64,000 nucleotides of DNA, from positions 48,524 through 112,523 of the forward strand of contig CALRFU010000002.1 of assembly GCA_943356775.1 (NCBI GenBank), read 5' to 3'. The notes beneath the pieces were generated by a model that made no database searches, was not told where the DNA came from, and saw nothing but the letters and a program-made list of their open reading frames with translations. This DNA comes from Candidatus Nomurabacteria bacterium. Lineage in GTDB: Bacteria; Patescibacteriota; Minisyncoccia; Phycocordibacterales; UBA2100. Shown here one piece after another: positions 1 to 64,000 of this stretch (positions within the stretch are counted from its first letter, which is position 1; each line of letters begins with the position of its first letter). The translations under genes were made by a program, and so were the position numbers.

Positions 1-765
1 TACCCCCCAAGAAAAAATGATGCGCCCCAATCGTGCACGTGTAACCCAAGTGTCAATGCCGAACGCAAGTAATGCAGCAACACAGAGCACAGCCCATACA
101 TCAAAGAAATTGGCTATAACCATAAATACGAGCGACAGTACAGATACGGCGTAGAAGAGGTACTTCCACAATCCATCCGCTGCAGTAGTAGTACGGATGG
201 CGAGAGCGAGTAGTACAAAAAGACCGAGAATGATTGCGAATTCATGCCAATTGCCGAAAGTATTTCCTGTTTGCAACGCAATGACACCGCCGAGACTCAG
301 ACTGGGGACCGCGAAGTGAAGGACTTCGGTTCCGAGGAGTAGGAAGGCGCCGACAAAAAAACCACGGAGGGCATTCACGCCATTGTTTTGGGCTCCTGAA
401 AAAATAAGTGCGCAGAGCGCAAGTGCCGCATACAGAATACATGCAAATGCGAGTGTGTCTTGCTCGACACCACTTCCTACGAGAGATATTTGTGCGGCCC
501 CGGAAAATGCGACGGAGCATACATACGCGAGTGGAATAAAAAGTCCGCCGACAAGAAGGGGGCTCGCTGGTACACGCACGCCCCCTTCAATAAACCGAGC
601 AGAAACCCAGGCTACCGCGGCGACCAAGAGAAGACACACGATGAGAATCATTTTTGCTTGTGCCATCGTTACCCATACGATGGGGATGAAGAAAACGGGA
701 AGCAACGAAATGAGGAGTGTCATGCTCCACTGCGCGATTTTGTCGAATAGACCGAAGTTCATCAT
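1..765 (-). CDS. polytopic membrane protein, 5' part only (runs off the left window edge); possibly O-antigen ligase/Wzy-like
   Basis: Hand translation of the minus strand from ATGATG at 760-765 gives over 250 codons with no stop (MMNFGLFDKIAQWSMTLLISLLPVFFIPIVW...) and many hydrophobic helices. Not in the ORF track, presumably because the stop lies outside the window. The product family is a guess. Confidence 0.45.
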   Translation of the reverse strand, partial: MMNFGLFDKIAQWSMTLLISLLPVFFIPIVWVTMAQAKMILIVCLLLVAAVAWVSARFIEGGVRVPASPLLVGGLFIPLAYVCSVAFSGAAQISLVGSGVEQDTLAFACILYAALALCALIFSGAQNNGVNALRGFFVGAFLLLGTEVLHFAVPSLSLGGVIALQTGNTFGNWHEFAIILGLFVLLALAIRTTTAADGLWKYLFYAVSVLSLVFMVIANFFDVWAVLCVAALLAFGIDTWVTRARLGRIIFSWGV

Positions 766-778
766 TGTCCGATGGTAT

Positions 779-810
779 CACAAATTACAAAACCCGCCGT
801 GAGGCGGGTT
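779..810 (-). terminator. rho-independent terminator downstream of rnpB
   Basis: Stem aacccgcc/ggcgggtt at 791-810. On the minus strand it is followed by UUUGUAAUUUGU. Confidence 0.5.
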
Positions 811-889
811 GTGCACTGCATCATATGGGGTACCGTATCGATTTGTTTGCTCGGAAGCAGAAAAGCGAAGCATTTCTGCTTCGCTCACT

Positions 890-1248
890 GCACTGCATCG
901 ATAAGCCGGATTCTGTCGAGGACAACCATGTATCTGGGATGAGTGTCGCCACTCACCTCAAGCGGCTCTCTCAGTCACGCCGCGCTGTATTCGTATTCCA
1001 AATACAATGCGGCGCGACCAAGCACGGCCTTGCACGCGGGTAGGATTTTTGCCGTTGCACCTTCATGTTTCCATGAAGCTACTCCTGATCGGAGCCCTAG
1101 CCTCTCGGCGTCGGCGTCTCTGTTCGCATCCCTAGGATTACCCCGGCGGGCGTTACCCGCTACCCTGCTCCACCTTTTTTGCAAAACGTGGGCGTGTCCG
1201 GACTTTCCTCTAGTAGCTTGCGCCACCAGCGGCTGCCTAATGCAGAAA
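890..1248 (-). ncRNA. rnpB: RNase P RNA, bacterial type A
   Basis: The minus strand carries GAGGAAAGUCCGGAC (P4 5' strand; plus 1197-1210). It also carries AGCAGGGUAGCGGGUAACGCCCGC (P8/P9 region, compare E. coli CAGGGUGCCAGGUAACGCCUGG). UGCGAACAGAGA matches the P10/11 region. Near the 3' end is ACAGAAUCCGGCUUAUCG (E. coli ACAGAACCCGGCUUAUCGG). The ends are approximate; P1 is taken as CUGCAU/AUGCAG. Confidence 0.8.
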
Positions 1249-1300
1249 CTAAATATATCATATTTGACGTAAAACTCAAATGATGGTATTAAAGTACCTG

Positions 1301-1342
1301 CTCAAAACGAAAGACTGCCGGTTGAAAAGCCTGCAGTCTTTC
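1301..1342 (-). terminator. rho-independent terminator of nrdJ
   Basis: On the minus strand: GAAAGACUGCAGG...CCGGCAGUCUUUC, a 10-bp stem, followed by GUUUUGAG. It sits immediately 3' of the nrdJ stop. Confidence 0.6.
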
Positions 1343-1354
1343 GTTTGTAACTCT

Positions 1355-3718
1355 CTAAATGATTTCGCACGTACCGCCCACACACGCCAATTCTTTTTTC
1401 AGGTCGGTCTCGTCGGTTCTCTCGTAGATGATAAGCTTGGAGTAATCAATCTTCGGGAAAGTCGCCGCGAGACGCTCATAGGTCTTCTTGTCGATGGATT
1501 CGTACGGAGCAAGACGGTACACATGATTCTCGCGCGGCAAGAATGACAAACCGCCGATAATATCCCAATTGTCGGAAATCCAGGCGACGACCGCTACCCA
1601 CTCTTCGTCCCCTACCGAAATCGTAGCCGAGGGATTGTGTTCGGTGTAATTGAGCTTCACCATTTTCCAATATTCGAGTTGCTGCATCGCGGTAAGGTCG
1701 TTCTTGAAGACGGAACCATGCGGTGCCTTGACTGGAAACTCCAAGACAAAGGTGGTCGCCTCGTTTGCATTCTGTCCGACCTCAGGATACGCGACGACGC
1801 CCTGGTCTCGCATCATCTTGAAGAGTGAGTCGGTCGCAGAGATGCGGACGCGGCGGATGTAATACTGGGAGTGACGGGGATGGATACCGGAAGAGCAGTC
1901 GAAGGTTTGTGACACGGTACCGGATGGCTTCACACAGGTAATCGATTTTGATGCGGGGATACCGAAACGCTTTGCGTACATATCGTTTGCCTTGATAGTC
2001 GCGGTGCGCATCTTGCGCATGACCTTGGCATCGCGAACCACCGGAGAATCCCACTGCCCCGTGATGGAGACACCGAGCAAACGCTCCGCCTCACAATTCT
2101 CCGTCCACTCCTTCGAGATGTAATTGAATTTTGTGAGTGTTGATTGGTAGGTGCCGAGCAATGTCGCAAGTCTCGCTTTGCGGAGCAGGGTCTTTTCTGT
2201 ATCTTCGGCACGGGCAATCACCTCGGAGAGGTTACAGAATTCTTTGGACTGCAAGATGATCTCGCCGCAGGGATTAGTGCCCACCTGACCGATGAACGCG
2301 TTTTTCTTGCTGTGCTTCTTCTGGAGGTACTTGAGGCGACGGTCCGGCATAGTTTTCTCGAGAGATCCACGGTTGAAAATACCGCGTTCACCCGTGCCAC
2401 TTTTCATGAGAGCCACCCATTCATCCATCAATTCCGCATTCGACGGCTTGGTCTCGTAGACCGCGGAGTTATTGGCGACGCTCCGGTACGGGTCCGTAAG
2501 GAAGAACTGACCTTTTTTGGCGTCGCGGATTTCCACGTCGTCGAGGTCGGAGAGGCTGATCATTGCGGTGCGACGCACGCCGCCCGCGACTACACACTCC
2601 CCTATTTTGCAGATGATGTCGTGCGCGTCGATATTGCGGAGACGACGACCCTGACGCTTCAAGATGCGCTCACGGGCAAATCCGAGCAACGAGCGAAGCG
2701 GCTCAGGGCCCGAGGCCTTACCGCCCATCGTCTTCAGGCGTGCACCGGCGGGGCGTATCATCGAGTAATCGAATTCGACGTCCTTGCCTCCGTACCATGC
2801 GCGGAGACCGAGCGTGAGCGCATCACACCAGCCTTCTTTGGTATCGGAAACGACATGGGTTGTGAGCTTCTCGCCTATTTGTTTTTCTATCTGAGGAAGC
2901 TGTTGAACGTTTTGGCTTTCTACCGCATAGCCTACGCCGCATCCCTGCATCGACAAATACATAATTTCGCCGAAGTCCTCGAGCTTAACGGGAGCCGTGT
3001 AGGAACAATTATAGAAGCAGGTGTTGCACTTCCGTGCGGGACCGCCTGCGAATTGCATCGCACGCATGCTCGGCATAACCTCTTGAGAAAGAATCGCCTC
3101 GCGCACTTCCGCGTACTCACGCTTTGTGAGTTTGTCGCCAATATTTTCTTTCATGAATCCGACGTATCTGTCGACGGTCTCAATCCATGTCTCGCGACGC
3201 TGTTCGCTTTCTATCCAACGCGCATACGTACGGAGATATATGAACTCGCCGAGCAGATTGTTTTTGAAATATTTCTTGGATTCTTCCGCGAGCTTCTTTA
3301 CGTGCTCGGGTACTTCGCCCTGCTCCTTGCGGATTTTGCTCCTTTCGGCCCGATACAAGATGTATGCCTTCGCCGTAGCCACGTAATCGCTCAAAATGAG
3401 CTGCCGTTCCACCTCATCTTGGCAGCCTTCGACTGTCGGGAGGAAGTTTTTGTAGGTTTTTGCTATGCGCATCATTTCGCCGGCGACTTTGTGTGCAACA
3501 ACAGCCGCCTCGTCCTCCGAACCTTCGTTGGATGCGGTCATCGACTTGTAAATCACATTCACGAGCTTCTGAAATTCAAACGGCACAACGCGTCCGTCTC
3601 GTTTCTGAATATTGGAAAGATATTTTTTGTACACGCGTATAGACGCAGTATCACCCGGAGGTACTACGGCGACTCTTTCTCTACCCACACTTCTGGCGGT
3701 CCTTGTTGTCATGCGCAT
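1355..3718 (-). CDS. nrdJ: adenosylcobalamin-dependent (class II) ribonucleotide reductase with N-terminal ATP-cone
   Basis: 787 aa. ATP-cone signature IQKRDGRVVPFEFQKL. The RNR active-site region includes TNPCGEI. The C-terminal redox pair is CVGGTCEII. Size and motifs match monomeric class II RNR. Confidence 0.85.
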   Translation of the reverse strand: MRMTTRTARSVGRERVAVVPPGDTASIRVYKKYLSNIQKRDGRVVPFEFQKLVNVIYKSMTASNEGSEDEAAVVAHKVAGEMMRIAKTYKNFLPTVEGCQDEVERQLILSDYVATAKAYILYRAERSKIRKEQGEVPEHVKKLAEESKKYFKNNLLGEFIYLRTYARWIESEQRRETWIETVDRYVGFMKENIGDKLTKREYAEVREAILSQEVMPSMRAMQFAGGPARKCNTCFYNCSYTAPVKLEDFGEIMYLSMQGCGVGYAVESQNVQQLPQIEKQIGEKLTTHVVSDTKEGWCDALTLGLRAWYGGKDVEFDYSMIRPAGARLKTMGGKASGPEPLRSLLGFARERILKRQGRRLRNIDAHDIICKIGECVVAGGVRRTAMISLSDLDDVEIRDAKKGQFFLTDPYRSVANNSAVYETKPSNAELMDEWVALMKSGTGERGIFNRGSLEKTMPDRRLKYLQKKHSKKNAFIGQVGTNPCGEIILQSKEFCNLSEVIARAEDTEKTLLRKARLATLLGTYQSTLTKFNYISKEWTENCEAERLLGVSITGQWDSPVVRDAKVMRKMRTATIKANDMYAKRFGIPASKSITCVKPSGTVSQTFDCSSGIHPRHSQYYIRRVRISATDSLFKMMRDQGVVAYPEVGQNANEATTFVLEFPVKAPHGSVFKNDLTAMQQLEYWKMVKLNYTEHNPSATISVGDEEWVAVVAWISDNWDIIGGLSFLPRENHVYRLAPYESIDKKTYERLAATFPKIDYSKLIIYERTDETDLKKELACVGGTCEII

Positions 3719-3820
3719 TTTCTCTACTCTGCTAAGATCCCCTCACTTGGAGATTCATTGTATCGCCGATGGAGTCCGACGCCAGCGATTCCAAAAGTGG
3801 ATAACTCCCCTTTCGAGGTC

Positions 3821-4306
3821 TTAGAGTCGCACAATATCTCCAAGAACGATACCGTGCGCTACCGCGTAGCCTGCGGGGAGCTCCAAGACGTATCGAGCGG
3901 ACTTTGCGGGCACAAAATCATGAGGGTAGGTGTCGGGAGAGACGTTTTGAGCCATATATACGATGCTGCCATTAGATGAGAGCCAGAGAATGTCGATGGA
4001 AAAACGCATATCCTTCATCCAAAACGCGTACTCTCCGTCTTTGGGGAACACAAAAAGCATTCCTTCATCGGCAGCAAGTCCTGGATGCCCACTCAGACCC
4101 TGCCGCCGGGTTTCTTCAGTGTCTGCAACTGATACATAGATGGCCTGCCCCTTAAGTTGCAGGGTCCGCCATTCCAGAGTTTGCTCGGGAGCAGTCACCT
4201 CAAGCGGAGGATAGAAAAGAGGGCCTCCTTGAACTACCAAAAGAAGAATCGCGATGAGGGCGATTACTGCGAAAACGCCCTTCTTCATATAAAAGGGCTT
4301 ACTCAC
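3821..4306 (-). CDS. DUF192-family protein with an N-terminal membrane anchor
   Basis: 161 aa with a TM helix, then ADTEETRRQGLSG...MLFVFP...FWMKDMRFSIDILWL, typical of DUF192 (COG1430). Confidence 0.6.
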   Translation of the reverse strand: MSKPFYMKKGVFAVIALIAILLLVVQGGPLFYPPLEVTAPEQTLEWRTLQLKGQAIYVSVADTEETRRQGLSGHPGLAADEGMLFVFPKDGEYAFWMKDMRFSIDILWLSSNGSIVYMAQNVSPDTYPHDFVPAKSARYVLELPAGYAVAHGIVLGDIVRL

Positions 4307-4781
4307 CCAAATGCAGCTCTGTTGTATCCCCTTGGACGTCGTAGTCGTAAGAATAAGGAGTGAGCGCTTGTGAACCGACCACGAGAATGAGCGCCATCGC
4401 TATAAAAGCGACCAGCCAGTAGAAAACATTGATGAGATAAAGCTTGAGTGGCCGTTGCTCCGATAAGACCATGCCGAGAGAAGTCGGCACAACGAAACCA
4501 AGCCAGCACCAGAGTGCGAGCTCAAATATTGCACCCACCCAATCAAAGATATGGAATGCGATGCCGACATAATTCATCACGTACGCGACGAGCATGCTCC
4601 CGCACAGGCTCAGGATAACAGAGAGCGGCATCATTTTCTTGCCTCGCTCGGCCATCTCAGGCGTCACATTCGCAAGTCGCATCCATGTGGTACCGAAAAC
4701 GCGCGGATGATACCAAATCCATCCGATGAGGATCGAGGAGACACCGGCAGCGAGGATTGGCCAAAGAGTAACAGCAACCAT
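4299..4781 (-). CDS. DUF1761-like integral membrane protein
   Basis: 160 aa with 4 predicted TM helices and a WYHPRVFGTTW motif. Overlaps the next gene by 8 nt, suggesting an operon. Confidence 0.5.
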   Translation of the reverse strand: MVAVTLWPILAAGVSSILIGWIWYHPRVFGTTWMRLANVTPEMAERGKKMMPLSVILSLCGSMLVAYVMNYVGIAFHIFDWVGAIFELALWCWLGFVVPTSLGMVLSEQRPLKLYLINVFYWLVAFIAMALILVVGSQALTPYSYDYDVQGDTTELHLGE

Positions 4782-4857
4782 ATAAGGATAATCATAGCCC
4801 GCGCAGAAAGCGTGTCTAGTTTGTGGTGTGTATAGAAAAACGAAAGCTTTTCATTAC

Positions 4858-5178
4858 TCAGTACAGTATCGCGCCGACAAATACGACGGTGTTGCAAACG
4901 AACCATAACGTATAGGTAACGACGATTGGCCACTCTTTGTGCGCGAGGCCATACAATATCCATGGAATATCGAGAAGAGCCCACATGAACCATGATTCAG
5001 GCGCGACTCCAGATGCGTCACGGCCACCGTAGATGAGAAGGATTTGCGGGATAGTCATTACCGGGCCGATAATTCCGACGCCGTAAACCATCTTGTCGAG
5101 CAATCGCTTCAAGGCCGTGCGGGCCGGATAAGGTTCAAGGTTTTTTGTTATTCGCTTGCGCAAATGAAGATGTCGCAT
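4858..5178 (-). CDS. SemiSWEET / PQ-loop family small transporter (3 TM)
   Basis: The 173-aa ORF is trimmed to the internal start MRHLHL (ATG at 5176-5178), giving 106 aa. There are three TM helices. TM1 carries the PQ motif (GPVMTIPQILLIY). The longer upstream extension overlaps the tRNA terminator and the repeat. Confidence 0.45.
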   Translation of the reverse strand: MRHLHLRKRITKNLEPYPARTALKRLLDKMVYGVGIIGPVMTIPQILLIYGGRDASGVAPESWFMWALLDIPWILYGLAHKEWPIVVTYTLWFVCNTVVFVGAILY

Positions 5179-5197
5179 TGTCGTACAGTATAAACTA

Positions 5198-5218
5198 TGC
5201 GGAGGGTGAGGGATTCGG
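5198..5218 (-). repeat. 21-bp direct repeat duplicating the 3' end of tRNA-Ser (possible att-site remnant)
   Basis: atgcggagggtgagggattcg at 5198-5218 is identical to 5337-5357. That stretch is the tRNA-Ser T-loop through acceptor 3' end plus 3 flanking nt. Confidence 0.6.
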
Positions 5219-5303
5219 TCACGGATAATTTTCTGTTGAAAATTTCCGCTACCCCGCCTCGTCTGCCTACGCAGACTCCGACCTTCGAATCCCGTCCTCC
5301 TGA

Positions 5304-5326
5304 CGCAAAAAGCGCCCAAGGGCGCC
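5304..5326 (-). terminator. terminator of tRNA-Ser
   Basis: Minus strand GGCGCCCUUGGGCGCU followed by UUUUUG, 14 nt after the tRNA 3' end. Confidence 0.5.
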
Positions 5327-5339
5327 TTTGCATCAGATG

Positions 5340-5424
5340 CGGAGGGTGAGGGATTCGAACCCTCGGTGCCTTTCGGCACACACGCTTTCCAAGCGTGCGC
5401 ACTAGACCACTATGCGAACCCTCC
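5340..5424 (-). tRNA. tRNA-Ser (anticodon GGA), class II with long variable arm
   Basis: Reverse complement reads GGAGGGT-TC-GCA-TAGTGGTCTAG-TGC-G-CACGC-TTGGAAA-GCGTG-TGTGCCGAAAGGCACC-GAGGG-TTCGAAT-CCCTC-ACCCTCC-G. The 7-bp acceptor stem, 3-bp D stem, U33 and A37 are all present. The anticodon is GGA. CCA is not encoded. An extended -10 (TGATATAAA) lies just upstream at about 5436-5444. Confidence 0.85.
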
Positions 5425-5509
5425 GTGCAAATGATTTATATCACGCCCCTGCTGCACTCGCACCTTTCCAAACACTATCGATGATTTAATCTTTTGAGAC
5501 TGGCTGATA

Positions 5510-6010
5510 TCAAGGCTTCTGCGTGGGCGTACGGTGACGACTCATTGCTTCACGAATACGTATCCGGCGCTCTCTGAGACGCGCCCGTTGAGCAACAAAC
5601 CGGGCGCGCAACCTGTGTTCAAATTCTTCTGCTTTGTGTGAAGCAAACCAGCCGATGGCCGCCAGCATTACGTTGATCGAGAGGACGAGACCGAATACGA
5701 GTACGAAATCTAATTCCGATACTCCTTGCACCAAAAGAAATGTCGGGATGAAACTCGCCATGCCGACGACGACATCCATAAAGCGGTTCTGTGGTGTCTC
5801 TTCAATTTTTACCATCGCTTCCCAGAGCTCGTAGGCCACAAAGAGCAGGAATGCAATAAGCGCTGATGCCTGAAAACCGAAACCAAGCCACGCGATTGCA
5901 AAAGCAGTAGAAGAACCTGAAAGAAAATGTACGACGCTCCAGAGGTCAACCCATTTCCCCTCCCGCCAGATATCGGTACGCTGAAACCTCCTGTCGGGCG
6001 TCAGGTGCAT
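5510..6010 (-). CDS. hypothetical membrane protein
   Basis: 166 aa with 3-4 TM segments and an Arg-rich C-terminal tail. No family recognised. Confidence 0.5.
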   Translation of the reverse strand: MHLTPDRRFQRTDIWREGKWVDLWSVVHFLSGSSTAFAIAWLGFGFQASALIAFLLFVAYELWEAMVKIEETPQNRFMDVVVGMASFIPTFLLVQGVSELDFVLVFGLVLSINVMLAAIGWFASHKAEEFEHRLRARFVAQRARLRERRIRIREAMSRHRTPTQKP

Positions 6011-6016
6011 AGCGGC

Positions 6017-6910
6017 CTATACACGCATTCCTTGCAGTGCGGAAATTCTTTCTTGCATGGGTGGATGCGTGCTGAAGAGCTTCGCAACGAATGCCCCCGC
6101 TTTCTGTGCTCCAAACGGATTCGAGATGAAAAGGTGCGCGGTCGCATTGCTCGCCCGCTGCATGGGAGCCGGATAGGAGGAGATTTTCTGGAGTGCGGAC
6201 GCAAGTCCGTCTGGATAGCGTGTGAGGAGTGCGCCGGATGCGTCGGCGAGGAATTCACGTTTGCGGGATATCGCGAGCTGGATGAGTTGGGCTGCGATAG
6301 GAGCAAGAATCATGGCTGCTATAACCGCGACCATCATAATCGGATTCTTGTTGTCTCTGTCTCTATCTCCGCCGAACATGCTCATGCGCAGTGCAATATC
6401 CGAAATGATGGCAAGGAAACCTACAAGTACGACGGCGACGGTCATGACGAGAATGTCGCGATTACCGACGTGCGAGAGCTCGTGCGCGAGAACTCCTTCA
6501 AGCTCCGAACGGTCCAGCGTCGCGAGGAGTCCTGTCGTCACCGCAATGACCGCATGCTTGGCATCGCGGCCGGATGCAAATGCGTTCGGCGCGGCATCAT
6601 TGATGATGTAGACGCGCGGCTTGGGGAGCCCCGCGGTGATGGCGAGATTCTCGATGATACGGTGCAATTCGATATATTCTTTTTCATCGGCGGGCTTGGC
6701 GCCGGCGGAAGCGATTGCCACTTTATCGGAGAACCAAAACGCACTCACATTCATGACAAGCGAAAATGCGACTGCGATGTAGAGAATCCCAGGATTGCCG
6801 TAATATTGCGACATGACAAATCCCACCCCCATGACGAGCGCAAGAAAGATACCCATGAGCATCCATGTGCGGAATACGTTTTTACCCTGCTGAGTGTAGA
6901 GTGATGCCAT
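6017..6910 (-). CDS. htpX: zinc metalloprotease HtpX (M48 family)
   Basis: 297 aa. HELSH zinc motif and multiple TM helices. Typical HtpX length, paired with the downstream lemA. Confidence 0.85.
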   Translation of the reverse strand: MASLYTQQGKNVFRTWMLMGIFLALVMGVGFVMSQYYGNPGILYIAVAFSLVMNVSAFWFSDKVAIASAGAKPADEKEYIELHRIIENLAITAGLPKPRVYIINDAAPNAFASGRDAKHAVIAVTTGLLATLDRSELEGVLAHELSHVGNRDILVMTVAVVLVGFLAIISDIALRMSMFGGDRDRDNKNPIMMVAVIAAMILAPIAAQLIQLAISRKREFLADASGALLTRYPDGLASALQKISSYPAPMQRASNATAHLFISNPFGAQKAGAFVAKLFSTHPPMQERISALQGMRV

Positions 6911-6934
6911 AAATCTGCGGCATGAACCGCGATG

Positions 6935-7504
6935 TTAGAAACTTACCTTCACCGGTTGACGCGCAGCTTCTTCACCTTCAGCAAGCTGGAAGAATTCGCG
7001 CGTCTTGAAGCCGAAGGCTTTGCCGATCATATTCGATGGGAATTGTTCTATAGCATTCTGGAGTTCCTGTACGACGGAATTGTAGAAACGACGTGCTGCT
7101 TGGATTTTGTTTTCGGTGTCGGATAGCTCACGTTGAAGCTCGACGAAATTTGAATTCGCCTTGAGGTCCGGATACGCTTCGGAGACAGCGAAGAGTGACT
7201 TGAGCGCGCCCGTGAGCATATTTTCCGCAGCAGCATGTTCGGCGACGGTCGAGGCGCCCATTGCCGCAGTGCGCGCGTCGGTGACTTTCTGCAGCGTGCC
7301 CGCTTCGTGGGCGGCATACCCTTTTACCGTCTCGACGAGATTCGGAATGAGGTCATAGCGCCTCTTGAGCTGCACATCGATATCGGACCACGCTTCTTCG
7401 GTACGATTGGTAAGTCTGACGAAATTATTGTAAGCCCAGACAAGCCATACGGCGGCAACTGCGACAACCCCCAATAGAATGTAGGTGATGTTCATATGTC
7501 GCAA
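6935..7504 (-). CDS. lemA: LemA family protein
   Basis: 189 aa. N-terminal TM, then a LemA-type sequence (KRRYDLIPNLVETVKGYAAHE...ARRFYN). Classic lemA-htpX pairing. Confidence 0.8.
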   Translation of the reverse strand: MRHMNITYILLGVVAVAAVWLVWAYNNFVRLTNRTEEAWSDIDVQLKRRYDLIPNLVETVKGYAAHEAGTLQKVTDARTAAMGASTVAEHAAAENMLTGALKSLFAVSEAYPDLKANSNFVELQRELSDTENKIQAARRFYNSVVQELQNAIEQFPSNMIGKAFGFKTREFFQLAEGEEAARQPVKVSF

Positions 7505-7523
7505 TTATATCATATGTGCCGAA

Positions 7524-10500
7524 TTATTGTACCGTCACGATAGCTTGTGCCGATGTGGTCGCGCCGGAGGGCGCACTACAATCGAGCACAAAGCGCGTCG
7601 TCGTGGCAAGCGCGAGCGTAGAGGTCGAACCGCGCGTTCCTGTCGCCATTGAGATATCCCCCGGCGCAAAGAGCTCGCAGCTCGACGTGTTGACACTCGA
7701 CCACGTGAGCAGTGACTTCCGTCCAGACAAGAGGCTGGTCGGATTCGCTATCAGCGTGACATATGGCTTCGGAGGTGTGGGCGTCACGACGGGCGGATTC
7801 GTTGGCTGCGTCGTAGGCGGAGTTGTTGGAGTAGTTTGTGGTGCTTGAGACCCTCCAAACAATTTACTCAATGCGCCGATGAGTCCGCTCAGCATACCTC
7901 CCAAGCCACCACCTCCCTGACCCGGGGTTTGTCCACCCTCAGGAACATTTATATCGGATGGCCCGCGCGTCACGACTGGTGGGACATAGGGAGGAGCCTT
8001 CTTCTCTGGAGGCGGGACGACAACGGGCGGATCTTTAGGGGGCACAACGGGAACTACTGGTGGCGGAGTTCCAGCACCTGGTGGTGGAATAACCACTGGT
8101 GGCGGAGTCCCGCCCGAACCATCTTTGAATGTAAAGTGAGCGATAGGAAGCGCCGCAACGACACCTCCCGCTATGGTCTTCTTTGGGTTCTCCGCCACCC
8201 AACTACCGACACTCTGAAGCCACGAGGGTTGCTCCGCCGCAGTAGGAGGAATAAGCGCATTGAATTCTGCTTCGGTAAACTTTATCCCAGTTAGGACTTC
8301 TAGTTGCTCTCGCGAAAGAGGAGCAGCTTCTGGTTGTGCGGCGGCGGTTCCTGTATTTCTCGGTTCTGGAACCACTTTCGGTTCGACTTCGAATACACCC
8401 GTCACCGGATTTTGTCTTGTCTCAACAATATCAGCGGGATTTAGTGGACGCTGCGCAACTCCCGCAGAGGGAGGTACGGCTGTTTCTTCGACAACTAATG
8501 GTCTCGAAGGTCCAACTTCGTTGGCTGCTGTACGGACGGTAGGAACGGACTCAGGCACTGTGGCTGCTGGCGGCTCTGGAACTTGTTCGTATCTCCCCGT
8601 TTTTGGATTTAGGTAAAAGTTGTCGAGATTTGTGCTGCCGCTCGGTACTGGTTCACCGGGCGTCAGACGCTCCACGACAGGTGCGGCGGTCGGAGTCTCA
8701 TTGACCGTTCGACCCCAGAGATTACTCCACGCGTCGGACGCAGAATTTTTGAGATCGTTCCACGCAAGCTGTATGTTATCTCCCGTGCGCGAGAAAAATG
8801 ATTTTTGCTCAAGAGGTACATCGAATATTGTGTTTGAGCCGGGTATCTGCTTAAGGGGTCTTACTTCACCCGCGAGTCCGTCGGCAGCATTCCGCATACG
8901 GTCTGCGAGTTCTTGTTGTCCTTTTTGCGCCACGAGGTCTGCATTTTGGCGCAGTGCCGCAAGACGCTCTGATGACCATACTTCCGCATTTCCCGCTCGC
9001 ACTTCTTGCGCGCCAGTCTCAAGCGTTTTGACAAGGTCGTCGAGCGCTTTTACTTGTGGACTCACGTTTGTAGGAAGTCCCGCATTGATATTCGCAGCAA
9101 CATCTTCCAGTGCCTTCACACCCACATTTGGTTCGGAACGAGAAGCGATATTGACATCGTCAACCGCCCGCGCGAGGTCTCTTTCAAGATTTTGAAGTCC
9201 TTGATTCGTGATGTCCCGTGGCGCCTGCTGAGTCGTCGCTGCTCCAATGCGCTCTGCTTCCGGAGCCACTCTTGGAGCTGGTTGCGCGCTGGCGCGTGCC
9301 GCCTGTGCGTCAATGAGTGCGATATCGTCGTTGACTACCCTTCCTGGCACAGCAAAGTCGTCCGCCCATTGTTGTATTTTCACTCCAGGCAATTGTGTAT
9401 TCGTTGGAATCACCCCTGGTACAGAAGTAGGCGTCTCAAGAGGGCGAACGCCACGATTGATGTCCGCAAGCGCATTCGCAAGGCGTTCTTCCGAACTGAG
9501 AATAGGCGAGGGCGTTACCCCAGCAGCAGGAGGCGGAACCTCGCTAGGGATTATCGGCGACCTCTCTGAAGCTGCACGGACTTCAGCGATGGCATCTTGT
9601 ATTTTCTGAACTTCTGGACTGACCGTCGGTGGTGCTTCAGTAGGAGGTACGGCCGGTCTCTCTGAGGCCGCCGCGCGAGTCTCGACGGCGATTCGGTCTA
9701 TCGTCTGCTGCAATTCGGCTGTCGGAGGCACTGGTCGCGCCGCCCCCGCATCTCCAGCCAATTCCCTACCCACTGCTTCAATACCAATTTCGCTCGGGTT
9801 CCGCGGAGCGACGATATTGGTGACCGGCAGATTATCTCCCACCTCACCTACTCTTACCCCGGGTAGTCGAGCCTCAGCGACGGCTACTGCAGGCACGTCG
9901 GCGACCTGCGCGAGTTCGGAACCCGCGCGCGGGAATACCGACTCCGAAAAACGACCAGGCAGAGAAAGAAGCTTCGGGGTTACTTGGGCGAGGTCTTTTG
10001 CAATCCATGCCGCCCCTATTACGTTTACCCCATGTCCAACCGCCTCGATTGTGCAAGTCGTTTGCCCGACAGCGCCGCAGCGCGCAGCCTCAAGCGTCGT
10101 TGGATTGAATCCGAGAGATTCTGGCGCAAAGCGCTCCGCAACGATTTTAGTTTCTTCGGCTAAACCACCCCAAATGAGATTTCCCGCTGCGGGAACCGCT
10201 CGCCACGATTCGAGTGCAACTCCTCCCCAATCCCCCTTTTGGTAGCTTTCCGATATGGGCGTCCACCAGTTTCCCGCGGCTTGGAGATACGGTTTTGCGT
10301 AAGCGTCGAACGTTGCGGAAGTAGGGCCTTGACCTTTTTCCATTGTGCCCAGCGCTTGTTGGAGGTTAGGGCTTAGTTCGCCGCCTCTTTTGTACGCCTG
10401 CAAATCGTTATAATTTTTCCATATCTGGTCGTATTTTGCTTGCTCTGTCTGAACACCAATGTTATATGACTGATACGTCCGACAAGACCTCCCGGAAGGA

Positions 10501-13500
10501 GCGCTCGCACAGGCTGCTACCCCCCTGTCGATTGCTTCCTCTCCCCAGGTATCGCGCATATTCTGTAACGCCGTGTACTGTTCGCCGAGCTTGTTGAGTA
10601 TCACCTCCTCCTGCTTACTAACGGTTTCTGACTTGAAGGATACTCTGTCGGCAGGCACTCCCGTTGCTAGGGGTATTTCTGCGGCTGGTTGCGGCGTAAC
10701 TACCGGCGCCTCAGGAGCATCGACTTTTGGAACTTCTGCCTGCACAACTATTGTCTGTTCCGTCGGAGGCACCCCAGGAACTGCCGAAAATTCCGGAACC
10801 GGGAGATCGGAAGCGGCAACCGTACGCACTACCGGAGGCTCCCACTTCCCTACTGCCTGGTCGGGAACGGTGACGGCGGCGACTTGTGTCGCTTCAGCCT
10901 GTACGCCTCTCGCATACTGGTCCGCGCGACTCGCCGTCATGCGAGCCTCGTGTGCGTCCCAGCCGACGCTGGTGGCTTCCCCTCGTAGAGCAGTCGCGGC
11001 AGACTGAAGTGACGTGTATTCCTTCTGAAGTACGGCCGGTGAGTCTTCGCCCGTGATAGGCGCTTGACCGGTTGCGATAATACCTCGAGCCGCGACAGCC
11101 GCATTGTCGGCCAAGGCAAGGCCGCCTGCATCTAAATTAGCGATAGCAGCCGTCAAACCAGCTTTGTAAGATTGCACTTGGGCAATCTGTGTATTAATAG
11201 ATGCTCTGTCTTCGGCATCGAGCAGAGGATTCTTGGCAAGCGCCTGAGCGTTGGTAATTACTGCGCCGAGCTGGTCCACAGCCGCGTTTGCCGGCACAAG
11301 CGCAGCCACAGTCGCGCCCATACCCTCAGCCTTTGCCTTTAGGGCAAGCGCTGAATTTAATGAACTCCTTACTTTTTGCACATCAGCGGCGAGCTTATTC
11401 GCTTCAGCCAGCTCCTGCTTTTTTTCGTCTGCCACCCTTTGCGCTTCGGCGGCTTTTGCGCGGGTTTCTCGTTCTTGCTGACTCAGGTTGTCTGCATTCT
11501 CTCGTGCTGCAATCCGGAGCGCTTCGGCATCCGCAATCTTTTTCCGCTGTTCTTCTGCTGCCGCACGCTGCTCCTCCGCAGTTTCGGAGACGGGCGCCCC
11601 TGAGGCATCGGCGATTCTCTTTGCTTCCTCTGCCTTCGCTATCTCGCGAAGTCTTTCTGATTCTGCGTCGAGTGACTTTTGTATCTCTTCCGGCGTAAGT
11701 GCGATGCTTTGAGTCTGTCTCTCTATATCCTGGATGCCTTGCTCCAGTCGCTGCTGATACGCGGCGGTTTCCTGGTCAGCTTGTGCAAGTCGAGCTTCAA
11801 GTTGCGCCCTCTCAGCAGCTTGTATTTCTGGGGACGGTGCCTCGACGGTTTGCGGCGCCTCAAACGTTACCGTTGGCACCTCTCGAGTTGCGCTCGGTTG
11901 CGGTTCATCGGCTGGCACCTCTGCGAAAGTCGGCGCTTCAGGCTCGGGAGTCGTACCGAATAATGACGCGACTTTCTCGGAGCCCCAGTTCCATATGCTT
12001 TTGCCCGCATCCGCCACCGCATTAGCGGCATTACTGAGAGTAGTCAGAGCGGAAGGCGCGGGAGCAGCGGGCGCTGGCGGCTCTGGTGAGGCAAGCCTGC
12101 GCTCTTCCGCAAGCTGCGCTGTCCTCTGGTCGAACTCGATGCCTTGCACGGCGCTATCACGCGCGAGCTGCTGACTCAGCGGTGTCATTTTGTCGTATTG
12201 GTCGAGCGGAATACTTTGTGCGATACGCTCTCGTATTTGAGCCTCAGGTATTTGTGGTGTATCAACCTTCGGAACTTCAACAGACGCCACGGGGACATCT
12301 GGCGTATTCACACCCCCCACAGGAGGTGGCGGCGCAATCTCTGGTGTCACGCTGACTTCCGGTTGCGCATCAGGGACAAAGACCAAAGGGTTCGAGATGA
12401 CGCGGTCTTGATCTTTCGGCATATCCGCTACCTGATTCTGTACGGACTGCACCATTTCGGTAAACGTCAAAGCTTGCGCCACGTCGGCGGGGATAGTCTT
12501 TACATATGACGTTTCGTTTGCCGTATTGATAGTCACTTTCACCGAACCATCCGGATTGACCTGCGCAGTATTTTCACCTACTCGCACGGTCGCGCCCGTT
12601 ACTTGATTCGTCTCAGGAGGCTCGACTGCAGCAAACTGTGGCGACTGGCTCGATGCGACATTGGCGGGTTCTCCCGCAAGAGCGATGCTACGCGTATTCG
12701 TATCGTTCAAGAACTGCTGCGTGATAGCCGCTGAACTCGGAAGATCTGTGTTGGCAACAGAAGCAATATTTCCACCACTACGGAAAGGGTTGTCACGCGG
12801 CAATGGCACATCTGCGTTTGAGGCAACGTTCGTCTGGGGTGTAGCAGTGTTGTCACTTGGCTGATAAGCAGCATAGGCACCGGTATTTTGTTCCACTGCA
12901 GCGAGCGCATCCGATGGCGAGTAGCCACCGGTTCGCGCTTGCACGTACGAGTTTGCGGCTTTCGCGGCGGCTGTATCGGCATACCACCCATCACCAGCGA
13001 CTTTTCCTTGTATTACGGCTTCGGGTGTAAATCGTACGTCAAATACACCGTCCCGAACATATTTGATACCGGTCTCTACTTGCACTTCAGCAACTGTTGA
13101 TCGTGGGAGGTCGGCGCCGACACCCGGCCCGAGATTCCCCCAATCATTCACATACATCTGCCTTGTAGCTACGACGTTGCCATCTTTATCGAGAAATTCC
13201 ATCGTGCCAGCGGTCCCGATGGGATAGAGTGACGAAGCAAAACCGCTCCCGTTGAATTTTTCACCCGAACCTGTGCCTTGAGCAGTGTAGAAAGTTGCCT
13301 TGAATTCCGCGGGGCCATCCAATCCCGTTACCCTATCGGCGTCCGCGCGACTGGGCGGTCCTTGCGCCTCAGTTAAGCGAGCATCCGAGGGAAGGTAGTA
13401 CCCTCCTTTGCCATCCGGAACGAGAGCGGAAAACGGCTTACGCGTTGTCTTCTGAGCCGCCTCCTCAAGGGCTTCGCCATACGCGCTGCTTACTCTTTCT

Positions 13501-14249
13501 TGCATACAGCTCCACCAACTATCGCAGGCCGACGTTTGAGATGTTTCTTGTTCTTGGTTTCCTGCAAATGTGGAATCTGAGTTGGTCATTGTATTCTGCG
13601 GGCCGACATCTTGTGATATCAGATTTCCATTCTGGTCACGCGGCTGAAGCTGGAACGATTGCTGATTTGGATTGAGTGGCGTCGGTGAGAAAAAGCTTCC
13701 TATCTCTTCGCGGACTTTGCCACCCAGCCCTGGATTCGCATCTATCTGTTTCAAAAGTTCCCCGACAGAATTCGCCGACGGCGACAATTCAGTCTTTTGC
13801 TGAGAGAGTGGTGTCGAGTCAAACATCATCTGCTCCAAGAGCGACCGATTGGTCGGCGTCGGCTGTTGCGTTTGCGTCGCTGGAGGCTGACCTCCTGTTA
13901 CATCTCCGGCATCAGAAATCGACGGCGGTGGGACAGTGGGCAAAGCGCATGGCTTGCCGCCACAGAATGCGGCTCGGCACACACGAGCTTCGACACAGAT
14001 ACCGTTCGCGGCTACTTGTTTGCCCTCTATGTCCTTACAGATGGTTCCGTACAAGTTGAAGAATTTCTTTCCATTTTCTTCGAATTCTGCGAGCTTCGGC
14101 CTATCGCTTCTATACACATTCGTGGCGGTGGCGAGCGGACACATGTCATCCGCTTCATCGGGATTTACTTCTGCAAAAGCGGGATTGAGAAAGGAAAAAA
14201 GCGCGAGAAAAATTAATACAACAAGAGATGCCCGCAAGGCGGTCGACAT
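7524..14249 (-). CDS. giant secreted/surface protein (2241 aa) with an RlpA/3D-like double-psi beta-barrel domain, a long coiled coil, proline-rich linkers and a C-terminal Ig-like domain
   Basis: Signal peptide MSTALRASLVVLIFLALFSFLNPAFA, then a Cys-rich N-terminal module. The segment FKATFYTAQGTGSGEKFNGSG...PIGTAGTMEF...VNDWGNLGPGVGADLPRS resembles RlpA/3D-domain proteins (ATAYTA...VNDRGP...DLS). About 250 aa are A/E/Q/K-rich coiled coil. There are PPPVV proline tracts, then a C-terminal beta-rich domain ending TVQ. The ORF is uninterrupted. Confidence 0.8.
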   Translation of the reverse strand: MSTALRASLVVLIFLALFSFLNPAFAEVNPDEADDMCPLATATNVYRSDRPKLAEFEENGKKFFNLYGTICKDIEGKQVAANGICVEARVCRAAFCGGKPCALPTVPPPSISDAGDVTGGQPPATQTQQPTPTNRSLLEQMMFDSTPLSQQKTELSPSANSVGELLKQIDANPGLGGKVREEIGSFFSPTPLNPNQQSFQLQPRDQNGNLISQDVGPQNTMTNSDSTFAGNQEQETSQTSACDSWWSCMQERVSSAYGEALEEAAQKTTRKPFSALVPDGKGGYYLPSDARLTEAQGPPSRADADRVTGLDGPAEFKATFYTAQGTGSGEKFNGSGFASSLYPIGTAGTMEFLDKDGNVVATRQMYVNDWGNLGPGVGADLPRSTVAEVQVETGIKYVRDGVFDVRFTPEAVIQGKVAGDGWYADTAAAKAANSYVQARTGGYSPSDALAAVEQNTGAYAAYQPSDNTATPQTNVASNADVPLPRDNPFRSGGNIASVANTDLPSSAAITQQFLNDTNTRSIALAGEPANVASSQSPQFAAVEPPETNQVTGATVRVGENTAQVNPDGSVKVTINTANETSYVKTIPADVAQALTFTEMVQSVQNQVADMPKDQDRVISNPLVFVPDAQPEVSVTPEIAPPPPVGGVNTPDVPVASVEVPKVDTPQIPEAQIRERIAQSIPLDQYDKMTPLSQQLARDSAVQGIEFDQRTAQLAEERRLASPEPPAPAAPAPSALTTLSNAANAVADAGKSIWNWGSEKVASLFGTTPEPEAPTFAEVPADEPQPSATREVPTVTFEAPQTVEAPSPEIQAAERAQLEARLAQADQETAAYQQRLEQGIQDIERQTQSIALTPEEIQKSLDAESERLREIAKAEEAKRIADASGAPVSETAEEQRAAAEEQRKKIADAEALRIAARENADNLSQQERETRAKAAEAQRVADEKKQELAEANKLAADVQKVRSSLNSALALKAKAEGMGATVAALVPANAAVDQLGAVITNAQALAKNPLLDAEDRASINTQIAQVQSYKAGLTAAIANLDAGGLALADNAAVAARGIIATGQAPITGEDSPAVLQKEYTSLQSAATALRGEATSVGWDAHEARMTASRADQYARGVQAEATQVAAVTVPDQAVGKWEPPVVRTVAASDLPVPEFSAVPGVPPTEQTIVVQAEVPKVDAPEAPVVTPQPAAEIPLATGVPADRVSFKSETVSKQEEVILNKLGEQYTALQNMRDTWGEEAIDRGVAACASAPSGRSCRTYQSYNIGVQTEQAKYDQIWKNYNDLQAYKRGGELSPNLQQALGTMEKGQGPTSATFDAYAKPYLQAAGNWWTPISESYQKGDWGGVALESWRAVPAAGNLIWGGLAEETKIVAERFAPESLGFNPTTLEAARCGAVGQTTCTIEAVGHGVNVIGAAWIAKDLAQVTPKLLSLPGRFSESVFPRAGSELAQVADVPAVAVAEARLPGVRVGEVGDNLPVTNIVAPRNPSEIGIEAVGRELAGDAGAARPVPPTAELQQTIDRIAVETRAAASERPAVPPTEAPPTVSPEVQKIQDAIAEVRAASERSPIIPSEVPPPAAGVTPSPILSSEERLANALADINRGVRPLETPTSVPGVIPTNTQLPGVKIQQWADDFAVPGRVVNDDIALIDAQAARASAQPAPRVAPEAERIGAATTQQAPRDITNQGLQNLERDLARAVDDVNIASRSEPNVGVKALEDVAANINAGLPTNVSPQVKALDDLVKTLETGAQEVRAGNAEVWSSERLAALRQNADLVAQKGQQELADRMRNAADGLAGEVRPLKQIPGSNTIFDVPLEQKSFFSRTGDNIQLAWNDLKNSASDAWSNLWGRTVNETPTAAPVVERLTPGEPVPSGSTNLDNFYLNPKTGRYEQVPEPPAATVPESVPTVRTAANEVGPSRPLVVEETAVPPSAGVAQRPLNPADIVETRQNPVTGVFEVEPKVVPEPRNTGTAAAQPEAAPLSREQLEVLTGIKFTEAEFNALIPPTAAEQPSWLQSVGSWVAENPKKTIAGGVVAALPIAHFTFKDGSGGTPPPVVIPPPGAGTPPPVVPVVPPKDPPVVVPPPEKKAPPYVPPVVTRGPSDINVPEGGQTPGQGGGGLGGMLSGLIGALSKLFGGSQAPQTTPTTPPTTQPTNPPVVTPTPPKPYVTLIANPTSLLSGRKSLLTWSSVNTSSCELFAPGDISMATGTRGSTSTLALATTTRFVLDCSAPSGATTSAQAIVTVQ

Positions 14250-14331
14250 CTCTACATCATAACAGCGCGGCGGCTCAATGAGCCGCCGCGCTGTTGATTA
14301 AGCATAATCACCTACTGGGTGACCTCTTCAT

Positions 14332-15987
14332 TTAATAGTCTCCGCTCATTCCTCCACCCATGTCGCCGCCAGCTGGTGCAGCTTTCTTTTCTTCGGGAAT
14401 ATCAGCGACAGCGGCTTCGGTCGTGAGAAGCACCGCTGCTGCGGAAGCCGCATTCTCCACACAGCTTCTCGTCACCTTGACCGGGTCAAGAATTCCCGCT
14501 TCATACATGTCTACGATTGATTCATCATCTGATTCGGCGGAAGCATTGAAGCCGAAAGCCGGGCCTTTCTTGATAACCTCCTGAAGCACCACGGCAGCAT
14601 CTTCGCGCCCAGCATTGCGAGCAATCTGCAAGAGTGGCGCCGAGAGCGCAGAAAGAAGGATGCGGTAGCCGACGGTGTATTCATCATGAGCTTTTGCATC
14701 GATTTTCTTGCCGAGTTTCTCGCCGACTTTTGCGAGAGCCGCACCGCCGCCGGGGACGATACCCTCAGCGATAGCGGCCTTGGTCGCATTGACCGCATCT
14801 TCAATTTTGTCTTTGAGATACTTCATTTCTGTCTCGGTCGCAGCTCCGACGCGAATGACCGCGACGCCGCCGGAAAGTTTTGCAATCCGCTCTTCCAGTT
14901 TCTCCTTATCGAATTTCGAATCGGTATTCTCCAACTGCTTGCGGAGTTGTGAGACGCGAGCTTCAATATCTGATTTCTTTCCCTTGCCGCCGACGATGAT
15001 GGTCGAGTCTTTTGTCGCAACGACGCGATTTGCCTTTCCGAGCATCGAGAGCTCCGCTTTTTCGAGCGAGATTCCGAGGTCATCGGTAATAACCGTAGCG
15101 CCGACGGTGATAGCAATGTCAGCCAGCATTTCTTTTTTGCGGTCGCCGTAGCCCGGAGCTTTGACGGCAAGCACGCTGAATATGCCACGGAGTTTGTTTA
15201 CGACGAATGTTGCGAGCGCTTCCCCGTCCACATCTTCGGCGATGATGACGAGCTCTTTCTTACCGCTTTGCGCCACCTTTTCGAGCAGCGGAAGTATATC
15301 TTTGACCGTGGAGATTTTCTTGTCGGTGATGAGTATGGCCGCGTCTTTCGTTTCAGCTTCCATGCGCTCCGCATTCGTTATCATGTAGGCGGAGACATAC
15401 CCTTTATCAAATTCCATACCATCGACAAAGTCAGATTCGATGCCGAATGACTGCGATTCTTCTACCGTAACGACACCGTCTTTGCCGACTTTCTCTACCG
15501 TGTCTGCGATTATCTTGCCCAGCTCTTCCGACTCCGCGGAAATTGTCGCCACTTGGCGGATGTCACTTTTGCCTTTGACCTCACGTGCCATCTTCTTCAA
15601 CTCCTCAACCGCATCTTTGGCTGCCGCCTCGATACCACGACGAACCATCATCGCATTCGCGCCGAGCGCGGTGCGCTTCAAACCCTCGTGAATGATTGCC
15701 TGCGTGAGGACAACGGCTGTCGTTGTGCCGTCTCCCGCCTTGTCGTTGGTCTTGGTCGCGACTTCTTTCACGATCGATGCCCCCATGTTTTCAAACTTAT
15801 CCGCGAGCGTAATTTCTTTGGCGATAGAAACTCCGTCGTTCGTGATAGTCGGTCCGCCCCACGATTTATCAAGAGCGACGTTGCGCCCCTTTGGCCCGAG
15901 TGTGACCTTGACCGCTGCTGCGACTATATCCACGCCGCGCTTCAAAGCGCTGCGTACCTGTTCATCGAAAATAACTTGTTTTGCCAT
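14332..15987 (-). CDS. groL: chaperonin GroEL
   Basis: 551 aa: MAKQVIFDEQVRSALKRGVDIVAAAVKVTLGPKGRNV...AGDGTTTA... with a C-terminal GGM-type tail. Confidence 0.95.
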   Translation of the reverse strand: MAKQVIFDEQVRSALKRGVDIVAAAVKVTLGPKGRNVALDKSWGGPTITNDGVSIAKEITLADKFENMGASIVKEVATKTNDKAGDGTTTAVVLTQAIIHEGLKRTALGANAMMVRRGIEAAAKDAVEELKKMAREVKGKSDIRQVATISAESEELGKIIADTVEKVGKDGVVTVEESQSFGIESDFVDGMEFDKGYVSAYMITNAERMEAETKDAAILITDKKISTVKDILPLLEKVAQSGKKELVIIAEDVDGEALATFVVNKLRGIFSVLAVKAPGYGDRKKEMLADIAITVGATVITDDLGISLEKAELSMLGKANRVVATKDSTIIVGGKGKKSDIEARVSQLRKQLENTDSKFDKEKLEERIAKLSGGVAVIRVGAATETEMKYLKDKIEDAVNATKAAIAEGIVPGGGAALAKVGEKLGKKIDAKAHDEYTVGYRILLSALSAPLLQIARNAGREDAAVVLQEVIKKGPAFGFNASAESDDESIVDMYEAGILDPVKVTRSCVENAASAAAVLLTTEAAVADIPEEKKAAPAGGDMGGGMSGDY

Positions 15988-16017
15988 AGTGAGATATGTT
16001 TAGTGAAGATGAATAAT

Positions 16018-16335
16018 TTAGAATGTTCCCAGAATGCTTGATTCGGACACGATGTAATATTCCTCATCGCCCAACTTCACTTCGTCAAAACCGTACTTTG
16101 AGAACATCACTTCGTCCCCTACTTTGACTGCTACAGGAACAATCTCGTTGTCGTCCCCCCGCTTGCCCGGACCGACTGCGACGACGATGCCTCGCTCTGG
16201 TTTTTCCTTGTGTGCAGTATCCGGAATGATGATGCCCGACGGAGACTTCTCGTCTGCTGAGTCGTATGGTTTTACCAAAATCCGGTCGCCGGAGGGTTTA
16301 AATTTTAGAGTGGTCTTTTTGGTCTCTTTTTTCAT
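16018..16335 (-). CDS. groS: co-chaperonin GroES
   Basis: 105 aa: LKPSGDRILVKP...GIIIPDTAKEKP..GIVVAVGPG. Sits directly upstream of groL. Confidence 0.95.
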   Translation of the reverse strand: MKKETKKTTLKFKPSGDRILVKPYDSADEKSPSGIIIPDTAHKEKPERGIVVAVGPGKRGDDNEIVPVAVKVGDEVMFSKYGFDEVKLGDEEYYIVSESSILGTF

Positions 16336-16468
16336 ATGAGTATTTTGTACTTTATAAATCCGATAATGTAGTTGCGCGGAATCCCGCGATGGAGACTTAA
16401 TATAATGAAGATAGCCTCTTGGGTCAAGCGCGCCGACTATCTTGCGTTTCTGCCATATGTAGGATACT

Positions 16469-16711
16469 ATGCCCGCGATGGTTTTGCTCCAAACAGCGCT
16501 TCCTTATATACAGATAGGCCTCTCGGTCGCCCTCATCGTTGCCATATTATTGCAGCGCACGGGGGCCTCGCTTGGGGGAGCATTCGGGGCAGACAACTTT
16601 TCGTCCGGTTTTCATACCCGCCGCGGCTTGGAGCGGACACTGTTCCATGCTACTATCGCACTTAGTATCCTCTTCGCACTCTCGGCCCTCGTCAATTTAA
16701 TCATAAGCTAG
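16469..16711 (+). CDS. secG: preprotein translocase subunit SecG
   Basis: 80 aa, two TM helices, LLQRTGASLGGAFGADNFSSG similar to the SecG core (LLQQGKGADMGASFGAGAS). Confidence 0.7.
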   Translation: MPAMVLLQTALPYIQIGLSVALIVAILLQRTGASLGGAFGADNFSSGFHTRRGLERTLFHATIALSILFALSALVNLIIS

Positions 16712-16776
16712 GCCTCAGCGCCTTTGCGCGCTATGGACCCCGTTAGAAATAGCGGGCTTCCGAAGAAGAATACTCC

Positions 16777-18654
16777 TTGAGTCAGACATCTATGAACAAC
16801 GGTTCCGACCTTTTTCCGAATAAAGACAAACGCCCTATTTCTAACGGGGTGGATTTCAATCACGACTCCCCCACCGACACAACTCAGAATTTAAAGAAGA
16901 CGCTCGTCGAGAAGCGTTCTTTGTGGCGTGTGCGGGGTATTGAAGCCTTGCTTCGTGCACTCTCTCCAAGCGAACGACTCCTCCTGTACGGACTCAGCAT
17001 TCTTCTGGGTATTTCGGCCCTGGCTTTGCTCGCAGGTTTGAATTCTTCGGTCTCCGTCACGGTGCCCGCAATAGGCGGAGAGCTCATTGAAGGACAGGTC
17101 GGATCTGCGCGGTTCATTAATCCGATACTGACTATTTCGCAGGCCGACGAAGATCTTTCAAAGTTGGTGTACGCAGGTCTCACGCGCACACTTCCGAGCG
17201 GCATCGTCCCCGATCTCGCGGAAAGTTACTCTATCTCCGAAGACGGTATGACCTACACCTTTACTTTGCGCCCCGACGCCACGTTCCACGACGGAACCCC
17301 TGTCACCGCAGACGACGTACTCTTTACGGTCGCCTCCGCTCAGAATCCTGATATCAAAAGCCCTCAGCGCGCAAACTGGGAAGGCGTCCAGGTATCCTCA
17401 CCGGATTCCCGTACTGTCATCTTCAAGCTCACGCACGCATATGCCCCTTTCATCGAAAACACTTCGCTCGGTATTTTACCGAAACACATCTGGCAAAGTG
17501 TACCGGCTGAAGAATTCCCTTTTAGCCCGGTAAATACGCATCCGGTCGGTAGTGGTCCTTTTCTTGTTAAAAATGTCTCGGTTGATACGACGGGTACCGC
17601 GACGCGATACGAACTCGTCCCGTTTGCAGATTTCACGCTCGGAAAGCCATACCTTAAACGCATCACTTTCATTTTCTACCCTAACCAGGAAGCGATGCTG
17701 AAAGCGTTTGACGCGAAAAAGATAGATGCAATTACCGGAGTGACGCCCGCAAATCTCGCCGCTCTCAAGCGTCCTGGTTTCGATTTCGTCCACGTGCCGC
17801 TGCCCCGGGTATTCGGTGTGTTTTTCAATCAGAGCCGTACGCCGGTACTGGCCGACGCATCGGTACGTGCGGCGCTTGAAGCCGCCGTAGACAAGCAAAA
17901 CATCGTAGACTCGATACTGGGAGGATATGGCGCGGTTCTTGAAGGCCCTATTCCCCCGGGCGTCATCGGCACATCCGTACCCGCCACTCCGACTCCTTAC
18001 AAGGTAACGTCGGAAACACCCGCAGCAACCCTTTCAACCTCCACCGCTAATGCCGCGAACGCAATTCTTACACGTGGAGGATGGACATTCGACGAAGCAA
18101 ACGGCGTATGGATGAAAAAGAAACTGGAACTCTCATTTACCATCTCAACCGCCGATGAACCGGGATTGGTGGCCACGGTAAATGCCCTCGCGGAAGCGTG
18201 GCGGGCCGCCGGCATCAAAGTTACCGTACAGATATATTCTCTTTCGGAGCTGAATACGAACGTCATCCGCCCCCGCTCGTATGACGCGATACTTTTTGGA
18301 GAAGTGGTCGGCCGTACCGCGGATATTTTCGCCTTCTGGCATTCTTCCCAGCGCAACGACCCGGGGCTCAATCTCGCCCTCTATACAAACTCGCGCGTCG
18401 ATTCACTCCTTACCGAGGCACGCGCGACAAGTAACGCGCAAGAACGCGAGAAACTCTACACCCAATTCACCACCGCCATCTCGAAGGATAATCCCGCACT
18501 CTTTCTCTATGCGCCCGAGTTCCTGTATGTTGTCCCGCAGGAGATGCGCGGTATCGCTCTCGGCGCGCTTACGACACCTTCCGAGCGGTTCCTGAACGTA
18601 TACGAATGGTATACAGACACGGAAGAAGTGTGGAGCATCTTTTCACGTAACTAA
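16777..18654 (+). CDS. membrane-anchored ABC-transporter substrate-binding protein, family 5 (peptide/nickel type); orphan, no permease genes nearby
   Basis: 625 aa. N-terminal TM, then an SBP_bac_5-like fold (..LVYAGLTRT.., ..YTFTLRPDATFHDGTPVTADDV..). No adjacent ABC permease or ATPase genes. Confidence 0.75.
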   Translation: MSQTSMNNGSDLFPNKDKRPISNGVDFNHDSPTDTTQNLKKTLVEKRSLWRVRGIEALLRALSPSERLLLYGLSILLGISALALLAGLNSSVSVTVPAIGGELIEGQVGSARFINPILTISQADEDLSKLVYAGLTRTLPSGIVPDLAESYSISEDGMTYTFTLRPDATFHDGTPVTADDVLFTVASAQNPDIKSPQRANWEGVQVSSPDSRTVIFKLTHAYAPFIENTSLGILPKHIWQSVPAEEFPFSPVNTHPVGSGPFLVKNVSVDTTGTATRYELVPFADFTLGKPYLKRITFIFYPNQEAMLKAFDAKKIDAITGVTPANLAALKRPGFDFVHVPLPRVFGVFFNQSRTPVLADASVRAALEAAVDKQNIVDSILGGYGAVLEGPIPPGVIGTSVPATPTPYKVTSETPAATLSTSTANAANAILTRGGWTFDEANGVWMKKKLELSFTISTADEPGLVATVNALAEAWRAAGIKVTVQIYSLSELNTNVIRPRSYDAILFGEVVGRTADIFAFWHSSQRNDPGLNLALYTNSRVDSLLTEARATSNAQEREKLYTQFTTAISKDNPALFLYAPEFLYVVPQEMRGIALGALTTPSERFLNVYEWYTDTEEVWSIFSRN

Positions 18655-18704
18655 TTTATTAGAACATTATTAACAAACGCTTTAACAGACCACTCTTTAT
18701 ATTT

Positions 18705-20645
18705 ATGGAACCACAACCTGCATCAAACGAACCGCGTCCGAACACAGGCGCTTCGGGCGGCGCCCCGCGCCAAACGACACCGGCCACTCGCCCGCATTAC
18801 GTCCGTCCGGGGACGCGCCCAGGCTCCCGACCGGCGGGAAAACCGGGGGCACGCACAGGCAGACCGGCCAGACATTTTGGCCGCCCCAGCCACCCGCCGC
18901 GCCGTGGAAAAGCCCGTGTCGAACATCAGGCGACACCTCAACGCAAACAGGTAAGCACCCCCATTCCTCCACCCGCACCGGATACCGTCCGCATCATTCC
19001 TTTGGGCGGAGTCGAAGAAATCGGCCGCAACATGACCGCCGTGGAAGTCGGTGACGACATTTTCATCCTCGACTGCGGGTTTGCATTCTCCGAAGGAGAA
19101 ACACCGGGCATCGATTACATCCTTCCCAACACGGGCTACCTCGAAGAGCGTCGCGATAAAATCCGCGGACTCCTCATTTCGCACGGACACCTCGACCACA
19201 TCGGCGGCATCCCCTACATCATCGACCGCATCGGGAACCCCACTATCTACACCCGCAAACTGACGGGCATGATGATAAAGAAACGCCAGGAAGAATTTAC
19301 TCAGACGTCACCGGTCAACATCCGCGAAGTGGAAAAGGACGAGGTCATCAAACTCGGCGCCGCGACGATACGTTTCTTCGGCGTCACACATACCGTACCT
19401 GATTCAATGGGTATCATCATCGAGACCCCCTGGGGCGATGTCGTATTCACCGGCGACATTAAGCTCAACCACCTCGACGGCGAACCGTCGGACGAGGAGA
19501 AACGCGAATTTGGAATATTCAAGGACCGCAAAGTTCTTGCTCTCCTCATGGACTCAACCAACGTTTGGCAACCGGGGTTCTCGATTCCTGAATCAATTGT
19601 CTACACTACCCTCGAAAAGATAATCAAAGATTCAAAAGGCCGACTCGTCGTCGCGATGTTTGCTTCGCACCTGGAGAGACTTATCCGCGTCGTACACTTC
19701 GCCGAAGAAAACGGAAAGAAAATAGTCATCGACGGACGCAGTATGCGCACCAATATCGAGATAGCGAGAGAAATCGGCCTCATCAAATACAAAGATGACA
19801 CCGTCGTCGCCGTCGAAAATATGGGACAGTACCCGCCGGAAAGAATAATCATTCTAGCGACAGGCGCACAAGGTGATGAATTCGCCTCACTCGCTCGCAT
19901 CGGCAACAAAACCCACAAATACATCCGCCTCCAACCTTCAGACACCGTAGTGCTCTCGTCTTCGGTCATCCCCGGCAACGAACGCGCAGTACAAAAACTC
20001 AAAGACAACCTCTCACGCCAGGGAGCGCATATCATCACCTATCACGCCTCTGACGTGCACGCCTCGGGCCACGGCAACCGCGAAGAAGCGGCATGGATAC
20101 ACAAACAGATAAAGCCGAAATTCTTTATCCCCGTCCACGGCTACCACTACATGCTCCGTGTGCACGGTGACCTCGCCGTCGAAATGGGAGTGAAGCCGGA
20201 AAATGTCTGCATTCCCGACAACAGCTCACTTGTCGACATAAAGAACGGCGAGAGCATCGCAAAACATTCTCTAAAGGCTCCGGCAGAATTGCGCGTCGTC
20301 GAAGGTCACACCGTTTCGGAACTTTCTGACGTCTTGATGCGCGACCGCAAAGCGCTCGGCCAAGAAGGATTCTGCGTCGTCGTCGCAACCGTAGACCGCC
20401 GTTCAGGCAAGCTCCACAAATCCCCCGACATCATTTCCCGCGGATTCGTCTATCTCCGCGACAACAAAGATCTGATGGACCAGACGCGTCTCATCATCCG
20501 CAAATCAGTCGAGACATCGCTCCGCAATCCACGCGCAACCGACCTCGATGTAGCACGCGAAGATCTTGCCGACGCAGTCTCCCAATTCCTCCTCCAGCGC
20601 ACGATGAAGCGCCCGATAGTGATACCTGTCATAGTTAGCGTATAA
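18705..20645 (+). CDS. rnj: ribonuclease J (metallo-beta-lactamase/beta-CASP) with a roughly 95-aa Arg/Pro-rich N-terminal extension
   Basis: IIPLGGVEEIGRNMTAV...ISHGHLDHIGGIPY (HxHxDH motif), beta-CASP, then the RNase J C-terminal domain. The first ~95 aa are low-complexity P/R/G-rich. An internal start near VRIIPLGG is possible. Confidence 0.9.
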   Translation: MEPQPASNEPRPNTGASGGAPRQTTPATRPHYVRPGTRPGSRPAGKPGARTGRPARHFGRPSHPPRRGKARVEHQATPQRKQVSTPIPPPAPDTVRIIPLGGVEEIGRNMTAVEVGDDIFILDCGFAFSEGETPGIDYILPNTGYLEERRDKIRGLLISHGHLDHIGGIPYIIDRIGNPTIYTRKLTGMMIKKRQEEFTQTSPVNIREVEKDEVIKLGAATIRFFGVTHTVPDSMGIIIETPWGDVVFTGDIKLNHLDGEPSDEEKREFGIFKDRKVLALLMDSTNVWQPGFSIPESIVYTTLEKIIKDSKGRLVVAMFASHLERLIRVVHFAEENGKKIVIDGRSMRTNIEIAREIGLIKYKDDTVVAVENMGQYPPERIIILATGAQGDEFASLARIGNKTHKYIRLQPSDTVVLSSSVIPGNERAVQKLKDNLSRQGAHIITYHASDVHASGHGNREEAAWIHKQIKPKFFIPVHGYHYMLRVHGDLAVEMGVKPENVCIPDNSSLVDIKNGESIAKHSLKAPAELRVVEGHTVSELSDVLMRDRKALGQEGFCVVVATVDRRSGKLHKSPDIISRGFVYLRDNKDLMDQTRLIIRKSVETSLRNPRATDLDVAREDLADAVSQFLLQRTMKRPIVIPVIVSV

Positions 20646-20661
20646 GGGTGATTCCGGCCTG

Positions 20662-20694
20662 CCCCGTTAGGACGGCGAAGCCTGTCTAACGGGG
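20662..20694 (+). terminator. hairpin, putative rnj terminator
   Basis: A 9-bp stem ccccgttag...ctaacgggg lies 17 nt after the rnj stop. The U-tract is weak. Confidence 0.4.
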
Positions 20695-20747
20695 TGATTG
20701 TGAGTGTCTAGCGAGACGGAAAAGGAATATCGTGCAAGAATACTTGC

Positions 20748-20999
20748 ATGTACGTTATTGCCGCCATAGGAGACCTGCTCGGACCGATTCCAATTGTAAA
20801 TTGGATTAGTACCCCGATGGCAATCCTCGCTCTGGGTATTGCAGGCTCTCACACGGGGGTGAGCCTGTATTCAAGCAAGAGGATTGCCGGGACGCTCGCC
20901 ATGATGGTGGTTGAAGTGATTCCTTTTGTGAAAATTGCGCCCACGTTCTTGATACGCGTGTATTTTGCAAAAAAGGACGCACAGGAAGCCGAAAATTAA
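20748..20999 (+). CDS. small hypothetical membrane protein
   Basis: 83 aa with 2-3 hydrophobic helices. No family recognised. Confidence 0.35.
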   Translation: MYVIAAIGDLLGPIPIVNWISTPMAILALGIAGSHTGVSLYSSKRIAGTLAMMVVEVIPFVKIAPTFLIRVYFAKKDAQEAEN

Positions 21000-21066
21000 G
21001 CCGGTTGTAGCCCCTACCGTCTCCTCTTTTTGCCGCGACATGAGGTCGAGCGTATACTGACCCCAC

Positions 21067-22167
21067 ATGTCACCCTTGCGTTGGTCTATCCTCGTCACTG
21101 TTTTACTTTCCTTTTTCGTTCTGTCCGCACTTGTCTCAAACACAGAATCCAACGTTCGAGAGCGCATCGCGCTGTCACCATGCTTACTTGCGACCAGTGA
21201 CAATGCGAAGAGGGAGTGCGCTTTTTCAATCATTCGAAACACGCTTACCCAAGACGGGGCCGCGGAGGCACTTCATACATTTGTGGCGGCAAATAAAATG
21301 TTCCCTGGGCTTGATATCGACTGCCACGCCGGCATTCACCGTGTCGGTGACATGATGTATTACTCGATATATTCCGCCGATCAATTGGATGTTTCTCCTG
21401 ATGATTTTCCTCCTGAAGCTCTTATGTGCAATCTCGGCTTTTATCATGGAGTATTTGAGCACCTGTTCCAAGATTACCTCGATCCGAAATTGATCAGTAA
21501 TGTGTGTCACCGGTTCTCATCGACTAGCGACAGGCAAACTGGAGTCATCAGACATACCTGCTTTCATGCTGCGGGTCACGGACTCCTCAGGGCTCAAAGC
21601 GAGAAAATATCCCGCAAAGATTGGGGTAATCCAACGGCATTCGTGACCGCCCCGATTGCACAATGTAATTCTCTGCCAAATTCAACCGAGAAAGAGCGTT
21701 TCAATTGTGTGACCGGGGTTGAAAGTATATTCATTCAGACGAGCATGCTTAAAGAGTACGGCCTATCAGATCCGGACAACGGAAATGGATTCACTATATG
21801 TAATCAATTAGATTCAACGCTTCACCCTACCTGCTACTTCGTTCGCTCGTTGATGATGTCTCAAATGAGCAACTCCTATCTCCCGGTACTCCGCAACTGT
21901 TCCAGTGCGTCGGAGCCGCTATTTAGAGAGTGCTTGAGAGGCGCTATAGCGGGGCTCACCGTCAACGGCCTCCATGAGGAATCGCTCAATCGTTCTCTTT
22001 CGCTCTGCCGTCGGCCGGAGGTACTCAGGAGAGATGGTACCGATGCATGTTTCCAACAAGTCATCAATCAGATTGAGCTCGAATATCTTGGAGACTATGC
22101 CCCGCAATGCGATTTATTTCCCGACACATTCCGTTCTGCATGTAGGCATGCGAGCCTCCAATCGTAA
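21067..22167 (+). CDS. hypothetical Cys/His-rich secreted or membrane-anchored protein
   Basis: 366 aa with an N-terminal signal/TM. There are about 16 Cys and several His-containing motifs (CHAGIHRVGD, HTCFHAAGHG). No family recognised. Confidence 0.6.
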   Translation: MSPLRWSILVTVLLSFFVLSALVSNTESNVRERIALSPCLLATSDNAKRECAFSIIRNTLTQDGAAEALHTFVAANKMFPGLDIDCHAGIHRVGDMMYYSIYSADQLDVSPDDFPPEALMCNLGFYHGVFEHLFQDYLDPKLISNVCHRFSSTSDRQTGVIRHTCFHAAGHGLLRAQSEKISRKDWGNPTAFVTAPIAQCNSLPNSTEKERFNCVTGVESIFIQTSMLKEYGLSDPDNGNGFTICNQLDSTLHPTCYFVRSLMMSQMSNSYLPVLRNCSSASEPLFRECLRGAIAGLTVNGLHEESLNRSLSLCRRPEVLRRDGTDACFQQVINQIELEYLGDYAPQCDLFPDTFRSACRHASLQS

Positions 22168-22174
22168 GGAGGCC

Positions 22175-22963
22175 TCACGCAATCCGCCACTTCCCTTTCT
22201 CTTTCACGATAAGCTCGTCGCGCGCAAGCCCCTTCAGTGCAAGTCGTGACTTGGAGGCGTCCCCTCTTGGCTGCTTGCCTTCCTGTAGTTGCCGTAAAAT
22301 CGCGCCGCGGACTTGGCGCAGGCTGCCTTCAAATTTTGATTGTTTCGTATAGTGCGCACTGCGACTGTTGTTTCGGATGCCCGACGCCTTCAGATGCGCC
22401 CCGTAGTCAAAGAGCGCAGAGTGCCACCCTCGAGGATCTTGCCCCACCGCCGCTTGAGCAGCAAGTTTCTCTATTTCGAAATCTTCGACGTCTTGTTTTC
22501 CTTGCAAAAAATAGTTGATTACAGCCGTGCGCACATTAGTTTCCATGAGCACCTCCGGTTCGTTGTACGCAAAGACGCGTACGGCATTGGCTGTGTATTG
22601 CCCAATGCCAGGTATAGAACGCAAGCTTGGGTACTCTCTCGGAAAGACACCGTCGTGTTCATTGACTATCATGATCGCCGCATCACGCAAGTACTTCCCC
22701 CGCCTGTTGTACCCAAGGCCGCTCCATACCCCGAGGACATCTCCCAAAGATGCTCGTGCAAGTGCGCGGACAGTTGGAAACTCTTTTAAAAACTCCTTAT
22801 ATTTTTCGAGCACACGCGAGACCTGTGTCTGCTGCAGCATTATTTCAGAAACGAGAATGCGATAGGGGTCTTTCGTCTTTCTCCAAGGCAAACTATGCCG
22901 ACCATGTTTTTTGTAATATCCCCAAACAGTTCGTCGGAATTTCAGAATCTGACTAGAGTTCAT
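22175..22963 (-). CDS. HhH-GPD DNA glycosylase, MutY-like adenine glycosylase lacking the 4Fe-4S Cys cluster
   Basis: LPWRKTKDPYRILVSEIMLQQTQVSRV...GLGYNRRGKYL...LPGIGQYTANAV aligns to the MutY N-terminal domain. There is no C-x6-C-x2-C-x5-C after the HhH motif. Start set to M9 (MNSSQ...) by homology to E. coli MutY and to avoid overlap with the next gene. Confidence 0.7.
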   Translation of the reverse strand: MNSSQILKFRRTVWGYYKKHGRHSLPWRKTKDPYRILVSEIMLQQTQVSRVLEKYKEFLKEFPTVRALARASLGDVLGVWSGLGYNRRGKYLRDAAIMIVNEHDGVFPREYPSLRSIPGIGQYTANAVRVFAYNEPEVLMETNVRTAVINYFLQGKQDVEDFEIEKLAAQAAVGQDPRGWHSALFDYGAHLKASGIRNNSRSAHYTKQSKFEGSLRQVRGAILRQLQEGKQPRGDASKSRLALKGLARDELIVKEKGKWRIA

Positions 22964-23645
22964 AGACCACGTCTTTTCTCTCAACAACCACGTCCCATTT
23001 CATCCTCTTCGCATAACGGTACAACTTTGAATTCGGGTTGAAACATACCGGTTTCGCCACCATTTCGAGAAAAGAAATGTCGGATTCGGTGTCCCCCACT
23101 CCTATTGAATGTGCGAGTGTGAGATTCTCTTTTTCAATAGCACGACGCACAATGCTTGCCTTGTTGAGTATCAAATGTTCTTCGATGATATTTCCCGTGA
23201 AGCATTCTTGCGGCCCTATTTCGTAGAGCATGCCGTACGTCTTATCAAAACCCAACCGCGGGCAGAATTTGTCGAGTACTGTCTTCGGAGAGTGCGACAC
23301 CGCGAGAAGAAAATATCCGCGCTTCTTGAGATCTTTCAAGAGGTCCCGTGTATACCGGTACACGCGCTTTGATTGCTCGTCGACGACCTCTTCTGCCGCG
23401 TCGGCAAGCGCGCTGTAATGCACGCCCTTCAAGTGTTTGACGAACGCTTTCACGACGGCGCTGATGTACTCGTCGTAGTCACCTTCGCGATTGAGCCAAC
23501 GTTCGTATTCACGTTCGTACACGCGTCGCGTCGAGGGCGGGAAAACCTCTTTTTCGATAAGACGATTGACTACTTGGATAAGAAGACTTGAGCGGAATAT
23601 CGTCCCATCCACGTCGAATATCGCCACACGCCGTTTTTCCTTCAT
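22953..23645 (-). CDS. HAD-superfamily hydrolase, subfamily IB (phosphoserine-phosphatase-like)
   Basis: Motif I (VAIFDVDGTIF), motif II (LLAVSHSP) and motif III/IV (GVGDTESDISFLE). Confidence 0.75.
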   Translation of the reverse strand: MKEKRRVAIFDVDGTIFRSSLLIQVVNRLIEKEVFPPSTRRVYEREYERWLNREGDYDEYISAVVKAFVKHLKGVHYSALADAAEEVVDEQSKRVYRYTRDLLKDLKKRGYFLLAVSHSPKTVLDKFCPRLGFDKTYGMLYEIGPQECFTGNIIEEHLILNKASIVRRAIEKENLTLAHSIGVGDTESDISFLEMVAKPVCFNPNSKLYRYAKRMKWDVVVERKDVVYEL

Positions 23646-23736
23646 GTGCCAATACTACCGCCCCCCGCTCTATAGCGCGAGCGGAGAAGAAATCTTTGTA
23701 TCCAAAAACGGTTTAATCTAGTATTCTAGGCCTACA

Positions 23737-24999
23737 ATGATGCAGAATTTGAAGTTGGCCCTCTATTTCACAGTTGCTCGATATTTCAGGTTTTTTGCGC
23801 GTATTCGACTTCATAGCTGGAACCCGCGAGTGGTCTTGATTACGGGCTCAAATGGCAAAACAACGGCGCTGCACCTCACCGCACTACAACTCGGGTCGGC
23901 AGCAAAATGCTCATTCAAGGCGAATAGCGCGTTTGGCATACCCTTCGATATTCTTGGTCTTAAGCGCACAAGCTACTCCGTCTTTGAGTGGCCATGGCTT
24001 TTCCTCATGGCACCGCTCTACGCCCTCAAAGGTGCGCACCCAGAGAAATTATACGTCGTTGAAGTCGATGGCGACCGTCCCGGAGACGGAGATTTTTTCG
24101 GACCGTTTTTGAAGCCTGAAGTGTGCGTTTGGCTCAGTTCTGCCCGCACACACAGCATGCTCTTTGAACATAGCGTAGGAGCGGGTGGATTTGCGAGCGT
24201 AGATGAAGCAATCGCGCACGGATTTGGCCGCTTCCTTGCATACACGTCGAAGCTCGCGATTATCAACGCCGATAATCCACTCATCGTGGAACATGCACGC
24301 CAAACGAACATTCCCCTGTACGAAATTAAGGAACGGGAATTTCTCAATTCGTACACCGTGAACACTTCAGGAAGCGAGTTTACGATTTCCAACATCACCT
24401 ACAGACTCCCCTACGTACTTCCCAAAGAAATATTCTATGCGATTGTTTCCTCTTTGAAAATCGCTGAATATTTTGGCATCCAATCGACTACTGATTTGTC
24501 GGGACTCGTCATACCACCAGGGCGAAGCTCTGTCTTTCGAGGCTTCAAAGGCACGACCCTGCTCGATAGCAGCTACAATGCGGACCTCGAATCGGTCGAG
24601 GTAATCATACGTATGGCAGAAATGTTGCCGGGCGAAAAGTGGATCGTGCTTGGAGACCTCATCGAGCAAGGGAGATTCGAACAAGAAGAACATGAGCGAC
24701 TCGGTCATATCCTTACAAAATGCGATTTCAAACGCACCGTCTTGGTGGGCCCCCGAATGCAAAAGCATGTCAAACCTATCCTGGAAGCGAGCGGTAAGAC
24801 GGTCGAATCATTCATCGGCCCAAAAGAGGCTCTCGACTATCTGCTATCTGCGGTGGGCGGCGGTGAGATTCTAGTTTTCAAAGGTGCCCGATTTTTAGAG
24901 GGTATTATTGAACATCTACTCGAAGACAAAGCCGATATAACAAAACTATGCCGACGCGAAGTGGTGTGGCAACAACGTCGCAAAAAATGGGGGCTATAA
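23737..24999 (+). CDS. Mur ligase family protein, MurF-like but lacking the N-terminal domain
   Basis: P-loop ITGSNGKTT. LLDSSYNADLESV aligns to MurF IDDSYNANPDSM. VLGDLIEQGRFEQEEH aligns to MurF VLGDMAELGE. At 420 aa it is shorter than canonical MurF (about 450 aa). Confidence 0.7.
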   Translation: MMQNLKLALYFTVARYFRFFARIRLHSWNPRVVLITGSNGKTTALHLTALQLGSAAKCSFKANSAFGIPFDILGLKRTSYSVFEWPWLFLMAPLYALKGAHPEKLYVVEVDGDRPGDGDFFGPFLKPEVCVWLSSARTHSMLFEHSVGAGGFASVDEAIAHGFGRFLAYTSKLAIINADNPLIVEHARQTNIPLYEIKEREFLNSYTVNTSGSEFTISNITYRLPYVLPKEIFYAIVSSLKIAEYFGIQSTTDLSGLVIPPGRSSVFRGFKGTTLLDSSYNADLESVEVIIRMAEMLPGEKWIVLGDLIEQGRFEQEEHERLGHILTKCDFKRTVLVGPRMQKHVKPILEASGKTVESFIGPKEALDYLLSAVGGGEILVFKGARFLEGIIEHLLEDKADITKLCRREVVWQQRRKKWGL

Positions 25000-25003
25000 A
25001 ATT

Positions 25004-25693
25004 ATGACAAAACTATTTATTTTGCATGGATGGACGTATCAGACCGAGACATGGAAGCCGCTCCTCGGTATGCTCTCTACGCGCGGCATCGACTACGAAT
25101 TTCTCCTCATTCCTGGCCTCACCGATGGAACTGATCCTGTGTGGACGCTGGACGATTACGTACGATGGCTCGAAGAAAAGACCGCTGAATATGACAAAGT
25201 CATCCTGTATGGACATTCCAACGGCGGACGCATTTCGCTCGCCTACACTGCAAAGCATCCGGAAAAAGTTGAGCGTCTTATCCTCGAAGACAGCGCGGGT
25301 ATTCCCGCGCGGGGATTGCGTCGTTTAAAGAAAGATATTTTTAAGGCAATCTCACGAGTGGGAAAAATATTTATAGGCTCGGAGAGAGTTCGAAACATTT
25401 TATATAAGGTCATAGGAGTAAACGACTATCACGACGCTTCTCCGAACATGAAAAAAACTATGGCAAATCTTATCACCGCTGATCTCTCGCTCGTCCTAAA
25501 CAAGATACATTGTCCCACGCTCATTATCTGGGGTGCGAACGATGCGACAACGTTGCTCGTGGACGGCAAACGGATACACGGGGGCATCCGAGGATCCCGC
25601 ATGATTGTTATCCCCGATGCCCGACACTCGCCGCACATTACGCATCCAGAGAAAATGACTGAGCTCATCAAAAACGAACTCGCAACACCATGA
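25004..25693 (+). CDS. alpha/beta-fold hydrolase
   Basis: Nucleophile elbow GHSNGG (YGHSNGGRISLAY). Downstream Asp/His consistent with a catalytic triad. Confidence 0.75.
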   Translation: MTKLFILHGWTYQTETWKPLLGMLSTRGIDYEFLLIPGLTDGTDPVWTLDDYVRWLEEKTAEYDKVILYGHSNGGRISLAYTAKHPEKVERLILEDSAGIPARGLRRLKKDIFKAISRVGKIFIGSERVRNILYKVIGVNDYHDASPNMKKTMANLITADLSLVLNKIHCPTLIIWGANDATTLLVDGKRIHGGIRGSRMIVIPDARHSPHITHPEKMTELIKNELATP

Positions 25694-34425: not shown

Positions 34426-35775
34426 CTACTCGGAAGGGCTTAAGCTCCAGTCTTGAAAAGCGGTAGCGTTATTTGTCACGTTAAGCGTCTCGCCAGTTGC
34501 CGCATCGAATGTTTCGTAATTCTTCACGTTACCTTGGACAAATTCAACCACGCCAATACACTTACTCAAAGATGGGCTGTAAAACAATGCTTGCGATACT
34601 GATCCTCCGCTTTTTGAGTATTCCGTCGCTGCAGCAGTAACGACGGCAGCGTACCGCGCCTCACAGTCAGCATTTTGAGATACTGTCGCGGCAATACCTC
34701 CAGGGTTCACGTCACTTACATTCTTCTCGGTAGCCGCCGGACGCGGTGTATAGTTTTCGGGAGGCGGATCATATGCCGTGTTATTTTTTAGAGCCGAAAG
34801 GTATTCGGCAAACGTCGTACCCCGGTCATTAACACATTCCGTGGGTGATGCTGGCAGAGCGCGCCCATCAACGAGCCGATGATCCGCAGATGGTAGAGAG
34901 ATATAAAGATTGATGTTTGTGCGATTGGGCTCATATAATTTCCCATCGAAACCAATCACGGCAACTTGCTTGTCATTCAGAAGAGGAAATCCGGACTCGT
35001 CTATTTTCTCGGCCGGCTCTCCCGACGCGAGCGCGAAAAGACTTTCGCCGGACGTTCTGTATGTATATCCGTTGGAGCATGAGTATACTTGTCCTCCTCC
35101 TGGAAGATCGCCCGGTGCGTACGAAGCGGTTTCGTCGACGAGTGCGAGCCAACTGAGGGGGCCACTGCTGTTGTGCAATTCCCCAAATACGTCCTGTAAT
35201 TCGAAGCGATGATCAAGAATACACTTCGATGCGGTTATAAATTCTGATGGCGTGAGTCCTGATTTTGTGGATATTTGAAATCCTGGCTTATATGCACTGT
35301 CGCCAAATTCTTCTTGCTCGGCAGGCGGCATCACGACATCTGGGACTGCTACAGCAGCGACGATAGGATGCCCTGCGGGAAATGTTTGGTGTATCGCGTA
35401 AAACGGTTCGTCGATACCGTTATAAAGATCTTCCCATGACTTGAAGTCTCTACAATCTGTAAAATTTGCAACTGAAAAGACCTTCGATCCATTTTTATTA
35501 AGTTCGACTTGCGCATACACGCACGTACGAGATTCGATTTGTCCACCATATGTTTCGCTCATTGAGTTTCCGGTCGTGACATTCCAAGACAGGTTTTCTC
35601 CACATGAGAATGCAGCAGCCTTAGATTCTTCAGGTCTTGACCAAAAGTATGTGAGAAGTCCGACAGCAACGATGAGACCGACGATGACAAGTCCTGCAAG
35701 AGCATATTTTGACGTACCATGATCGGGTGCAACGATCGGCGCTGGTATCGTTTGCAGTTCGGAGGCAGGAGGCAT
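34426..35775 (-). CDS. hypothetical membrane-anchored extracytoplasmic protein
   Basis: 449 aa with one N-terminal TM, many N-x-S/T sequons and several Cys. No family recognised. Confidence 0.55.
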   Translation of the reverse strand: MPPASELQTIPAPIVAPDHGTSKYALAGLVIVGLIVAVGLLTYFWSRPEESKAAAFSCGENLSWNVTTGNSMSETYGGQIESRTCVYAQVELNKNGSKVFSVANFTDCRDFKSWEDLYNGIDEPFYAIHQTFPAGHPIVAAVAVPDVVMPPAEQEEFGDSAYKPGFQISTKSGLTPSEFITASKCILDHRFELQDVFGELHNSSGPLSWLALVDETASYAPGDLPGGGQVYSCSNGYTYRTSGESLFALASGEPAEKIDESGFPLLNDKQVAVIGFDGKLYEPNRTNINLYISLPSADHRLVDGRALPASPTECVNDRGTTFAEYLSALKNNTAYDPPPENYTPRPAATEKNVSDVNPGGIAATVSQNADCEARYAAVVTAAATEYSKSGGSVSQALFYSPSLSKCIGVVEFVQGNVKNYETFDAATGETLNVTNNATAFQDWSLSPSE

Positions 35776-35813
35776 AGTCGTTTAATTATACCAGCTTTAA
35801 ATTGCGAGTTGCC

Positions 35814-37580
35814 CTACCGAATCAAGTCTCTAATCCTCGCTCTGATTTTATCAAGCTGAAAATTGAATCTTTCCGCGGCAGGCTTTAGTTGCTCAAAATA
35901 GGCTCGATCCATTCCCTCACTAATCCGATTCATCCACCTCCCCATTTCATCAACGACCTGATTGTATATCGTGTCTTTTGTTGCGGCAGCTTTAAAATCA
36001 CCCGATGCCATTTCGGCAAGTGTATTTGAAATGTGCTCACTCTCAGATTTTGCGCTGTATATACTAAGCATGCCTGGTGGTGCTGACTCAAGTTTTTCCC
36101 ACCCCGTATATGTATATGGCGCATTATTGCCGTATAAAGTTGTTGACCAGTAGTCACTATTAACGCCCATAAAATTTGGATCTAAACTCATCGGATTTTT
36201 TCTTGTGTTATTTAAAAAATGCCCCACCTCGTGCACTCCGGTGAAAAATACATCGGCGTTTGACCTCTCCGGTGCTTCCGATATGTTCAATGTGTTCACA
36301 AAGTTGAAAGGAGATCCTAAGCTGCTGCTGTCGAGTGTAATTCCGAGATTATTTCCATTACTACCTAATAACGATATGTAAATATTCTGGGGTAACTTTT
36401 CGAAAACGGCGGAATTGAAAGTCTCTCGGAGACCCCGCGTCCACACATCTGCACGATCCGCCCAATCTTGCATTGGCAAGAGATTTGGAGTTGCGCCTGT
36501 CCCACCACCTTTTGCGTCAGCGACCCCCAAGCCTACCGCAGTTTGTATATCTGTTTGCGTAAAGCCAGTAAATGAACTGAGCGAGGGTGAAGGCACAAAA
36601 GTCATCCGATTGCCGGTGGTATCTCGAAGCTGCTGGTCATAGTTTGGTATATTATATGCTTCTGCACCCATAGATCTAAATTCTTGCAACCTATTGAGGG
36701 AAATGTCCTGTGCGATGCCTGATGTTTTCACAAGTCCATCTTGATTTTGCAGTAAGCGCAATTGTTCTTGAGCGTCAATCTGCGATGTTAGACTTTTTAG
36801 TTCAGGATTGTCCGCGATTCCTTTTGCCAATGACGAAAGGTCAACATTTCTCCCCAAGTATGCATCTTCGAGTGCCGCATATCTGGCGCGAGGATCGCCC
36901 TCGTTGATCCACTCGCGAAGTGATTCGATAGGAGTGTTTCTATCTACGGTCGTTTCCTGTCCATCTGCTCCTCGCAGAGTAATTGTTTTACCATCGAGAG
37001 TATCGTTGATTCGCAATATCTCGTTTCCTGTAAAGGCGTTATAGTAGCTATAGTCAAATTTCAAGAAATACCGTGTCTCGTCCAAATCCAGCGGACTTCC
37101 AGCTTTGCCACGAAGTTGGGCACGAACATCTTCGGTTGCATAATAATCGAGTTCTTTTCCATAGTTGCTGATAATATCTTGCCACTCTTTGCGACATGCG
37201 CCTCCCCCCATCTCGGGATTACAAGGTGCTTGCGATTTTTCGGAGATCGCTTTGCACGTACCTTCTTTATCGCAGATTCGCTCCACCTTACATGAGCCTT
37301 CTTTTGTGCAGTGCCCCTTGAGTGTATCGCCACTCGATTCTTTATCCGAACATTGCACCTTCGTAATATCTTCGAGTTTGCCGAGTTGATTCTTGCAAAA
37401 CTCGTTTGCGGATTTGCTTCCGGACGATGCCTGCGTTTCTGGTTCAGCCGCAGCACCAGCCGCAAATAAAGTATCTTTTTGTGGTTTGAAATCCATCAAG
37501 GCGATTGCAAACGAAATGAATACGACGAGAGCCGCGATTGTCAAAATCGGTAGAATCCCCCCCCCTGACTTCTCAACCAT
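35814..37580 (-). CDS. putative membrane-anchored zinc metallopeptidase (HExxH)
   Basis: 588 aa. N-terminal TM, Cys-rich region, and a single HEVGHF motif. A TATAAT box lies 10 nt upstream of the ATG, suggesting a leaderless mRNA. Confidence 0.55.
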   Translation of the reverse strand: MVEKSGGGILPILTIAALVVFISFAIALMDFKPQKDTLFAAGAAAEPETQASSGSKSANEFCKNQLGKLEDITKVQCSDKESSGDTLKGHCTKEGSCKVERICDKEGTCKAISEKSQAPCNPEMGGGACRKEWQDIISNYGKELDYYATEDVRAQLRGKAGSPLDLDETRYFLKFDYSYYNAFTGNEILRINDTLDGKTITLRGADGQETTVDRNTPIESLREWINEGDPRARYAALEDAYLGRNVDLSSLAKGIADNPELKSLTSQIDAQEQLRLLQNQDGLVKTSGIAQDISLNRLQEFRSMGAEAYNIPNYDQQLRDTTGNRMTFVPSPSLSSFTGFTQTDIQTAVGLGVADAKGGGTGATPNLLPMQDWADRADVWTRGLRETFNSAVFEKLPQNIYISLLGSNGNNLGITLDSSSLGSPFNFVNTLNISEAPERSNADVFFTGVHEVGHFLNNTRKNPMSLDPNFMGVNSDYWSTTLYGNNAPYTYTGWEKLESAPPGMLSIYSAKSESEHISNTLAEMASGDFKAAATKDTIYNQVVDEMGRWMNRISEGMDRAYFEQLKPAAERFNFQLDKIRARIRDLIR

Positions 37581-37712
37581 CGCGCATGATTATACACCCG
37601 CGAGAACATCCTTTCCCTACACCCATTGACAATTCACATAGATTCGATATTGTTCAAGATACAAATGGCCATCTAGGCCCCCGAGAAGCCCGCCGCAAGG
37701 CGGGTTTCGATT

Positions 37713-38114
37713 TTATGTTCTTGGGAAAAACTGTTGCACAAGGCGTATGATCTGTTTGAACTGCCCCTGCGGCAACTTATGCATATACCTTTGTAAACGC
37801 TTACTGCTTATGAGTCGCAATTGAGAGAGGATGACTGCCGAATTTGAATCGCCGACGGTGATTGGAACATAATAACGGTTCTCTTTACTGGAACGCGTGA
37901 GTGGCAAAACCCACAGGACGTCCCGATTGAATTTCTTTATGACTAGCATAGGGCGCTCGAAAAGCTCATTCGTACCATCCTGCTCGAATCCGATATTAAC
38001 ACCAAGCGAACACCACCAAATCTCACGCTCGTGAAAAAACACCTCGCCTTCTCGAGCATGGATTTTTTTCTTTTGTTCGTTCCACCGATCAAAATTCTTT
38101 GGTTGCATGCGCAC
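37713..38114 (-). CDS. PemK/MazF-family endoribonuclease toxin, solitary
   Basis: GFEQDGTNELFERPMLVIKK and SAVILSQLRLISSKRL align to the MazF/EndoA core (GSEQGGVRPVLVIQN, DSVILLEQIRTIDKQRL). The start overlaps or abuts the stop of the upstream serine hydrolase (TAGTG). No antitoxin-sized ORF lies on either side. Confidence 0.65.
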   Translation of the reverse strand: MRMQPKNFDRWNEQKKKIHAREGEVFFHEREIWWCSLGVNIGFEQDGTNELFERPMLVIKKFNRDVLWVLPLTRSSKENRYYVPITVGDSNSAVILSQLRLISSKRLQRYMHKLPQGQFKQIIRLVQQFFPRT

Positions 38115-39112
38115 TATTGTACCAGGAGAATATCTGCGATATCGGTGCGGAAGGTATTGATTGCGGAGTGAATTGAAGAAGCGTCAGGCGGGCGCTTGGG
38201 GTAGGTGCGATTTGAAAGAATGACAAACGCGATGCCGCGCTCGATGTCGCATACAACGGAGGTGCCCGTAAACCCGGTTTTGCCAAACACGCTCGCTCCA
38301 GCATGAGAACCTGCAAACCAAGGTTCAGCGCGCTGCCAACCGAGACCTCTTTGTGCCCCCTCGACAACACTGGGATATTTTCCTTGCAAAAGCGCTTCGA
38401 GAATATTCAAAATGTCGGGCGCATTCGAAAATAATCCTGCATGCCCCACGGCGCGTCCAGCTTTTGCGAATACACGCGCACTTTCGTCGTGCACGATGCC
38501 ACGCACTTCTCCGTAGACATCAACCTCCGTCGGGGAAATGTTCGACTTCGTAAGTCGAACATTTGGGAAGAAGGTGGTGTGCGACATCTTGAGTGGATCG
38601 AAAAAATATTTCTGTGCAAGCGCATCAAGCGACTCTCCTAGGGCGCGCTCGACAACGAGTCCAAGTAAAAACCCTGGAAGATTAGTGTATTCGGACTTCC
38701 CCGGCGGAGCATCGAACCCATGGGCAAAAATGTACGCTGATATTTCCTCAGGTTTTTTATCCTTTAGTGTCGACATTTGCACCCCGCGCACTCGATACAT
38801 AAGCAGGTCTTCAATCGTTGCCCCATGGTCGTTCTGTAATTCAGGTATGAACTTCTTAACTCCGTCCGAGAGTTCGAACTTCTCTTTATTCAGAAAATTC
38901 AATGCGAGTGATGCTGTGGGAATAGACTTGGTTACCGAAGCAAGATCATAGATTGTGTCCTCGCGAACAGCAGGCGCGTCCGTGTCATAGGTGAGATTGC
39001 CGAACGACCTAACCTCCCGTTCACCTGATTTTTTTACGACACCGACGACACACCCCGGAAATACTTTTTCCGCGATGGCTTTTTCCGCTCGAGCCTTGAC
39101 GTCGCTAGGCAT
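38114..39112 (-). CDS. serine hydrolase, beta-lactamase/PBP4*-like (class C fold)
   Basis: S-x-x-K motif ASVTKS. Start trimmed to MPSDVKARAEK (39112), which leaves a 6-nt gap to the upstream gene. Confidence 0.75.
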   Translation of the reverse strand: MPSDVKARAEKAIAEKVFPGCVVGVVKKSGEREVRSFGNLTYDTDAPAVREDTIYDLASVTKSIPTASLALNFLNKEKFELSDGVKKFIPELQNDHGATIEDLLMYRVRGVQMSTLKDKKPEEISAYIFAHGFDAPPGKSEYTNLPGFLLGLVVERALGESLDALAQKYFFDPLKMSHTTFFPNVRLTKSNISPTEVDVYGEVRGIVHDESARVFAKAGRAVGHAGLFSNAPDILNILEALLQGKYPSVVEGAQRGLGWQRAEPWFAGSHAGASVFGKTGFTGTSVVCDIERGIAFVILSNRTYPKRPPDASSIHSAINTFRTDIADILLVQ

Positions 39113-40178
39113 TTGGATAGGCCTCTTTAATTTCCTTCGCCAAGTACGGATTCCACATGGCGCCGGTTGCAGACATGACGACATCGGCGCCGGCATCGCG
39201 ATATTCTTTGAAGTCTGTGGGCACCGTAACGCCACCGCTTCCGATAATCGCGTATTTCATGCCGAATTCTTCGCGTAGCGACTTAAGGCGACGCACCATA
39301 TCGAGCCCCGCCCACTTGACCGCATGTCCGCAGATACCGCTCCTCACGCGATGAGCGCCAGGAAGCGCTTGCGTGCCGTCGGGGTTTATTACGGGTGCCG
39401 GGATGGTGTTGATAGCCGCAAAGCCATCCACTACGGTGCCGACTTCTTTTACTAATTCTCGAAGTGACGGCTCATCAAAATACGCAATCTTGATGACGAG
39501 GGGTGTATCACCTATTTTGTTTTTTATCCTTTCAGAAACGATTCTTACTTTTGGCACATCGAAACACAAGAGCTGGGCTGCGCCTTCGTTCGGACAACTA
39601 AAATTTGCCTCAACAACTTTCACGCCGGAATCCTTCAACATCTGCATACCGTTTGTCCAATCATTGATGTAATCTTCGGTCGTAAAATTCTCTTCCCATT
39701 TCGTACCTTCGAAACTGCACATCACAAGCTGTCCCGGTTTTGCGTACGCGATACACTCGCGCAGATCTTTTTGCCAGACCCCTGGCAAATACGAGGGATT
39801 TCCGAATGAATTCGTTATTGAGAGCGGCTCTTTGTATTCGTTGCGAACGACAATCGGATTGTTCGCTTTTTCGAGGGTAAGGTCGCCATCAATGTCGGCA
39901 CCAAGAACGTTGGGCCATTCGTTAGACTCACGTATGCGGCTGCGAACCGTTTTGTGCACGGGCACATCGAAACCTTTGTCGAGCGCAGCCTTCACGAATT
40001 TTGCATTGAGAAGTGGCCCAGCGGGAATCCCGAGAGGATATGAAAGCTTTGTCCCGAGGAAATCAAACCGGGGCTCTCCTTGCGGAAGGACAACTCCATC
40101 TGCAAATCCATTAAAAGGTCCTTCCTCCCAATTTTCGGAGTAGGTCTTATTGGGGTCGAAGAAGGGAGGCTGCAACAT
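39105..40178 (-). CDS. dihydroorotate dehydrogenase family protein (class 1-like TIM barrel with catalytic Cys)
   Basis: GIPAGPLLNAKF... and the class-1A-type NFSCPN motif. Start trimmed to MLQPPFF to avoid a 31-nt overlap with the HD-domain gene. The N-terminal extension is unusual. Confidence 0.7.
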   Translation of the reverse strand: MLQPPFFDPNKTYSENWEEGPFNGFADGVVLPQGEPRFDFLGTKLSYPLGIPAGPLLNAKFVKAALDKGFDVPVHKTVRSRIRESNEWPNVLGADIDGDLTLEKANNPIVVRNEYKEPLSITNSFGNPSYLPGVWQKDLRECIAYAKPGQLVMCSFEGTKWEENFTTEDYINDWTNGMQMLKDSGVKVVEANFSCPNEGAAQLLCFDVPKVRIVSERIKNKIGDTPLVIKIAYFDEPSLRELVKEVGTVVDGFAAINTIPAPVINPDGTQALPGAHRVRSGICGHAVKWAGLDMVRRLKSLREEFGMKYAIIGSGGVTVPTDFKEYRDAGADVVMSATGAMWNPYLAKEIKEAYPNA

Positions 40179-40198
40179 ACATTCAGGATACCATAATC

Positions 40199-40810
40199 TT
40201 ACTTCCCAGCGCTCGGTATCTTCTTCCACTTATTCGCATCCATATGCCATTGCGCCACATTTGCCTTTTGTAGTTCGTCCCAGAGTGCCTTTGCGGTCTT
40301 TGTATACAATTTCTTGTCACGCACGAATTTCCGCATCCCTTTCCATTTTGCCGGAAGTTTGTGGCCCTGCTCCTCAAACTCTTTGAGCTCAAGGTCGATG
40401 TCGAGATTGTCGGCATCCTTCACTATTTTCGCTTCTATCGTGTCGCGTTTTTCGTACCGCGTATGGATGTCTTCAAAATCCGTGAACGAAGTCCCTGCAA
40501 AAAGGTCACGTGCCGCGTTCGTGTCATTAGTCTTTGAATACACCTTGTGGACGTACGCGAGGTCCGCGGTGCGCGTCTCGGGAAGGTCGTGCGCAAGCGC
40601 CATCTTGATAATAGTGTCCTCATCAATCATATTCCTTTTTTTGCCCTCTTTGCGGGCAATAAGGAGCGCGAGGAAAATCACACGCATCGTGTGTTCTAAA
40701 TTGCTCGCGCATGGCACACCGAGGTGCTGTATCCACGCCCGCGGGATATTACGGAGCGATCCTATCTCAAAAAGAAATTCCAAATCGCGGCTTTTCATCA
40801 GCCGCAGCAT
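40199..40810 (-). CDS. HD-domain phosphohydrolase (YfbR-like 5'-deoxynucleotidase)
   Basis: H...HD...D metal-binding pattern (NLEHTMRV..., ALAHDLPETRTAD). Confidence 0.75.
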   Translation of the reverse strand: MLRLMKSRDLEFLFEIGSLRNIPRAWIQHLGVPCASNLEHTMRVIFLALLIARKEGKKRNMIDEDTIIKMALAHDLPETRTADLAYVHKVYSKTNDTNAARDLFAGTSFTDFEDIHTRYEKRDTIEAKIVKDADNLDIDLELKEFEEQGHKLPAKWKGMRKFVRDKKLYTKTAKALWDELQKANVAQWHMDANKWKKIPSAGK

Positions 40811-40865
40811 ATCAAAGCGAGTGCATCTCCGCTACGGACAACCCTACGTACGTCCTCTATCTGCC

Positions 40866-41282
40866 TTAAGAGGTCATCTTGCGCACCACCTTCTTTGCTT
40901 TCTTCACCGCTCCTTTAGCTTGCTTCACGACTGATGCGCCGGTCGTATTCAACTCCTTGGCTATCTTCTGCCAGTTTTTCTTGAGTTCTTTGGCGGCACG
41001 CTCTATCTCGCTACGATTAAGATCTCGGGCGCCCTTAAGTGCGCGCGTAGACTGCTCAACGATAGCGGCAACGGCGGCACGGTCCACATTTTTGAGCGCC
41101 TTTGCGCGCTTAACCACATCTTTCTTCAATTCCCCCGCCCATTTGGCCGCTATCTGGCGATTCTCTTTTGCATCTTTACTTGCATAAAAGTAGTACCCTG
41201 CGGCGGCCAAGGCGGCTGCCGCAACCACTCCCGCCCCCACCTTTCCAACCTTGCCCGAATTTCCCTTCTTTGCAGTAACCAT
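40866..41282 (-). CDS. hypothetical Lys/Ala-rich protein with N-terminal TM
   Basis: 138 aa, helical low-complexity K/A-rich sequence. Confidence 0.5.
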   Translation of the reverse strand: MVTAKKGNSGKVGKVGAGVVAAAALAAAGYYFYASKDAKENRQIAAKWAGELKKDVVKRAKALKNVDRAAVAAIVEQSTRALKGARDLNRSEIERAAKELKKNWQKIAKELNTTGASVVKQAKGAVKKAKKVVRKMTS

Positions 41283-41320
41283 ATATTTTTCGTGAACGTA
41301 TAAAGTGTCCCTATTCTACC

Positions 41321-41599
41321 CTACTCCTTCCTCTTCTTTCCCCAGAACCGGGCAACCCTGCTCGAAAAGAGGCCCGCCAAGTGGGAAAATTTAAACCCTT
41401 CGCTCTTAATGCGAGCCCGCATCTCGGCGACATCATTACGCAGGAGAGCACTTTCTTCAGAGAGCTCCCGCGATATATCTTCCACATATCCTAAAACACG
41501 CCAGACGCGAAACAGGATAAGCATAACGACACTACCGAGCATAACAACCGCAAGTGTGGTTACGATGAAGAAGATGTCCATTTTTATAAAATCATTCAT
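41321..41599 (-). CDS. hypothetical small membrane protein
   Basis: 92 aa with one TM and a charged C-terminal helix. Confidence 0.45.
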   Translation of the reverse strand: MNDFIKMDIFFIVTTLAVVMLGSVVMLILFRVWRVLGYVEDISRELSEESALLRNDVAEMRARIKSEGFKFSHLAGLFSSRVARFWGKKRKE

Positions 41600-41650
41600 A
41601 GGCGTGAGGCTTGCAGGCGCATTGTACTCGAAAAAACCGGGTGCGCATCC

Positions 41651-41821
41651 CTACTTCATTTTAACGCCTTTGAATGCCCGACCCTTTTTCGCCAGTTGGT
41701 CCATAAAACGACCGGTTTTTGAATCTACTTTGGTCCAGCGTTTATTGCGCCCACTCAACACCTGAGAACGCTTTTTTACCTCTCCTTTGCGGCCATGACC
41801 CTTGGGACCATTCTTTGCCAT
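41651..41821 (-). CDS. small basic protein (56 aa), not in the ORF track
   Basis: Hand translation: MAKNGPKGHGRKGEVKKRSQVLSGRNKRWTKVDSKTGRFMDQLAKKGRAFKGVKMK, with start at 41821 and stop at 41651-41653. pI is very high. Identity unknown. Confidence 0.3.
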   Translation of the reverse strand: MAKNGPKGHGRKGEVKKRSQVLSGRNKRWTKVDSKTGRFMDQLAKKGRAFKGVKMK

Positions 41822-41980
41822 ACGTCAATTGTACAATGAACGAAAGAAAAGCAACTGATTATCCCCCTGCTTGCCACGCGGCTATGGACGGGAGTAGCGT
41901 ATAAGCGCCTGTACAGATATAAGCCCAACCATGATGAGGAGATACTTCCGTGAAAGCCATTGGTGCATATCAGAATAGTA

Positions 41981-42514
41981 TCAAGAAAAAGTGACGAGTG
42001 TGTTGCGTAGTTCTTTGCGAACCATTTTATGGTCTGGAATTGTCTTTGCGACAAGAGCCCAAAATCTGCTCGAGTGATTCATTTCGGCGAGATGGCAGAG
42101 TTCGTGGATGATAATGTAATCCGCGATGTGCGTTGGAAGTGTTGCGATTTTGTAATTGAAACTCAGATTCCCCGCACGCGAACAACTTCCCCAACGAGAT
42201 TTCTGCGCACGGACGCTTATTTTGTTGTATGTGAATCCATAGTGATTCGCAAAATGTGTGCAACGCGCGCTCGCGAGTGTGAGCGCCTGCTTTTTTAGGA
42301 TAAGTATCTCGCCCTTCTTAATCGGTATCACTTTCCGTCCGGCGGTTTTTGCGACTTTACGACGAATCCAACCGGAATGTTTCGTTATGAACTGCTCGAT
42401 AAGCCGTGCGCCAAAAGATGCCGGAGCCGTCACAACCACCCGTGCATCTGGATACACTACGAGCCGCATCGTCCGCGCCCGTGCACTTCGTTTGAGCAGA
42501 TATGAAATAGCCAT
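41981..42514 (-). CDS. YgjP-like metal-dependent hydrolase (M48/WLM-like, HExxH)
   Basis: HELCHLAEMNHS motif typical of the DUF45/YgjP family. Confidence 0.7.
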   Translation of the reverse strand: MAISYLLKRSARARTMRLVVYPDARVVVTAPASFGARLIEQFITKHSGWIRRKVAKTAGRKVIPIKKGEILILKKQALTLASARCTHFANHYGFTYNKISVRAQKSRWGSCSRAGNLSFNYKIATLPTHIADYIIIHELCHLAEMNHSSRFWALVAKTIPDHKMVRKELRNTLVTFS

Positions 42515-42517
42515 GAT

Positions 42518-43471
42518 TTAAAAGGGGCTTGACGCACACCGAGCGTCCAGAGCGGCTACATCGTCCTTTGTAAGCGATAGACCGTTGCCCTGATTACGTT
42601 TGTACATGATTGCTTCTTCATCGGCCACATGCCCCAGACCGAGTGCGTGCCCGAACTCGTGTGCGAGCACACGCACAAGCTCAGTCCGGTTCGAGTACTC
42701 ATAAATATCGATGCGCTGGGAGCCTGCTTCGCTCACATATTCACCCTCTTCAAATTCCCCTCCCGTGGAGGCACCCGCCTGATTATATTTTTCCACGCTG
42801 AGGTTGAGTTCCCCGATAAGCTTATTGAGCGACGTTCCTATCGCGTTCAGCGTTTCGATGTCGGCATTCAATGTGCTCTCCGTCGATGCGATCCTCTGTG
42901 CATCCGTGCCAAGCGCGGCTTTTTCCGCCTGCAAGCGGTCATATTCGACCGGTGATGCTCCTCCCTGCCGGTTCCATTTCGCGACTTCAGCATTGTACGT
43001 TTTCTGCCTTGATTCGTACGCGACAACGCTTGCGTCGAGCCTCACTTCTTCTGAAGCGATACGGACGGAACGACTGTCATGCTGCGCCTTCAGGGCATCG
43101 AAAGAGGCCTTGCTCTTGTCTATCTGTATGCCGGAAGACGCCATTTTATCAGTTGCTTGTTGGCGGTAGTCGTAGACGAAGTTGACGAGGACATCACCGT
43201 TCTCACTTTTATAGTCGAAAAGATTCTTACCCGAAGACTTCTCCCAAATTGCTTCAGCCTCTTTGAGGTCTGCAACGAGAACTGCTTTTGATATGCCGAA
43301 GCGTGCGTCAACAGAGCCGAGCGAATAGGTGATGGCCCGCTGACAAGGTAAAAATTTTGCCTCTATCTGCCGTATTATCCGTATCGCCAAGTCACGATGT
43401 GTGAGAGTAGCGTAGCCCGCTCCCCCTATTACCGCGATCAGAATAAGTACATTGATTACACGCCTCATCAT
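42518..43471 (-). CDS. membrane-anchored metzincin-type zinc protease (matrixin-like) with a central coiled coil
   Basis: C-terminal HEFGHALGLGH (HExxHxxGxxH), an N-terminal TM, and about 120 aa of coiled-coil-like sequence between them. Confidence 0.65.
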   Translation of the reverse strand: MMRRVINVLILIAVIGGAGYATLTHRDLAIRIIRQIEAKFLPCQRAITYSLGSVDARFGISKAVLVADLKEAEAIWEKSSGKNLFDYKSENGDVLVNFVYDYRQQATDKMASSGIQIDKSKASFDALKAQHDSRSVRIASEEVRLDASVVAYESRQKTYNAEVAKWNRQGGASPVEYDRLQAEKAALGTDAQRIASTESTLNADIETLNAIGTSLNKLIGELNLSVEKYNQAGASTGGEFEEGEYVSEAGSQRIDIYEYSNRTELVRVLAHEFGHALGLGHVADEEAIMYKRNQGNGLSLTKDDVAALDARCASSPF

Positions 43472-43477
43472 CTTTTT

Positions 43478-43714
43478 CTAGCGCATGAGCGTTCCTCCCG
43501 TCTCAAACGCGGAACGAATCCAGGAAATCTTTGCAAACCACGGCCCGAGCACGCCGAGCGCAACAGTCGCAAGGATAGCGGAACCGACAAAGAATCCGAT
43601 TCCGTAAATAATCCCGACCACAAACATACGGCCCAGTGAATTTTGCCGGGCCACCTGCCTGTTGAGCAAATCCAGGTGTTGAATTATTTTTTCGTGCTGG
43701 TCTTCGATTGCCAT
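43478..43714 (-). CDS. small hypothetical membrane protein
   Basis: 78 aa with one or two TM helices. Confidence 0.4.
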   Translation of the reverse strand: MAIEDQHEKIIQHLDLLNRQVARQNSLGRMFVVGIIYGIGFFVGSAILATVALGVLGPWFAKISWIRSAFETGGTLMR

Positions 43715-44072
43715 TGTCCTCCAGTATACCGCGCAGATACACGGTGTCAGGTGTATAAAATTGAACTACGGCGCGCAAGCACGCCGTGGTCTTTTGTCGG
43801 GGAATTTCCTCTTTCCCGGACGGGAGCCTAGTCTCCGCCGGACTGCTTCACCCGGTCCAAGTCCCGGCGTTTCTCTTTTTCCTTCTCCGCCCGCCGGCGC
43901 AGAACCTTACCGTGCCCTGCTACCTGCTGGGCAATTTTGAGAATCTCATTGTCGCCGCTTTGCTTTTGCCGCTACACTGGTAGATATTCCCTTTCTCTTG
44001 TACGCATCCTCTCGACTCCAAAGCGAAGAGAAAACCCTCTGGGGGTGTGATGGCGTCGATATCAAAATATCA

Positions 44073-44828
44073 TCATGCTTCCGATTCAATACGCTTGAAA
44101 TCATCCGGAAGTGTCGCTGTAAAGATTTCTCGACTTCCTTTCATGATAAACGAGATGTTATATGCGTGAAGCGCGGGGCGCTTGAAGCCTAGGACAGGAG
44201 TGCTATAAGCGGCGTAAAGATGGTCGGCAACGACGGGATGACCGATAGAGGCTAGGTGGACGCGAATTTGATGGGTCCGCCCTGTCTTCGGCTGCACCTC
44301 AATATACGAAGCAAGCTCGCCCGTTTCGGTGTCCGCCAGGTGCATCAAGAGGCGCCAATCGGTAATAGCTGCGCGGTTGTCGTTCTCTACGCACGGCCTG
44401 GCCGACGGGTCGTTGGTCGGCACCTGTGGACGGCAATACCATCGCCTGGGCGGCTCAGAGCTGCGCATAATTTCCGCCACTATTTTTCCCTCTCCTGTTT
44501 CCATATGTCCATACACGAAAGCTCGATAGACCTTTTCCACTCGCCGCTCTTTGAATTCATTCTTTAGATATGTGTACATCTCCGGCGTCTTTGCGATAAG
44601 CATGACACCGCTTGTCGTCCTATCGAGCCGGTGCACGATTCCGGGCAAAAGGATGCTCTCTCCCTGCGGAGAAATCCACGGCTCCCCCACGCCCGCAAGC
44701 GCCGGATATTCTTTTAGAATCCAATCCGCAAGAGATGGCTCGCTCGTACGACCATCGCTATGCACGATGAGCCCAGCTGGTTTGTCGACCACTACTATTT
44801 CATCGGTCTCCGCAATTATCCTCGGCAC
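44073..44828 (-). CDS. RluA-family pseudouridine synthase
   Basis: HRLDRTTSG catalytic motif. VVDKPAGL.VH. Confidence 0.85.
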   Translation of the reverse strand: MPRIIAETDEIVVVDKPAGLIVHSDGRTSEPSLADWILKEYPALAGVGEPWISPQGESILLPGIVHRLDRTTSGVMLIAKTPEMYTYLKNEFKERRVEKVYRAFVYGHMETGEGKIVAEIMRSSEPPRRWYCRPQVPTNDPSARPCVENDNRAAITDWRLLMHLADTETGELASYIEVQPKTGRTHQIRVHLASIGHPVVADHLYAAYSTPVLGFKRPALHAYNISFIMKGSREIFTATLPDDFKRIESEA

Positions 44829-44834
44829 AAATAT

Positions 44835-45128
44835 CTACGTGAGCATCTGTTTGCTCTGCTCCTCAATCATTTTCTCAATTTTGCTCTCAAACATCCGCAT
44901 CATAAAGGGTAGCTTGGCATTGAGTTCGTATTCCTTGTCTTTAACTTCGAGCTGTCCGGAGATGCTTTGGCCCTGAGTCGTAAACGCAAAATGGAGTACA
45001 TCCCCTTCCCAACGCTCTTCTCCTATTGCGACCTTTTCGGCAAGTTTAGGCTTCGCCTCAATGAGTAACCTCTGGACTCTCGCGACCGCTTCGTGTCGTG
45101 AGAAAGAATGCGGGATTTTCAATTGCAT
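44835..45128 (-). CDS. small protein resembling the putative polyhydroxyalkanoic-acid-system family
   Basis: Start trimmed to MQLKIPHSFS. MQLKIPHSFSRHEAVARV...WEGDVLHF...GQSISGQLEV follows the pattern R.H.L...A......W.GD.L.F...G..G.L.V. Family assignment is tentative. Confidence 0.4.
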   Translation of the reverse strand: MQLKIPHSFSRHEAVARVQRLLIEAKPKLAEKVAIGEERWEGDVLHFAFTTQGQSISGQLEVKDKEYELNAKLPFMMRMFESKIEKMIEEQSKQMLT

Positions 45129-45130
45129 AG

Positions 45131-45409
45131 TTATACTTTTCCCCCTTCGTCTTTTTGCCCGCCCATAATGTCCTTGGTCTGAATTGGACTTTGGATGCCC
45201 GGCTTCCATTCTGCGTGTATCTCTCCAAACTGCTTTTCGTAATCCTCAATCTGGTGCGCAAGATACTGTGCAAGGCGCTTCATATGCTGTGGTGTAAGCG
45301 CGTAGGCGATACCGTTCTCCCCCGTAATCATTCCCATAATAAAGAATTCCTGTGAGAAAGCGGCGGAGATATTCTCACAAAACTGCTTCGGTACTTTCGA
45401 GAGATCCAT
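45131..45409 (-). CDS. DUF3467 domain protein
   Basis: The C-terminus ...TPQHMKRLAQYLAHQIEDYEKQFGEI matches the DUF3467 C-terminal signature (..L...i..YE..fGeI). Confidence 0.5.
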   Translation of the reverse strand: MDLSKVPKQFCENISAAFSQEFFIMGMITGENGIAYALTPQHMKRLAQYLAHQIEDYEKQFGEIHAEWKPGIQSPIQTKDIMGGQKDEGGKV

Positions 45410-45421
45410 GGGGTTATTGTA

Positions 45422-45847
45422 TCAGTTCTCCTTAAGATCCAAGCATACGGAGTTTATACAATATCTCTTACCGGTCGGCGTGGGACCATCGTCGAAGACG
45501 TGCCCCAAGTGGGAGCCGCAGCGCGCGCAGGTAATCTCGGTACGTGACATCCCAAGAGTGCCGTCGTTGTGGGTTTCGATAGCGCCGGGGAGTGCTGTAT
45601 CAAAAGACGGCCAGCCGGTACCTGAATCAAATTTTGCATCAGATGAGAAGAGTGGATTGCCACAAGCTTTGCATTCGTAGGTACCATCAGCCTTCTCATG
45701 TACATACTCGCCGGAAAAAGGTGCTTCCGTCCCCTTCTCGCGGAGAACAGCGTACTCTTCGGGCGAGAGCATTTCTTTGAAACCCTCTTCATCTTGTGGC
45801 ATGGATTTCTTCATCTGATTTTGCGAAATCATGCCGCGTACCGTCAA
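45422..45847 (-). CDS. msrB: peptide-methionine (R)-S-oxide reductase
   Basis: Two CxxC zinc pairs ([19 protein letters not shown]) and the catalytic RYCINS. Confidence 0.9.
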
Positions 45848-45914
45848 CTTTTACGCGGCCTGAGACGAAGTCTCAGTATACCAAACTACCCCCGTCGACG
45901 GGAGCGCCTAAAAT

Positions 45915-47699
45915 TTAGCGGCGGGATTTGACGCGGTCATTCTCAGTGAGAAATTGTTTACGGAGACGCACCGACAGTGGAGTGATTTCGAGGTACTCAT
46001 CTTCGCCCATCACTTCGAGCCCGCGCTCAATCGTAAGTTCAAACGGAGGAATGAGATTGATTGCTTCGTCGGCGCCACTTGAGCGCATGTTGGTGAGCTG
46101 TTTGCCTTTGGTCGGATTCACCATCATCTCCTCGCCTTTGGATGTGTTTCCGATGACCATGCCTTCGTAGACTTCGACAGCAGGACCGATGTACAAGACA
46201 CCGCGCTCCTGAAGATTCCACAGTGAGAATCCGAGTGCCTTGCCGCTCGCCATCGATATCATCGAGCCCACCTGTTTCTTCTTGATTTCTCCCGCGTGTG
46301 CCTTGAATCCAAGAACGCGGCTCGAAAGAATTCCCTCGCCCTTAGTATCGAGCACGAACTGATTCTTGTAGCCGAGAAGTCCGCGTGTCGGACCTTCGAA
46401 GATGAGGCGGACGCTGTTGTCGTGCACTTTCATGTCTTTCATGATGAATTTGCGCGTCCCAAGGCGTTCGATGATTGAACCCTGATATACACTCGGCGTG
46501 TCGACGATGACCTCCTCGTACGGCTCCATTTTTTGGCCACTTTCCTCGCGGATGATGACCTGAGGCTGTGACACTTGTAGTTCAAATCCTTCGCGGCGCA
46601 TATTCTCGATAAGGATTGCAATATGGAGTTCGCCCCGGCCGGATACCTTGAAGGTGTCCCCTCCGGAGAAGTCGACGCGTAGCCCCACGTTGATCTCGAG
46701 CTCTTTCTCGAGTCGGTCGCGAATTTGGCGCGTGGTGACAAATTTTCCTTCGCGTCCACCGAACGGCGAACTGTTGACGAGAAAATTAAGGGTGATGGTC
46801 GGCTCATCAATCGCAATCGCCGGAAGCGGTTCGACGCTCTGGTCATTGGTAATGGTTTCGCCGATGAAGATATCGGAGAGTCCTGCGATGAGGACGATGT
46901 CCCCCGGCTGTACTTCCGTCACCTCCTCCTTTTTAAGTCCGCGGAACGTGTACATCTTGGTGATTTTGCCCGGGCGGGTCTCGCCGGAAGGCTTCTTCAC
47001 AAACACCGTGTCGCCCATTTTCAGCGTACCGTCATAAATACGGGTGATTGCGAGACGACCGAGAAAGTTGTCGTACCCGAGGTTGAACGGCTGCGCGCGA
47101 AGCGGCTCCGTCGGACTATGGCCCTCCGACGCCGGCTTCACATGCTCGAGTACCACGTCGAGAAGCGGGGAGAGATCTCTTGATTCGTCTTCGAGAAGTC
47201 GTTTGGCGATACCCTGCTTGCCGATCGCATAGACAACGGGAAATTCCGCCTGAAGGTCGGACGCACCGAGCTCAAGGAAGAGTTCGAGGACCTGCTCTTC
47301 AGCGCGCTTGGGATCGGCCGCCGGTTTGTCGATCTTGTTGATGACGACGATGGGGCGGAGTCCGAGCTCGAGTGACTTCTTGAGCACGAATCGGGTCTGA
47401 GGCATAGGCCCTTCTTGTGCGTCAACGACAAGCAACACTGAGTCAATCGAGCGGAGCACGCGCTCAACCTCCGAACCGAAGTCGGCATGGCCTGGCGTAT
47501 CGACGATATTGATCTTGGTATCTTTGTAGAAAATAGCGGCGTTCTTGGAATATATAGTGATGCCGCGCTCGAGTTCAAGCGCGTTTGAGTCCATCGACAC
47601 CCCCTCTTCGCCGACGCCAGTCTGTTTCAAGATAGCATCGGTGAGAGTCGTCTTCCCGTGGTCGACGTGGGCAATAATAGCTATGTTGCGGATTTCCAT
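45915..47699 (-). CDS. typA: translational GTPase TypA/BipA
   Basis: [18 protein letters not shown]1 motif, EF-G-like domains, 594 aa after trimming to MEIRNIAII. The longer ORF adds 28 aa of non-homologous leader. Confidence 0.9.
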
Positions 47700-47754
47700 A
47701 AAGTGATGATATCTCCTGCTTTGCCAAGGCTTCGCAGGATGCTTTCGCATCGTG

Positions 47755-47790
47755 AAAGCAAAAATGCCTCGTTGCCGAGGCACCGAGGCT
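47755..47790 (-). terminator. rho-independent terminator after the DsbA-like gene, upstream of typA
   Basis: Minus strand GCCUCG-GCAA-CGAGGC followed by AUUUUUGCUUU. Confidence 0.5.
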
Positions 47791-47831
47791 CCATTGTGCC
47801 TTATTCTGGGGTTTGCGTCAAGAAACCGCTA

Positions 47832-48608
47832 TTACAACTGCGGGTCAATAGCACCCTTAAAGCTCGCGATTTCTGCAGCACCGGGAATCATTGTTTTGCC
47901 CGTAATGAACCCGGGTGTTCCGTTGATGCCGAGTGTCCCGCCCTCTGCACGATCCGCATCTATCGCAGCCTGGTACTTCTCGCGATTGGCCGCGACATCC
48001 GCTTTTACTTTCGCTGAATCCATTCCGGAGATGCTCTTGATGAGAGTAACGATGCTTGCTTCGTTGCCGAATCCGCCATGCTCCTCGTCTTGCGCCTCAA
48101 ACATGCCCTCCCGCCATTCGTAGTACTTTGCGGGATAGAGAGCCCAGACAGCCCGGCCGTAGAGTGCTGCGGTAGTCGAATCTTCGCTCAAAAATGCGAA
48201 ATCCTTAAATACAATCTTGAGCTTGCCCGTGTCCACGTAATCCCTGATAAGAATCGGGAACGCAGGCTCAATCGGTATTTGTGGTATGCCGCCGACATCA
48301 ACCGCCTTGCAGTACGGGCACTGGAAATCAGACCAGTATGCGAGCACGACCTTCGCATCCGCCTTGCCTATGTAGGGAGAGCCCTCAATCTTCACGTCCT
48401 TAATATCTACCGATACGGTCGGCTGCGTACCACCTTGCGCAGCGGAGCCGCCGCTCTTGGAAAGTCCGAAATAGAGCCCCCCGCCGACGAGGACACCGGC
48501 AATAACGATAGCGGTAGGAAGGAAGAGTGCCGAGTTGTCACGAGTTGTATTTACTGGGGGCATATGTGGGTACATTCTACACCATTCAGGAATATTGCAA
48601 CTGTGCAT
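47832..48608 (-). CDS. membrane-anchored DsbA-like thiol:disulfide oxidoreductase
   Basis: Thioredoxin-fold CPYC active site (WSDFQCPYCKA) with an N-terminal TM. The exact start is uncertain (MYPHM or MPPVN). Confidence 0.7.
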   Translation of the reverse strand: MHSCNIPEWCRMYPHMPPVNTTRDNSALFLPTAIVIAGVLVGGGLYFGLSKSGGSAAQGGTQPTVSVDIKDVKIEGSPYIGKADAKVVLAYWSDFQCPYCKAVDVGGIPQIPIEPAFPILIRDYVDTGKLKIVFKDFAFLSEDSTTAALYGRAVWALYPAKYYEWREGMFEAQDEEHGGFGNEASIVTLIKSISGMDSAKVKADVAANREKYQAAIDADRAEGGTLGINGTPGFITGKTMIPGAAEIASFKGAIDPQL

Positions 48609-49813
48609 TACTTTTTCACTCCCTGAAGCACATTCCAGATATTGGGGTCTTGCCCGCCATCAAGCTTGAATATAGAGATGCCACGTACTCCTAGCTTTTT
48701 TGCAAGGTCTATCTTCTGCTGCATTGATTGCGCATCAGGCCAATCCATAAGACGGAAATCTAGATGCGATTTATGGGTATCGGCATATGTCGTAGCAGCG
48801 AGTGCCGCAAGGAGTGCCGAAGTTGCACCGAGAGAGACGGGTGTCGTGCTAGTAGGCGCATTCGCGACGTATGTGAAATGCATCTCCCCTGCACTATTGC
48901 GACTAGGAGTGATGCCGTACTGTGAAGCGATGTCTGTTGCGTAACGTGGATTGAAAGGCCAGAGAATATCGTACACATACTCCTTACCTTCGTATGCAGT
49001 TACAGCATATTCATACCCGTAGGTAGGTACCCCGATGAGTATCTTGCTCTTCGCAATGTCCTTCATCATGAATGTGATGCTCTTCTCCACCCAGGCAGGG
49101 TCAGCGACAGGCGCGTAGAGTTGCGAAGAAGAAGCCGCCGTAGCCACAAGCTTCTGATCTATCCCCTGTTGATCGTACGTCATAATGCGCACGCGATCGC
49201 AGTATTTATTTATCTGCTTCAAATCGTTTGCATACACGCCAGCGCCTTTCGGCGGCTTAGAACCATAGTACTGGTCTCCTAGTGGTGTGCGCGATTCGAT
49301 GGTACACATGAGCATTGAGCTTTTGGGCAAACGTAAGACGAGCCCCTTTAAAAAAGTTGAAAAGTAATCTTTATCTTTTGCATACTTGCCTTCGAAATCG
49401 ATGTCGATGCCGTCGTAGCCTTTATCTTTCACAAGCGCGACGATACGGTCTTCGAGCGCGATGCGCATCTTTTTATTACTCAATATCTTATGCAAGGCTT
49501 CTCCTCCGCTCGACATGATGGTCGGAATAATACGAACCTTTTTTGCTTTGGCCTCGGCAATGAATGAAAGCCATGGCTCTTTATCCATGGCACCGTTATC
49601 ACGCAAAGTGCCATCGGTGCGGATGGTATAGACAAACGGATTAACTTCGGTGAGCTTGTCCAAATGGGGCAAGGTGTCCGTAGTGCCGGTCGCTACGCGC
49701 CAATACGGGATCCAGCCGGTCACTTCAAATTTCGTAACTGTTGCAGCAGAAGTCGAGAGCGGTAGTGTGAAAAAAAGCGCACACAAAAGTGCCAAAGAAT
49801 ATCTCATGCTCAT
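48608..49813 (-). CDS. secreted glycoside hydrolase family 18 (chitinase/YaaH-like) protein
   Basis: Signal peptide plus the GH18 catalytic motif DGIDIDFE (DxxDxDxE). Confidence 0.75.
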   Translation of the reverse strand: MSMRYSLALLCALFFTLPLSTSAATVTKFEVTGWIPYWRVATGTTDTLPHLDKLTEVNPFVYTIRTDGTLRDNGAMDKEPWLSFIAEAKAKKVRIIPTIMSSGGEALHKILSNKKMRIALEDRIVALVKDKGYDGIDIDFEGKYAKDKDYFSTFLKGLVLRLPKSSMLMCTIESRTPLGDQYYGSKPPKGAGVYANDLKQINKYCDRVRIMTYDQQGIDQKLVATAASSSQLYAPVADPAWVEKSITFMMKDIAKSKILIGVPTYGYEYAVTAYEGKEYVYDILWPFNPRYATDIASQYGITPSRNSAGEMHFTYVANAPTSTTPVSLGATSALLAALAATTYADTHKSHLDFRLMDWPDAQSMQQKIDLAKKLGVRGISIFKLDGGQDPNIWNVLQGVKK

Positions 49814-49858
49814 ATGACGTCTCAGTGTAGCAAACGTTACAGACGACGGAACGCAAAT

Positions 49859-50512
49859 TTAATACCACGTCTCCTCACCATCACCTGAAAGCGGAATCGT
49901 CGGTCCCAGATATTTCGGTTGACGGTCAAAAAGCACATCAAAAAATGCCTTGATAGATGCCGGTATCTCGCGGACGTAGTCATACGGCGAACGCTCTCCC
50001 CCTTTTGCGACAATGCCGTATGCATCAATCCCCAGACTCCGCGCTATCCAAAGCGCACGCGGGAGATGAAAATCCTGAGTCACAATAGTGAGCGAACGTA
50101 CGAGAAACACCTCCCGGGCACGGTACATGCTGCTGTATGTGTCGAACCCCGCATGGTCGAGAAAGATATCTTGCGGTGCGACTCCTGCGTCGAGTAAATA
50201 CTTACGCACCGGAGTGACCTCATCATGAGTGAGCGCGCCGTTGTCGCCCGTGACAAGAATCTTCGAGACCTTGTGTGCTTTGTAGAGTGCTATTGCTGTG
50301 TCTGCTCGCTCCGCGAGTATAGGAGATGGGCTGCCGCGATAGACCGACGCGCCCAATACGAGCGCGCCTTCCGTATGGGGAACATCATTGGTAGAAGACG
50401 CTATGTATGAATCGACCACGACACGCGTGAGTATCGGCACCATCATCGCGAGCGCGATAAGCCCGAGCAGAGCGACAAAGCCGAGTCTATAGTATCTGCG
50501 AACGAAGTGCAT
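49859..50512 (-). CDS. SanA/YdcF (DUF218) family protein
   Basis: N-terminal TM, ALVLGASV...ILVTGDNG pattern of DUF218. Confidence 0.75.
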   Translation of the reverse strand: MHFVRRYYRLGFVALLGLIALAMMVPILTRVVVDSYIASSTNDVPHTEGALVLGASVYRGSPSPILAERADTAIALYKAHKVSKILVTGDNGALTHDEVTPVRKYLLDAGVAPQDIFLDHAGFDTYSSMYRAREVFLVRSLTIVTQDFHLPRALWIARSLGIDAYGIVAKGGERSPYDYVREIPASIKAFFDVLFDRQPKYLGPTIPLSGDGEETWY

Positions 50513-50555
50513 AAGAGAACAGTATGCACTCTTTCCCTAGTTTTGATGAAGGGGG

Positions 50556-51980
50556 TTACAGTACCTGAAACAGCAAGGCCTGGCTCGTGCCGGCAGTATT
50601 CGTCACATAGAGTTGTACGGGGCCCGGGAGTATCTGCTGGGCATTTTGCGCACATACCGTGTTGTTGCCAGGAATCACAATGTCACACGGCGAGACGTAT
50701 GCCGGAATCGTGTAGTAGATGGTTGTGCCGTTGTTGAAGGAAGGCACGTGGAGCGTACCGCCCTGGCCGAAACGCACGGTGTTATCGAGTGCGTTCCATC
50801 CTGTTCCCTGCAACATCACCTGTGTCCCGACGCGACCGGAGGTCGGCGTGAGGTACGAGAGCGAGACGTTGCCGTAGGAGCCACCGGTCGAGGTCACGTA
50901 GAACGAGATGCTGTTACTTGTGTAGCCTGAGAAATTCGAGACCGACACATTGTAGGTGCCGACGGTGACGAACGTCGTGGACGGTCCCGCGAGCTGAGAC
51001 GGGATGATGAACGTAAGCGAACGACCATCGGGCGAGTTGATGCCCGTGATGACACCGCCGCCGAAGTGTATGGTGTTGCCCGTCGGGCTGAAGCCTGAGC
51101 CATATACGGTGACGGTGGAACCAACAGCACCAGACGTAGGATTAAGGTATGCGATGTATGGAGTGTTTACGTTTGGCGGGCAGTACCTGGTGTTGTACGG
51201 GTTGTAAGAACCGTAGGTGTACGTGTTGTTGCAGGCAGAGTAGCTCGCAATGACGTTGAAGGTGAGCGTGTTGCTCGTGCCACGAGAATTGGTGACATAG
51301 ACACCAGCGCCACCGGGAGTGATACCGCCTGGTACCGTCACCGTGAGAGATGTGCCGTTGGCCGATGGCACGCTTGCAACTGGTTGGCTACCGAAGTAGA
51401 TGGTGTTGTTTACGTAATCGAGATTCGTTCCGTAGATGGTGAGGCTCGTACCTGGCTCACCAGAAACTGGTGAGAGCGATGTCAGCGCGACACCGTATCC
51501 ATAGCTGTACGAATTATTATTGCAGGTGTATGGGTACGTGTAGTAACAATTCGTATTTATATTGTTGTTGTAGTTGTAATTATTATTGTTGTACACCGAA
51601 CCATTGCAGCTCACGCGTGCGATAGCGGCACGTGTCGCCGCATCGACGGCTCCTGTCTGCGGCATCCCCTGCTCCATCTGGAAATTCTTTACCGCCGCGA
51701 GTGTGGCTGCGCGGAAGCTGCCAGTAATCATCCAGTTACCACCGCCTGGGTAATTGCGGGTGACTAGGAAAGTCTGAAGTTGAGAGACCTGCGACCCGCG
51801 CGAACCGTAGGAGAGGTCTGTCGCGAGGCTTACACACGTGCCTGCGTACGGCTGCGCATAGGTAGTGCCGTAATTACCTGCCTGCGCAGGCAGGTAGGTG
51901 GGGTAATAGCTTTGAGCCGAAGCAACATTGGCTCCGAATGCGACGACGACCACGAGCGAGGAAACGATGATTTTATTCAT
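50556..51980 (-). CDS. secreted protein with a peptidoglycan-binding domain (PG_binding_1) and tandem IPT/TIG-like repeats
   Basis: Signal peptide. LQTFLVTRNYPGG...FRAATLAAVKNFQMEQGMPQTGAVDAATRAAI matches PG_binding_1. At least three repeats of SLSPVSG..G..LTIYG.N......TI.FG are TIG-like. A low-complexity N/Y-rich linker separates them. Confidence 0.65.
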   Translation of the reverse strand: MNKIIVSSLVVVVAFGANVASAQSYYPTYLPAQAGNYGTTYAQPYAGTCVSLATDLSYGSRGSQVSQLQTFLVTRNYPGGGNWMITGSFRAATLAAVKNFQMEQGMPQTGAVDAATRAAIARVSCNGSVYNNNNYNYNNNINTNCYYTYPYTCNNNSYSYGYGVALTSLSPVSGEPGTSLTIYGTNLDYVNNTIYFGSQPVASVPSANGTSLTVTVPGGITPGGAGVYVTNSRGTSNTLTFNVIASYSACNNTYTYGSYNPYNTRYCPPNVNTPYIAYLNPTSGAVGSTVTVYGSGFSPTGNTIHFGGGVITGINSPDGRSLTFIIPSQLAGPSTTFVTVGTYNVSVSNFSGYTSNSISFYVTSTGGSYGNVSLSYLTPTSGRVGTQVMLQGTGWNALDNTVRFGQGGTLHVPSFNNGTTIYYTIPAYVSPCDIVIPGNNTVCAQNAQQILPGPVQLYVTNTAGTSQALLFQVL

Positions 51981-52099
51981 AAGTTGATGGTTAAATAAGG
52001 GCTTAAAAGCTTGACGACCTGATAATATCGGGTGCTAATGCGCCCACTATGCAACAAGTCTCTTCTTTATGCAAGCCTTCGCCTTTCTGTAAGATTTCG

Positions 52100-53419
52100 T
52101 TAGCGAGAGAATCGGCGTGGGCCGCGGGACGGCGCGCGCGATGATGAAGAGCGCGAGGAAGAAGTTCCGCGTGGGCGGCTTCCAAAACCAGAACCTCCGC
52201 GTGGAGTAAACCCTCCCGGCTGCGGGCGGGAAAATCTGCGTGGTCGGTCGTCATCGACGTACGGCTGCGCTGCGCGTGCAGGCGGTAATGCGGGAAGTAC
52301 TGAAATTGGCACGGTCTTCCGGATGAGATGCTCAATATCGCGTATCTCGCGCTTCTGATGCGGCTCGGCGAAGGATATTGCATGACCCTCGGCACCGGCG
52401 CGCGCGGTGCGGCCGATGCGATGTACGTAATCGGAGGTATCCATCGGAAGGTCGTAATTGATGACGAGCTCAATCCCCTTCACATCGATACCGCGTGAAG
52501 CGATATCCGTGGCGACCAGGACGCGATATTTACCGTTCTTAAATCCGTCCAAAGCTTCGCGCCGCTGCGAGAGCGAACGGTTGCCGTGAATCTCCGCCGC
52601 AGTGTGCCCCATGGATGCGACCGTGCGCATGATGCGCTTCGCGCCGTGCTTGGTGCGGGAGAACACAAGAGTAGAGCCGGCGTAGTCGCCAAGAATTTTC
52701 TCAAGTAAGCGTCCCTTATCTTCTTTGCGTACGATAAAGAATTCCTGCGTTACTTTTGCCACCGTCGTCCCCGCGGGAGCGACTTCGATGCGCAGCGGCA
52801 GCTTCATATGCTGTGTCGCGAGCTGCATGATTTCTTTTGAGAGCGTCGCGGAAAAAAGCATCGTCTGACGCTTTGAGGGGGCTGCGGCGATAATCTTTTT
52901 CACTTGCGGCCAGAAGCCCATATCGAGCATGCGGTCCGCTTCGTCGAGAATGAGGACTTCCACCATATCGAGCTTGAGGGTCTTTTGGGCGAGGTGGTCG
53001 AGCAAACGGCCGGGAGTGGCGATAATCACGTGCGGGTCACGGCGGAGAGAAGAAATTTGCATGCCCATTGATGCCCCACCGATGAATACGGTGGTGCGCA
53101 TACCAAGGGGTCGAGCGACCTTCGAGAGGGTCTCTTCTACCTGCAATGCAAGCTCGCGCGTAGGGACGAGGATGAGCCCGCGACCTTCCCCTGCCGCCAA
53201 TCGCTGCAAGAGGGGTATACCAAACGCGAGGGTCTTTCCTGTGCCTGTCTGAGCGACGCCGACGACGTCTTTGCCCGCGACTCCTTCAGGAATAGCACGA
53301 TATTGGATAGGTGTCGGCGTGGTGAAATTAAGTTTGCCGAGTATGTCTAAGATGTTCGGTGAAATGCCGAGACCATTGAATGTATGCTCAGGCGTAGCCG
53401 GAGTGGGTGTTGGAGTCAT
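52100..53419 (-). CDS. DEAD-box ATP-dependent RNA helicase with an RG/S-rich C-terminal tail
   Basis: Q-motif, AQTGTGKT (motif I), DEAD, SAT and HRIGRTAR motifs. Confidence 0.9.
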   Translation of the reverse strand: MTPTPTPATPEHTFNGLGISPNILDILGKLNFTTPTPIQYRAIPEGVAGKDVVGVAQTGTGKTLAFGIPLLQRLAAGEGRGLILVPTRELALQVEETLSKVARPLGMRTTVFIGGASMGMQISSLRRDPHVIIATPGRLLDHLAQKTLKLDMVEVLILDEADRMLDMGFWPQVKKIIAAAPSKRQTMLFSATLSKEIMQLATQHMKLPLRIEVAPAGTTVAKVTQEFFIVRKEDKGRLLEKILGDYAGSTLVFSRTKHGAKRIMRTVASMGHTAAEIHGNRSLSQRREALDGFKNGKYRVLVATDIASRGIDVKGIELVINYDLPMDTSDYVHRIGRTARAGAEGHAISFAEPHQKREIRDIEHLIRKTVPISVLPALPPARAAQPYVDDDRPRRFSRPQPGGFTPRGGSGFGSRPRGTSSSRSSSSRAPSRGPRRFSR

Positions 53420-53939
53420 TGGAATATGTCTAGAAACGTCAATTAAGTGACCATGATACCATGAAAATCACATAAGTGCAAACCTCTGCCGGATGAGGCC
53501 GAAAGCATCGGAGGGACACCCCCTATCACGACCTGTAGTGCCGCATGTTATCGAGCGCCCAGGTGTACTCGATAATCAGAACGGCTATCCATTGCGGCTC
53601 GTTGTGCAGGAGAAAAAAGATTGTTCCGAAGATAACGGCTAAGGTATTGATAAAAAAAGGCGATATCAAAACTTTCTTCGTGACGCGACACCTCCTCGTT
53701 GTTCGTAACGTACCGCAACCATCCTATTATGTTCATATTTTTTCGGGTGCCGTCTTCTCGATATTTGTTACGTAGCCTTTCATACTTGTTTCGGTTTTTT
53801 TACCTTTCTTATTCCGCGGTTCTTCACCTTTCCCTCCAGGCGGTGCGCTTGCCAACGCTTCGTGGTTTCTCCTTTGAGAACCTTCTGACTTGGCTTCTTC
53901 CCCCCATCGCACTCCCATTCGATGAAGTTTGCCTGAACG

Positions 53940-54320
53940 CTACTCAAACCGTATCTGGAAGTTATACATTCCCATCGAGCACAGGCCCTGCATCGTGCCT
54001 TGCGCCTCATCCGGAGAGATGACGACTTCTTCCGTCCCCGACGGCTGGAGGAACTTTTGATATGAAAGCTTTGGAATGACCAGGCCGGATGAACAGTCGA
54101 ACGTCCCGCTCGTCTTGACGCGCAATATGGTCGGCATGCCTGCTGTCGCCGTAATGATATGCGGGCTATATCCCCCCTTGGCGGTCACGTCGATGAATTG
54201 CGTGCCGTCTACGACCGTCGCGACACCGGGCGCACCCCCTAGAGATTGACTCCCTAGCCAGAGAGCTCCCCCGATGATAATGAGACTGATGCCGACAGAG
54301 AAAATAATTGATTTATTCAT
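53940..54320 (-). CDS. cupredoxin-like domain protein (Cupredoxin_1-type), membrane-anchored
   Basis: 126 aa with an N-terminal TM and beta-rich sequence with C..S..GMY. Sits in the copper gene cluster. Family assignment by context and pattern only. Confidence 0.5.
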   Translation of the reverse strand: MNKSIIFSVGISLIIIGGALWLGSQSLGGAPGVATVVDGTQFIDVTAKGGYSPHIITATAGMPTILRVKTSGTFDCSSGLVIPKLSYQKFLQPSGTEEVVISPDEAQGTMQGLCSMGMYNFQIRFE

Positions 54321-54325
54321 ATTGA

Positions 54326-55351
54326 TTAGAGGTTAAAAAACGGACTAATGATCCCCGCCGTAGCGAGCGCGTTTGTGAGATTGAGGAGAGCCAACACAAT
54401 AACGATGATACCTGCCGTCTTGAAAAAGATTCCCTTCCACGGTTTGTGCGCGATATTGAGTGAGCCGAACGAGAGAAGCGCGAGTACGGGGAAAGTGCCG
54501 AGCGCAAAGACAAACATCGTCATGGCACCCTGCATGAAGCTTCCCGTCGAGAGCGCGTAGAGCTGCATAGATTGGGTAAATCCGCACGGGAGAAAGAACG
54601 TGCCGATGCCGACGAGGACCGGCGCCAGATAGTGGTCATACCTGCTCCCGCGCACGACGTGCCGCGAAGCCCACGCGGGCATCGTGAGTTGAAGTCGCTT
54701 TGTGAAATGAAATACATCGAGCAGATTCACACCGAGAATGAACATCACGAGCGCGACGACTATGCCGAGTACCACATTGGCGGTAAGCCCGAGATGGAAG
54801 GAGCTCCCAATCATCCCAATAACGCCACCGAGTACGAAGAAACCACCGAGTCTGCCCACGTGGAAGAGTGTCTGCGTCCGCCACGTGCCGCCTTCTTTTG
54901 CAGAACTTGCAGAGAGTGACAGGACAAGCCCGCCGACGATTGCAAGACATGAGGAAACAGACGCGATGAGTCCGATGACGAACGCCGTCCCGTAACTCAC
55001 GTTTGAGCTCGTGATGAGATTAGTCAGCCCCGCTTTTTGCAGTGCGACAAACCCGGCGATAAACACGAGGGCAATGGGCAATGCGTATACAAAATCTCCC
55101 CACCCCGCACGTATCTCCGTTTTCTCTACCGAAATCGTGTAGCCGTGGCTTTTGACCAGCTTTGTAAGATTTTCTGCGATTGTCTCGGGCGAGTCCGTAA
55201 AATCTCCCGTCACACTCACCTGATGATTCCCGAGCGACGCTTTCACGTCAGTGACGTCCGGCAACTCGTTGAATGTTTCCTCGATAAGAAGCGTACATGC
55301 GGCACAGTGCATACCGGACACATGAAATACGTACGTTGTTTTGTTGCTCAT
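54326..55351 (-). CDS. heavy-metal-associated (HMA) domain fused to a polytopic membrane domain (CcdA/DsbD_2- or TauE-like) with two conserved Cys
   Basis: N-terminal [13 protein letters not shown] (MxCxxC), then about 8 TM helices with [10 protein letters not shown] and [10 protein letters not shown] motifs. Overlaps the copA stop by 4 nt. Confidence 0.6.
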
Positions 55352-57663
55352 ATTCTTTTTGATTTAAGCCGGAGCGAGTTTCCCACGACTGAGACGCTCG
55401 AGAATGCCATGGCGAATCCCGCAAACACGGGGCTCAAAAGCCAGCCAAAGAGCGGGTAGAATAATCCGCCGGCAAGCGGGATGCCTATGATGTTGTAGAA
55501 GAACGCCCAAAAGAGATTCTGTTTGATGCCGCGCATCGTCATTTTCGACAATCGTACCGCCATCACCAACTTTGAGATATCGCCATGAAGCAGCGTGATG
55601 CCGGCGGATTCAATAGCCACATCGGTCCCCGTTGCCATCGCGATTCCGATGTCCGCCTGTGCGAGTGCGGGTGCGTCGTTCACCCCATCTCCCGCCATCG
55701 CGACGATATTCCCTTGTTTCTGGAGTTCTTGTATCTTGTTCAACTTGTCCTCCGGCAATACTTCCGCAATCACCTCATCAATACCTACCGAGTCTGCAAT
55801 GAACCGGGCCGTATTTTTGTCATCACCGGTTAACATCACGACTTTTATTCCAAGCGCGTGCAAATCTCTCACCGCAGTAGCGGCCTCGGGCTTGACCTGA
55901 TCAGCCACCATGACCACGGCGAGTGTTTTCCCGTCTTGCGCAAGAATAACGGGTGTTTTCCCTTCAGACGTTTCTTTTTCAAATGACGCAAAAGACGCGC
56001 CGAGTTCGCCCGCAAGCTTTGCACTTCCCACATGATATGCGACGCCGCCTACGGTACCGGCAAGCCCCTTGCCTTTTATCATCTCAAATTGTTCGACGGG
56101 CAGGAGTGTAATATCTTTCTCTTTCGCGTACGAGACAACGGCGTGCGCAATCGGGTGCTCCGATTTATTTTCGAGCGACGCAAGAATCGCGATGACATCG
56201 GCATCGCTCTTGGTGGATAGATTCTTGACGGATACAAGCTCGGGCTTGCCCTTGGTTATCGTACCCGTCTTATCAACAACAATGACGTTCACTTTGTGCA
56301 ATTTCTCCAGCGTCGCCGCGTCTTTGATTAGAATGCCTTCTTTGGCTCCCTTGCCTACACCCACAATAATCGCCGTCGGCGTCGCGAGACCAAGCGCACA
56401 TGGGCACGCAATCACGAGGATGCCGACGAATGATGTGAGTCCGTACGCGAGCGCCTGCGCGAAACCTAGGTATTGCGAGCCGACCACAAGCCAAGTACCG
56501 AGCGCGAGGAACGCGATGACAAGCACGATGGGGACGAAGACGGACGAGATTTTGTCGGCGAGCGCCTGGATTGGAGCGCGACTTCCCTGTGCGTCTTCTA
56601 CCATTTTGACAATGCGTGCGAGCATCGTTTCGGAGCCGACCTTCGTCGCTTTGAATGTGAACGCCCCGCCTGTATTGAGCGTCCCCCCGACCACCGTATC
56701 CCCCACCGACTTTTTTACCGGCATCGGCTCTCCCGTAATCATTGACTCATCAACATACGATGAACCTTCGACAAGCACGCCGTCAACGGAGATTTTTCCT
56801 GCGGGCTTGATGATGATTAAATCACCCTGTACAACATCAGCGATTGGCACCTCTATTTCTTTGCCATCGCGCACGATGAGTGCCGTTTTCGCCTGGAGAT
56901 TCAAAAGCTTCTCTATGGCATCGCCCGTTTTTACCTTCGCCTGCGCTTCGAGATATTTCCCGAGCGTGATAAACATAATGACGATGATGGTGACATCGAA
57001 ATACGTGCTGCCCACATTGATGAACGGCCTCAGGGCATCTTCAAATGAAATAACGGCCACGCTGTATATAAATGCCGCGAGCGTACCCATCCCGATGAGC
57101 GTGTCCATGTTGGCTGCTCCGTATCGGAGAAAACGGTAGAAGCCGAGCAGGTAGGGCTTGCCGACGACGAAGAGCATATAGGTCGCCATCAAAGGAAGGA
57201 GATGGTGAAAAAATTCCTTCCATATGAAAGGAATGGCTGGGAGAATGCCGAACTGAGCAAAAATTTCCCACCCCATCACGAACACGCTGAAAATAGCCAG
57301 GGGAACGGCTGATACCACTTTTGCACGCATATCTGCGATTTCCGCGAGCTTCTCGGTCTTTGACTGATTGAGACCTAGATGCCCCGCGTGTTCGCTCTCC
57401 GACATCCCCACCCGCCCTGAGCTTGTCGAATGGGTAGACGCGGCGGTGGGTGCCGGTGCTGCAAATGAATATCCGAGGGGTTGTATCTTTTCCGACAAAT
57501 GCTGATGGCCGGTCTTTGTTTCGTCATACGTCACCCTCGCTGTCTCGGTGCCGTAATTCACCTCGACATTTTGTACGCCATCAACTTTCTTGAGCGTCTT
57601 CTCGATGATACTCGCGCACGACGCGCAATGCATGCCTTTTACTCTGTACGTATCGTGCGCCAT
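55348..57663 (-). CDS. copA: copper-translocating P1B-type ATPase
   Basis: N-terminal HMA (GMHCASCAS), CPC motif ([11 protein letters not shown]), [16 protein letters not shown]. 771 aa. Confidence 0.95.
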
Positions 57664-57664
57664 A

Positions 57665-57940
57665 CTACTTTCTCTTGAGCTTGTAGACCTTGAGCACTTC
57701 GCCGACCGCCTTCTTTGCGTTGCCGCTTTGTATCTGCTTCACTACACAGGTCGCAAGGTGGTTCTCCAGTATCATATTCTCCACGTTTGAAAGCCCCTGC
57801 TTTACCGCCGATGTCTGTGTGATGACATCGATGCAGTACGTATCTTTCTCAATCAGGTCTTGAAGCCCCCTCATCTGGCCCTCAAGAATCTTGAGCCGCC
57901 GGACGATTGTTCCCGTATTCGCACCATGCGCATGTGCCAT
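57665..57940 (-). CDS. csoR: CsoR/RcnR-family copper-sensing transcriptional repressor
   Basis: 91 aa from [24 protein letters not shown]...YCIDVITQ..A matches the CsoR metal-site pattern. The start is supported by the operator palindrome immediately upstream. The longer ORF to 58015 would read through the operator. Confidence 0.8.
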
Positions 57941-57948
57941 ATGCTCAC

Positions 57949-57972
57949 AGCGTATACCCCCTAGGGGGTATA
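57949..57972. promoter_or_regulatory. perfect 24-bp palindrome CGTATACCCCCTAGGGGGTATACG, putative CsoR operator overlapping the csoR-copA promoter
   Basis: Read directly from the sequence. The palindrome is flanked by TTGACG (-35-like) and TATACG (-10-like) on the minus strand. The ATG follows 8 nt downstream. It resembles the GC-rich CsoR operators of the TACCC..GGGTA type. Confidence 0.7.
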
Positions 57973-58002
57973 CGTCAAGTGTCCGGGGAGTGGATAAGTC
58001 CG

Positions 58003-58392
58003 CTACTGCAGACAACTTTGTGCCTTGAGAAAATCTTTCGCCGTTGGAGAATCTCCGTTCTTAATCTGAAGCGCCCGCTCCGCGCCAAGTTTCACCTCAA
58101 AGCATGCAATCATCGTTGGGGTAATCGCCGAAGGGAGTGCGGCCGGGTCTATACCCATTGCCTCAAGGGCCCTCTCTTGAGGTGCGGAAAGCAGAGGGTT
58201 CTTATCGACGGTGCCGCCTGTAGTACCTGCCGCCTCGGAGTAGGACGAGGGAGCATTGGTTAGAAGCGTCCTCATACCGAAGGAATCGCTTACGAACAAA
58301 TAACCGAGAACAATGAGGATTAAAAAGAATATGGCACACCCAGAGAAACGAAGAAGATATTGAGAGATGATTTCATACAAAGACTCTACCAC
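58003..58392 (-). CDS. hypothetical membrane-anchored protein
   Basis: 129 aa with an N-terminal TM. No family recognised. In the copper cluster. Confidence 0.45.
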   Translation of the reverse strand: MVESLYEIISQYLLRFSGCAIFFLILIVLGYLFVSDSFGMRTLLTNAPSSYSEAAGTTGGTVDKNPLLSAPQERALEAMGIDPAALPSAITPTMIACFEVKLGAERALQIKNGDSPTAKDFLKAQSCLQ

Positions 58393-58437
58393 ACTACCCC
58401 GTTTGTGGCGGGGTAGTGTGGTGAGTAGTAGCGATAC

Positions 58438-58821
58438 TTACTGCCCGTACCAGGTCTTGAGCCATCCGCGCATCATCCCTATCTCTTTGGTTTGAGCGGC
58501 GATAATGTCGGTGCCGAGCTTTTGCAGCTCGGGGCGAGTTGTGTTCTTGAGGAGCATTTGCGCCATGCTGACTGCGCCCTCATGATGCACAATCATCTCT
58601 TTGAGGAATGCGCGGTCAAATTCGTCGCCGCTCTTACCCTCGAGTCCGATCGTCATCGCTTTCATTGAGCTCGTCTTGCTCGTCGATTCCCCTTGCATAG
58701 TGGTTCCGTCCCCCATCATATGATTGCCGGCCACTGAAGCGGCATCGCCACCGAACGAGTAACCAATTCCCAACCCGACGACGAGCGTGAGAAATCCGAT
58801 AAGTATTGTATTTCTTTCCAT
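58438..58821 (-). CDS. DUF305 family protein (periplasmic, metal-associated four-helix bundle)
   Basis: FDRAFLKEMIVHHEGAVSMAQ, typical of DUF305. Confidence 0.7.
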   Translation of the reverse strand: MERNTILIGFLTLVVGLGIGYSFGGDAASVAGNHMMGDGTTMQGESTSKTSSMKAMTIGLEGKSGDEFDRAFLKEMIVHHEGAVSMAQMLLKNTTRPELQKLGTDIIAAQTKEIGMMRGWLKTWYGQ

Positions 58822-58860
58822 AATTTCTTTTTTGCTTGTTAATTTTTAATTGCACGACTG

Positions 58861-59301
58861 CTAATCATATCTCAGCTCTATCTTGTCACCGTCGTGCATG
58901 ACGTACTGTTCGTACTCAGTATTTTCTTTTCCGTTTACCGTCATTCGTACGTTGACTCCCAACGAACGCATGTCACGATTCCAGCTCTTGAAGAATTCCC
59001 GCAGTGTCACATCATTCTTCCGCACGACGCCGCCAAATTCGAGATGAACAACGGGCACGTCATCATGCGTGTGTATGGGTAGGTGCGTGGCACCAAGTCC
59101 GATATCTTTTGGAATTTCTATTTTCTCTCCTTTCACATAGATGACGAGCAAGGGATGCCAGTGCAAACCAGCCCGAGAAAGCACGTCTGGATTACTCTCC
59201 TGGAGAGAGCGCGACAGCCACGTACTACCTATCAAGAGAAAGACAACGACACTTCCGACAATAATTACCAAGCGCAGCGGGGTATATGCTCGAAGACTCA
59301 T
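58861..59301 (-). CDS. hypothetical membrane-anchored His-rich protein
   Basis: 146 aa with a TM. HWHPLLVIYVKG...PIHTHDD..VVHLEF motifs suggest metal binding. First gene of the minus-strand copper cluster. Confidence 0.5.
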   Translation of the reverse strand: MSLRAYTPLRLVIIVGSVVVFLLIGSTWLSRSLQESNPDVLSRAGLHWHPLLVIYVKGEKIEIPKDIGLGATHLPIHTHDDVPVVHLEFGGVVRKNDVTLREFFKSWNRDMRSLGVNVRMTVNGKENTEYEQYVMHDGDKIELRYD

Positions 59302-59348
59302 TGATCCACTTTATACCCGCCCGCTTCAAACGCAACACGTAAAGTCCC

Positions 59349-60392
59349 CTAACCCCGCCGCGAGACATCCGCGTATATCGAGAGAAGTGCAAAAAGGAGG
59401 CTCAAAGACAGGGGTCCGAGGAAAATGCCGATAGGTCCGAAAAACATGAGGCCTCCGAGAACCGAGAGAAGCACGAGGAGCGGGTGGAGATGCATCCCAC
59501 TGCCGATGAGCTTCGGAGAAAGAAAGTTGTCGATGAGGCCGACGGCAAGCGTACCCCACGCAAGAAGCCCGAGCGCCTGTGGTGTTGCTCCTGTGAAAAA
59601 GAGGAAAGCGACAGCGGGAATAAAAACAAGAGCTGTCCCGATTCCGGGAATGAGAGCAGCGACCGCCGCGACCGTGCCCCAGAGTATGGCACTCGGCACC
59701 CCGAAGAGGGTGAATCCAATCATCGTGAGCACTCCCTGCACGAGCGCAATCGTGAGATTGCCTTTGATGACAGAATTGACGGCATGTTCAAGCCTGTCGA
59801 AAACACCCTCATCATCCTTGTCGTTTAATGGAGAGAGTTCAATAAGCATTTGCCGGACGCGTTTGCCGTCGCGCAAGAGATAGTAGAGCGCGATAAAGAA
59901 GATAAAGGATGAGAGGAGGAGCGAAGAGATGCTCGAAAAGATATCCCCCGCATGTCCCGTAATCCATTGCAGAGCTTCTCTGGTGTACGTGTCGACATTG
60001 GCAGAAGCGTCACGCGCAAAATCTCCCAGCCCCGGAATCCTGCCACCAAAAGATTCATCGATTCGGAGAAATGCCTGAGAAATGGTGCTGCGCCCGTTGC
60101 CCTGTTCAAGTGAGAAATAGACTTCTTTCGCCTCATTCCCTACAAGCACTGCGACGAGAGAAAGTGGGAGAAGTATGAGTAAGACGCTAACAATCACAGT
60201 GAGCAAAGCGGCAATACTCGGCCAACCGCCGAGCAGCTTGGAAATTCTTCTGTAAAGCCCCTGAAGCACGACGGCAAATACCGCAGCAAGGGCTAATGGC
60301 TTCAAAAATGGCGAGAATATCAGTGCGGTAAGAACTATCGCCACCCCGAGTACAATCATCAAGAAATAGGGACGGAGCTTCTCGCTTTGCAT
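59349..60392 (-). CDS. AI-2E family transporter (UPF0118)
   Basis: Eight TM helices with the AI-2E-type arrangement. Start set to MQSEKLRPYF. Confidence 0.8.
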   Translation of the reverse strand: MQSEKLRPYFLMIVLGVAIVLTALIFSPFLKPLALAAVFAVVLQGLYRRISKLLGGWPSIAALLTVIVSVLLILLPLSLVAVLVGNEAKEVYFSLEQGNGRSTISQAFLRIDESFGGRIPGLGDFARDASANVDTYTREALQWITGHAGDIFSSISSLLLSSFIFFIALYYLLRDGKRVRQMLIELSPLNDKDDEGVFDRLEHAVNSVIKGNLTIALVQGVLTMIGFTLFGVPSAILWGTVAAVAALIPGIGTALVFIPAVAFLFFTGATPQALGLLAWGTLAVGLIDNFLSPKLIGSGMHLHPLLVLLSVLGGLMFFGPIGIFLGPLSLSLLFALLSIYADVSRRG

Positions 60393-60518
60393 ATGGGGAG
60401 AGTATACCCCATGAGAAAAAGGACTCCACCTCACGGCGGTGCAACAAGGATACCGCCTTGTTTGAGGCCTTCATCTTGCCCTCATTATTCAGGGTGTACA
60501 GTCAATCCAAATGAATCC

Positions 60519-60986
60519 GTGAAAAAAATACCGCTCGATGTCCCCGATGTATCGAGCATCACATCCCGCGAAGACAAACTCCGTTTGATGTTGGAATCGG
60601 CAAAGATTCTTTCGATGAAAGTTGATTACGACAAAAAACAGGAGGAGCTCAGAGACAAGCAGTACAATCTCAATATTGAGCGAGAGGAGCATACACGTGG
60701 TGACCACCAGTATCATATCCACGAGGCCACAGTGTGTAATCTCTCGCGGAGGATGGGAAAGATATTCAAAAGTTCTGAACCCGAGGAAAAACGGGTGATT
60801 TTGAATTTTCTCCTTCAGAACGCGACGGCAACGGGGAAAACACCAATCTATACAATGAAAAACCCGTTCGAGGCGATACTCGTGTTAGCTCATCGACCGA
60901 CTGATCTGCGTGGCTTGTACTCCGTTAGAACCTCTTTAATGACCCTTTCGGACTACTCACGGTTCGCAGTAGTGAGGAGTTGGTAA
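60519..60986 (+). CDS. hypothetical protein (about 155 aa from a GTG start), possibly a gene fragment
   Basis: The open frame 60387-60986 overlaps the AI-2E start on the other strand. Plausible starts are GTG 60519 or the later Met at MLESAKILSM. A degenerate Walker-A-like stretch NATATGKT is present. No confident family. Confidence 0.3.
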   Translation: MKKIPLDVPDVSSITSREDKLRLMLESAKILSMKVDYDKKQEELRDKQYNLNIEREEHTRGDHQYHIHEATVCNLSRRMGKIFKSSEPEEKRVILNFLLQNATATGKTPIYTMKNPFEAILVLAHRPTDLRGLYSVRTSLMTLSDYSRFAVVRSW

Positions 60987-61079
60987 GTATGCACCGGCGG
61001 TAAAACTCGCGCCACAGGCGGCCACAGCGAGCCGTGGGGGGTGTGGCAATGACGCCTCTGGGGCTGGTAGAATAGGCCT

Positions 61080-61247
61080 ATGCAAAAGGATCAGCAATCC
61101 GGAAAAGAGTTGTACGAGGAATGGGATAAGCACGATAAGAGCGGCGTGCTGGGCGCAGCGAGACATTTCACCCAATCGTTATCGCCTGAGGAACGGCAAC
61201 GACTATTCGAGTATGACCATCAGCGGCAGAAAGGGGTGGTCGCGTGA
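61080..61247 (+). CDS. small ORF (55 aa) followed by a strong terminator, not in the ORF track
   Basis: MQKDQQSGKELYEEWDKHDKSGVLGAARHFTQSLSPEERQRLFEYDHQRQKGVVA. A terminator lies immediately downstream. Confidence 0.35.
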   Translation: MQKDQQSGKELYEEWDKHDKSGVLGAARHFTQSLSPEERQRLFEYDHQRQKGVVA

Positions 61248-61263
61248 TCACGAAACACACTGA

Positions 61264-61292
61264 GGGCCGCGCGGTGGCGGCCCTCTTTTTTT
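61264..61292 (+). terminator. rho-independent terminator
   Basis: GGGCCGC-GCGGUG-GCGGCCC followed by UCUUUUUUUU. Confidence 0.7.
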
Positions 61293-61357
61293 AAAGATGG
61301 TAGGGTGTCGGGACCGGTCGGGGGTACTGTCCCTATCCACAGCGCTTTCTTGCTTCA

Positions 61358-61385
61358 TTGACTATTCACCCCAAAAGTATATATT
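61358..61385 (+). promoter_or_regulatory. sigma70-like promoter for the NYN-domain gene
   Basis: TTGACT, a 16-nt spacer, then TATATT. GGAG lies 5 nt before the ATG at 61460. Confidence 0.3.
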
Positions 61386-61459
61386 GTACTCATACACGCC
61401 CCAGCCGACCGCAAGGTTCGCTGGGGTTTTTCGTTGCCTATTGCTACAATGCGGAGCAA

Positions 61460-62077
61460 ATGCAAACGATCCTGCTCATAGACGGAGAGAACATTAAGGG
61501 CAAAATCCGGTCCGTCTTCAAGGATGCCAGTAAGGCAAAGCCGGTTTGGCACGAATACGATTTCCGAGGACTTTTGGATAAGGTTCTGGAGGGCATCAAA
61601 ATAGACCGGAAGGTATTTTATTTTGCGCGTATCAAAGAGCACGAGCAGAGTAAAGAGAAATCAAAACAACTCATCGAGGACCAGCGACAGTTCAAGACGC
61701 ATTTGGAGAAGCAGGGCTTCGAGGTGATCTTGAGCGGACGAGTGCGCGGGCAGTTGGAAGACGGGCAGGGCGGTAAAAAGATGCTGGTCTTCAAAGAGAA
61801 GGGCGTGGACGTGAAGATCGCCGTTGATATGGTCAGCTTATCGTGCGACAAGAAGGTCAAAGAGATAATCCTCGGCAGTTCCGACAGCGATCTTCAACCG
61901 GCGATCAAAGAAGTACGGGATCGGCAGGTCAGTTGCGTATATCTTGGGTTTGAAGCGCAACCGAACAAGGGAATGACGTTTACGACGAACAGGACTATTT
62001 TGATACGAAACTCCGAACTATTTGAGTTTGAAAAAATACAGCCAACACTCATTTCGACTGATCCGCCTCGCCATTAG
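61460..62077 (+). CDS. NYN-domain (LabA-like, PIN-like) protein
   Basis: MQTILLIDGENIKGK... and GVDVKIAVDMVSL...IILGSSDSDLQPAIKEV match NYN/LabA acidic-residue motifs. The 3' end overlaps the RT 3' end by 29 nt on the opposite strand. Confidence 0.75.
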   Translation: MQTILLIDGENIKGKIRSVFKDASKAKPVWHEYDFRGLLDKVLEGIKIDRKVFYFARIKEHEQSKEKSKQLIEDQRQFKTHLEKQGFEVILSGRVRGQLEDGQGGKKMLVFKEKGVDVKIAVDMVSLSCDKKVKEIILGSSDSDLQPAIKEVRDRQVSCVYLGFEAQPNKGMTFTTNRTILIRNSELFEFEKIQPTLISTDPPRH

Positions 62078-63083
62078 GTTCCCGCATCCTTTCTACCTCA
62101 TCCTCGACAACCTGTCGCAGCTTTTTGGTATTCCCATGGCTCATCAATCCAAAGTAGGATTGCACCGTTTCTTCCTTACCCTGTCGCGCTTTGATACCGC
62201 GAAACATTCTGTTTTTCGTAGTTGTACGCAAAACTCGATGGTCGAGAAAATGCACCCAGCCCAGAAAATCCACGCCTGACGCAAGGGTGCGCAGAGAAAT
62301 CTTTTGTGGGTGGAGCGTTAGTCGCAACTCGTCCCGTAAAAAATCTCCCATACGCGACAACACCTCTTGTAGCCATTTTCTATCAGTCGAGAGCAACACG
62401 AAATCATCGGCGTAGCGGACGTAATGCTTTACTCGAAGCTGTTGCTTCACAAAATGGTCAAACTCGTTCATATACACATTGACCAAGAGCTGGGAGGTGA
62501 GGTTGCCGAGAGGGAGCCCTACACTTCTTTCGCTTGAGTGGAAGCTCTCGATGATTTGGGATAGAAGCCAGAGAATGTCGTCATTTTGGATATAGCGTCG
62601 CAGTATCTCCATCAAACGGGCGTGGTCTACCGAGGCAAAGAACTTCCGTATGTCGCATTTGAGCACCCAAACCGTGCGCGTGTGATTATGAGATACCTGA
62701 TAGGCAAAGGAGCGAAAGCAATTTACCGCCTTGTGCCCGCCTTTATTTCTTCTGCACGAGTAAGAGTGGGCAATGAAAGTCCTATCAAAAAATGGGTAGA
62801 GCTTGCGGTAGAGCGCGTGATGCAGCAAACGGTCTCTCACGCTCGCCTTATGTATGTTCCGTGGCTTTGGGTCGGAAATGTTGAACGCCTCATACGGAGA
62901 ATGTTTGTATGTTTTGGCAGCAAGGTCTCGATGGAGTGAAAGAATGTGGTACATCAGATTGTGCTCGAACTTTTGGACATCGGTACGGGACCGCTTGCCC
63001 CGCACAAACTCTTTCCATGCCTCAAGCAGATTTTCGACGGAAATGATACTCTCGTAGGTATGAACGAGTTGGATGCGGGCCAT
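62049..63083 (-). CDS. diversity-generating retroelement (DGR) reverse transcriptase
   Basis: RT motifs 1-7 are present (PRNIHKASVRDRLLHHALY, KCDIRKFFASVDHARL, YADD in VRYADDFVLL). Motif 4 reads LPLGNLTSQLLVNVYMNEFD, the DGR-diagnostic GxxxSQ, in place of the group II/retron QGxxxSP. 344 aa with no maturase or endonuclease domains. Start MARIQLVHTY; ATG at 63081-63083 verified. Confidence 0.85.
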   Translation of the reverse strand: MARIQLVHTYESIISVENLLEAWKEFVRGKRSRTDVQKFEHNLMYHILSLHRDLAAKTYKHSPYEAFNISDPKPRNIHKASVRDRLLHHALYRKLYPFFDRTFIAHSYSCRRNKGGHKAVNCFRSFAYQVSHNHTRTVWVLKCDIRKFFASVDHARLMEILRRYIQNDDILWLLSQIIESFHSSERSVGLPLGNLTSQLLVNVYMNEFDHFVKQQLRVKHYVRYADDFVLLSTDRKWLQEVLSRMGDFLRDELRLTLHPQKISLRTLASGVDFLGWVHFLDHRVLRTTTKNRMFRGIKARQGKEETVQSYFGLMSHGNTKKLRQVVEDEVERMREPNGEADQSK

Positions 63084-63096
63084 ATCATTGAAGCGT

Positions 63097-63110
63097 CCCC
63101 CCCCCCCCCC
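63097..63110. repeat. C14 homopolymer (G14 on the RT strand) between the divergent RT and avd starts
   Basis: Read directly. 14 consecutive C lie 14 nt upstream of the RT start codon on the minus strand and 12 nt upstream of the annotated avd TTG on the plus strand. Confidence 0.9.
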
Positions 63111-63121
63111 GACTTCTGCCT

Positions 63122-63478
63122 TTGTTACAGAAGGTAAAAAATGCGTACCTGTTGTGGTACGGCTACTATCAGGCCATTCCGAAAGTCCACAGGCATTCTC
63201 TTGGTCAGCGAGTTGATACATTGTTTGTTGAGATCATGGAAACGATAGCGGCGGCGAGTTTTCTTGTACGGGAAGAAAAACGACCTTACGTGCGTCTCGC
63301 CATCAGAAAAACAGATACCTTGAAAGTGCTTTTGATGCTGCTGTGGGAAACGAAGTCATTGGACAACAAAAAGTATGCCGCACTTTCGGTGAAAGTAGAA
63401 GAAATCGGCAAGATGCTCGGCGGCTGGAATGGACAGCTTACAAAACTCGACCCCGCCAAGAAGCGGGGTGAGAAGTGA
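63122..63478 (+). CDS. avd: Avd-like accessory variability determinant (four-helix-bundle / 23S rRNA-IVS protein family)
   Basis: WYGYYQAIPKVHRH aligns to bAvd YLYPIAQSIPRKHG. KVEEIGKMLGGWNGQLTKL aligns to IAEVGRILGSWIARVNRK. The start is uncertain: TTG at 63122, with about 15 aa missing relative to bAvd. It is on the opposite strand to RT and TR. Confidence 0.75.
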   Translation: MLQKVKNAYLLWYGYYQAIPKVHRHSLGQRVDTLFVEIMETIAAASFLVREEKRPYVRLAIRKTDTLKVLLMLLWETKSLDNKKYAALSVKVEEIGKMLGGWNGQLTKLDPAKKRGEK

Positions 63479-63484
63479 AGCGAG

Positions 63485-63620
63485 TTGCGAAGCGAGCCGC
63501 AGGGTTGTTGTCGTTCCAGTCGTTGTCGAGCCAGTTCCAGTTCACCACCACCTCGCCACCGTTCTCGATGAGGTACGGGACGTTGAGGTTGCCGTCGCGG
63601 TTCTGCACGATTGTACAAAA
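63485..63620 (-). repeat. DGR template repeat (TR), adenines on the minus strand; the 3' end carries an IMH*-like GC-rich element
   Basis: Plus 63485-63538 matches plus 63947-64000 at 45 of 54 positions. Eight of the 9 mismatches are T in this copy on the plus strand (A on the minus strand) against A/G/C in the other copy. On the minus strand the TR reads GTG AAC TGG AAC TGG CTC GAC AAC GAC TGG AAC GAC AAC AAC CCT GCG GCT CGC TTC GCA, rich in AAC codons. The far (5') boundary is not determinable because the VR is cut by the window edge. Confidence 0.65.
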
Positions 63621-63842
63621 TGCCGTCCGTTGCACTGCCCATTGAATACTCGCCGAGCTGTATCGTATTCGGCATCGGTAAATGCCATAGCACTTTGTAC
63701 CAAGTATCTTCAACTTTTTGTGAGCTTCGCATATGCCACTCCATCTCAAACCGTGGTCGGAGATGCTCTCGGCGTATGGACGCTGGGTTCGGTAGCGGGA
63801 AACCGTAATCGCCCGCGTATTCACCTACTTCCGCTTCGCATT

Positions 63843-63888
63843 GTATCAAAACAAAACCCCGCGCTGCCATATTTCAGACAACGCGGGG
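63843..63888 (-). terminator. rho-independent terminator of the DGR target gene
   Basis: Minus strand CCCCGCG-N18-CGCGGGG followed by UUUUGUUUUG, about 55 nt after the target stop. Confidence 0.6.
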
Positions 63889-63941
63889 CAAAGGGCAAGG
63901 TGCAAAGGGTCAAACAAGACCCAAGGCACCAAGCACCGAGT

Positions 63942-64000
63942 TCAACTTGCGAAGCGAGCCGCAGGGTAGTAAGCGAACCAGTCGTAGGCGAGCCAGTCCC
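63942..64000 (-). CDS. DGR target (variable) protein, C-terminal end only; the gene continues beyond the window edge
   Basis: The minus strand reads ...D W L A Y D W F A Y Y P A A R F A S stop (TGA at 63942-63944). This is in frame with the TR-encoded N W L D N D W N D N N P A A R F A. Codon changes N->D/Y/F and D->A all arise from A->N substitutions at first/second positions of AAC/GAC codons. Confidence 0.65.
   Translation of the reverse strand, partial: DWLAYDWFAYYPAARFAS
63947..64000 (-). repeat. DGR variable repeat (VR), partial, with IMH-like 20-mer CCCTGCGGCTCGCTTCGCAA at its 3' end
   Basis: See the TR entry. The 20-nt GC-rich block is identical in TR and VR. Flanking sequence diverges immediately 3' of it. 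Confidence 0.65.

Follow-up and report, generated by a model that had tools for sequence, protein, structure and literature searches.

A giant secreted protein with a predicted RlpA-type wall-directed module varies by cassette exchange in a small Kaiserbacteria-like clade

A giant gene, encoding 2241 amino acids, keeps a fixed place as a positional orthologue in a small Kaiserbacteria-like clade, with groES-groEL on one side and lemA-M48 on the other, and its family evolves by whole-cassette exchange. In the allele studied here (the query), sequence comparisons support one exchangeable module as a highly divergent, cell-wall-directed domain of the RlpA/DPBB_1 type, with a predicted double-psi beta-barrel (DPBB) fold. 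The features of the gene and its product, whose order agrees with the original prediction, are collected in Table 1.

The giant gene, its locus and its family

The window, the 64,000-nucleotide stretch of DNA analysed here, comes from a groundwater bacterium with a tiny genome. The single 2241-aa open reading frame (ORF) given in the original prediction was recovered with exactly the same coordinates, minus strand and ATG start. Because a stop-free run of 2241 random codons at the local GC content has a probability of ~1e-39, because contigs of two other assemblies encode the identical 2241-aa protein, and because homologues occupy the same locus, this ORF is a real gene. Codon log-likelihood per codon was +0.06 in the giant-gene frame and −0.37 and −0.41 in the two shifted frames. 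Plus-strand ORFs inside the gene had been dismissed as artefacts, and their coding scores bore this out: 12 of the 14 were negative and one was about zero, and the one that reached +0.06 (7516-7848) lies at the 3' edge of the giant gene.

The ATG is 13 nt downstream of a GC-rich hairpin, and the 91-nt stretch between groEL and the giant gene that contains this hairpin folds at −44.9 kcal/mol (z −6.8 versus shuffles). A separate promoter has no room beside the hairpin, which therefore suggests that the giant gene is expressed by attenuated read-through from groESL.

The family has about 11 members, all from Kaiserbacteria-like candidate phyla radiation (CPR) genomes. One homologue bears the name Candidatus Kaiserbacteria, and synteny is shared among the loci, in agreement with the small-genome CPR origin anticipated earlier. 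The gene order SecG (leftward), GroES, GroEL, giant gene, LemA, M48 was found at the loci of family members P0001, P0009, P0007, P0010 and P0005. Compared with P0002, the query is 100% identical over residues 201-650 and 1601-1850 and 14–46% identical in the adjoining blocks; residues 1601-1850 are also 100% identical to P0003. One MAG holds two alleles of the giant gene, each on its own short contig, and chimeric metagenome assembly could explain some of the 100%-identity blocks.

Table 1. Features of the giant gene and the encoded protein, with positions in the window
Feature	Residues	Position	Strand	Basis
Giant gene, complete, 2241 codons and stop		7524..14249	−	ATG start, 2241 aa
GC-rich strong hairpin between groEL stop and giant-gene ATG		14263..14293	−	Folding of intergenic stretch
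Sec-type signal peptide, MSTALRASLVVLIFLALFSFLNPAFA followed by E	1-26	14172..14249	−	Hydrophobicity, AxA cleavage motif in sequence
N-terminal 6-Cys module	27-105	13935..14171	−	Family alignment
Q/P-rich stretch, then strongly conserved linear motifs	106-272	13434..13934	−	Family alignment
Exchangeable slot module, query type	275-463	12861..13427	−	Family alignment
Predicted divergent RlpA-type DPBB core (DPBB_1-like)	313-412	13014..13313	−	Sequence statistics
Acidic, Pro-/Ala-rich low-complexity region, short beta-like patches	464-804	11838..12860	−	Composition profile
A/E/K/Q/R-rich helical region, heptad periodicity	805-965	11355..11837	−	Periodicity versus shuffles
Ala-rich continuation, probably helical, hypervariable centre	966-1130	10860..11354	−	Weaker periodicity
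Conserved central domain	1198-1450	9900..10658	−	Alignment with P0006, P0007, P0008, P0004
Pro/Ala-rich spacer, short Trp-rich amphipathic motifs	1451-2020	8190..9899	−	Composition
Gly-rich, weakly hydrophobic segment	2024-2041	8127..8180	−	Hydrophobicity
PPPVV proline-rich tract	2046-2097	7959..8114	−	40% Pro in window 2051-2100
Gly-rich amphipathic segment, GGGGLGGMLSGLIGALSKLFGG	2112-2133	7851..7916	−	Sequence read
C-terminal Ig-like beta-sandwich, conserved Cys pair C2191/C2224	2163-2241	7527..7763	−	AF2, Foldseek

The conserved head and the exchangeable slot

The signal peptide expected at the N-terminus is the protein's only strongly hydrophobic stretch (Kyte-Doolittle 2.25); it ends in AFA before E, an AxA cleavage motif read from the sequence, and has no lipobox Cys. 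A Cys-rich module does follow it, with six Cys within residues 37-101; five of them (C37, C71, C85, C96 and C101) do not vary in a 10-sequence family alignment, and C91 reaches at least 90% conservation. The protein has 14 Cys in all, which form seven close or domain-internal pairs, and these together with the Sec-type signal peptide support the prediction that it is secreted. The low-complexity Q/P-rich stretch proper, also foreseen, covers residues 105-135. The linear motifs behind it (SPSANSV..LLKQ, FFSPTPLNPNQ.SFQLQPRD.NGN, DVGPQNT.T..STF and CDSWWSC) were specific enough as queries to recover new family loci, and residues 106-272 keep 51–76% identity to the query in proteins whose overall identity is just 23–48%.

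Behind the CDSWW.C motif, the slot is invariably filled by a peptidoglycan-directed module, which is of one of four DPBB types or else a lysin module of the phage-injection type. In P0006, P0007 and the L017 variant, it matched DPBB_1 with E-values of 5.6e-5, 4.1e-6 and 3.1e-5, respectively. The P0008/P0009 module matched Gp29 of PDB 9vvp (E 1.3e-9) and, in PHROGs, families named ‘tail length tape measure’, ‘endolysin’ and ‘tail injection transglycosylase’; a canonical DPBB profile also matched a cyanophage baseplate hub protein. The P0004 allele encodes a P-loop kinase domain of the Zeta_toxin type (27.3 bits versus a Pfam cut-off of 22.3), and directly after it lies an extra HD_4 phosphohydrolase gene, absent at the other loci, which is possibly an immunity gene.

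The query-type module consists of a conserved LVPDGKGGY lead-in, the DPBB core and a helical GDGWYAD tail, and a profile search of 1.84e9 representative proteins found it in only four family representatives. Of the original prediction of an RlpA/3D-like DPBB, the RlpA/DPBB_1 type was upheld and the ‘3D domain’ label was not; the Pfam DPBB_1 and 3D models gave no match to the query, even at E≤10. Aligned by hhalign with verified DPBB_1 domains, the core scored a probability of 91.6% (P 8.3e-7, 82 columns, 34% identity). Exhaustive hmmsearch of 1.84e9 proteins with the slot-module profile returned three matches outside the family. Two of these, P0012 and P0013 (E 1.8e-5 and 9.3e-5), are RlpA-like proteins with tandem DPBB_1 domains (Pfam E 2.6e-50 and 4.8e-46), and the matched regions are those domains; the third was a spurious, short repeat match. 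In the structure prediction suggested originally for residues ~280-430, AF2 modelled the segment at a pLDDT of 45, too low for use, from an alignment of 4 sequences, which is too shallow, and a fold search with this model gave no significant match.

Compared with RlpA-like DPBB lytic transglycosylases (PF03330 DPBB_1; P. aeruginosa RlpA; PA4485, PDB 4avr), the query aligns across the whole DPBB_1 domain and keeps the landmarks T.SGE.F, P.GT and ND.G...D[LV]. Residues N368-D369-W-G371 and D380 fit the last of these; G371, D380 and G401 are invariant in a DPBB alignment that includes 4avr, and D380 is the Asp kept in every DPBB domain aligned. Unlike RlpA-type proteins, however, the query is beyond the reach of the Pfam model, lacks a lipoprotein signal and a SPOR domain, carries its core within a 2241-aa protein between family-specific extensions, and has an insertion, DKDGNVVATRQ, in the second strand pair. 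The domain is predicted to cut or bind the cell wall, and the data give no certain grounds for enzymatic activity; in expansins, for instance, DPBB domains bind glycans without cleaving them.

Spacer and C-terminal regions

The predicted acidic and Ala-rich regions are present in the composition profile, and residues 464-804 gave no family or PDB match. Of the 250-aa coiled coil claimed originally, a modest heptad signal was found over ~160 aa (residues 805-965; power at period 3.5 of 53 versus 10±10 in shuffles, p about 0.004–0.008), but a clean 250-aa coil was not, strong hydrophobic residues being sparse at a/d positions in residues 865-935. These ~160 aa are thus either weakly coiled-coil or single-helix sequence. 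A weak SMC-like match covers residues 813-1040 (E 0.025), the 3.5-residue periodicity is weaker over residues 965-1130 (p about 0.035), and residues 966-1130 are 12–30% identical to P0002. The conserved central domain has two close Cys pairs (C1247/C1256 and C1391/C1399) and an invariant KGQG motif, and it gave no Pfam or PDB match.

Residues 2024-2041 may be a membrane or envelope anchor, marginal in the query, where the Kyte-Doolittle value is below 1.2; at the equivalent place in P0004, P0008 and P0006 it is 1.6–2.0. An LPXTG motif is absent from the protein. The PPPVV tracts of the original prediction were located at residues 2046-2097, reaching 40% Pro in a 50-residue window, and the terminal beta domain is confidently modelled as Ig-like: AF2 gave seven strands with a pLDDT of 88.7, and Foldseek matched SoxY/Z, FN3-like, PKD and CEACAM domains at a TM of about 0.65. 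This domain is 66–79% identical to the query in five family members and 37% identical in P0007. In an unrelated secreted protein, an Ig-like domain of the same type directly precedes a C-terminal sorting-signal-like tail, a further point in favour of export.

Proposed role and competing explanations

We propose, with middling confidence, that the giant protein is Sec-exported, disulfide-stabilised, elongated and envelope-associated, and that its DPBB, borne on a spacer, engages the wall of a neighbouring cell. That it tethers the cell to a host wall or breaches that wall is a plausible inference from the module swapping, the phage-type modules in orthologues and the mosaic evolution. The conserved head (6-Cys module and linear motifs) is followed by the predicted DPBB, a long spacer of helical, Pro-rich and low-complexity sequence that includes one conserved central domain, the weakly hydrophobic segment, the proline tract and the Ig-like end. 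The C-terminal region would hold the protein on the producer's own envelope, while the spacer would extend the wall-directed module so that it engages a neighbouring (host) cell's peptidoglycan and opens it locally; the DPBB module itself would bind, and probably cleave, peptidoglycan glycan strands, and cassette swapping may track host or phage pressure. Published work suggests that surface lytic transglycosylases of Patescibacteria may compromise host envelopes (PMC11665869).

Two observations speak against a foreign wall as the target: the genome encodes its own peptidoglycan synthesis, with Mur ligase, FemAB and GlmS in the window, and the giant gene sits among housekeeping genes. Both would suit self-directed remodelling, in which the RlpA-like DPBB acts on the producer's peptidoglycan during growth or division and the spacers and Ig-like domain merely position it within the cell's own envelope or S-layer, as would the vertically inherited chromosomal position, the apparent same-strand cluster with groESL and lemA-M48, and the known role of RlpA in daughter-cell separation (PMC6895207). 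We regard this as somewhat unlikely, since the family is confined to a narrow clade rather than CPR-wide, extreme mosaicism with exchange of a catalytic-type module is unusual in a housekeeping autolysin, modules of the phage-injection type and, once, a Zeta-toxin domain occur in orthologues, and the SPOR domain and lipobox of RlpA proper are missing. It is unlikely, too, that the protein has a structural role in a surface layer or fibre and varies under pressure from phages that use it as a receptor, with the DPBB, a domain that can be a non-catalytic binder, serving as a glycan anchor to its own wall. The query type keeps the invariant D380 and the ND.G motif, orthologues swap in lysin-type modules and not generic wall-binding repeats, and no SLH-type S-layer or other structural-repeat family was detected in the giant protein, even though a hypervariable mosaic centre between conserved ends is typical of exposed surface proteins. 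Locus hypervariability breaks up assemblies here as it does at the hypervariable surface-protein genes of CPR (PMC6851277), and the combination of great size, secretion and a wall-lytic-type domain, in an organism that may be an epibiont or predator, recalls the Omnitrophota giant genes that have been linked to the degradation of prey walls (bioRxiv 10.1101/2023.11.21.568195). In contrast to both, the present family, which is unrelated and much smaller, varies by cassette replacement and not by short tandem repeats; a repeat search on the giant gene found none.

The pairing of conserved ends with modules that are exchanged internally or terminally is also seen in polymorphic toxins, and the P0004 allele with its adjoining HD_4 gene, the cassette exchange and the phage-injection-type modules would fit an effector platform that carries toxic modules into a target cell behind a peptidoglycan-lytic module for penetration. 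This is quite improbable for a protein that has no toxin domain detectable with Pfam, NCBIfam, PADLOC or PHROGs, is followed by the conserved lemA and not a variable immunity gene, varies internally where classical polymorphic toxins vary C-terminally, and is exported by plain Sec with no dedicated secretion system nearby. Close comparators for the slot are phage puncturing and injection proteins (the cyanophage A-1(L) hub 8kea, with its DPBB; Gp29 of 9vvp; and PHROGs tape-measure and tail injection transglycosylase families), which use a small peptidoglycan-directed module to pass the wall and whose DPBB and Gp29-type modules are the same two types found in the giant-family slot. Family members are similarly long, Ala-rich and largely helical or extended with such a module embedded, and orthologue modules match tape-measure and injection families; still, a prophage remnant, such as a former tape-measure or ejection protein, is very improbable. 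The chromosomal gene encodes a signal peptide for Sec export and has conserved housekeeping synteny and no phage neighbours, a context that largely refutes this origin; PHROGs gave no match to the query protein, and the query-type module has no relative among 2.9 million viral contigs.

The proposed tether or breaching protein has a counterpart in the SPEARE proteins of the DPANN Nanohaloarchaeota, which are giant and modular, lie mostly outside the cytoplasm and have a proposed role in host interaction (PMC6642349). They likewise belong to an ultrasmall symbiont, their outer parts vary and a hydrophobic segment lies close to their C-terminus. There is no sequence relationship, however; the query is bacterial and far smaller, with a DPBB, a helical spacer and an Ig-like domain in contrast to the protease, laminin-G, toxin-like and restriction-enzyme domains of SPEARE. 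The fact that related strains rebuild the giant protein by swapping whole modules suggests, without proving it, a role in gripping or breaching the wall of another cell.

The giant gene and the layout of its product

The original prediction had placed a single giant gene at 7524..14249 on the minus strand of the window, and this position proved exact, with an ATG start and 2241 codons. Stops make up ∼3.9% of codons in a random frame at 55% GC, which gives a probability of ∼1e-39 for 2241 stop-free codons. A codon-usage model built from nine Pfam-confirmed window genes scored the annotated frame at +0.06 log-likelihood units per codon and the two shifted frames at −0.37 and −0.41. The giant gene scored lower than housekeeping genes because its amino-acid composition is unusual (Ala 14%, Pro 9%). 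Plus-strand ORFs inside the gene had been regarded as artefacts; consistent with this, 12 of the 14 had negative codon scores, one was near zero, and one, at the 3′ edge, reached +0.06. The identical 2241-aa protein (the query) is encoded on contigs of two further assemblies, one from Logan and one from ENA, so an earlier concern about frameshifts does not apply to the query allele. Genes near the giant gene include groEL, lemA, M48, RNR, OppA and RNase J.

Layout of the query protein, from N to C terminus
Feature	Residues	Remarks
Sec-type signal peptide	1–26	ends AFA|E, no lipobox; sole strongly hydrophobic stretch
6-Cys module	27–105	five Cys invariant, one at least 90% conserved in the family
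Q/P-rich start, then conserved linear motifs	106–272	SPSANSV, FFSPTPLNPNQ.SFQLQPRD, DVGPQNT, CDSWWSC
Slot module with putative double-psi beta-barrel (DPBB)	275–463	core 313–412
Acidic, Pro/Ala-rich region	464–804	
A/E/K/Q/R-rich helical region	805–965	hydrophobic power at period 3.5, p ∼0.004–0.008
Conserved central domain	1198–1450	two close Cys pairs
Pro/Ala-rich spacer	1451–2020	
Weakly hydrophobic Gly-rich segment	2024–2041	
PPPVV tracts	2046–2097	
Gly-rich amphipathic segment	2112–2133	
P/T linker		between the Gly-rich amphipathic segment and the terminal domain
Terminal domain	2163–2241	

As a whole, the giant protein is a member of no described family. Neither the complete query nor four excised segments matched a Pfam model at E≤10, the query had no match in PHROGs or PADLOC, and comparison of the whole query with PDB sequences returned only noise. 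A PDB match to the LIM domain of CRP1 (E = 0.0012) was rejected as an effect of Gly/Cys-rich composition. A PDB sequence search by profile with the central domain also gave noise only, and this domain has no known relatives. All 14 cysteines of the query fall into seven close or domain-internal pairs, a pairing that would fit an extracytoplasmic, disulfide-bonded protein. Neither the DNA nor the protein showed internal repeats in tandem-repeat searches and self-BLAST; therefore, variation is not repeat-driven.

Residues 106–272 (window 13434–13934, minus strand) look low-complexity, yet together with the Ig-like domain they are among the best-conserved parts of the family. Their identity to the query is 51–76% among proteins that are only 23–48% identical overall, and two of their motifs extend to the fuller forms FFSPTPLNPNQ.SFQLQPRD.NGN and DVGPQNT.T..STF. 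A disordered linker would not be expected to show such conservation, which suggests that a conserved partner binds there.

A 250-aa coiled coil had been proposed for the helical region. Heptad periodicity extends over ∼160 residues and is weaker in residues 965–1130 (p ∼0.035), but strong hydrophobic residues fill only 20–30% of the a/d positions in residues 865–935. The NCBIfam match in this region was weak SMC-like coiled-coil noise only. Judging from periodicity and composition, we would call residues 805–965 a weak coiled coil or a single helix of ∼160 aa rather than a clean coil of 250 aa.

The beta domain proposed for the C terminus was recovered by structure prediction: AF2, run with a seven-sequence alignment, returned a seven-stranded sandwich with a pLDDT of 88.7. 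Foldseek matched this model to SoxY/Z, FN3-like, PKD and CEACAM structures (E 4e-4 to 1e-2, TM ∼0.6–0.69), and no specific Pfam family matched the domain. These matches put it among the generic Ig-like folds. The domain has a conserved Cys pair and is 66–79% identical to the query in five family members and 37% in a sixth (P0007). In a secreted protein of Steroidobacteraceae, a related domain lies directly before a C-terminal sorting-signal-like tail; therefore, the terminal domain is of an extracellular type, and a topology with a single C-terminal transmembrane helix and a cytoplasmic tail is unlikely. The hydrophobic segment has a Kyte-Doolittle value below 1.2 in the query, which is marginal, and of 1.6–2.0 in some orthologues. 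The most distant family member, P0010 (Kaiserbacteria HYW59_01260, locus L007), is without the hydrophobic, Pro-rich and Ig-like end and terminates in two copies of a ‘YTGT..QN.ALL..L’ motif. Thus, the C-terminal end is exchangeable too.

A divergent DPBB_1-like module in an exchangeable slot

The original prediction had read a segment (residues ∼280–430) as an RlpA/3D-like DPBB. Similarity to DPBB_1 holds at the level of profiles, but the ‘3D’ label (PF06725) found no Pfam match. Whether excised or within the whole protein, the segment matched no Pfam model even at E≤10, DPBB_1 (PF03330) included, and its profile matched no solved structure among PDB sequences. AF2 with a 4-sequence alignment gave a poor model (pLDDT 45.3), with which Foldseek found nothing at E<0.3; its non-significant matches to MltA (41 columns, E = 0.78), cerato-platanin and a cyanophage hub protein were not counted.

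We scored the module profile against all 1.84 billion representative proteins. This exhaustive search returned seven proteins: four from the family, one spurious and two tandem RlpA-like proteins (P0012 and P0013). The latter two had library-wide E values of 1.8e-5 and 9.3e-5 and match Pfam DPBB_1 themselves with E values of 2.6e-50 and 4.8e-46; the residues matched by our profile coincide with these DPBB_1 domains. The spurious one, a MucBP repeat protein (P0011), was rejected, its match being limited to a short repeated ‘DQDGKVIKT’. Alignment of the query-type module with six verified or near-threshold DPBB_1 domains by hhalign gave a probability of 91.6% (P = 8.3e-7) over 82 columns at 34% identity, covering the whole DPBB_1 domain.

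In an alignment that includes the PA4485 domain (PDB 4avr), G371, D380 and G401 (query numbering) are invariant. D380 is the Asp of the ‘..IDL’ motif (D380-L381), and N368-D369-W-G371 match the ‘ND.G’ of ND.G...D[LV]; in the distant member P0010, K-E replaces the N-D of the motif and the second Asp is kept. We take D380 to be the counterpart of the catalytic Asp of MltA and RlpA. The module is not RlpA proper, the septal lipoprotein, because the query has no lipobox Cys (its signal peptide ends AFA|E) and no SPOR match in Pfam. As far as sequence comparison can say, it is best seen as an RlpA-type DPBB_1 domain that has diverged very far and carries extensions specific to the family. It would work like RlpA or the MltA-type DPBB lytic transglycosylases, which it resembles in sequence and motif, but the curated Pfam model does not detect it. 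Comparing the same slot among orthologues, together with exhaustive profile search, can thus assign a domain that Pfam does not see.

The query-type DPBB occupies the slot, which follows the CDSWW.C motif, in the query, in P0002–P0005 and in P0010. In P0006, P0007 and a variant at locus L017, the slot holds in each case another DPBB, just under the Pfam threshold (E = 5.6e-5, 4.1e-6 and 3.1e-5, respectively). P0008 (∼276–381; L016) and P0009 (∼270–367; L003/L018) carry an unrelated module that matches phage Gp29 (PDB 9vvp) with an E value of 1.3e-9 as well as the PHROGs families for tape measure, endolysin and tail injection transglycosylase, and no Pfam model. A canonical DPBB profile also has a match in a baseplate hub protein of a cyanophage. 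Taken across the family, the slot is therefore always peptidoglycan-directed, with modules of the kinds that phages use to cross walls.

Exchange is not confined to the slot. Compared with P0002, the query is 100% identical at residues 201–650 and 1601–1850, 46% identical at 1–100, and 14–36% identical at 900–1500. Compared with P0004, identity is 100% at 701–800, 64–94% in most N-terminal windows (with dips to 42–52%) and ∼20% in the centre. One MAG (GCA_965067325.1) holds two alleles of the groEL-giant-lemA locus on separate contigs, L012 and L014 (8.9 and 11.5 kb), which both break within groEL and M48. Two alleles in one MAG point to strain heterogeneity, of which they are a usual signature, or to a mixed bin, and chimeric assembly could have exaggerated the blocks of perfect identity. 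The existence of several unrelated cassettes is robust.

The P0002 allele has one extra G (GG to GGG; L012 6540–6550, corresponding to window ∼8706), which shifts the frame after residue ∼1841 and leaves ORFs of 1843 and 402 aa. P0003, on another contig, ends at the same place. The P0002 frameshift could be a real pseudogenisation, phase variation or a recurrent assembly error.

The P0004 allele (L014 1107–8747) includes a Zeta-toxin P-loop kinase domain above the Pfam threshold at residues 1663–1754, with a Walker A motif, GGAGAGKTS, farther upstream in the Zeta_toxin region. Directly after it lies a gene for a 225-aa HD_4/HD phosphohydrolase (L014 8786–9463), absent at the other loci. The two look like a toxin and antidote pair.

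Family, locus and surrounding genes

Homologue searches found ten family proteins among 5.8 billion clusters, and a profile search with the 10-sequence family alignment added no new members. In 185,579 species genomes, the C-terminal domain picked out two family loci, one labelled Kaiserbacteria and the other ‘Nomurabacteria’; in JGI metagenomes, the N-terminal motifs picked out three, one of them a new variant. Wherever flanks suffice, the gene order is SecG (on the opposite strand), GroES, GroEL, the giant gene, LemA and M48 peptidase. These shared flanks make the genes positional orthologues. Their carriers form a narrow clade within the Parcubacteria and come mostly from groundwater.

Between the groEL stop (14332) and the ATG of the giant gene (14249) lies a 15-bp GC-rich hairpin (window 14263–14293, minus strand), which ends 13 nt before the ATG and is without a proper U-tract. 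For the 91-nt intergenic stretch that holds it, the folding energy is −44.9 kcal/mol (z = −6.8). The strongest promoter-like site lies upstream of groES, and the interval between groEL and the giant gene leaves no space for a second promoter. This arrangement suggests that the giant gene is transcribed by attenuated read-through from groESL; the hairpin may attenuate that read-through or stabilise the groESL mRNA.

Among relatives, the locus is an insertion hot spot, and the window has none of these insertions. At three loci (L007 13350–14057, L014 10307–11005 and L015 13526–14236), a SleB-like cell-wall hydrolase gene (Hydrolase_2) separates lemA from M48 in the opposite orientation, a DUF2207 membrane-protein gene lies between the same two genes in L005 (14365–16314), and an unannotated 329-aa ORF separates groEL from the giant gene in L015 (4825–5814).

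Elsewhere in the window, one 742-aa ORF (25690–27918, plus strand) has a DegT/DnrJ/EryC1 aminotransferase domain fused with a FemAB-family peptidyltransferase/GNAT domain, an unusual combination for the modification of cell-wall precursors. Further envelope-related genes, all on the minus strand, encode a GH18 glycosyl hydrolase (48608–49813), a protein with PG_binding_1 and IPT/TIG domains (50556–51980) and a beta-lactamase/PBP-like protein (38114–39235). Two adjacent minus-strand ORFs, 34426–35775 (449 aa) and 35814–37580 (588 aa), had no Pfam match at E≤0.001.

Function and significance

The data show that the protein is exported and its cysteines are paired, that it includes a divergent DPBB_1-type module and a long spacer and ends in an Ig-like domain, and that its gene has a fixed locus and exchanges cassettes. 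We infer that the DPBB would bind, and probably cut, glycan strands, that the C-terminal region would keep the protein on its producer, and that the head would engage the wall of a neighbouring (host) cell. We put the chance that the protein is such a host-directed surface tether or breacher at about even. Indirect evidence for a foreign target is that the family is confined to a narrow lineage, that the functional head itself is replaced between strains, and that some orthologues carry phage-type modules and one allele a toxin-like cargo. Surface lytic transglycosylases of Patescibacteria have been proposed to compromise host envelopes (PMC11665869), and giant surface SPEARE proteins occupy an analogous position in DPANN symbionts (PMC6642349). 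Against a foreign target, the genome makes peptidoglycan of its own, housekeeping genes surround the giant gene, and the known role of RlpA is self-directed (PMC6895207). These points favour a self-directed autolysin, which we consider somewhat unlikely; if true, the protein would be an unusual giant, fast-evolving autolysin, a less remarkable outcome.

It is unlikely that the protein is a structural component of the surface, shaped by pressure from phages and carrying a DPBB that is not catalytic. For the query allele, a toxin-delivery platform is very unlikely: the query matches no toxin family, its downstream gene is the conserved lemA, and the Zeta_toxin domain with its HD_4 neighbour occurs in the P0004 allele only. 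That the gene is a phage remnant we find scarcely credible; a prophage or tape-measure origin was rejected on the housekeeping context, the lack of relatives in viral contigs and the absence of a PHROGs match for the query. A bolder reading makes the locus a ‘wall-breaching harpoon’ of Kaiserbacteria-like epibionts, fixed in the chromosome and swapping cassettes, in which alternative peptidoglycan-opening heads (DPBB variants or phage-injection-type lysins) are recombined onto a conserved export and anchor scaffold and some alleles carry intracellular-acting toxins (Zeta kinase with an HD_4 antidote). [quoted passage not shown]

Large secreted proteins with wall-lytic domains are a known theme in epibionts or predators (bioRxiv 10.1101/2023.11.21.568195), and hypervariable surface-protein genes are already known in CPR (PMC6851277). 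New here is a scaffold, fixed in the chromosome, that exchanges its wall-directed head and its centre as cassettes, including modules of phage-injection type. Beyond type IV pili, little is known of how ultrasmall CPR bacteria stay attached to hosts and draw resources from them, and the family offers a concrete, testable candidate: one large exported protein whose head is swapped between strains while scaffold and position stay fixed. If the host-directed reading is true, the slot modules would supply very divergent domains active on peptidoglycan (just 4 of 1.84 billion representative proteins carry the query type), and the cassettes that vary would mark host range.

Follow-up and report, generated by a model that had tools for sequence, protein, structure and literature searches.

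We describe a locus of about 500 bp (approximately positions 37626-38124) in a 64-kb window, i.e. the whole stretch of DNA that was analysed. With moderate confidence we read it as a self-contained cassette of a toxin and an RNA antitoxin, type I-like in its build, which sits as an insertion at the 3' end of an operon of housekeeping genes in a Candidatus Kaiserbacteria (Patescibacteria) genome. The toxin is of the MazF/PemK family, and a convergent small RNA (sRNA) gene lies directly next to it. In a first-pass annotation the same toxin had been regarded as solitary. The features of the locus and its surroundings are as follows.

37626-37631, plus strand: -35 box TTGACA of the sRNA gene (promoter scan, 10/12 match)
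37648-37653, plus strand: -10 box TATTGT of the sRNA gene (promoter scan)
37659-37719, plus strand: the sRNA, roughly 57-61 nt with approximate ends (covariance models R1 and R2; MFE fold)
37667-37679, plus strand: hairpin A of the sRNA, GGCC-AUCUA-GGCC (covariation)
37685-37708, plus strand: intrinsic terminator hairpin of the sRNA, 10 bp with a GCAA loop (promoter/terminator scan, covariation)
37709-37719, plus strand: GAUUUUAUGUU directly 3' of the terminator stem (U-tract region)
37713-38108, minus strand: MazF/PemK-family toxin gene, 131 aa and stop, extended at the N-terminus by a helix of about 25 aa (FDxWNxxKK)
38116-38124, minus strand: predicted toxin promoter, extended -10 TGgTACAAT, 7 nt upstream of the ATG, leaderless-type
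38114-39112, minus strand: beta-lactamase-fold serine hydrolase gene, outside the cassette (PF00144, E 9e-39; synteny)
39105-40178, minus strand: DHO_dh-like TIM-barrel gene, 357 aa, outside the cassette (PF01180; gene calls in relatives)
34407-38123, no strand: accessory insert that more distant Kaiserbacteria lack (breaks in blastn synteny with L100 and L101; gene tables)

The toxin gene and its start

The profile search agreed with the family assigned in the first-pass annotation. PF02452 PemK_toxin matches the toxin with an E-value of 7.3e-12 and 45.9 bits (cutoff 23.1) over profile positions 3-109 of 109, and phrog_9567, 'MazF-like growth inhibitor', also matches (E 1.3e-13). The two MazF core blocks that had been pointed out earlier, RP(M/V)LVI and ILSQLRLISSKRL, are both present and are both conserved among homologues. 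According to the AF2 model (pLDDT 92.3, pTM 0.87) the toxin is predicted to have the MazF/Kid SH3-like barrel fold, and the best 50 matches of Foldseek against the PDB are MazF toxins throughout, with a probability of 1.0 and target-normalised TM-scores of 0.65-0.80. The toxin has no match in PADLOC, a collection of known proteins of anti-phage defence.

In a profile alignment with B. subtilis MazF (4mdx), R25 and T48 of that enzyme correspond to R52 and T71 of the toxin, which are the predicted catalytic residues (E. coli equivalents R29 and T52). The pair R52-P53 is invariant in 104 homologous sequences, and T71 is at least 90% conserved and otherwise Ser in a set of 34 sequences. Loss of the catalytic residues was thus not seen. 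Relative to canonical MazF the toxin carries the 25-aa N-terminal helix and a 5-residue insertion before the catalytic RP, and its loop after strand 2 is shortened. Within the extension F6, W9 and K13 never vary in the 34-sequence set, and in the 104 sequences W9 and K13 remain conserved to 90% or more.

As first listed, the toxin was a 133-codon ORF (37713-38114, minus strand) whose start overlaps the TAG of the hydrolase gene, from which translational coupling of the two genes had been concluded. Homologues align with the toxin from query residue 3 to 6 onward and the extended -10 box sits 7 nt upstream of the ATG at 38108, and for these reasons this ATG is almost certainly the real start, giving a protein of 131 aa. 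The toxin then begins 5 nt past the hydrolase TAG with no overlap. The final T of TGgTACAAT is the first base of this TAG; the hydrolase stop merely overlaps a promoter that appears to belong to the toxin itself, and the proposed coupling is not supported. Since this promoter lies so close to the ATG, the toxin mRNA is probably leaderless. Extended -10 boxes ending 5-8 nt before the ATG are found in 34 of 78 toxin genes and in 69 of 663 control ORFs (odds ratio 6.7, p 5e-12), and SD-like motifs in just 3 of the 78 toxin genes.

The convergent small RNA gene

The 132-bp spacer downstream of the toxin, which had been described as holding only a 12-codon ORF, is occupied by a conserved sRNA gene on the opposite strand. 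This ORF is simply the complement of the sRNA 5' end and promoter and shows no conservation as a reading frame. From 5' to 3' the sRNA consists of a single-stranded (U)ACAAAUGG, hairpin A, a CCGAG linker, the terminator hairpin and a U-tract, the last of which overlaps the toxin stop codon (37713-37715). Its MFE fold is identical to the consensus structure (-26.8 kcal/mol, z -3.4). Tandem repeats were sought at 37300-38500 and none were found; the sRNA is present as a single copy.

The module of hairpin, linker and hairpin is kept after the toxin stop codon across related loci. Covariance model R1, which was built without the present sequence, scores the sRNA of the window at 39.3 bits (E 3e-8), and model R2 scores it at 61.6 bits. 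When R1 was run on 615 kb, all 58 full-length matches (E<=0.002) were located on the strand opposite to the toxin and abutting its stop codon. Using R2, the sRNA was found adjoining the toxin in 70 of 79 genome loci, in most of them with its 3' end -3 to +4 nt from the end of the toxin ORF, and a variant RNA is visible by eye in most of the 9 loci without a match. A metagenome scan starting from the RNA resulted in 72 matches: 62 with an abutting convergent toxin, 2 with a divergent toxin 144 nt from the pattern match, 2 without a toxin and 6 on contigs too short to judge. This means that the toxin is found beside the sRNA in 64 of 66 evaluable metagenome matches. With a partner co-inherited in about 90% of relatives, the description of a toxin without antitoxin is not supported. 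At the toxin-free loci L100 and L101 the covariance models found no sRNA either; one orphan copy of the sRNA without a toxin is present at locus L039.

Compensatory changes were observed in 12 of 14 base pairs of the sRNA, with 99.5% of the cells paired. None of 500 shuffles equalled the real alignment, and the slid controls gave 38-55%. The changes cover 3 of 5 pairs in hairpin A (99.2% of cells paired) and 9 of 9 modelled pairs in the terminator hairpin. Elsewhere hairpin A reads GGAC/GUCC or GGUC/GGCC (including a G-U pair), or it takes the form of a GGC-UUCG-GCC tetraloop hairpin. The stems vary freely and covary, whereas the single-stranded segments, ACAAAUGG and CCGAG, are 86-98% conserved and nearly invariant across classes. 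Extra constraint on synonymous sites was also looked for within the toxin gene, and none was seen.

Upstream of the sRNA, TTGAC(a/t) is kept at the -35 position (56 loci), and the spacer to the -10 box is not conserved. Across loci the -10 box has T in 89%, A in 89% and the final T in 96%, and TG is found at -13/-12 in about 65%. Read on the toxin strand, the terminator stem is preceded by an A-run in 42 of 63 loci and followed by a T-run in 0 of 63, and the terminator therefore appears to be oriented for the antisense strand only.

No Rfam family (release 15) was found at gathering score in the window, the best E-value being 4.1, and nothing reached gathering score in a search of 10 loci; the best bit score in L095 was 22.3, far below the gathering score of 35 for the family concerned. 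Sequence comparison thus makes it well supported that the sRNA represents a new small-RNA family with a promoter, two covarying helices and a terminator, which is absent from Rfam.

Protein neighbours and genomic context

There is no adjacent co-transcribed protein antitoxin as in type II systems. The earlier statement that neither flank of the toxin holds a small antitoxin-like ORF stands: none was found in the window, and none of 80 related genome loci has an adjoining protein antitoxin. Clustering of the flanking ORFs of 81 loci gave no cluster common to more than three of them, leaving aside alternative-frame ORFs that lie across the toxin gene or its 5' end, and the toxin neighbours vary in size and strand among loci. 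A Pfam search of 65 small neighbours showed no antitoxin family among the 25 most frequent of 44 families; these 25 were each found once and are largely housekeeping (S12, S16, IF3, NusG, Adk). An unlinked MazE/PemI-like antitoxin was also looked for, and among the 20 small ORFs of the 64-kb window, including one of 138 aa, there was no match to MazE/AbrB, RHH, Phd or XRE. An overlooked antitoxin in an alternative frame had been named as a possible refutation of the solitary toxin; a partner was indeed found, but it is an RNA and not such an ORF. The locus shares the toxin sequence family PF02452, the fold and the catalytic Arg and Thr with type II MazEF/PemIK (Kid-Kis). It differs in lacking both a gene for a MazE/PemI-type protein and an autoregulated bicistron with the toxin in second place; instead, the toxin is partnered by an RNA gene encoded on the other strand.

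The gene upstream of the toxin is a serine hydrolase of the beta-lactamase fold, as first annotated. Before it comes the dihydroorotate dehydrogenase homologue, for which the assignment is upheld in part: PF01180 DHO_dh matches (E 2.5e-13), but only in the C-terminal half, residues 177-369. According to gene calls in relatives, the hydrolase and DHOD-like genes begin at internal ATGs (39112 and 40178), and the latter gene overlaps the hydrolase start by 8 nt. Judged from orthologue C-termini, the conserved core of the hydrolase ends with ...ADILL, and its last two codons and stop (VQ and stop) are cassette promoter sequence.

The accessory insert sits between the hydrolase gene and glmS (32559-34385), with the toxin at the edge of this strain-variable segment. 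Besides the toxin-sRNA cassette it encodes a membrane-anchored HExxH protein of 588 aa (35814-37580) and a further protein of 449 aa (34426-35775). In more distant Kaiserbacteria the hydrolase gene is followed directly by glmS with nothing in between, which is why we regard the cassette as an insertion. The first-pass annotation had embedded the toxin in a metabolic operon and had suggested checking whether this arrangement recurs; it is limited to strains 95-97% identical in DNA here and is absent from other Kaiserbacteria, and the synteny indicates that the toxin is not an old member of the operon. In other genomes the same cassette is found in unrelated contexts. For instance, Methylocystis has the whole cassette, including the sRNA, next to an integrase. 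The family ranges mainly over Patescibacteria, with members in Alphaproteobacteria and a divergent form in Campylobacterota, where toxin homologues carry analogous convergent units of promoter, hairpin and terminator without conservation of the sRNA 5' motif. Its distribution is patchy and multi-copy, and it is linked to mobile elements or defence islands.

Mode of action and significance

From co-inheritance and architecture, the sRNA is probably the RNA antitoxin of the MazF-type toxin. In the literature we found no description of an RNA antitoxin paired with the MazF toxin family. In the 3'-overlapping type I systems txpA/RatA and bsrG/SR4, the antisense RNA pairs with the 3' end of the toxin mRNA, which leads to degradation. 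For the present cassette, the gene of the MazF-family endoribonuclease would be transcribed from its own extended -10 promoter, and the sRNA convergently from a sigma-70-type promoter up to an intrinsic terminator ending on the toxin stop codon. Since no U-tract follows the shared hairpin on the toxin strand, the toxin mRNA would run into or through the sRNA gene; complementarity in cis is assured only if this mRNA extends beyond the shared hairpin. Abundant sRNA would then base-pair with the 3' end of this mRNA, to which it is fully complementary, and so trigger degradation of the toxin message, e.g. by RNase III, and transcriptional interference from the convergence possibly adds to the control. 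If the supply of sRNA fails (cassette loss, phage takeover or stress), the toxin would build up and cut RNA. Excess complementarity of the sRNA to the toxin start region was sought and none was found (mean z +0.36), which makes translational blocking at the toxin start unlikely.

As in txpA/RatA and bsrG/SR4 of B. subtilis and par Fst/RNA II of E. faecalis, a compact, self-contained module has a convergent antisense RNA gene, here with a predicted promoter of its own, that adjoins the toxin gene and runs into its 3' end at a hairpin common to both. The toxin itself is different, being a 131-aa soluble MazF-fold protein of a classical type II family and not a membrane peptide; a small hydrophobic toxin of less than 60 aa, which is typical of type I but not universal, is not what we find. 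Known type I toxins are mostly peptides of less than 60 aa, SymE (SymE/SymR) being the nuclease exception from which it is clear that RNases, too, can serve as type I toxins (PMC5367252). Type I families are usually confined to one phylum (PMC5367252), whereas the present one spans Patescibacteria, Alphaproteobacteria and, in divergent form, Campylobacterota, and its sRNA has invariant single-stranded motifs kept across phyla.

On C. jejuni pVir there is a toxin homologue of 28-34% identity with the same N-terminal extension, and a convergent promoter-hairpin-terminator unit follows its stop codon. An antisense sRNA antitoxin is documented for pVir, the CjrA/CjpT type I system (Shen et al. 2016, as cited in PMC10470494). 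The validated pVir sRNA CJpv2 maps about 5 kb from the toxin homologue, in a gap with small hydrophobic minus-strand ORFs, and CjrA/CjpT is therefore probably a different, classical type I locus.

The near-invariance of ACAAAUGG and CCGAG is not required by a purely cis-antisense mechanism, and this counts against the reading we prefer.

A type III-like action is in our judgement a minority possibility, with perhaps one chance in four: the sRNA may bind the MazF-like protein and block its active site as a pseudo-substrate or decoy, with the antisense overlap being secondary. The invariant single-stranded UACAAAUGG and CCGAG would be putative protein-recognition elements; they are not accounted for by pairing to the toxin start region. 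Many MazF enzymes recognise motifs containing ACA, e.g. UACAU for B. subtilis and S. aureus MazF. Type III systems (ToxIN, CptIN, TenpIN, AbiQ) likewise combine an RNA partner with an endoribonuclease of the MazF/Kid superfamily, the fold also of ToxN and CptN (PMC5086642), and relatives are likewise found in defence islands. However, the antitoxins of type III systems are arrays of tandem repeats that lie upstream of the toxin gene, share its transcript and are processed by the toxin (PMC5086642), whereas the RNA described here is single-copy, downstream, convergent and separately transcribed, unlike every known type III system, and the toxin matches PemK by sequence. The sRNA motifs are not avoided by the toxin's own coding sequence either, and in the Campylobacterota versions the 5' motif is not conserved. 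On this minority reading the family may be a toxin-antitoxin class of wide occurrence and horizontal mobility, with a genuine MazF-family endoribonuclease kept in check by a dedicated, structured sRNA that binds the protein directly via the invariant single strands UACAAAUGG and CCGAG as pseudo-substrate.

We consider it unlikely that the sRNA serves as a regulatory or terminator element at the 3' side, or acts independently as a riboregulator, next to a domesticated or defence RNase that needs no antidote and is tolerated because of narrow specificity or weak expression. Solo homologues of toxins are frequent and may have been exapted for other functions (Makarova 2009, PMC2701414), an E. coli antisense RNA is reported to stimulate mazEF and not to neutralise it (PMC8749433), and the mean column identity of the toxin protein, 64%, is unusually high for a toxin. 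Against this, the near-obligate reciprocal linkage across phyla and contexts is the signature of a two-component module, the patchy, multi-copy occurrence with links to mobile elements or defence islands argues against a housekeeping role, and orphan copies such as that at L039 are known for antitoxins.

The original reading, i.e. a solitary toxin translationally coupled into a metabolic operon, is very improbable. It would require that an unlinked protein neutralises the toxin or that its level is kept low, and it is compatible with the lack of a local protein antitoxin. MazF-mx of Myxococcus xanthus and other solo toxins are precedents of MazF homologues without an adjacent mazE (PMC4803016, PMC2701414), MazF-mx being reportedly neutralised by an unlinked transcription factor (PMC4803016). 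Here, in contrast, the toxin has a promoter of its own and a dedicated, linked RNA gene, and the operon arrangement is confined to the strains of 95-97% DNA identity.

The N-terminal extension is basic (KKK), in contrast to the acidic MazE tails that mimic RNA, and an RNA-binding role of this helix is therefore more likely. A cis-acting antitoxin as in EzeT (PMC4803016), where the 25-aa helix, confidently predicted, highly conserved at F6, W9 and K13 and missing from canonical MazF, would auto-inhibit the nuclease domain, is hardly credible, as it also leaves the co-inherited sRNA unexplained.

The preferred reading, a MazF-type toxin with an RNA antitoxin, makes a defined module of two genes out of an 'orphan toxin'. 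In big toxin families more than half of the genes are annotated as solo, and the cassette would explain, in concrete terms, at least one large clade of such homologues in the MazF family. It also adds a new sRNA family mainly in Patescibacteria, for which, to our knowledge, almost no regulatory RNAs have been characterised. The toxin family is classically type II, yet here its partner is an RNA and the layout is type I-like, which blurs the toxin-antitoxin typology, and finders that use proteins only will go on miscalling such loci. If the direct protein-binding reading were true, the family would bridge type II MazF and type III ToxN in evolution, and many annotated 'solo' toxins would really be protein-RNA pairs. 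Patescibacteria are largely without CRISPR and reportedly rely on restriction-modification and abortive-infection modules (PMC4742961). For this reason a self-contained 500-bp kill-switch moving between phyla would be relevant to their phage defence and genome dynamics.

Toxin family and gene neighbourhood

The minus-strand ORF first listed at 37713-38114 scores 45.9 bits against PF02452, where the Pfam threshold is 23.1, and it also matches phrog_9567, 'MazF-like growth inhibitor'. A PDB search with the single sequence gave no match. B. subtilis MazF/EndoA (4mdx) was matched by a profile of 34 homologues with an E-value of 2.6e-5, and the catalytic residues R25 and T48 of 4mdx align to R52 and T71 of the toxin (131-residue numbering). 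R52-P53 is invariant in 104 sequences, while T71 is at least 90% conserved, and otherwise Ser, in the set of 34. With a shallow alignment AlphaFold2 reached a pLDDT of only 54; adding Campylobacterota-type homologues gave a diverse alignment and a pLDDT of 92.3, and the best 50 Foldseek matches of this model in the PDB were all MazF toxins. The toxin is thus a real member of the MazF/PemK family, as the first-pass annotation had proposed.

Hallmarks of this toxin family are an N-terminal helix (FDxWNxxKK) some 25 residues long and a 5-residue insertion ahead of the RP motif. Conservation is unusually high, with a mean column identity of 64% across CPR classes and Alphaproteobacteria. Since homologues start at query residue 3 to 6, the toxin start is the ATG at 38108 and not the GTG at 38114. 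The ORF lies in a tight run of minus-strand genes, with these features:

40199-40810, minus strand, HD-domain gene
39105-40178, minus strand, DHO_dh-like (DHOD-like) gene, with the PF01180 match confined to the C-terminal half (E 2.5e-13)
38114-39112, minus strand, beta-lactamase-fold serine hydrolase gene (PF00144, E 9e-39)
38124-38116, minus strand, extended -10 element TGgTACAAT, 7 nt upstream of the ATG at 38108
37713-38108, minus strand, toxin gene (PF02452), with the corrected start

The closest homologues of the toxin and of the hydrolase are both found in Candidatus Kaiserbacteria MAGs, which assigns the window to a Patescibacteria (CPR) genome. The order HD, DHOD-like, hydrolase, toxin recurs only in strains with 95-97% DNA identity here; other Kaiserbacteria carry toxins 84-88% identical at unrelated places. 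In more distant Kaiserbacteria (loci L100 and L101, which lack the toxin) glmS comes immediately after the hydrolase orthologue. Relative to these, positions 34407-38123 are an insert, in which the toxin is accompanied by a 588-aa HExxH membrane protein and a protein of 449 aa. Hydrolase orthologues end in ...ADILL followed by 1-4 variable residues. The corresponding tail in the window, VQ*, is encoded by GTACAATAG, whose GTACAAT is part of the TGgTACAAT element of the toxin.

An extended -10 ending 5-8 nt before the ATG was found at 34 of 78 toxin genes versus 69 of 663 control ORFs (odds ratio 6.7, p 5e-12). Only 3 of the 78 toxin genes show a Shine-Dalgarno-like motif. These two features together indicate that the toxin mRNA is probably leaderless. 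The earlier view of a toxin embedded in a metabolic operon and translationally coupled to the hydrolase does not agree with these data: judged by gene order in the relatives, the toxin gene is not an old operon member; it has its own extended -10 promoter, and the apparent coupling is a by-product of where the cassette (toxin gene plus the sRNA gene described below) landed.

Several further observations concern this neighbourhood. In one relative (L101 4296-4991) a GATase gene is located between the DHOD-like gene and the hydrolase. The hydrolase protein of the closely related strain L099 (5001-5990) is only 81% identical to that of the window (38117-39112) within 8 kb of DNA that is 97% identical, a sign that part of the gene is locally divergent or recombined. 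Between the 588-aa gene and glmS (window 34407-35812) three 95-97%-identical strains differ, and this site looks like a strain-level insertion hot spot. The window has the 449-aa gene there (34426-35775, no Pfam match), L009 has nothing inserted (about 8293-8300), and L099 (8292-8942) has an 80-aa ORF overlapping a 113-aa PemK toxin (PF02452, E 1.6e-25) by 8 nt, a canonical-looking pair. The 588-aa gene co-inserted with the cassette (35814-37580; region 35814-37600) encodes an N-terminal TM helix and a HEVGH zinc-protease motif, and gave no Pfam, PHROG or NCBIfam match. On the same strand TGTATAAT is found 8 nt upstream of its ATG (37580), suggesting that this transcript may also be leaderless. 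Additionally, the window holds a 2241-aa ORF on the minus strand (7524-14249).

Search for a protein antitoxin

The comparison was based on 80 loci from species-representative genomes, nearly all from Patescibacteria; the others are from Methylocystis and from one MAG that carries the label Gammaproteobacteria. ORFs of at least 35 aa within 450 nt of 81 toxin genes were clustered all against all, and no flanking cluster was present in more than three loci. The larger clusters consist of ORFs in alternative frames that overlap the toxin gene or its 5' end, and size, strand and distance all vary among the neighbours. Scanned against Pfam, 65 small neighbours matched 44 families; the 25 most frequent each occur in a single neighbour and are largely housekeeping families (ribosomal proteins S12 and S16, IF3, NusG, adenylate kinase).

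PADLOC recognised no known defence system in the toxin or its four neighbours, and no antitoxin domain was found among 20 small ORFs, one of them of 138 aa, from the rest of the 64-kb window. The statement that the toxin has no antitoxin therefore stands for an adjacent protein (81 loci), and no unlinked protein antitoxin was found among the 20 small window ORFs; what had been overlooked is a linked sRNA partner. Solo toxins are common (PMC2701414). The solitary MazF-mx is reported to be neutralised in trans, by MrpC, and for EzeT a cis-antitoxin domain is known (PMC4803016).

A convergent sRNA gene at the toxin stop codon

The 132-bp spacer 3' of the toxin had been taken to hold only a 12-codon ORF, but it holds a convergent sRNA gene with promoter boxes, hairpins and terminator. 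A scan of 3' flanks identified a GC-rich hairpin 3-17 nt 3' of the toxin stop codon in 63 of 81 loci, with covarying stems. On the toxin strand an A-run precedes this hairpin in 42 of the 63 loci and a T-run follows it in none, so that it looks like an intrinsic terminator of the opposite strand. An anchored alignment of the toxin 3' flanks revealed a longer conserved module on that strand, consisting of TTGAC(a/t), about 17 nt, (TG)nTAtaaT and about 7 nt, followed by an RNA part of (U)ACAAAUGG, hairpin A, CCGAG, terminator hairpin and U-tract. In the window the module is positioned as follows:

37626-37631, plus strand, sRNA -35 box TTGACA
37648-37653, plus strand, sRNA -10 box TATTGT
about 37659-37719, plus strand, sRNA
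37667-37679, plus strand, hairpin A
37685-37708, plus strand, terminator hairpin
37713-37715, minus strand, toxin stop codon, over which the plus-strand U-tract runs

The window sRNA alone folds into exactly this structure (-26.8 kcal/mol, z -3.4). Across loci the -10 box has T in 89%, A in 89% and the final T in 96%, with TG in about 65%. The -35 TTGAC is conserved in position, and neither the spacer between the boxes nor the surroundings are conserved.

A first covariance model, made from 15 Saccharibacteria/Nomurabacteria-type sequences with Kaiserbacteria left out, gave 58 full-length matches (E<=0.002) in 615 kb. All 58 are opposite the toxin strand and abut its stop codon, and the window match scored 39.3 bits (E 3e-8). 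Base pairing was found in 99.5% of the cells of the covariance-model alignment, a fitted alignment that favours structure, although the stem diversity is obvious in the raw sequences too; slid-partner controls gave 38-55%. Compensatory changes occur in 12 of 14 pairs (80 cells), which 0 of 500 shuffles matched. On a plain MAFFT alignment, in which indels shifted the stems out of register, RNAalifold missed the helices, and the covariance-model alignment was used instead.

A second covariance model found the sRNA in 70 of 79 genome loci, in most with its 3' end -3 to +4 nt from the toxin ORF end; inspected by eye, most of the nine missed loci carry a variant without CCGAG. Loci without the toxin gave no match to the covariance models. 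As a reverse test, an RNA-only pattern was scanned over metagenome contigs, giving 72 matches. A MazF-like gene abuts convergently at 62 of these, two have a more divergent MazF-like gene, with 144 nt between the end of its alignment and the pattern match, six are on contigs too short to judge, and two have room yet no toxin. A looser, degenerate pattern gave 20 matches on viral contigs; none has a toxin and all are at or below 18.8 bits, which makes them chance matches and a negative control. No Rfam 15 family matched the sRNA. The 100% identity of the spacer in three strains carries no information, given that their DNA in this region is 95-97% identical. The sRNA gene is almost certainly real and linked to the toxin: the two are reciprocally co-inherited in a cassette of about 500 bp, each with its own promoter, and the RNA is structured.

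An orphan sRNA copy (L039 581-635) follows an unrelated gene and has no MazF-like ORF in its vicinity. Second copies occur about 100 nt past the first in two loci (L060 4552-4608, L090 4502-4559).

Proposed mode of action, and spread of the cassette

We infer that the sRNA is likely the antitoxin. For its action we tentatively favour a type I-like antisense mechanism. The toxin mRNA, having no U-tract after the hairpin, would probably extend into the sRNA gene; base pairing of the sRNA with the complementary 3' end would destabilise the message, and convergent transcription may contribute interference. In the 3'-overlapping type I systems txpA/RatA and bsrG/SR4 the antisense RNA pairs with the 3' end of the toxin mRNA, which is thereby destabilised. 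Pairing of the sRNA with the toxin translation start was rejected (RNAduplex versus shuffles, mean z +0.36).

Type I toxins are typically membrane peptides below 60 aa with a narrow phylogenetic range, with SymE as a nuclease exception (PMC5367252). No publication that pairs a PemK/MazF-family toxin with an sRNA turned up in the literature search. The type I system CjrA/CjpT of C. jejuni pVir is a possible precedent. The validated pVir sRNA CJpv2 maps to a gap other than that of the MazF-like gene, an unannotated stretch (L197 1663-2132; C. jejuni IA3902 pVir 25162-25631) that has small hydrophobic ORFs of 41 and 58 aa on the opposite strand and resembles a classical type I toxin locus. CjpT is therefore probably not the MazF-like pVir gene.

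Direct recognition of the sRNA by the toxin protein, as in type III systems, is the less likely mode: on every count the layout is at odds with type III, with an RNA that is present in one copy, lies downstream in convergent orientation and has no repeats. Such recognition would however fit the single-stranded segments ACAAAUGG and CCGAG, which are almost invariant while the stems drift, as expected for recognition by a conserved protein, and which show no pairing with the toxin start region. Both properties of these segments speak against a purely antisense mode. The protein-binding mode also gains plausibility from the MazF/Kid fold of ToxN-type toxins (PMC5086642). The single-stranded motifs are not depleted in the toxin coding sequence (avoidance being a proxy for a cleavage site), and a conserved RNA element inside the coding region was rejected, the synonymous-site observed/expected ratio being about 1.0-1.3 throughout; these two negative tests do not separate the antisense from the protein-binding mode.

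Three settings hold divergent toxin homologues (28-35% identity) that share the N-terminal extension, again without a protein antitoxin. They are carried by plasmids of Campylobacter, Helicobacter and Nitratiruptor and by CJIE4 prophages, and are found on the chromosomes of Halarcobacter (L102 2146-7396: PemK of 175 aa, RadC, toxin, HsdM, HsdS, Abi_C) and Sulfurimonas (L103 1-6717: Bro-N, McrC, McrB, toxin, UvrD). The latter two sit in defence islands and overlap the upstream gene end by 4 and 8 nt, respectively. Two toxin copies are present in tandem in L048 (255-644 and 887-1372), and 3 kb apart in L056 (4004-4408 and 7668-8051); in Kaiserbacteria 53_29, Peribacteria Ike-50m-54 and further genomes the two are on different contigs. 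On the Nitratiruptor plasmid (L098 2955-3143) a 62-aa ORF, ribbon-helix-helix-like by eye (...KTIRVEDDLWDKFKKIAK...), starts on the toxin strand roughly 74 nt past the toxin stop, immediately beyond the promoter proposed for the sRNA; its product may be a CopG-type plasmid regulator or else a lineage-specific protein partner.

All four divergent loci examined (pVir, Nitratiruptor, Halarcobacter and Sulfurimonas) have a convergent promoter and at least two hairpins, with a terminator placed at the stop codon, a unit analogous to the CPR-type sRNA and different in sequence. The first-pass observation is confirmed in part, and its picture of a solitary toxin within a metabolic operon has largely been replaced: what the window holds is a self-contained cassette of a MazF-like toxin and a convergent sRNA, inserted at the operon end. 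In Methylocystis a CPR-type cassette including the sRNA is located beside an integrase, and thus the cassette is mobile across phyla.

What the first reader, a model, noticed from the sequence alone, without database searches (positions are those of the whole stretch)
62049..64000. Diversity-generating retroelement at the window edge: RT with GxxxSQ, Avd, and a TR/VR pair with adenine-specific mismatches
Three independent signatures co-localise within 2 kb. The first is a short (344 aa) reverse transcriptase. Its motif 4 is LGNLTSQ, the DGR hallmark, rather than the QGxxxSP of group II/retron RTs, and it has YADD. The second is a 118-aa ORF matching the Bordetella-phage Avd four-helix bundle at both conserved ends. 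The third is two about 54-bp near-identical repeats, 63485-63538 and 63947-64000. They differ at 9 positions. Eight of these are adenines on the minus strand of the 63485 copy, replaced by T/C/G in the 63947 copy. The variable copy sits at the extreme 3' end of a minus-strand ORF (...DWLAYDWFAYYPAARFAS stop) that leaves the window. The template copy reads NWLDNDWNDNNPAARFA with AAC-rich codons, the classic DGR codon usage. A 20-nt GC-rich block (CCCTGCGGCTCGCTTCGCAA) is identical at the 3' end of both repeats, then flanks diverge. This resembles IMH/IMH*. The target protein identity (C-type-lectin versus other fold) cannot be judged because only 18 residues are in the window.
Basis: partly seen in the sequence, partly recalled or inferred. 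Interest (0 to 1): 0.85.

Follow-up and report, generated by a model that had tools for sequence, protein, structure and literature searches.

The report
Active Patescibacteria diversity-generating retroelement cassette
This is a genuine, currently active diversity-generating retroelement of the type common in ultra-small (CPR/Patescibacteria) bacteria. The element itself is ordinary for that group, but it carries two conserved features I could not find described: a structured RNA leader fused to the template and a hypervariable repeat tract next to its accessory gene.

Summary
The window edge carries a complete DGR: RT (62049-63083, minus), Avd (63122-63478, plus, opposite strand), TR (63485-63613, minus) and the 3' end of the VR (63947-64000). 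A near-identical contig supplies the rest. The target is a 194-aa protein with no known domain and a weakly C-type-lectin-like predicted fold. TR and VR are 129 nt long, and 23 of 24 mismatches fall on TR adenines. Seven VR alleles from near-clonal populations differ only at TR adenines while the TR stays fixed, so the element is active.

The layout, target-TR-(avd)-RT, is the published B3 architecture typical of CPR DGRs. It is therefore a new member of a known kind.

Three added findings:
- The 333-nt VR-TR "spacer" holds a promoter and a roughly 220-nt covariation-supported structured RNA leader. The leader ends 0-4 nt before the TR.
- A hairpin plus U-tract follows the TR, antisense to the end of avd.
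- A poly-G or other simple repeat sits between the avd domain and the RT start in about 70 of 74 related loci. Its length is the only difference among clonal copies (8-14 G). This suggests phase-variable control, which is inferred, not shown.

The parts
62049..63083 (-). DGR reverse transcriptase, 344 aa, with motif 4 LGNLTSQ and catalytic YADD
   Evidence: Pfam RVT_1 gives E=3e-24. The best PDB match is 8ub7, a 328-aa chain deposited as 'Reverse transcriptase', at E=1.8e-44; taking it as Bordetella bRT is my identification. Group II RTs score 1.2e-27. 589 relatives were found, most of them titled Patescibacteria, Paceibacterota or other CPR lineages.
63097..63110 (.). Hypervariable simple-sequence repeat: 14 C on the + strand, which is poly-G on the RT-sense strand. 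It lies 13 nt upstream of the RT start codon and between candidate avd start codons (TTG 63088, ATG 63073) and the Avd domain.
   Evidence: Length is 8-14 in otherwise identical cassettes. A poly-G of 7-14 nt occurs at the same place in 64 of 74 related loci, and other SSRs in 6 more. About 62 of the 73 G/C runs of 7 nt or more in 598 kb of loci lie there.
63122..63478 (+). avd (accessory variability determinant), 118 aa from TTG 63122. It is opposite in orientation to RT, TR and target. The true start may lie upstream of the repeat tract.
   Evidence: Pfam bAvd scores 44.4 bits against a gathering cutoff of 40. NCBIfam DivGenRetAVD scores 59.7 bits, below its cutoff of 80. The same reversed orientation is seen in all 74 related loci where avd could be located. 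The reading frame is open through the SSR in 71 of 71 loci.
63440..63484 (-). 3' module of the TR RNA: a linker (63470-63484, containing the avd stop codon in antisense), a hairpin (63450-63469) and a U-rich tract (63440-63449). It is encoded antisense to the last ~13 codons of avd (codons 107-118 plus the stop).
   Evidence: The scan flags it as terminator-like. The linker, hairpin and GTTTTGTTTT are conserved in about 50 loci, with different but complementary stems. The linker is complementary to the leader segment AAAUGAAGA, with compensatory changes.
63485..63613 (-). Template repeat (TR), 129 nt with 33 adenines. IMH*-like block at 63485-63504.
   Evidence: There are 20 diversifiable codons (10 AAC), none can mutate to a stop, and the theoretical repertoire is about 10^17.8 protein variants. 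The TR is identical in 13 of 18 near-identical cassettes in which it could be read.
63614..63832 (-). Conserved structured RNA leader (~219 nt) directly abutting the 5' end of the TR. It has two long hairpins (P1, P2) with UACG-type loops and a 12-bp long-range helix (P3) enclosing two further hairpins.
   Evidence: In the 39-locus alignment, 45 of 59 predicted pairs show compensatory changes. 96.3% of cells are paired, against 37-48% when partners are slid. 0 of 500 shuffles reach the observed values. The covariance model hits once per locus in 62 loci and once in the window (63728-63832, 109 bits), and nowhere else in 673 kb. TR homology starts 0-4 nt after P3 in 35 of 39 loci. There is no Rfam match.
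63840..63848 (-). Extended -10 promoter-like element TGATACAAT, 7 nt upstream of the first conserved leader base. It is the likely TR-RNA promoter.
   Evidence: TGnTAnAnT is conserved at the same position in most of 53 loci. This is a consensus match only; no transcript data exist.
63856..63889 (-). Intrinsic-terminator-like hairpin (13-bp stem followed by a T-tract) ending the target-gene transcript
   Evidence: Analogous GC-rich hairpins with T-tracts are visible in related loci.
63890..63941 (-). Target 3' UTR element: degenerate CTTnG repeats with a 7-8-nt period, including a small hairpin at 63899-63930 (GGTGC CTT GGGTC TTGTTT GACCC TTT GCACC). It is a candidate analogue of the hairpin downstream of IMH that marks the VR as recipient.
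   Evidence: A perfect stem of 5 bp or more occurs within 60 nt of the VR in 31 of 53 loci, against 8.2 +/- 2.9 in shuffles. CTT occurs 5.2 times per 75 nt, against 2.2 in shuffles, with spacing peaked at 7-8 nt.
63942..64000 (-). 3' end of the target gene: stop codon at 63942-63944, IMH-like block at 63947-63966, and the in-window part of the VR at 63947-64000. The VR continues to about 64075 and the gene to about 64526, both outside the window.

Best explanation
The locus is a complete, recently active diversity-generating retroelement of the Patescibacteria (CPR) clade, with the layout target-VR / TR / (avd, reversed) / RT.

Shown here:
- The RT, Avd, TR and VR are all present.
- TR-to-VR differences are adenine-specific.
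- Natural populations carry many VR alleles that differ only at TR adenines.

Inferred mechanism:
1. A dedicated non-coding RNA of roughly 390 nt is transcribed from an extended -10 promoter just after the target gene's terminator.
2. This RNA consists of a 219-nt structured leader, the 129-nt TR, a short linker that pairs back to the leader, and a hairpin plus U-tract. The last is a probable Avd-binding stem-loop and/or terminator.
3. The RT-Avd complex reverse-transcribes the TR from its 3' end, misincorporating opposite adenines. It stops at the 12-bp P3 helix that abuts the TR 5' boundary.
4. The cDNA replaces the VR. The shared GC-rich 20-nt block sets the 3' limit, and the divergent downstream hairpin and repeat region marks the VR as recipient.
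5. The result rewrites 20 codons of a small, probably C-type-lectin-like binding protein, giving about 10^18 possible variants.
6. A hypermutable repeat tract at the head-to-head avd/RT junction probably switches Avd and/or RT expression on and off by slippage. In that case only a subpopulation would mutagenise at any time.
For: RT:
- Pfam RVT_1 match.
- The closest solved structure is 8ub7, deposited as 'Reverse transcriptase' (E=1.8e-44). It shares motif 4 (I/L)GxLTSQ with the window RT. I take it to be Bordetella bRT.

Avd:
- Pfam bAvd scores above its gathering threshold.

TR and VR:
- 129 nt, with 23 of 24 mismatches at TR adenines, P=4e-13.
- Adenines sit in codon positions 1-2, there are 10 AAC codons, and no stop codon can arise.

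Activity:
- 17 proteins at least 86% identical to the target are nearly invariant over residues 1-153 and vary only in the VR.
- At DNA level there are 7 VR alleles. Each VR with its own TR on the contig differs from it only at TR adenines (14-24 sites), apart from the single C-to-T change in the window's allele.
- The TR is identical in 13 of 18 cassettes.
- 30 of 33 adenine columns vary, against 5 of 96 other columns, Fisher P=8e-21.

Architecture:
- avd is reversed in all 74 related loci where it could be located, and a TR/VR pair was found in 59 loci.
- This matches the published B3 architecture TR-(avd)-RT, which makes up 90% of the CPR set (PMC5758913), and the Patescibacteria-restricted DGR clade 2 (PMC8144416).

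RNA:
- Leader covariation.
- One covariance-model hit per locus.
- The P3/TR boundary coincides.
- A leader:linker duplex with compensatory changes.
- A conserved 3' hairpin plus U-tract.
- These parallel the upstream:downstream 'cPRT Stop' duplex and the Avd-binding stem-loop described for the Bordetella DGR RNA (bioRxiv 10.1101/2023.10.23.563531).

Repeat tract.
Against: - One VR/TR mismatch is not at an adenine (C to T).
- Avd scores below NCBIfam's equivalog cutoff (59.7 against 80 bits). A profile of 35 Avd homologues finds no solved structure by sequence.
- No transcript, cDNA or protein data exist. The promoter, RNA ends, priming site and the effect of the repeat tract are all inferred.
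- The single-sequence fold of the whole RNA is not better than shuffles (z=-0.9). Support for the structure comes only from covariation.
- With 14 C, the window's genotype puts the upstream avd start codons out of frame, so this particular copy may be in an 'off' state.
- Homopolymer lengths in short-read assemblies are error-prone.
Confidence: 0.95

Rival explanations
1. The element is a decayed, no longer active DGR remnant, and the TR/VR differences are old.
For: The window's poly-C length (14) leaves the upstream avd starts out of frame. One related contig (L087) has its RT split into two gene calls.
Against: The RT, Avd and target ORFs are intact. Seven distinct VR alleles occur on cassettes that are otherwise 94-100% identical. 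The TR is unchanged, and all differences are at TR adenines. This requires repeated recent retrohoming.
Confidence: 0.03
2. The RT belongs to another prokaryotic RT class (group II intron, retron, or Abi/DRT defence RT), and the repeats are coincidental.
For: NCBIfam's best-scoring models are the group II intron RT/maturase (149 bits) and Drt3a/retron models. NCBIfam returned no DGR RT model among its hits.
Against: All of those scores are far below the family cutoffs (149 against 300, 73 against 200, 61 against 235). The best solved relative is the 8ub7 chain that I identify as bRT. No group II intron or retron RNA is found by Rfam. The adenine-specific TR/VR pair and the adjacent Avd are DGR-defining.
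Confidence: 0.01
3. The repeat tract between avd and RT has no switching role. Its length differences are homopolymer sequencing or assembly errors, and its conservation reflects another function, for example a G-rich ribosome-binding or 5' UTR element for RT, or a poly-proline N-terminus of Avd.
For: - Short-read assemblers mis-size long homopolymers.
- The G-run is always on the RT-sense strand, 10-17 nt from the RT start. It could pair with the anti-Shine-Dalgarno sequence (inference).
- In-frame ('on') lengths are not enriched: 5 of 15 clonal copies, and an upstream in-frame start exists in 30 of 71 loci (my tally of the rows).
Against: - Lengths of 8, 13 and 14 on cassettes identical over 1,900 flanking bases exceed typical +/-1 errors.
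- In six lineages the G-run is replaced at the same site by 2-, 4- or 7-nt unit repeats of 32-77 nt. These share hypermutability but not sequence.
- Several contigs break exactly at the tract.
- 33 of 71 loci have no canonical start codon between the tract and the conserved Avd N-terminal motif.
- The only other G/C run of 7 nt or more in the 64-kb window also sits in codons 6-8 of an ORF.
Confidence: 0.3

Closest known systems
CPR/Patescibacteria DGRs: 'B3' architecture TR-(avd)-RT of Wu et al. 2018 (PMC5758913); DGR clade 2 of Roux et al. 2021 (PMC8144416)
   Same: The gene order and reversed avd are the same, and the host is the same (most related loci are from MAGs titled Patescibacteria, Paceibacterota or other CPR lineages). 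The target is a small protein without a recognisable domain or transmembrane segment. The VR is C-terminal and the TR is AAC-rich.
   Different: Nothing essential differs; this is a member. The leader RNA, the hairpin/U-tract antisense to avd and the repeat tract appear to be properties of the whole class. I did not find them described in the papers I could read.
Bordetella phage BPP-1 DGR (mtd-avd-TR-brt), the prototype
   Same: - The RT matches the solved 328-aa chain 8ub7, which I identify as bRT, over 303 residues and shares motif 4 and YxDD.
- Avd is an accessory protein in both.
- Mutagenesis is adenine-specific.
- A GC-rich IMH-like block lies at the 3' end of VR and TR.
- A hairpin lies downstream of the VR.
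- A stem-loop follows the TR directly, and a duplex joins sequences upstream and downstream of the TR.
   Different: - avd is on the other strand and lies between TR and RT, rather than between VR and TR.
- The large structured RNA element is about 220 nt upstream of the TR. In BPP-1 it is a 140-nt spacer downstream.
- The RNA downstream of the TR looks terminated after about 45 nt.
- IMH and IMH* are identical over 20 nt.
- The locus is chromosomal, not phage-borne.
- The target is a 194-aa protein, not a tail fibre.
- A repeat tract sits at the avd/RT junction.
Simple-sequence-repeat contingency loci (for example Neisseria, Haemophilus and Campylobacter poly-G or tetranucleotide phase variation)
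   Same: A homopolymer of 8-14 nt, or 2-, 4- or 7-nt unit repeats, lies at the 5' end of an ORF or in a very short divergent control region. Its length is polymorphic among otherwise identical genomes, and unit sizes are never a multiple of three.
   Different: Switching of expression has not been shown. The controlled function would be a mutagenesis machine rather than a surface antigen. The library search found no paper that combines CPR bacteria or DGRs with phase variation.
Group II intron RTs and retron RTs
   Same: They share the RVT_1 palm and fingers and are the nearest non-DGR relatives by sequence.
   Different: Scores are below all family cutoffs. There is no intron or msr/msd RNA and no maturase or endonuclease domains, while a TR/VR pair and Avd are present.

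Membership tests
Diversity-generating retroelement (DGR) | Reverse transcriptase of the DGR type, with motif 4 (I/L/V)GxxxSQ in place of the QGxxxSP of group II and retron RTs, and a catalytic YxDD | tested here: met
   LGNLTSQ and YADD are present in the translation. The best PDB match is 8ub7, deposited as 'Reverse transcriptase', at E=1.8e-44, with IGSLTSQ aligned; I identify it as bRT. Group II RTs score 1.2e-27. No formal phylogeny was made.
Diversity-generating retroelement (DGR) | A template repeat and a variable repeat whose differences fall almost only on TR adenines | tested here: met
   129-nt repeats with 23 of 24 mismatches at TR adenines, P=4e-13. The same pattern is seen in 59 related loci.
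Diversity-generating retroelement (DGR) | VR inside a protein-coding target gene, typically at its 3' end | tested here: met
   The VR is the last 43 codons of a 194-aa ORF, seen only with the extension contig L001.
Diversity-generating retroelement (DGR) | Evidence of ongoing mutagenic retrohoming, meaning VR alleles that vary at TR-adenine positions within populations | tested here: met
   There are 7 VR alleles and a constant TR. 30 of 33 adenine columns are variable, against 5 of 96 others, Fisher P=8e-21.
Diversity-generating retroelement (DGR) | Accessory protein Avd (present in most but not all DGRs) | tested here: met
   Pfam bAvd scores 44.4 bits, above the gathering cutoff of 40. NCBIfam DivGenRetAVD scores 59.7 bits, below its equivalog cutoff of 80.
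Diversity-generating retroelement (DGR) | An IMH at the VR 3' end, an IMH* at the TR 3' end, and an inverted repeat downstream of IMH only | tested here: inconclusive
   A GC-rich 20-nt block is identical in both copies and the flanks diverge. A small hairpin and repeat array follow the VR only. Function was not tested. The two IMH blocks are identical, so discrimination must rely on the flanks.
Diversity-generating retroelement (DGR) | Variable residues displayed on a C-type-lectin fold | tested here: inconclusive
CPR-type DGR, architecture B3 (Wu et al. 2018) | Core order TR-(avd, reverse strand)-RT with the target upstream, in a CPR host | tested here: met
   Window layout. The same layout is seen in the related loci, most from MAGs titled Patescibacteria or CPR lineages. 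The definition is taken from PMC5758913.
Group II intron RT/maturase | Score above the family cutoff, and intron RNA domains flanking the ORF | tested here: not met
   TIGR04416 scores 149 bits against a cutoff of 300. No group II intron RNA was found by Rfam at gathering or E<=1 thresholds.
Retron / defence-associated RTs (DRT, Abi) | Score above the family cutoff for the retron, DRT or Abi models | tested here: not met
   All scores are far below the cutoffs (for example Drt3a 73 against 200, retron St85 61 against 235).
SSR-mediated phase-variable (contingency) locus | A hypermutable simple repeat in a promoter or 5' coding region, with length polymorphism among otherwise identical genomes | tested here: met
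   Tract length is 8-14 G on cassettes with 0-1 mismatch per 1,900 nt. The position is conserved in about 70 of 74 loci, with homopolymer or 2-, 4- or 7-nt units.
SSR-mediated phase-variable (contingency) locus | Repeat length changes switch expression of the gene on and off | not testable with these tools
   There is only frame logic. With 13 or 10 G, upstream TTG/ATG starts are in frame with avd. With 14 (the window) they give a 47-aa ORF at 63073-63216.

The most novel reading that the evidence does not exclude
Two properties of this major CPR DGR class appear unreported.

1. Its template is part of a dedicated non-coding RNA of about 390 nt. The large structured domain (P1, P2 and the P3 three-way region, about 220 nt) lies upstream of the TR. 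This is effectively a permuted version of the Bordetella DGR RNA, with P3 acting as the cDNA stop.

2. The mutagenesis machinery is itself under stochastic on/off control. A hypermutable simple-sequence repeat lies inside or beside the 5' end of avd, at a head-to-head avd/RT junction. In this reading only a fraction of cells diversify their target at any time, which would be a 'contingency locus controlling a hypermutator'.
Probability: 0.35. Interest if true: 0.75.

Novelty: new member of a known kind. Interest (0 to 1): 0.5.

Why it matters
As a DGR in a Patescibacteria genome the locus is expected. According to a review read here (PMC8632793), DGR RTs make up about 80% of CPR RTs, and this exact architecture is catalogued.

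Its value lies in what the comparative analysis exposes about the whole class.

- There is a well-supported new structured RNA, absent from Rfam. It probably organises reverse transcription differently from the only biochemically studied DGR.
- There is a conserved hypervariable repeat that could explain how DGR activity is regulated. I found nothing on DGR regulation in the papers read here, and from my own knowledge it is poorly understood.

Both are directly testable in reconstituted systems. They could also guide engineering of compact DGR-based mutagenesis tools.

Tried and rejected
- Exact look-up of the 118-aa Avd found nothing. The gene callers used other starts.
- NCBIfam, Pfam and PDB sequence searches of the target gave no usable hit.
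- Foldseek against PDB gave nothing significant for the target model. The AFDB50 library was unavailable.
- A profile of 35 Avd homologues found no solved structure. I therefore could not align the N-terminus to Bordetella Avd to settle where avd starts.
- The single-sequence fold of the 393-nt RNA was not better than shuffles.
- A column-pair scan for leader-to-tail pairings mostly returned non-specific purine:U-tract matches. Only the AAAUGAAGA:UCUUCAUUU duplex held up on per-sequence inspection.
- A search for further VR copies in the window, tolerant at adenine positions, found none.
- Rfam at gathering and at E<=1 found nothing at the locus.
- Paul et al. 2017 could not be read, and the supplements of Wu et al. 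are not held.
- I considered that the VR-TR spacer might encode a protein. I rejected this because its length is not constrained to multiples of three and its conservation follows base-pairing.
- I considered the repeat tract as the spacer of an RT promoter (TGGYAA-N16-20-TAGAAT). This remains possible for the poly-G loci, but it cannot explain loci whose repeat arrays are 32-77 nt long.

Full report
**1. The observation**

- A minus-strand ORF at 62049-63221 contains the RT. Starting from the Met at 63083, the RT is 344 aa and carries ...PLGNLTSQLL... and ...VRYADDFV....
- A plus-strand 118-aa ORF at 63122-63478 is the Avd candidate.
- The repeat finder returns one strong direct repeat, 63485-63538 and 63947-64000, at 83% identity.
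- Of its 9 mismatches, 8 are T on the + strand of the 63485 copy, which means A on the minus strand.
- The 20-nt block CCCTGCGGCTCGCTTCGCAA is shared by both copies, and the flanks diverge after it.

**2. Extending beyond the window**

The exact RT protein is encoded on a public 13-kb contig, L001 (ENA ERZ27280196). L001 is identical to the window over the 2.2-kb overlap except for one base in a homopolymer, 13 G against 14. One search found no mismatch in the 890 and 1,000 nt on the two sides of the tract.

- L001 shows that the VR-bearing ORF encodes 194 aa and ends ...DWLAYDWFAYYPAARFAS*.
- TR and VR are 129 nt long: TR at window 63485-63613, VR at 63947 to about 64075.
- They carry 24 mismatches, 23 at TR adenines.
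- With 33 of 129 TR bases being A, the binomial P is 4e-13.
- In frame, the TR has 20 diversifiable codons, ten of them AAC. None can mutate to a stop. The theoretical repertoire is about 10^17.8 proteins.

**3. The proteins**

- RT: Pfam RVT_1 matches. The best solved relative is 8ub7, a 328-aa chain that the file names only 'Reverse transcriptase', at E=1.8e-44, with IGSLTSQ aligned to LGNLTSQ. I take this chain to be Bordetella-phage bRT from its length and motif 4. The bRT cryo-EM preprint I read does not contain the code. It ranks ahead of group II (1.2e-27) and retron-type RTs.
- NCBIfam returned no DGR RT model. Its group II, retron and DRT models all score far below their cutoffs.
- Avd: it passes the Pfam bAvd gathering threshold. 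It matches NCBIfam DivGenRetAVD below the equivalog cutoff.
- Target: it has no Pfam, NCBIfam or PDB sequence match, but it has 303 homologues, the few that carry an organism name being from CPR or unclassified bacteria. An AlphaFold model built on 78 homologues is confident, with pLDDT 89.
- I regard a divergent C-type-lectin-like fold as likely but not shown.

**4. Activity**

The 90%-identity cluster of the target, together with its nearest clusters, gives 17 proteins. They are nearly invariant over residues 1-153 and differ almost only at the VR positions encoded by adenine-containing TR codons.

I fetched 19 loci carrying these alleles.

- At DNA level there are 7 distinct VRs.
- Every VR that has its own TR on the same contig differs from that TR only at TR adenines (14-24 sites). 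The single exception is the C-to-T change in the window's allele.
- The TR is identical in 13 of 18 cassettes in which it could be read. Two minor TR variants account for the rest.
- 30 of 33 adenine columns vary among alleles, against 5 of 96 other columns, Fisher P=8e-21.

This is the population signature of ongoing mutagenic retrohoming. It excludes a dead remnant. No additional VR copy exists elsewhere in the 64-kb window.

**5. What kind of DGR**

Most of the 80 best are from MAGs titled Paceibacterota, Parcubacteria, Patescibacteria or other CPR lineages, many others are labelled only 'bacterium', and a few carry non-CPR labels.

- In every one of the 74 loci where avd could be located, it lies immediately upstream of RT on the opposite strand.
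- In 59 loci an adenine-biased TR/VR pair lies upstream. The TR ends at the avd stop codon, and the VR lies about 460-530 nt further up.
- This is the 'B3' architecture TR-(avd)-RT. Wu et al. report it for 90% of their CPR set and almost never elsewhere (PMC5758913).
- It also corresponds to the Patescibacteria-restricted DGR clade 2 of Roux et al., whose targets typically lack recognisable domains (PMC8144416).

The locus is therefore a new member of a known kind.

**6. The 'spacer' between VR and TR is a functional RNA**

Comparing the 53 best-defined loci shows a fixed order after the target stop codon:

1. A T-rich region with degenerate CTTnG repeats at a 7-8-nt period, containing a small hairpin.
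   - A perfect stem of 5 bp or more occurs in 31 of 53 loci, against 8.2 +/- 2.9 in shuffles.
   - CTT occurs 5.2 times per 75 nt, against 2.2 in shuffles.
2. A strong terminator-like hairpin (window 63856-63889).
3. A conserved extended -10 element TGnTAnAnT (window 63840-63848).
4. Seven nucleotides later, a conserved segment of about 217-226 nt that runs up to the TR.

The evidence that this segment is a structured RNA is as follows.

- Its length is not constrained to multiples of three.
- Lineage-specific insertions in it are self-complementary.
- An alignment of 39 loci gives a consensus structure of 59 pairs, 45 with compensatory double changes.
- On that structure 96.3% of cells pair, against 37-48% when partners are slid by 1-3 columns.
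- 369 cells carry double changes, against 34-88 in the slid controls. None of 500 shuffles reaches the observed values.

The structure has three parts:

- Two long hairpins, P1 and P2. Each has an apical CGAYUACGGYU sequence, most simply read as a UACG tetraloop.
- A single-stranded AAAAUGAAGAUACUUGG segment.
- A 12-bp long-range helix, P3, enclosing two further hairpins.

TR/VR homology begins 0-4 nt after the 3' strand of P3 in 35 of 39 loci.

A covariance model of P1 plus P2 gives these results over 673 kb:

- It finds exactly one hit in each of 62 loci and one in the window (63728-63832, minus strand, 109 bits).
- The hit is always on the RT-sense strand, about 650-760 nt upstream of RT.
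- 23 of the loci with hits were not used to build the model.
- It hits nowhere else.

Rfam has no matching family.

**7. Downstream of the TR**

Nearly all loci share a linker (consensus CUCUCUUCAUUUCUC), a GC-rich hairpin whose stem differs between loci but stays complementary, and then GUUUUGUUUU.

- In the window these are the linker at 63470-63484, the hairpin at 63450-63469 and the U-tract at 63440-63449.
- This module is encoded antisense to the stop codon and the last dozen or so codons of avd.
- The linker is complementary to the leader's AAAUGAAGA segment, with compensatory changes in several lineages. Examples are AAGUGA/UCACUU, AAAUAAAGU/ACUUUAUUU, GUGAAGC/GCUUCAU and AUAAAAA/UUUUUAU.

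The Bordetella DGR RNA has an Avd-binding stem-loop just after the TR. It also has an essential duplex between sequences upstream and downstream of the TR, the 'cPRT Stop', at which cDNA synthesis ends. Its authors report similar stem-loops and duplexes in other DGRs, including CPR ones, but they analysed only 40 nt upstream and 100 nt downstream of the TR (bioRxiv 10.1101/2023.10.23.563531).

My reading, which is inference:

- The CPR class uses the same logic with a permuted RNA.
- The large protein-binding scaffold lies 5' of the TR.
- P3 and/or the leader:linker duplex bound the template.
- The 3' hairpin serves as an Avd-binding element and probably as an intrinsic terminator, so that the TR is made as a discrete RNA of about 390 nt.

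The priming nucleotide cannot be identified from sequence.

**8. The repeat tract**

The window has 14 C at 63097-63110 (poly-G on the RT strand), 13 nt upstream of the RT start codon.

- Among near-identical cassettes the tract is 8, 10, 10, 10, 11, 11, 11, 11, 12, 12, 12, 12, 13 or 13 nt long, and 14 nt in the window.
- Within groups that share the same VR allele and have 0-1 mismatch in 1,900 flanking bases, tract length is the only difference: 14/13/8, 12/11, 12/11/12/10, 11/10/10 and 11/12.
- Across species, 64 of 74 loci have a G-run of 7-14 nt at the same site.
- Six others have a different simple repeat there: (CTGG)n, (TTGG)n, (GGCT)n, (TTCG)n, (GT)n and (TGATTGC)n, spanning 32-77 nt.
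- About 62 of the 73 G/C runs of 7 nt or more in 598 kb of loci lie at this site.
- Several contigs end exactly there.

On the avd strand:

- The reading frame is open through the repeat in 71 of 71 loci.
- The conserved Avd N-terminal motif (R)(I/L)LP(V/L)LQK(V/L)K..Y begins right after the repeat.
- 33 of 71 loci have no canonical start codon between the repeat and that motif.
- No repeat type contains a stop in any avd-sense frame, whereas (TGATTGC)n has stops in all RT-sense frames.
- Unit sizes are 1, 2, 4 and 7, never a multiple of three.

In L001 (13 G), upstream TTG and ATG starts are in frame with avd, giving a 134-aa ORF. In the window (14 C), they give a 47-aa out-of-frame ORF at 63073-63216.

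The most economical reading is a slipped-strand switch on Avd translation. An effect on a promoter spacer (TGGYAA-N16-20-TAGAAT in many loci) or on the RT 5' UTR remains an alternative.

Against a simple selected 'on' state, in-frame lengths are not enriched: 5 of 15 clonal copies. Homopolymer sizing in short-read assemblies is also imperfect.

I found no paper linking DGRs or CPR bacteria with phase variation.

**9. Other context**

- The cassette, from the target promoter to about 50 nt before the RT stop (L001 8374-10986, 2.6 kb), recurs at 94-96% identity. At least two unrelated sets of flanks are seen, with sharp borders. It therefore behaves as a discrete transferable module.
- A perfect TTGACA-16-TATAAT promoter precedes the target gene, just outside the window.
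- The convergent NYN-domain gene that overlaps the RT 3' end (61358-62077) is not part of the module.

**10. Verdict**

The finding is real and correctly interpreted. It is an active DGR of the well-known CPR type, so it is ordinary as an instance. The class-wide leader RNA is strongly supported. The repeat tract is clearly conserved and polymorphic, but its function is inferred. These two features are the parts worth following up.

Noticed in passing
window 63097-63110 (and L001-L100, avd/RT junction): A poly-G/C tract lies between the avd domain and the RT start. Its length is 8-14 nt in otherwise identical cassettes. It is conserved as poly-G in 64 of 74 related loci and replaced by 2-, 4- or 7-nt unit repeats in 6 others. 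It is a candidate phase-variation switch on the DGR machinery.
   Followed up: yes
window 63614-63832 (-): A roughly 220-nt structured RNA leader is fused to the 5' end of the TR, preceded by an extended -10 element. Covariation support is strong, it has no Rfam family, and it occurs once per locus in 62 related loci.
   Followed up: yes
window 63890-63941 (-): Degenerate CTTnG repeats with a 7-8-nt period fill the 50-70 nt between the target stop codon and its terminator in nearly all related loci. They embed a small covarying hairpin. Their function is unknown; they may be the cis element that marks the VR as the recipient.
   Followed up: partly
window 37557-37565, inside ORF 35814-37580 (-): This is the only other G/C run of 7 nt or more in the 64-kb window. 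It is a 9-nt poly-G forming codons 6-8 (GGG) of a 588-aa ORF that begins with a hydrophobic, membrane-anchor-like segment. That is the classic layout of a translationally phase-variable surface protein.
   Followed up: partly
L001 8374-10986 (window about 62098 to beyond 64000): The whole DGR cassette recurs as a 2.6-kb module at 94-96% identity. Its borders are sharp and its genomic flanks are unrelated: CTP synthase/IMPDH...NYN in one case, and ResIII helicase or methyltransferase/Lnb_N contexts in the others. This suggests horizontal transfer of the cassette.
   Followed up: partly
L001 8380-8490 (outside the window, about 64595-64705): A perfect sigma-70 consensus promoter (TTGACA-16-TATAAT) and about 110 nt of 5' UTR precede the target gene. 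They are conserved at 79-83% in L002 and L003, even though those loci encode a different target protein. This may be a conserved regulatory leader.
   Followed up: no
window 61358-62077 (+): A NYN-domain (predicted RNase) gene converges on the RT and overlaps its last 29 nt. It is absent from the other genomic contexts of the cassette, so it is probably unrelated to the DGR.
   Followed up: partly
L046 6470-6599; L009 5009-5933: Some relatives carry extras. L046 has a second adenine-biased VR about 3 kb downstream of its TR, which may be a second target. L009 has a separate TR/VR pair and two further poly-G runs downstream of its RT.
   Followed up: no
window 886-1248 (-) and 5340-5424 (-): A bacterial RNase P RNA (class A, 114 bits) and a tRNA are present, consistent with a chromosomal rather than a phage context.
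   Followed up: no

Follow-up and report, generated by a model that had tools for sequence, protein, structure and literature searches.

Translational contingency loci of host-adapted bacteria are switched by simple-sequence repeats, such as the tetranucleotide repeats of lic and hgp in Haemophilus influenzae and the poly-G/C tracts of Campylobacter jejuni and Neisseria (PMC11868660, PMC3546556, PMC6321876). The repeat, a homopolymer or a 2-, 4- or 7-nt unit of a size not divisible by three, lies a few codons past the start codon. Its number varies between near-identical strains, and the downstream ORF is intact when the gene is OFF. In phase-variable Type III mod genes ('phasevarions', PMC5909438), an in-ORF repeat toggles population-wide diversification as a hierarchical switch over a generator, the output being an altered methylome and altered gene expression. 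In the promoter repeat switches of Neisseria nadA (PMC2791445) and Helicobacter sabA (PMC4081817), the repeat lies between divergent genes, near a start codon. The diversity-generating retroelement (DGR) of Bordetella phage BPP-1 (mtd-avd-TR-brt; structures 4dwl and 8ub7) has an RVT_1 reverse transcriptase (RT) and the four-helix-bundle protein bAvd, and its template repeat (TR) and variable repeat (VR) differ only at adenines; the VR forms the 3′ end of its target gene. In the Bordetella phage, the RT-Avd complex and the DGR RNA are necessary and sufficient for cDNA synthesis (PMC6182149). A search of the openly accessible literature for work linking DGRs or avd to repeats, homopolymers or slipped-strand mispairing found none.

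We analyzed a 64-kb stretch of DNA, hereafter the window, from Candidatus Nomurabacteria, an uncultivated Patescibacteria (CPR) lineage. It carries a DGR (Table 1) that resembles that of BPP-1 in its RVT_1 RT, its bAvd four-helix bundle, its adenine-only differences between TR and VR and a target gene that ends in the VR. In contrast to BPP-1, avd is inverted relative to target-TR-RT and appears to overlap the RT start divergently by 24 nt, and it has a disordered leader with a hypermutable repeat. We know of no comparable repeat in BPP-1 avd. Each of the 14 TR-VR differences falls where the TR copy has T on the plus strand and A on the minus strand. At the isogenic locus of another assembly (L001), the VR (3985-4113) ends a 194-aa minus-strand ORF (3980..4564). 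Among isogenic assemblies with identical flanks and identical TR, three VR variants were found that differed only at TR-adenine positions. The cassette is a complete and recently active DGR.

Table 1. Features of the avd-RT junction and the DGR in the window.
Feature	Position	Strand	Remark
C14 simple-sequence repeat in the predicted 5′ coding leader of avd	63097..63110	+	G14 on the RT strand, 13 nt from RT ATG
Putative canonical avd start ATG, frame A, MNELDAGHIIEAS-	63060..63062	+	Antisense to RT codon 8 (His)
Putative alternative start ATG, frame B, MRAISLKR-	63073..63075	+	Used by P0125 (C13) and P0126 (C10)
TGA in the Avd frame, upstream of the tract	63089..63091	+	Closes the Avd frame in C14 and C11 alleles (predicted OFF)
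TAA at the end of the leader peptide MNELDAGHIIEASPPPPDFCLCYRR (frame A, C14 allele)	63135..63137	+	ORF 62946..63137
Avd core CDS (R-L-L-P-LLQKVK...GEK), four-helix bundle	63110..63478	+	Pfam bAvd, codon conservation, AlphaFold/Foldseek
DGR RT, divergent from avd	62049..63083	-	Pfam RVT_1, E=2.3e-24; first 24 nt overlap the avd leader
TR	63485..63613	- (sense strand)	129-nt repeat pair; 7 nt beyond the avd stop
VR, partial, off the window end	63947..64000	-	3′ end of the 194-aa target gene

In the ORF listing, the Avd frame of the window opens only at TTG 63122, giving a 118-aa ORF (63122-63478). This ORF matched Pfam bAvd (PF22296) with 44.4 bits (cut-off 40), and its residues 4-103 covered positions 6-104 of the 107-position profile. 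An earlier reading made from the sequence only had counted a deficit of about 15 N-terminal residues relative to Bordetella Avd; the near-full profile coverage and the superposition of the model on bAvd show that there is no such deficit. The AlphaFold model of a full-length relative (pLDDT 83.5) was matched by Foldseek to 4dwl with an rmsd of 1.4-1.8 Å and a TM-score of 0.87-0.90 (normalised to bAvd), and also to the RT-Avd-RNA complex 8ub7. Searches by sequence for bAvd in the PDB, with a single sequence and with a 30-sequence profile, found none. In the model, residues 1-17 had no secondary structure and helix 1 began at LLP directly after the tract, which suggests a leader that may tolerate any peptide. 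An exact-protein look-up of the 118-aa TTG-start form returned no record, and the gene callers had picked other starts. Automated annotation miscalls these avd genes: near-identical ones are called at 103-176 aa.

The C14 tract is the sole homopolymer longer than 9 nt across the window, where base composition alone would predict about 6e-4 runs of this kind. As the sequence-only reading had described it, the tract lies between the divergent RT start (CAT 63081-63083 on the minus strand) and the Avd core, with the upstream ATGs out of frame. Frame A, from ATG 63060, is continuous with the Avd core only if the tract is C12 or C15. This ATG is the in-frame one in the nearest relatives, and the proteins P0001, P0121, P0123 and P0124 read through from it. 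Frame B, from ATG 63073, joins the core at C10, C13 or C16; at C14 this ATG is 1 nt out of frame and its ORF stops after 47 codons, at 63216. Frame analysis bore out the earlier expectation that with C13 the sequence from ATG 63073 would read MRAISLKRPPPPRLLP and join Avd. The TGA within the Avd frame implies that C14 is a genuine out-of-frame state, and the window appears to hold an OFF allele of avd. The ATG at 63141, which had been pointed out for a good GAAGGT ribosome-binding site, did not hold up as a start. The sequence there corresponds to codons QKVKNA, and a small ORF from this ATG was rejected because the ATG is missing in the closest relatives (L002-L005).

On the opposite strand, the window has an open 390-aa frame that would allow an RT start upstream of the tract. 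We rejected this start because the RT frame is open through the repeat in only 10 of 125 loci; the repeat lies outside the RT ORF. The G-tract had also been proposed to modulate RT translation. We set aside its reading as an RT Shine-Dalgarno sequence, and a role in RT translation is unlikely, because unrelated motifs, (CTGG)n, (ATTG)n or (TC)n on the RT strand, occupy the same position in other lineages.

For comparison, we collected 144 unique junctions, all of them from genomes or metagenomes of Patescibacteria and selected through the Avd core only; they are phylogenetically non-independent, and seven come from the window's own lineage. The four codons before TTG 63122 encode (R/K)(L/I)LP and are kept as amino acids with free synonymous change, the entropy being 0.89, 0.51 and 1.46 at the three codon positions. 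The Pro of this motif was kept in 143 of 144 loci with all four codons used, and the Leu was spelled TTG, TTA, CTG or CTA. No start codon was found between the repeat and these residues. The TTG itself is replaced by CTT, GTT or CTA in some relatives and, being variable, is not a conserved start. The sequence-only reading had taken it as the avd start; the codon pattern points to an internal Leu codon instead.

Junctions with and without a hypermutable repeat differed in frame. Of the 18 repeat-free junctions, 17 had an upstream ATG that shares the frame of the core (8.4 expected by chance), whereas this held for only 48 of the 126 repeat-bearing ones (Fisher p=4e-6). The lone exception among the 18 was in phase, but its ATG had become ATA. 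Tract-less relatives with a short avd had been named in advance as what would argue for the TTG start and against phase variation; 17 of the 18 keep a long avd, and none uses the short TTG-start form. The in-frame state of the repeat-free loci, together with the coding signature after the repeat, places the repeat inside the avd reading frame, and by this comparative evidence the C14 tract of the window is coding rather than intergenic. The in-frame share of the repeat-bearing loci (38%, against about 43% for random length) is near chance and is uninformative alone as a test of coding; only the contrast with repeat-free loci is informative. Frame state alone appears to give no evidence of selection for ON.

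These comparisons suggest that the avd start conserved among relatives is ATG 63060, overlapping the RT start by 24 nt, and that C13 provides a second, lineage-specific ON frame via ATG 63073. An ATG-N18-CAT module was present in 37 of 83 loci; with it, repeat-free loci were all in phase 0 (6/6), whereas repeat-bearing ones were split 12:8:11. We did not adopt the fixed module as the definition of the avd start because it captured only those 37 loci and the start position varies. Across loci, avd overlaps the RT start by 21, 24 or 41 nt, or starts 4 nt beyond the RT ATG. An Avd started in the leader would be expected to yield the N-terminal peptides MNELDAGHIIEASPPPR- or MRAISLKRPPPPR-, as opposed to an N-terminus at 63122.

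Length variation was evident within the window's own lineage. Seven assemblies were 99.8-100% identical in the flanks, over a compared length of up to about 1.8 kb, and in them the tract was C10 (L166, L170), C11 (L168), C12 (L001), C13 (L165, L169) or C14 (the window). The C13 allele predicted by the sequence-only reading was thus found twice, and its protein P0125 begins as foreseen. The other alleles of this locus were obtained from 90%-cluster members; a metagenome scan for further ones returned only relatives of at most 83% identity.

Across the junctions, a simple-sequence repeat was found at the avd leader in 126 of 144. It was poly-C of 7-14 nt in 105 and another motif in 21, namely (CCAG)n, (CCAA)n, (CAAT)n, (CGAA)n, (CAGT)n, (CA)n, (GA)n or 7-mers. 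The repeat units were of 1, 2, 4 or 7 nt and never a multiple of three, bar one trivial CCGx3. A divergent RT adjoined 125 of the 126 repeat-bearing loci, with a modal gap of 13 nt from RT ATG to repeat. Six groups with identical flanks differed in repeat length, as did 32 of 39 near-identical-flank pairs. The prolines of the tract were pure CCC, a codon used for only 27% of Pro in Avd cores, and repeat-free relatives spelled them CCG CCA or CCG CCG. Not one of the 78 OFF loci had a stop in the 104 core codons, so the OFF loci are not pseudogenes.

The avd repeat thus shares with contingency loci the hypermutable non-triplet unit, a position within an ORF a few codons past the start (by the comparative evidence), length polymorphism on identical flanks, an ORF intact when OFF and even the motif types (CAAT, CCAA, AGTC, poly-C/G). 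It differs from them in its host, which is no pathogen, and in the gated gene, a retroelement accessory protein rather than a surface structure or a restriction-modification enzyme. With phasevarions it shares the in-ORF repeat set hierarchically over a generator of diversity, although the output of avd would be adenine-directed mutagenesis of one target. With nadA and sabA it shares the placement between divergent genes near a start codon, but the avd repeat appears to be inside the reading frame and reaches about 50 nt, unlike a promoter spacer.

The best explanation, in our view, is that avd undergoes slipped-strand translational phase variation and thereby gates DGR mutagenesis; we put its probability at roughly 75%. 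The sequence-only reading had proposed such a switch; comparison lends that proposal strong support, shorn of the TTG start and the N-terminal deficit that came with it. C14 would be a hypermutable repeat in the 5′ coding leader of this DGR accessory gene. Translation would begin upstream of the tract, with ATG 63060 as the canonical start in the stretch antisense to RT codons 1-8. The ribosome would read a short disordered leader and then the tract as poly-proline, and would enter the four-helix bundle of the core at R-L-L-P. As strands slip and mispair during replication, the tract length would change, and the reading frame with it. Avd would be ON via ATG 63060 at C12 or C15 and via ATG 63073 at C10, C13 or C16. 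At C11 or C14 it would be OFF, the Avd frame being closed by TGA 63089 and the leader frame by TAA 63135. Since RT-Avd is needed for cDNA in the Bordetella phage, an avd-OFF cell should yield no mutagenised cDNA, if the requirement carries over from that system, which belongs to another lineage. The repeat would then be a heritable, reversible and stochastic gate on DGR hypermutation. We infer that populations switch reversibly and at a high rate, that OFF alleles lose the Avd protein and, by analogy with the phage, that retrohoming is shut down in those alleles.

The first alternative is an error in homopolymer length: C14 would be an artefact of assembly or sequencing, the real tract would be in frame (C12 or C13), and avd would simply be a long, constitutive ORF. 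All tract lengths given here are those of the assembly consensus, and runs of C10-C14 in short-read assemblies may be one base off. C14 is also the longest of the 105 poly-C tracts. Moreover, assemblies that share the same VR variant and have 1000/1000 identical flanks were one C apart, C13 (L169) against C14 (the window) and C12 (L001) against C11 (L168), as homopolymer error would give. The range from C10 to C14 in one lineage, however, exceeds a one-base error. Such error also leaves unexplained the tetra- and heptanucleotide repeats that are out of frame: 9 of the 21 non-poly-C loci were OFF, including (CCAG)n repeats that measure 37, 41 and 45 nt between identical flanks. Nor does it explain why a non-triplet repeat is kept in most junctions and its prolines are spelled only CCC. 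The sequence-only reading had offered this alternative too. For the single assembly of the window it is possible, and it cannot account for the family-wide pattern; as the explanation of the locus we regard it as a tentative second choice, on the unlikely side.

Long homopolymers provoke transcriptional slippage. A rheostat, in which polymerase slippage or +1/-1 ribosomal frameshifting makes some full-length Avd from every allele and tract length sets the level, would be in keeping with the high number of OFF alleles (78 of 126), their intact Avd cores and the diversified VRs in the window's lineage. A reversible DNA switch predicts intact OFF cores equally well, though, and a rheostat would not cover the 2-, 4- and 7-nt repeats found at this site, on which polymerases and ribosomes slip poorly. 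We think a rheostat rather improbable, while slippage or frameshifting on long C runs could leak expression from OFF alleles under phase variation. Similarly, 49 of the 78 OFF loci, the window with its TTG 63122 included, have TTG or GTG at or just before the core start. These codons could permit weak initiation and make the switch one of high and low rather than on and off.

The same codons would favor a non-coding spacer switch, in which the repeat tunes transcription of RT or avd through promoter spacing or the RT 5′ leader and Avd is made from TTG 63122. The position of the tract between the divergent genes, close to the RT ATG, and the random-looking frame states of repeat-bearing loci would also fit. 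Much stands against it. The repeat-free loci are nearly all in frame with an upstream ATG, and the residues from the repeat to TTG 63122 are conserved with synonymous drift while the TTG varies. In 36 of the 126 repeat-bearing loci, no ATG, GTG or TTG occurs within 5 codons after the core start. Repeats of 28-52 nt do not fit a -35/-10 spacer (16-18 nt), and a transcriptional spacer would not account for unit sizes that avoid multiples of three. A sigma-70-type scan of 62850-63650 found no sigma-70-like promoter, and neither a promoter nor a ribosome-binding site of avd was identified. In a promoter-spacer switch, the repeat would lie outside any ORF, between or upstream of promoter hexamers, and this arrangement was not found here. 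We therefore regard a spacer switch as quite doubtful.

A poly-proline linker selected for Avd function, with the homopolymer as its by-product, is hardly credible: homologue proteins do read through the tract as PPP(P), many in-frame ones sharing ...PPP(P)RLLPLLQK, but QPAS-, NQPT-, SVSQ- or TH-type repeats, or no repeat, occupy the leader site in other lineages, homologues called with ATG at MPLLQK or MLLPVLQR lack the prolines, the tract prolines are spelled only CCC, against 27% in the Avd cores, and the leader is predicted to be disordered.

Elsewhere in the window, a second homopolymer, G9, lies at codons 6-8 of a 588-aa ORF. The tract was G8 in two isogenic assemblies, and the gene call was truncated there. 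The gene that adjoins the G9 tract is a toxin gene, for which a protein record with an ATG start was found and none with a GTG start. By sequence comparison, this tract appears to behave like the C14 tract.

For a functional target protein, unchecked adenine mutagenesis is costly. Returning to slipped-strand phase variation of avd, we think it reasonably probable that it operates across much of Patescibacteria as a heritable, reversible and stochastic switch on DGR hypermutation, built on a slippery repeat that arose anew with at least 10 different motifs in a disordered, RT-overlapping avd leader. Most cells would be silent and a minority on, and some lineages, that of the window among them, would have three states (two leaders and OFF). 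The avd repeat would then be the first natural DNA-level regulator of a DGR, and slipped-strand contingency loci, mainly known from host-adapted pathogens, would be indicated in CPR bacteria. DGR surveys that score the presence of avd should record its reading phase too. If true, the avd repeat switch would amount to two-level bet-hedging, with a random choice of the cells that diversify, followed by targeted diversification.

The RT and avd genes of the window start divergently around a C14 homopolymer, the sole run longer than 9 nt there, where about 6e-4 such runs would be expected from base composition. The 118-aa ORF belongs to the bAvd family (PF22296; 44.4 bits, cut-off 40), and the divergent gene has a Pfam RVT_1 reverse transcriptase domain. 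These features were as the sequence-only reading had described them: the tract, the RT start, the TTG-opened ORF and an upstream ATG one nucleotide out of frame. Given the in-frame TGA, the frame-A stop and the frame-B offset, C14 separates the Avd core (the coding sequence after the repeat, from R-L-L-P) from both upstream ATGs. The frame-A ATG is joined to the core at C12 or C15 and the frame-B ATG at C10, C13 or C16.

Start codons, stops and the C tract at the RT/avd junction (window coordinates)
Feature	Position	Strand	Basis
C14 homopolymer	63097-63110	+	read directly
RT start codon (CAT on +)	63081-63083	-	read directly
Avd ORF, 118 aa, opened by TTG 63122	to 63478	+	ORF listing
Frame B: ATG of a 47-codon ORF, 1 nt off the Avd frame	63073	+	ORF listing
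Frame A: second upstream ATG, reading MNELDAGHIIEAS-PPPP-DFCLCYRR*, stop at 63135-63137	63060	+	sequence
TGA within the Avd frame	63089-63091	+	sequence

The divergent avd and RT genes share exactly 24 nt at their starts (63060-63083), and the start ATG of either one lies antisense to codon 8 of the other (His, CAT). Each gene's promoter must therefore sit within the other gene. This ATG-N18-CAT module is present in 37 of 83 related loci; elsewhere the overlap is 21 or 41 nt, or the avd ATG lies 4 nt past the RT ATG. The ATG at 63141, once credited with a GAAGGT ribosome-binding site, opens a chance ORF (63141-63248) within the Avd codons QKVKNA; it is absent from the closest relatives, which read AAAAGTGCG or AAAAGCGCG (L002-L005).

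A search with the 118-aa core returned about 2000 relatives, mostly labelled Patescibacteria. Many start with ...PPP(P)RLLPLLQK, which means that the Avd frame reads the C-run region as prolines. The closest relative, L001, has the same gene order, a 98% identical Avd, identical flanks and C12, which places ATG 63060 in frame. The tracts of L002, L003 and L004 (C11, C11 and C10) are also all in frame with an upstream ATG. In the 90%-identity clusters around the nearest relatives, the same core is called as proteins of 103 to 176 aa. Assemblies of the window's own locus carry C10 (L166, L170), C11 (L168), C12 (L001) and C13 (L165, L169) next to the C14 of the window, on left flanks identical at 999-1000 of 1000 nt (600/601 for the short contig L170) and right flanks identical at 779-780 of 780 nt (657/657 for L170). 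The MRAISLKRPPPPRLLP protein predicted for a C13 allele exists exactly so as P0125. Miscounting of the run in this single assembly is a plausible, if rather unlikely, source of C14, and it would leave the family-wide result untouched.

The phenomenon is much larger in scope than one tract. Loci were gathered by the Avd core alone, hence blind to the tract, from 80 species-representative genomes and 80 metagenome contigs. Poly-C of 7-14 nt occupied 105 of 144 unique junctions (mode 10, with the window's own tract the longest). Other repeats, up to 52 nt, occupied the same position in 21 junctions: (CCAG)n, (CCAA)n, (CAAT)n, (CGAA)n, (CAGT)n, (CA)n, (GA)n and three different heptamers. Unit sizes were thus 1, 2, 4 and 7; the lone triplet case among the 144 was a trivial CCG x3. 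A divergent RT adjoined 125 of the 126 repeat-bearing loci, with a modal gap of 13 nt from its ATG to the repeat. Its frame was open through the repeat in just 10 of the 125, so the repeat sits immediately outside the RT ORF. Repeat length was far less stable than the flanks, differing within six identical-flank groups and in 32 of 39 near-identical-flank pairs. Variants on matching flanks included a (CCAG)n series of 37, 41 and 45 nt, for which homopolymer sequencing error is no explanation.

Repeat-bearing junctions were in frame with an upstream ATG at about chance level (48/126), so frame state by itself could not settle whether the repeat is coding. Junctions without a hypermutable repeat, a comparison that the sequence-only reading had proposed, kept the upstream-ATG frame in 17 of 18 cases, versus 8.4 expected (Fisher p=4e-6); the lone exception keeps the phase but has ATA in place of ATG. 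At canonical ATG-N18-CAT loci, all six repeat-free cases were in phase 0, and the repeat-bearing ones were spread 12:8:11 over the three phases. The four codons preceding TTG 63122 encode (R/K)(L/I)LP. Their proline was kept in 143 of 144 loci by all four codons, the leucine was spelled TTG, TTA, CTG or CTA, and entropy by codon position was 0.89/0.51/1.46. The position of the TTG itself varied among Leu, Val and Ile codons. By these sequence criteria it is an internal codon rather than the start once proposed, and upstream of (R/K)(L/I)LP there is only the repeat. The five codons that follow the core start contained no ATG, GTG or TTG in 36 of 126 loci. Together, the in-frame repeat-free loci, the conserved codons and the absent downstream starts argue that avd translation begins upstream and runs through the repeat.

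A non-coding promoter or leader role of the repeat is contradicted by the frame of the repeat-free loci, the coding signature of the codons after the repeat, repeats as long as 52 nt and a scan of 62850-63650 that found no sigma-70-like promoter. Selection for a functional poly-proline linker in Avd is likewise contradicted: unrelated repeats occupy the site in other loci, and the codons are pure. Tract prolines are all CCC, versus 27% CCC among Pro codons in Avd cores, and the corresponding prolines in repeat-free relatives are CCG CCA or CCG CCG. This purity points to selection for mutability of the DNA, not for the peptide.

In the AlphaFold model of the in-frame relative P0004, residues 1-17 have no secondary structure and helix 1 starts at LLP right after the prolines. 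Poly-Pro, QPAS-, NQPT- and SVSQ-type peptides would all be tolerated because the leader is predicted to be disordered. The modelled bundle superposes on solved bAvd (4dwl; rmsd 1.4-1.8 A, TM 0.87-0.90 normalised to bAvd) and on Avd of the RT-Avd-RNA complex 8ub7. The core by itself therefore covers ordered bAvd, and the 15 residues thought to be missing are no deficit.

Directly past avd lies a 129-nt repeat pair (63485-63613 and 63947 onward); the window cuts off the second copy, which L001, an isogenic locus, has in full. At all 14 differences the first copy has T on plus and A on minus, which identifies this copy as TR in minus-strand sense, the sense of RT and target. The second is VR, at the 3' end of a minus-strand target gene encoding a small, 194-aa protein that has VR at its C-terminus. 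The minus-strand order runs target/VR, TR, inverted avd, RT, with avd opposite to the rest (window 63485-64000; L001 3523-4564). RNA extending past TR would thus cross avd and its repeat antisense, toward RT. A terminator-like hairpin (63450-63469, minus strand; ACCCCGC-TTCT-TGGCGGGGT, then a T-rich tail) sits just 3' of TR within the avd 3' codons, where it could terminate the TR RNA or give it structure; there is a second, weaker one at 63144-63161. Three VR variants, differing only at TR-adenine positions, occur among assemblies whose flanks and TR are identical, so diversification is recent, and the cassette is a real, active, bona fide DGR. One variant is common to the window (C14) and L169 (C13), at least across the 54 nt of VR that the window contains, another to L001 (C12) and L168 (C11), and the third is in L166 (C10). 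Since assemblies sharing a VR variant differ in tract, the tract changes at least as fast as VR; alternatively, these one-base differences are sequencing noise.

Other observations concern further loci. The window's only two runs >7 nt, C14 and a minus-strand G9 (37557-37565), are both near a gene's 5' end. G9 forms codons 6-8 (MVEKSGGGILP...) of ORF 35814..37580, which encodes a 588-aa protein with a hydrophobic N-terminus. It is kept with identical flanks in four other assemblies (L171, L172, L173, L175); with G8 and identical flanks (L174, L176) the called gene is only 532 aa long and lacks the N-terminus. This gene is a candidate second phase-variable gene. L007 (JAJXVV010000002.1, the contig of L005) is another avd-like copy, some 6 kb away from the first and matching only residues 15-118; having neither an adjacent divergent RT nor a junction repeat, it may be a truncated or orphan avd. 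Five loci with the Patescibacteria-type junction (L006, L008, L024, L059, L081) come from automated MAG records named 'Methanosarcinales archaeon' or 'Gammaproteobacteria bacterium', probably through binning or labelling errors. Two Avd proteins, P0006 and P0136, are named 'IS1 family transposase' by JGI.

We propose that slipped-strand mispairing alters repeat length and so toggles the avd reading frame among three states, frame A, frame B and OFF (core out of frame), with C14 as an OFF allele. The phase switch suggested from the sequence is supported, though not with the start codon or the restoring length then proposed. OFF alleles are not decay: none of 78 out-of-frame loci had a core stop, over 104 core codons. 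OFF alleles are presumed here to make no Avd protein, and the rate of switching within populations is likewise presumed. OFF could be leaky if ribosomes start weakly at TTG 63122, or if the polymerase or the ribosome slips on the C run. In Bordetella phage, cDNA synthesis requires the RT-Avd complex together with DGR RNA, and these suffice for it (PMC6182149). If this RT depends on Avd in the same way, an avd-OFF cell should leave its VR undiversified.

In anatomy, down to the types of motif, the junction matches classical translational contingency loci, and their testable defining features are found here. Repeats, homopolymers or frameshifts in avd are not mentioned in the accessible DGR literature (a review, a large survey and Avd biochemistry). 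New here is the pairing of a repeat switch with a hypermutation system, through its accessory gene and in uncultivated CPR bacteria.
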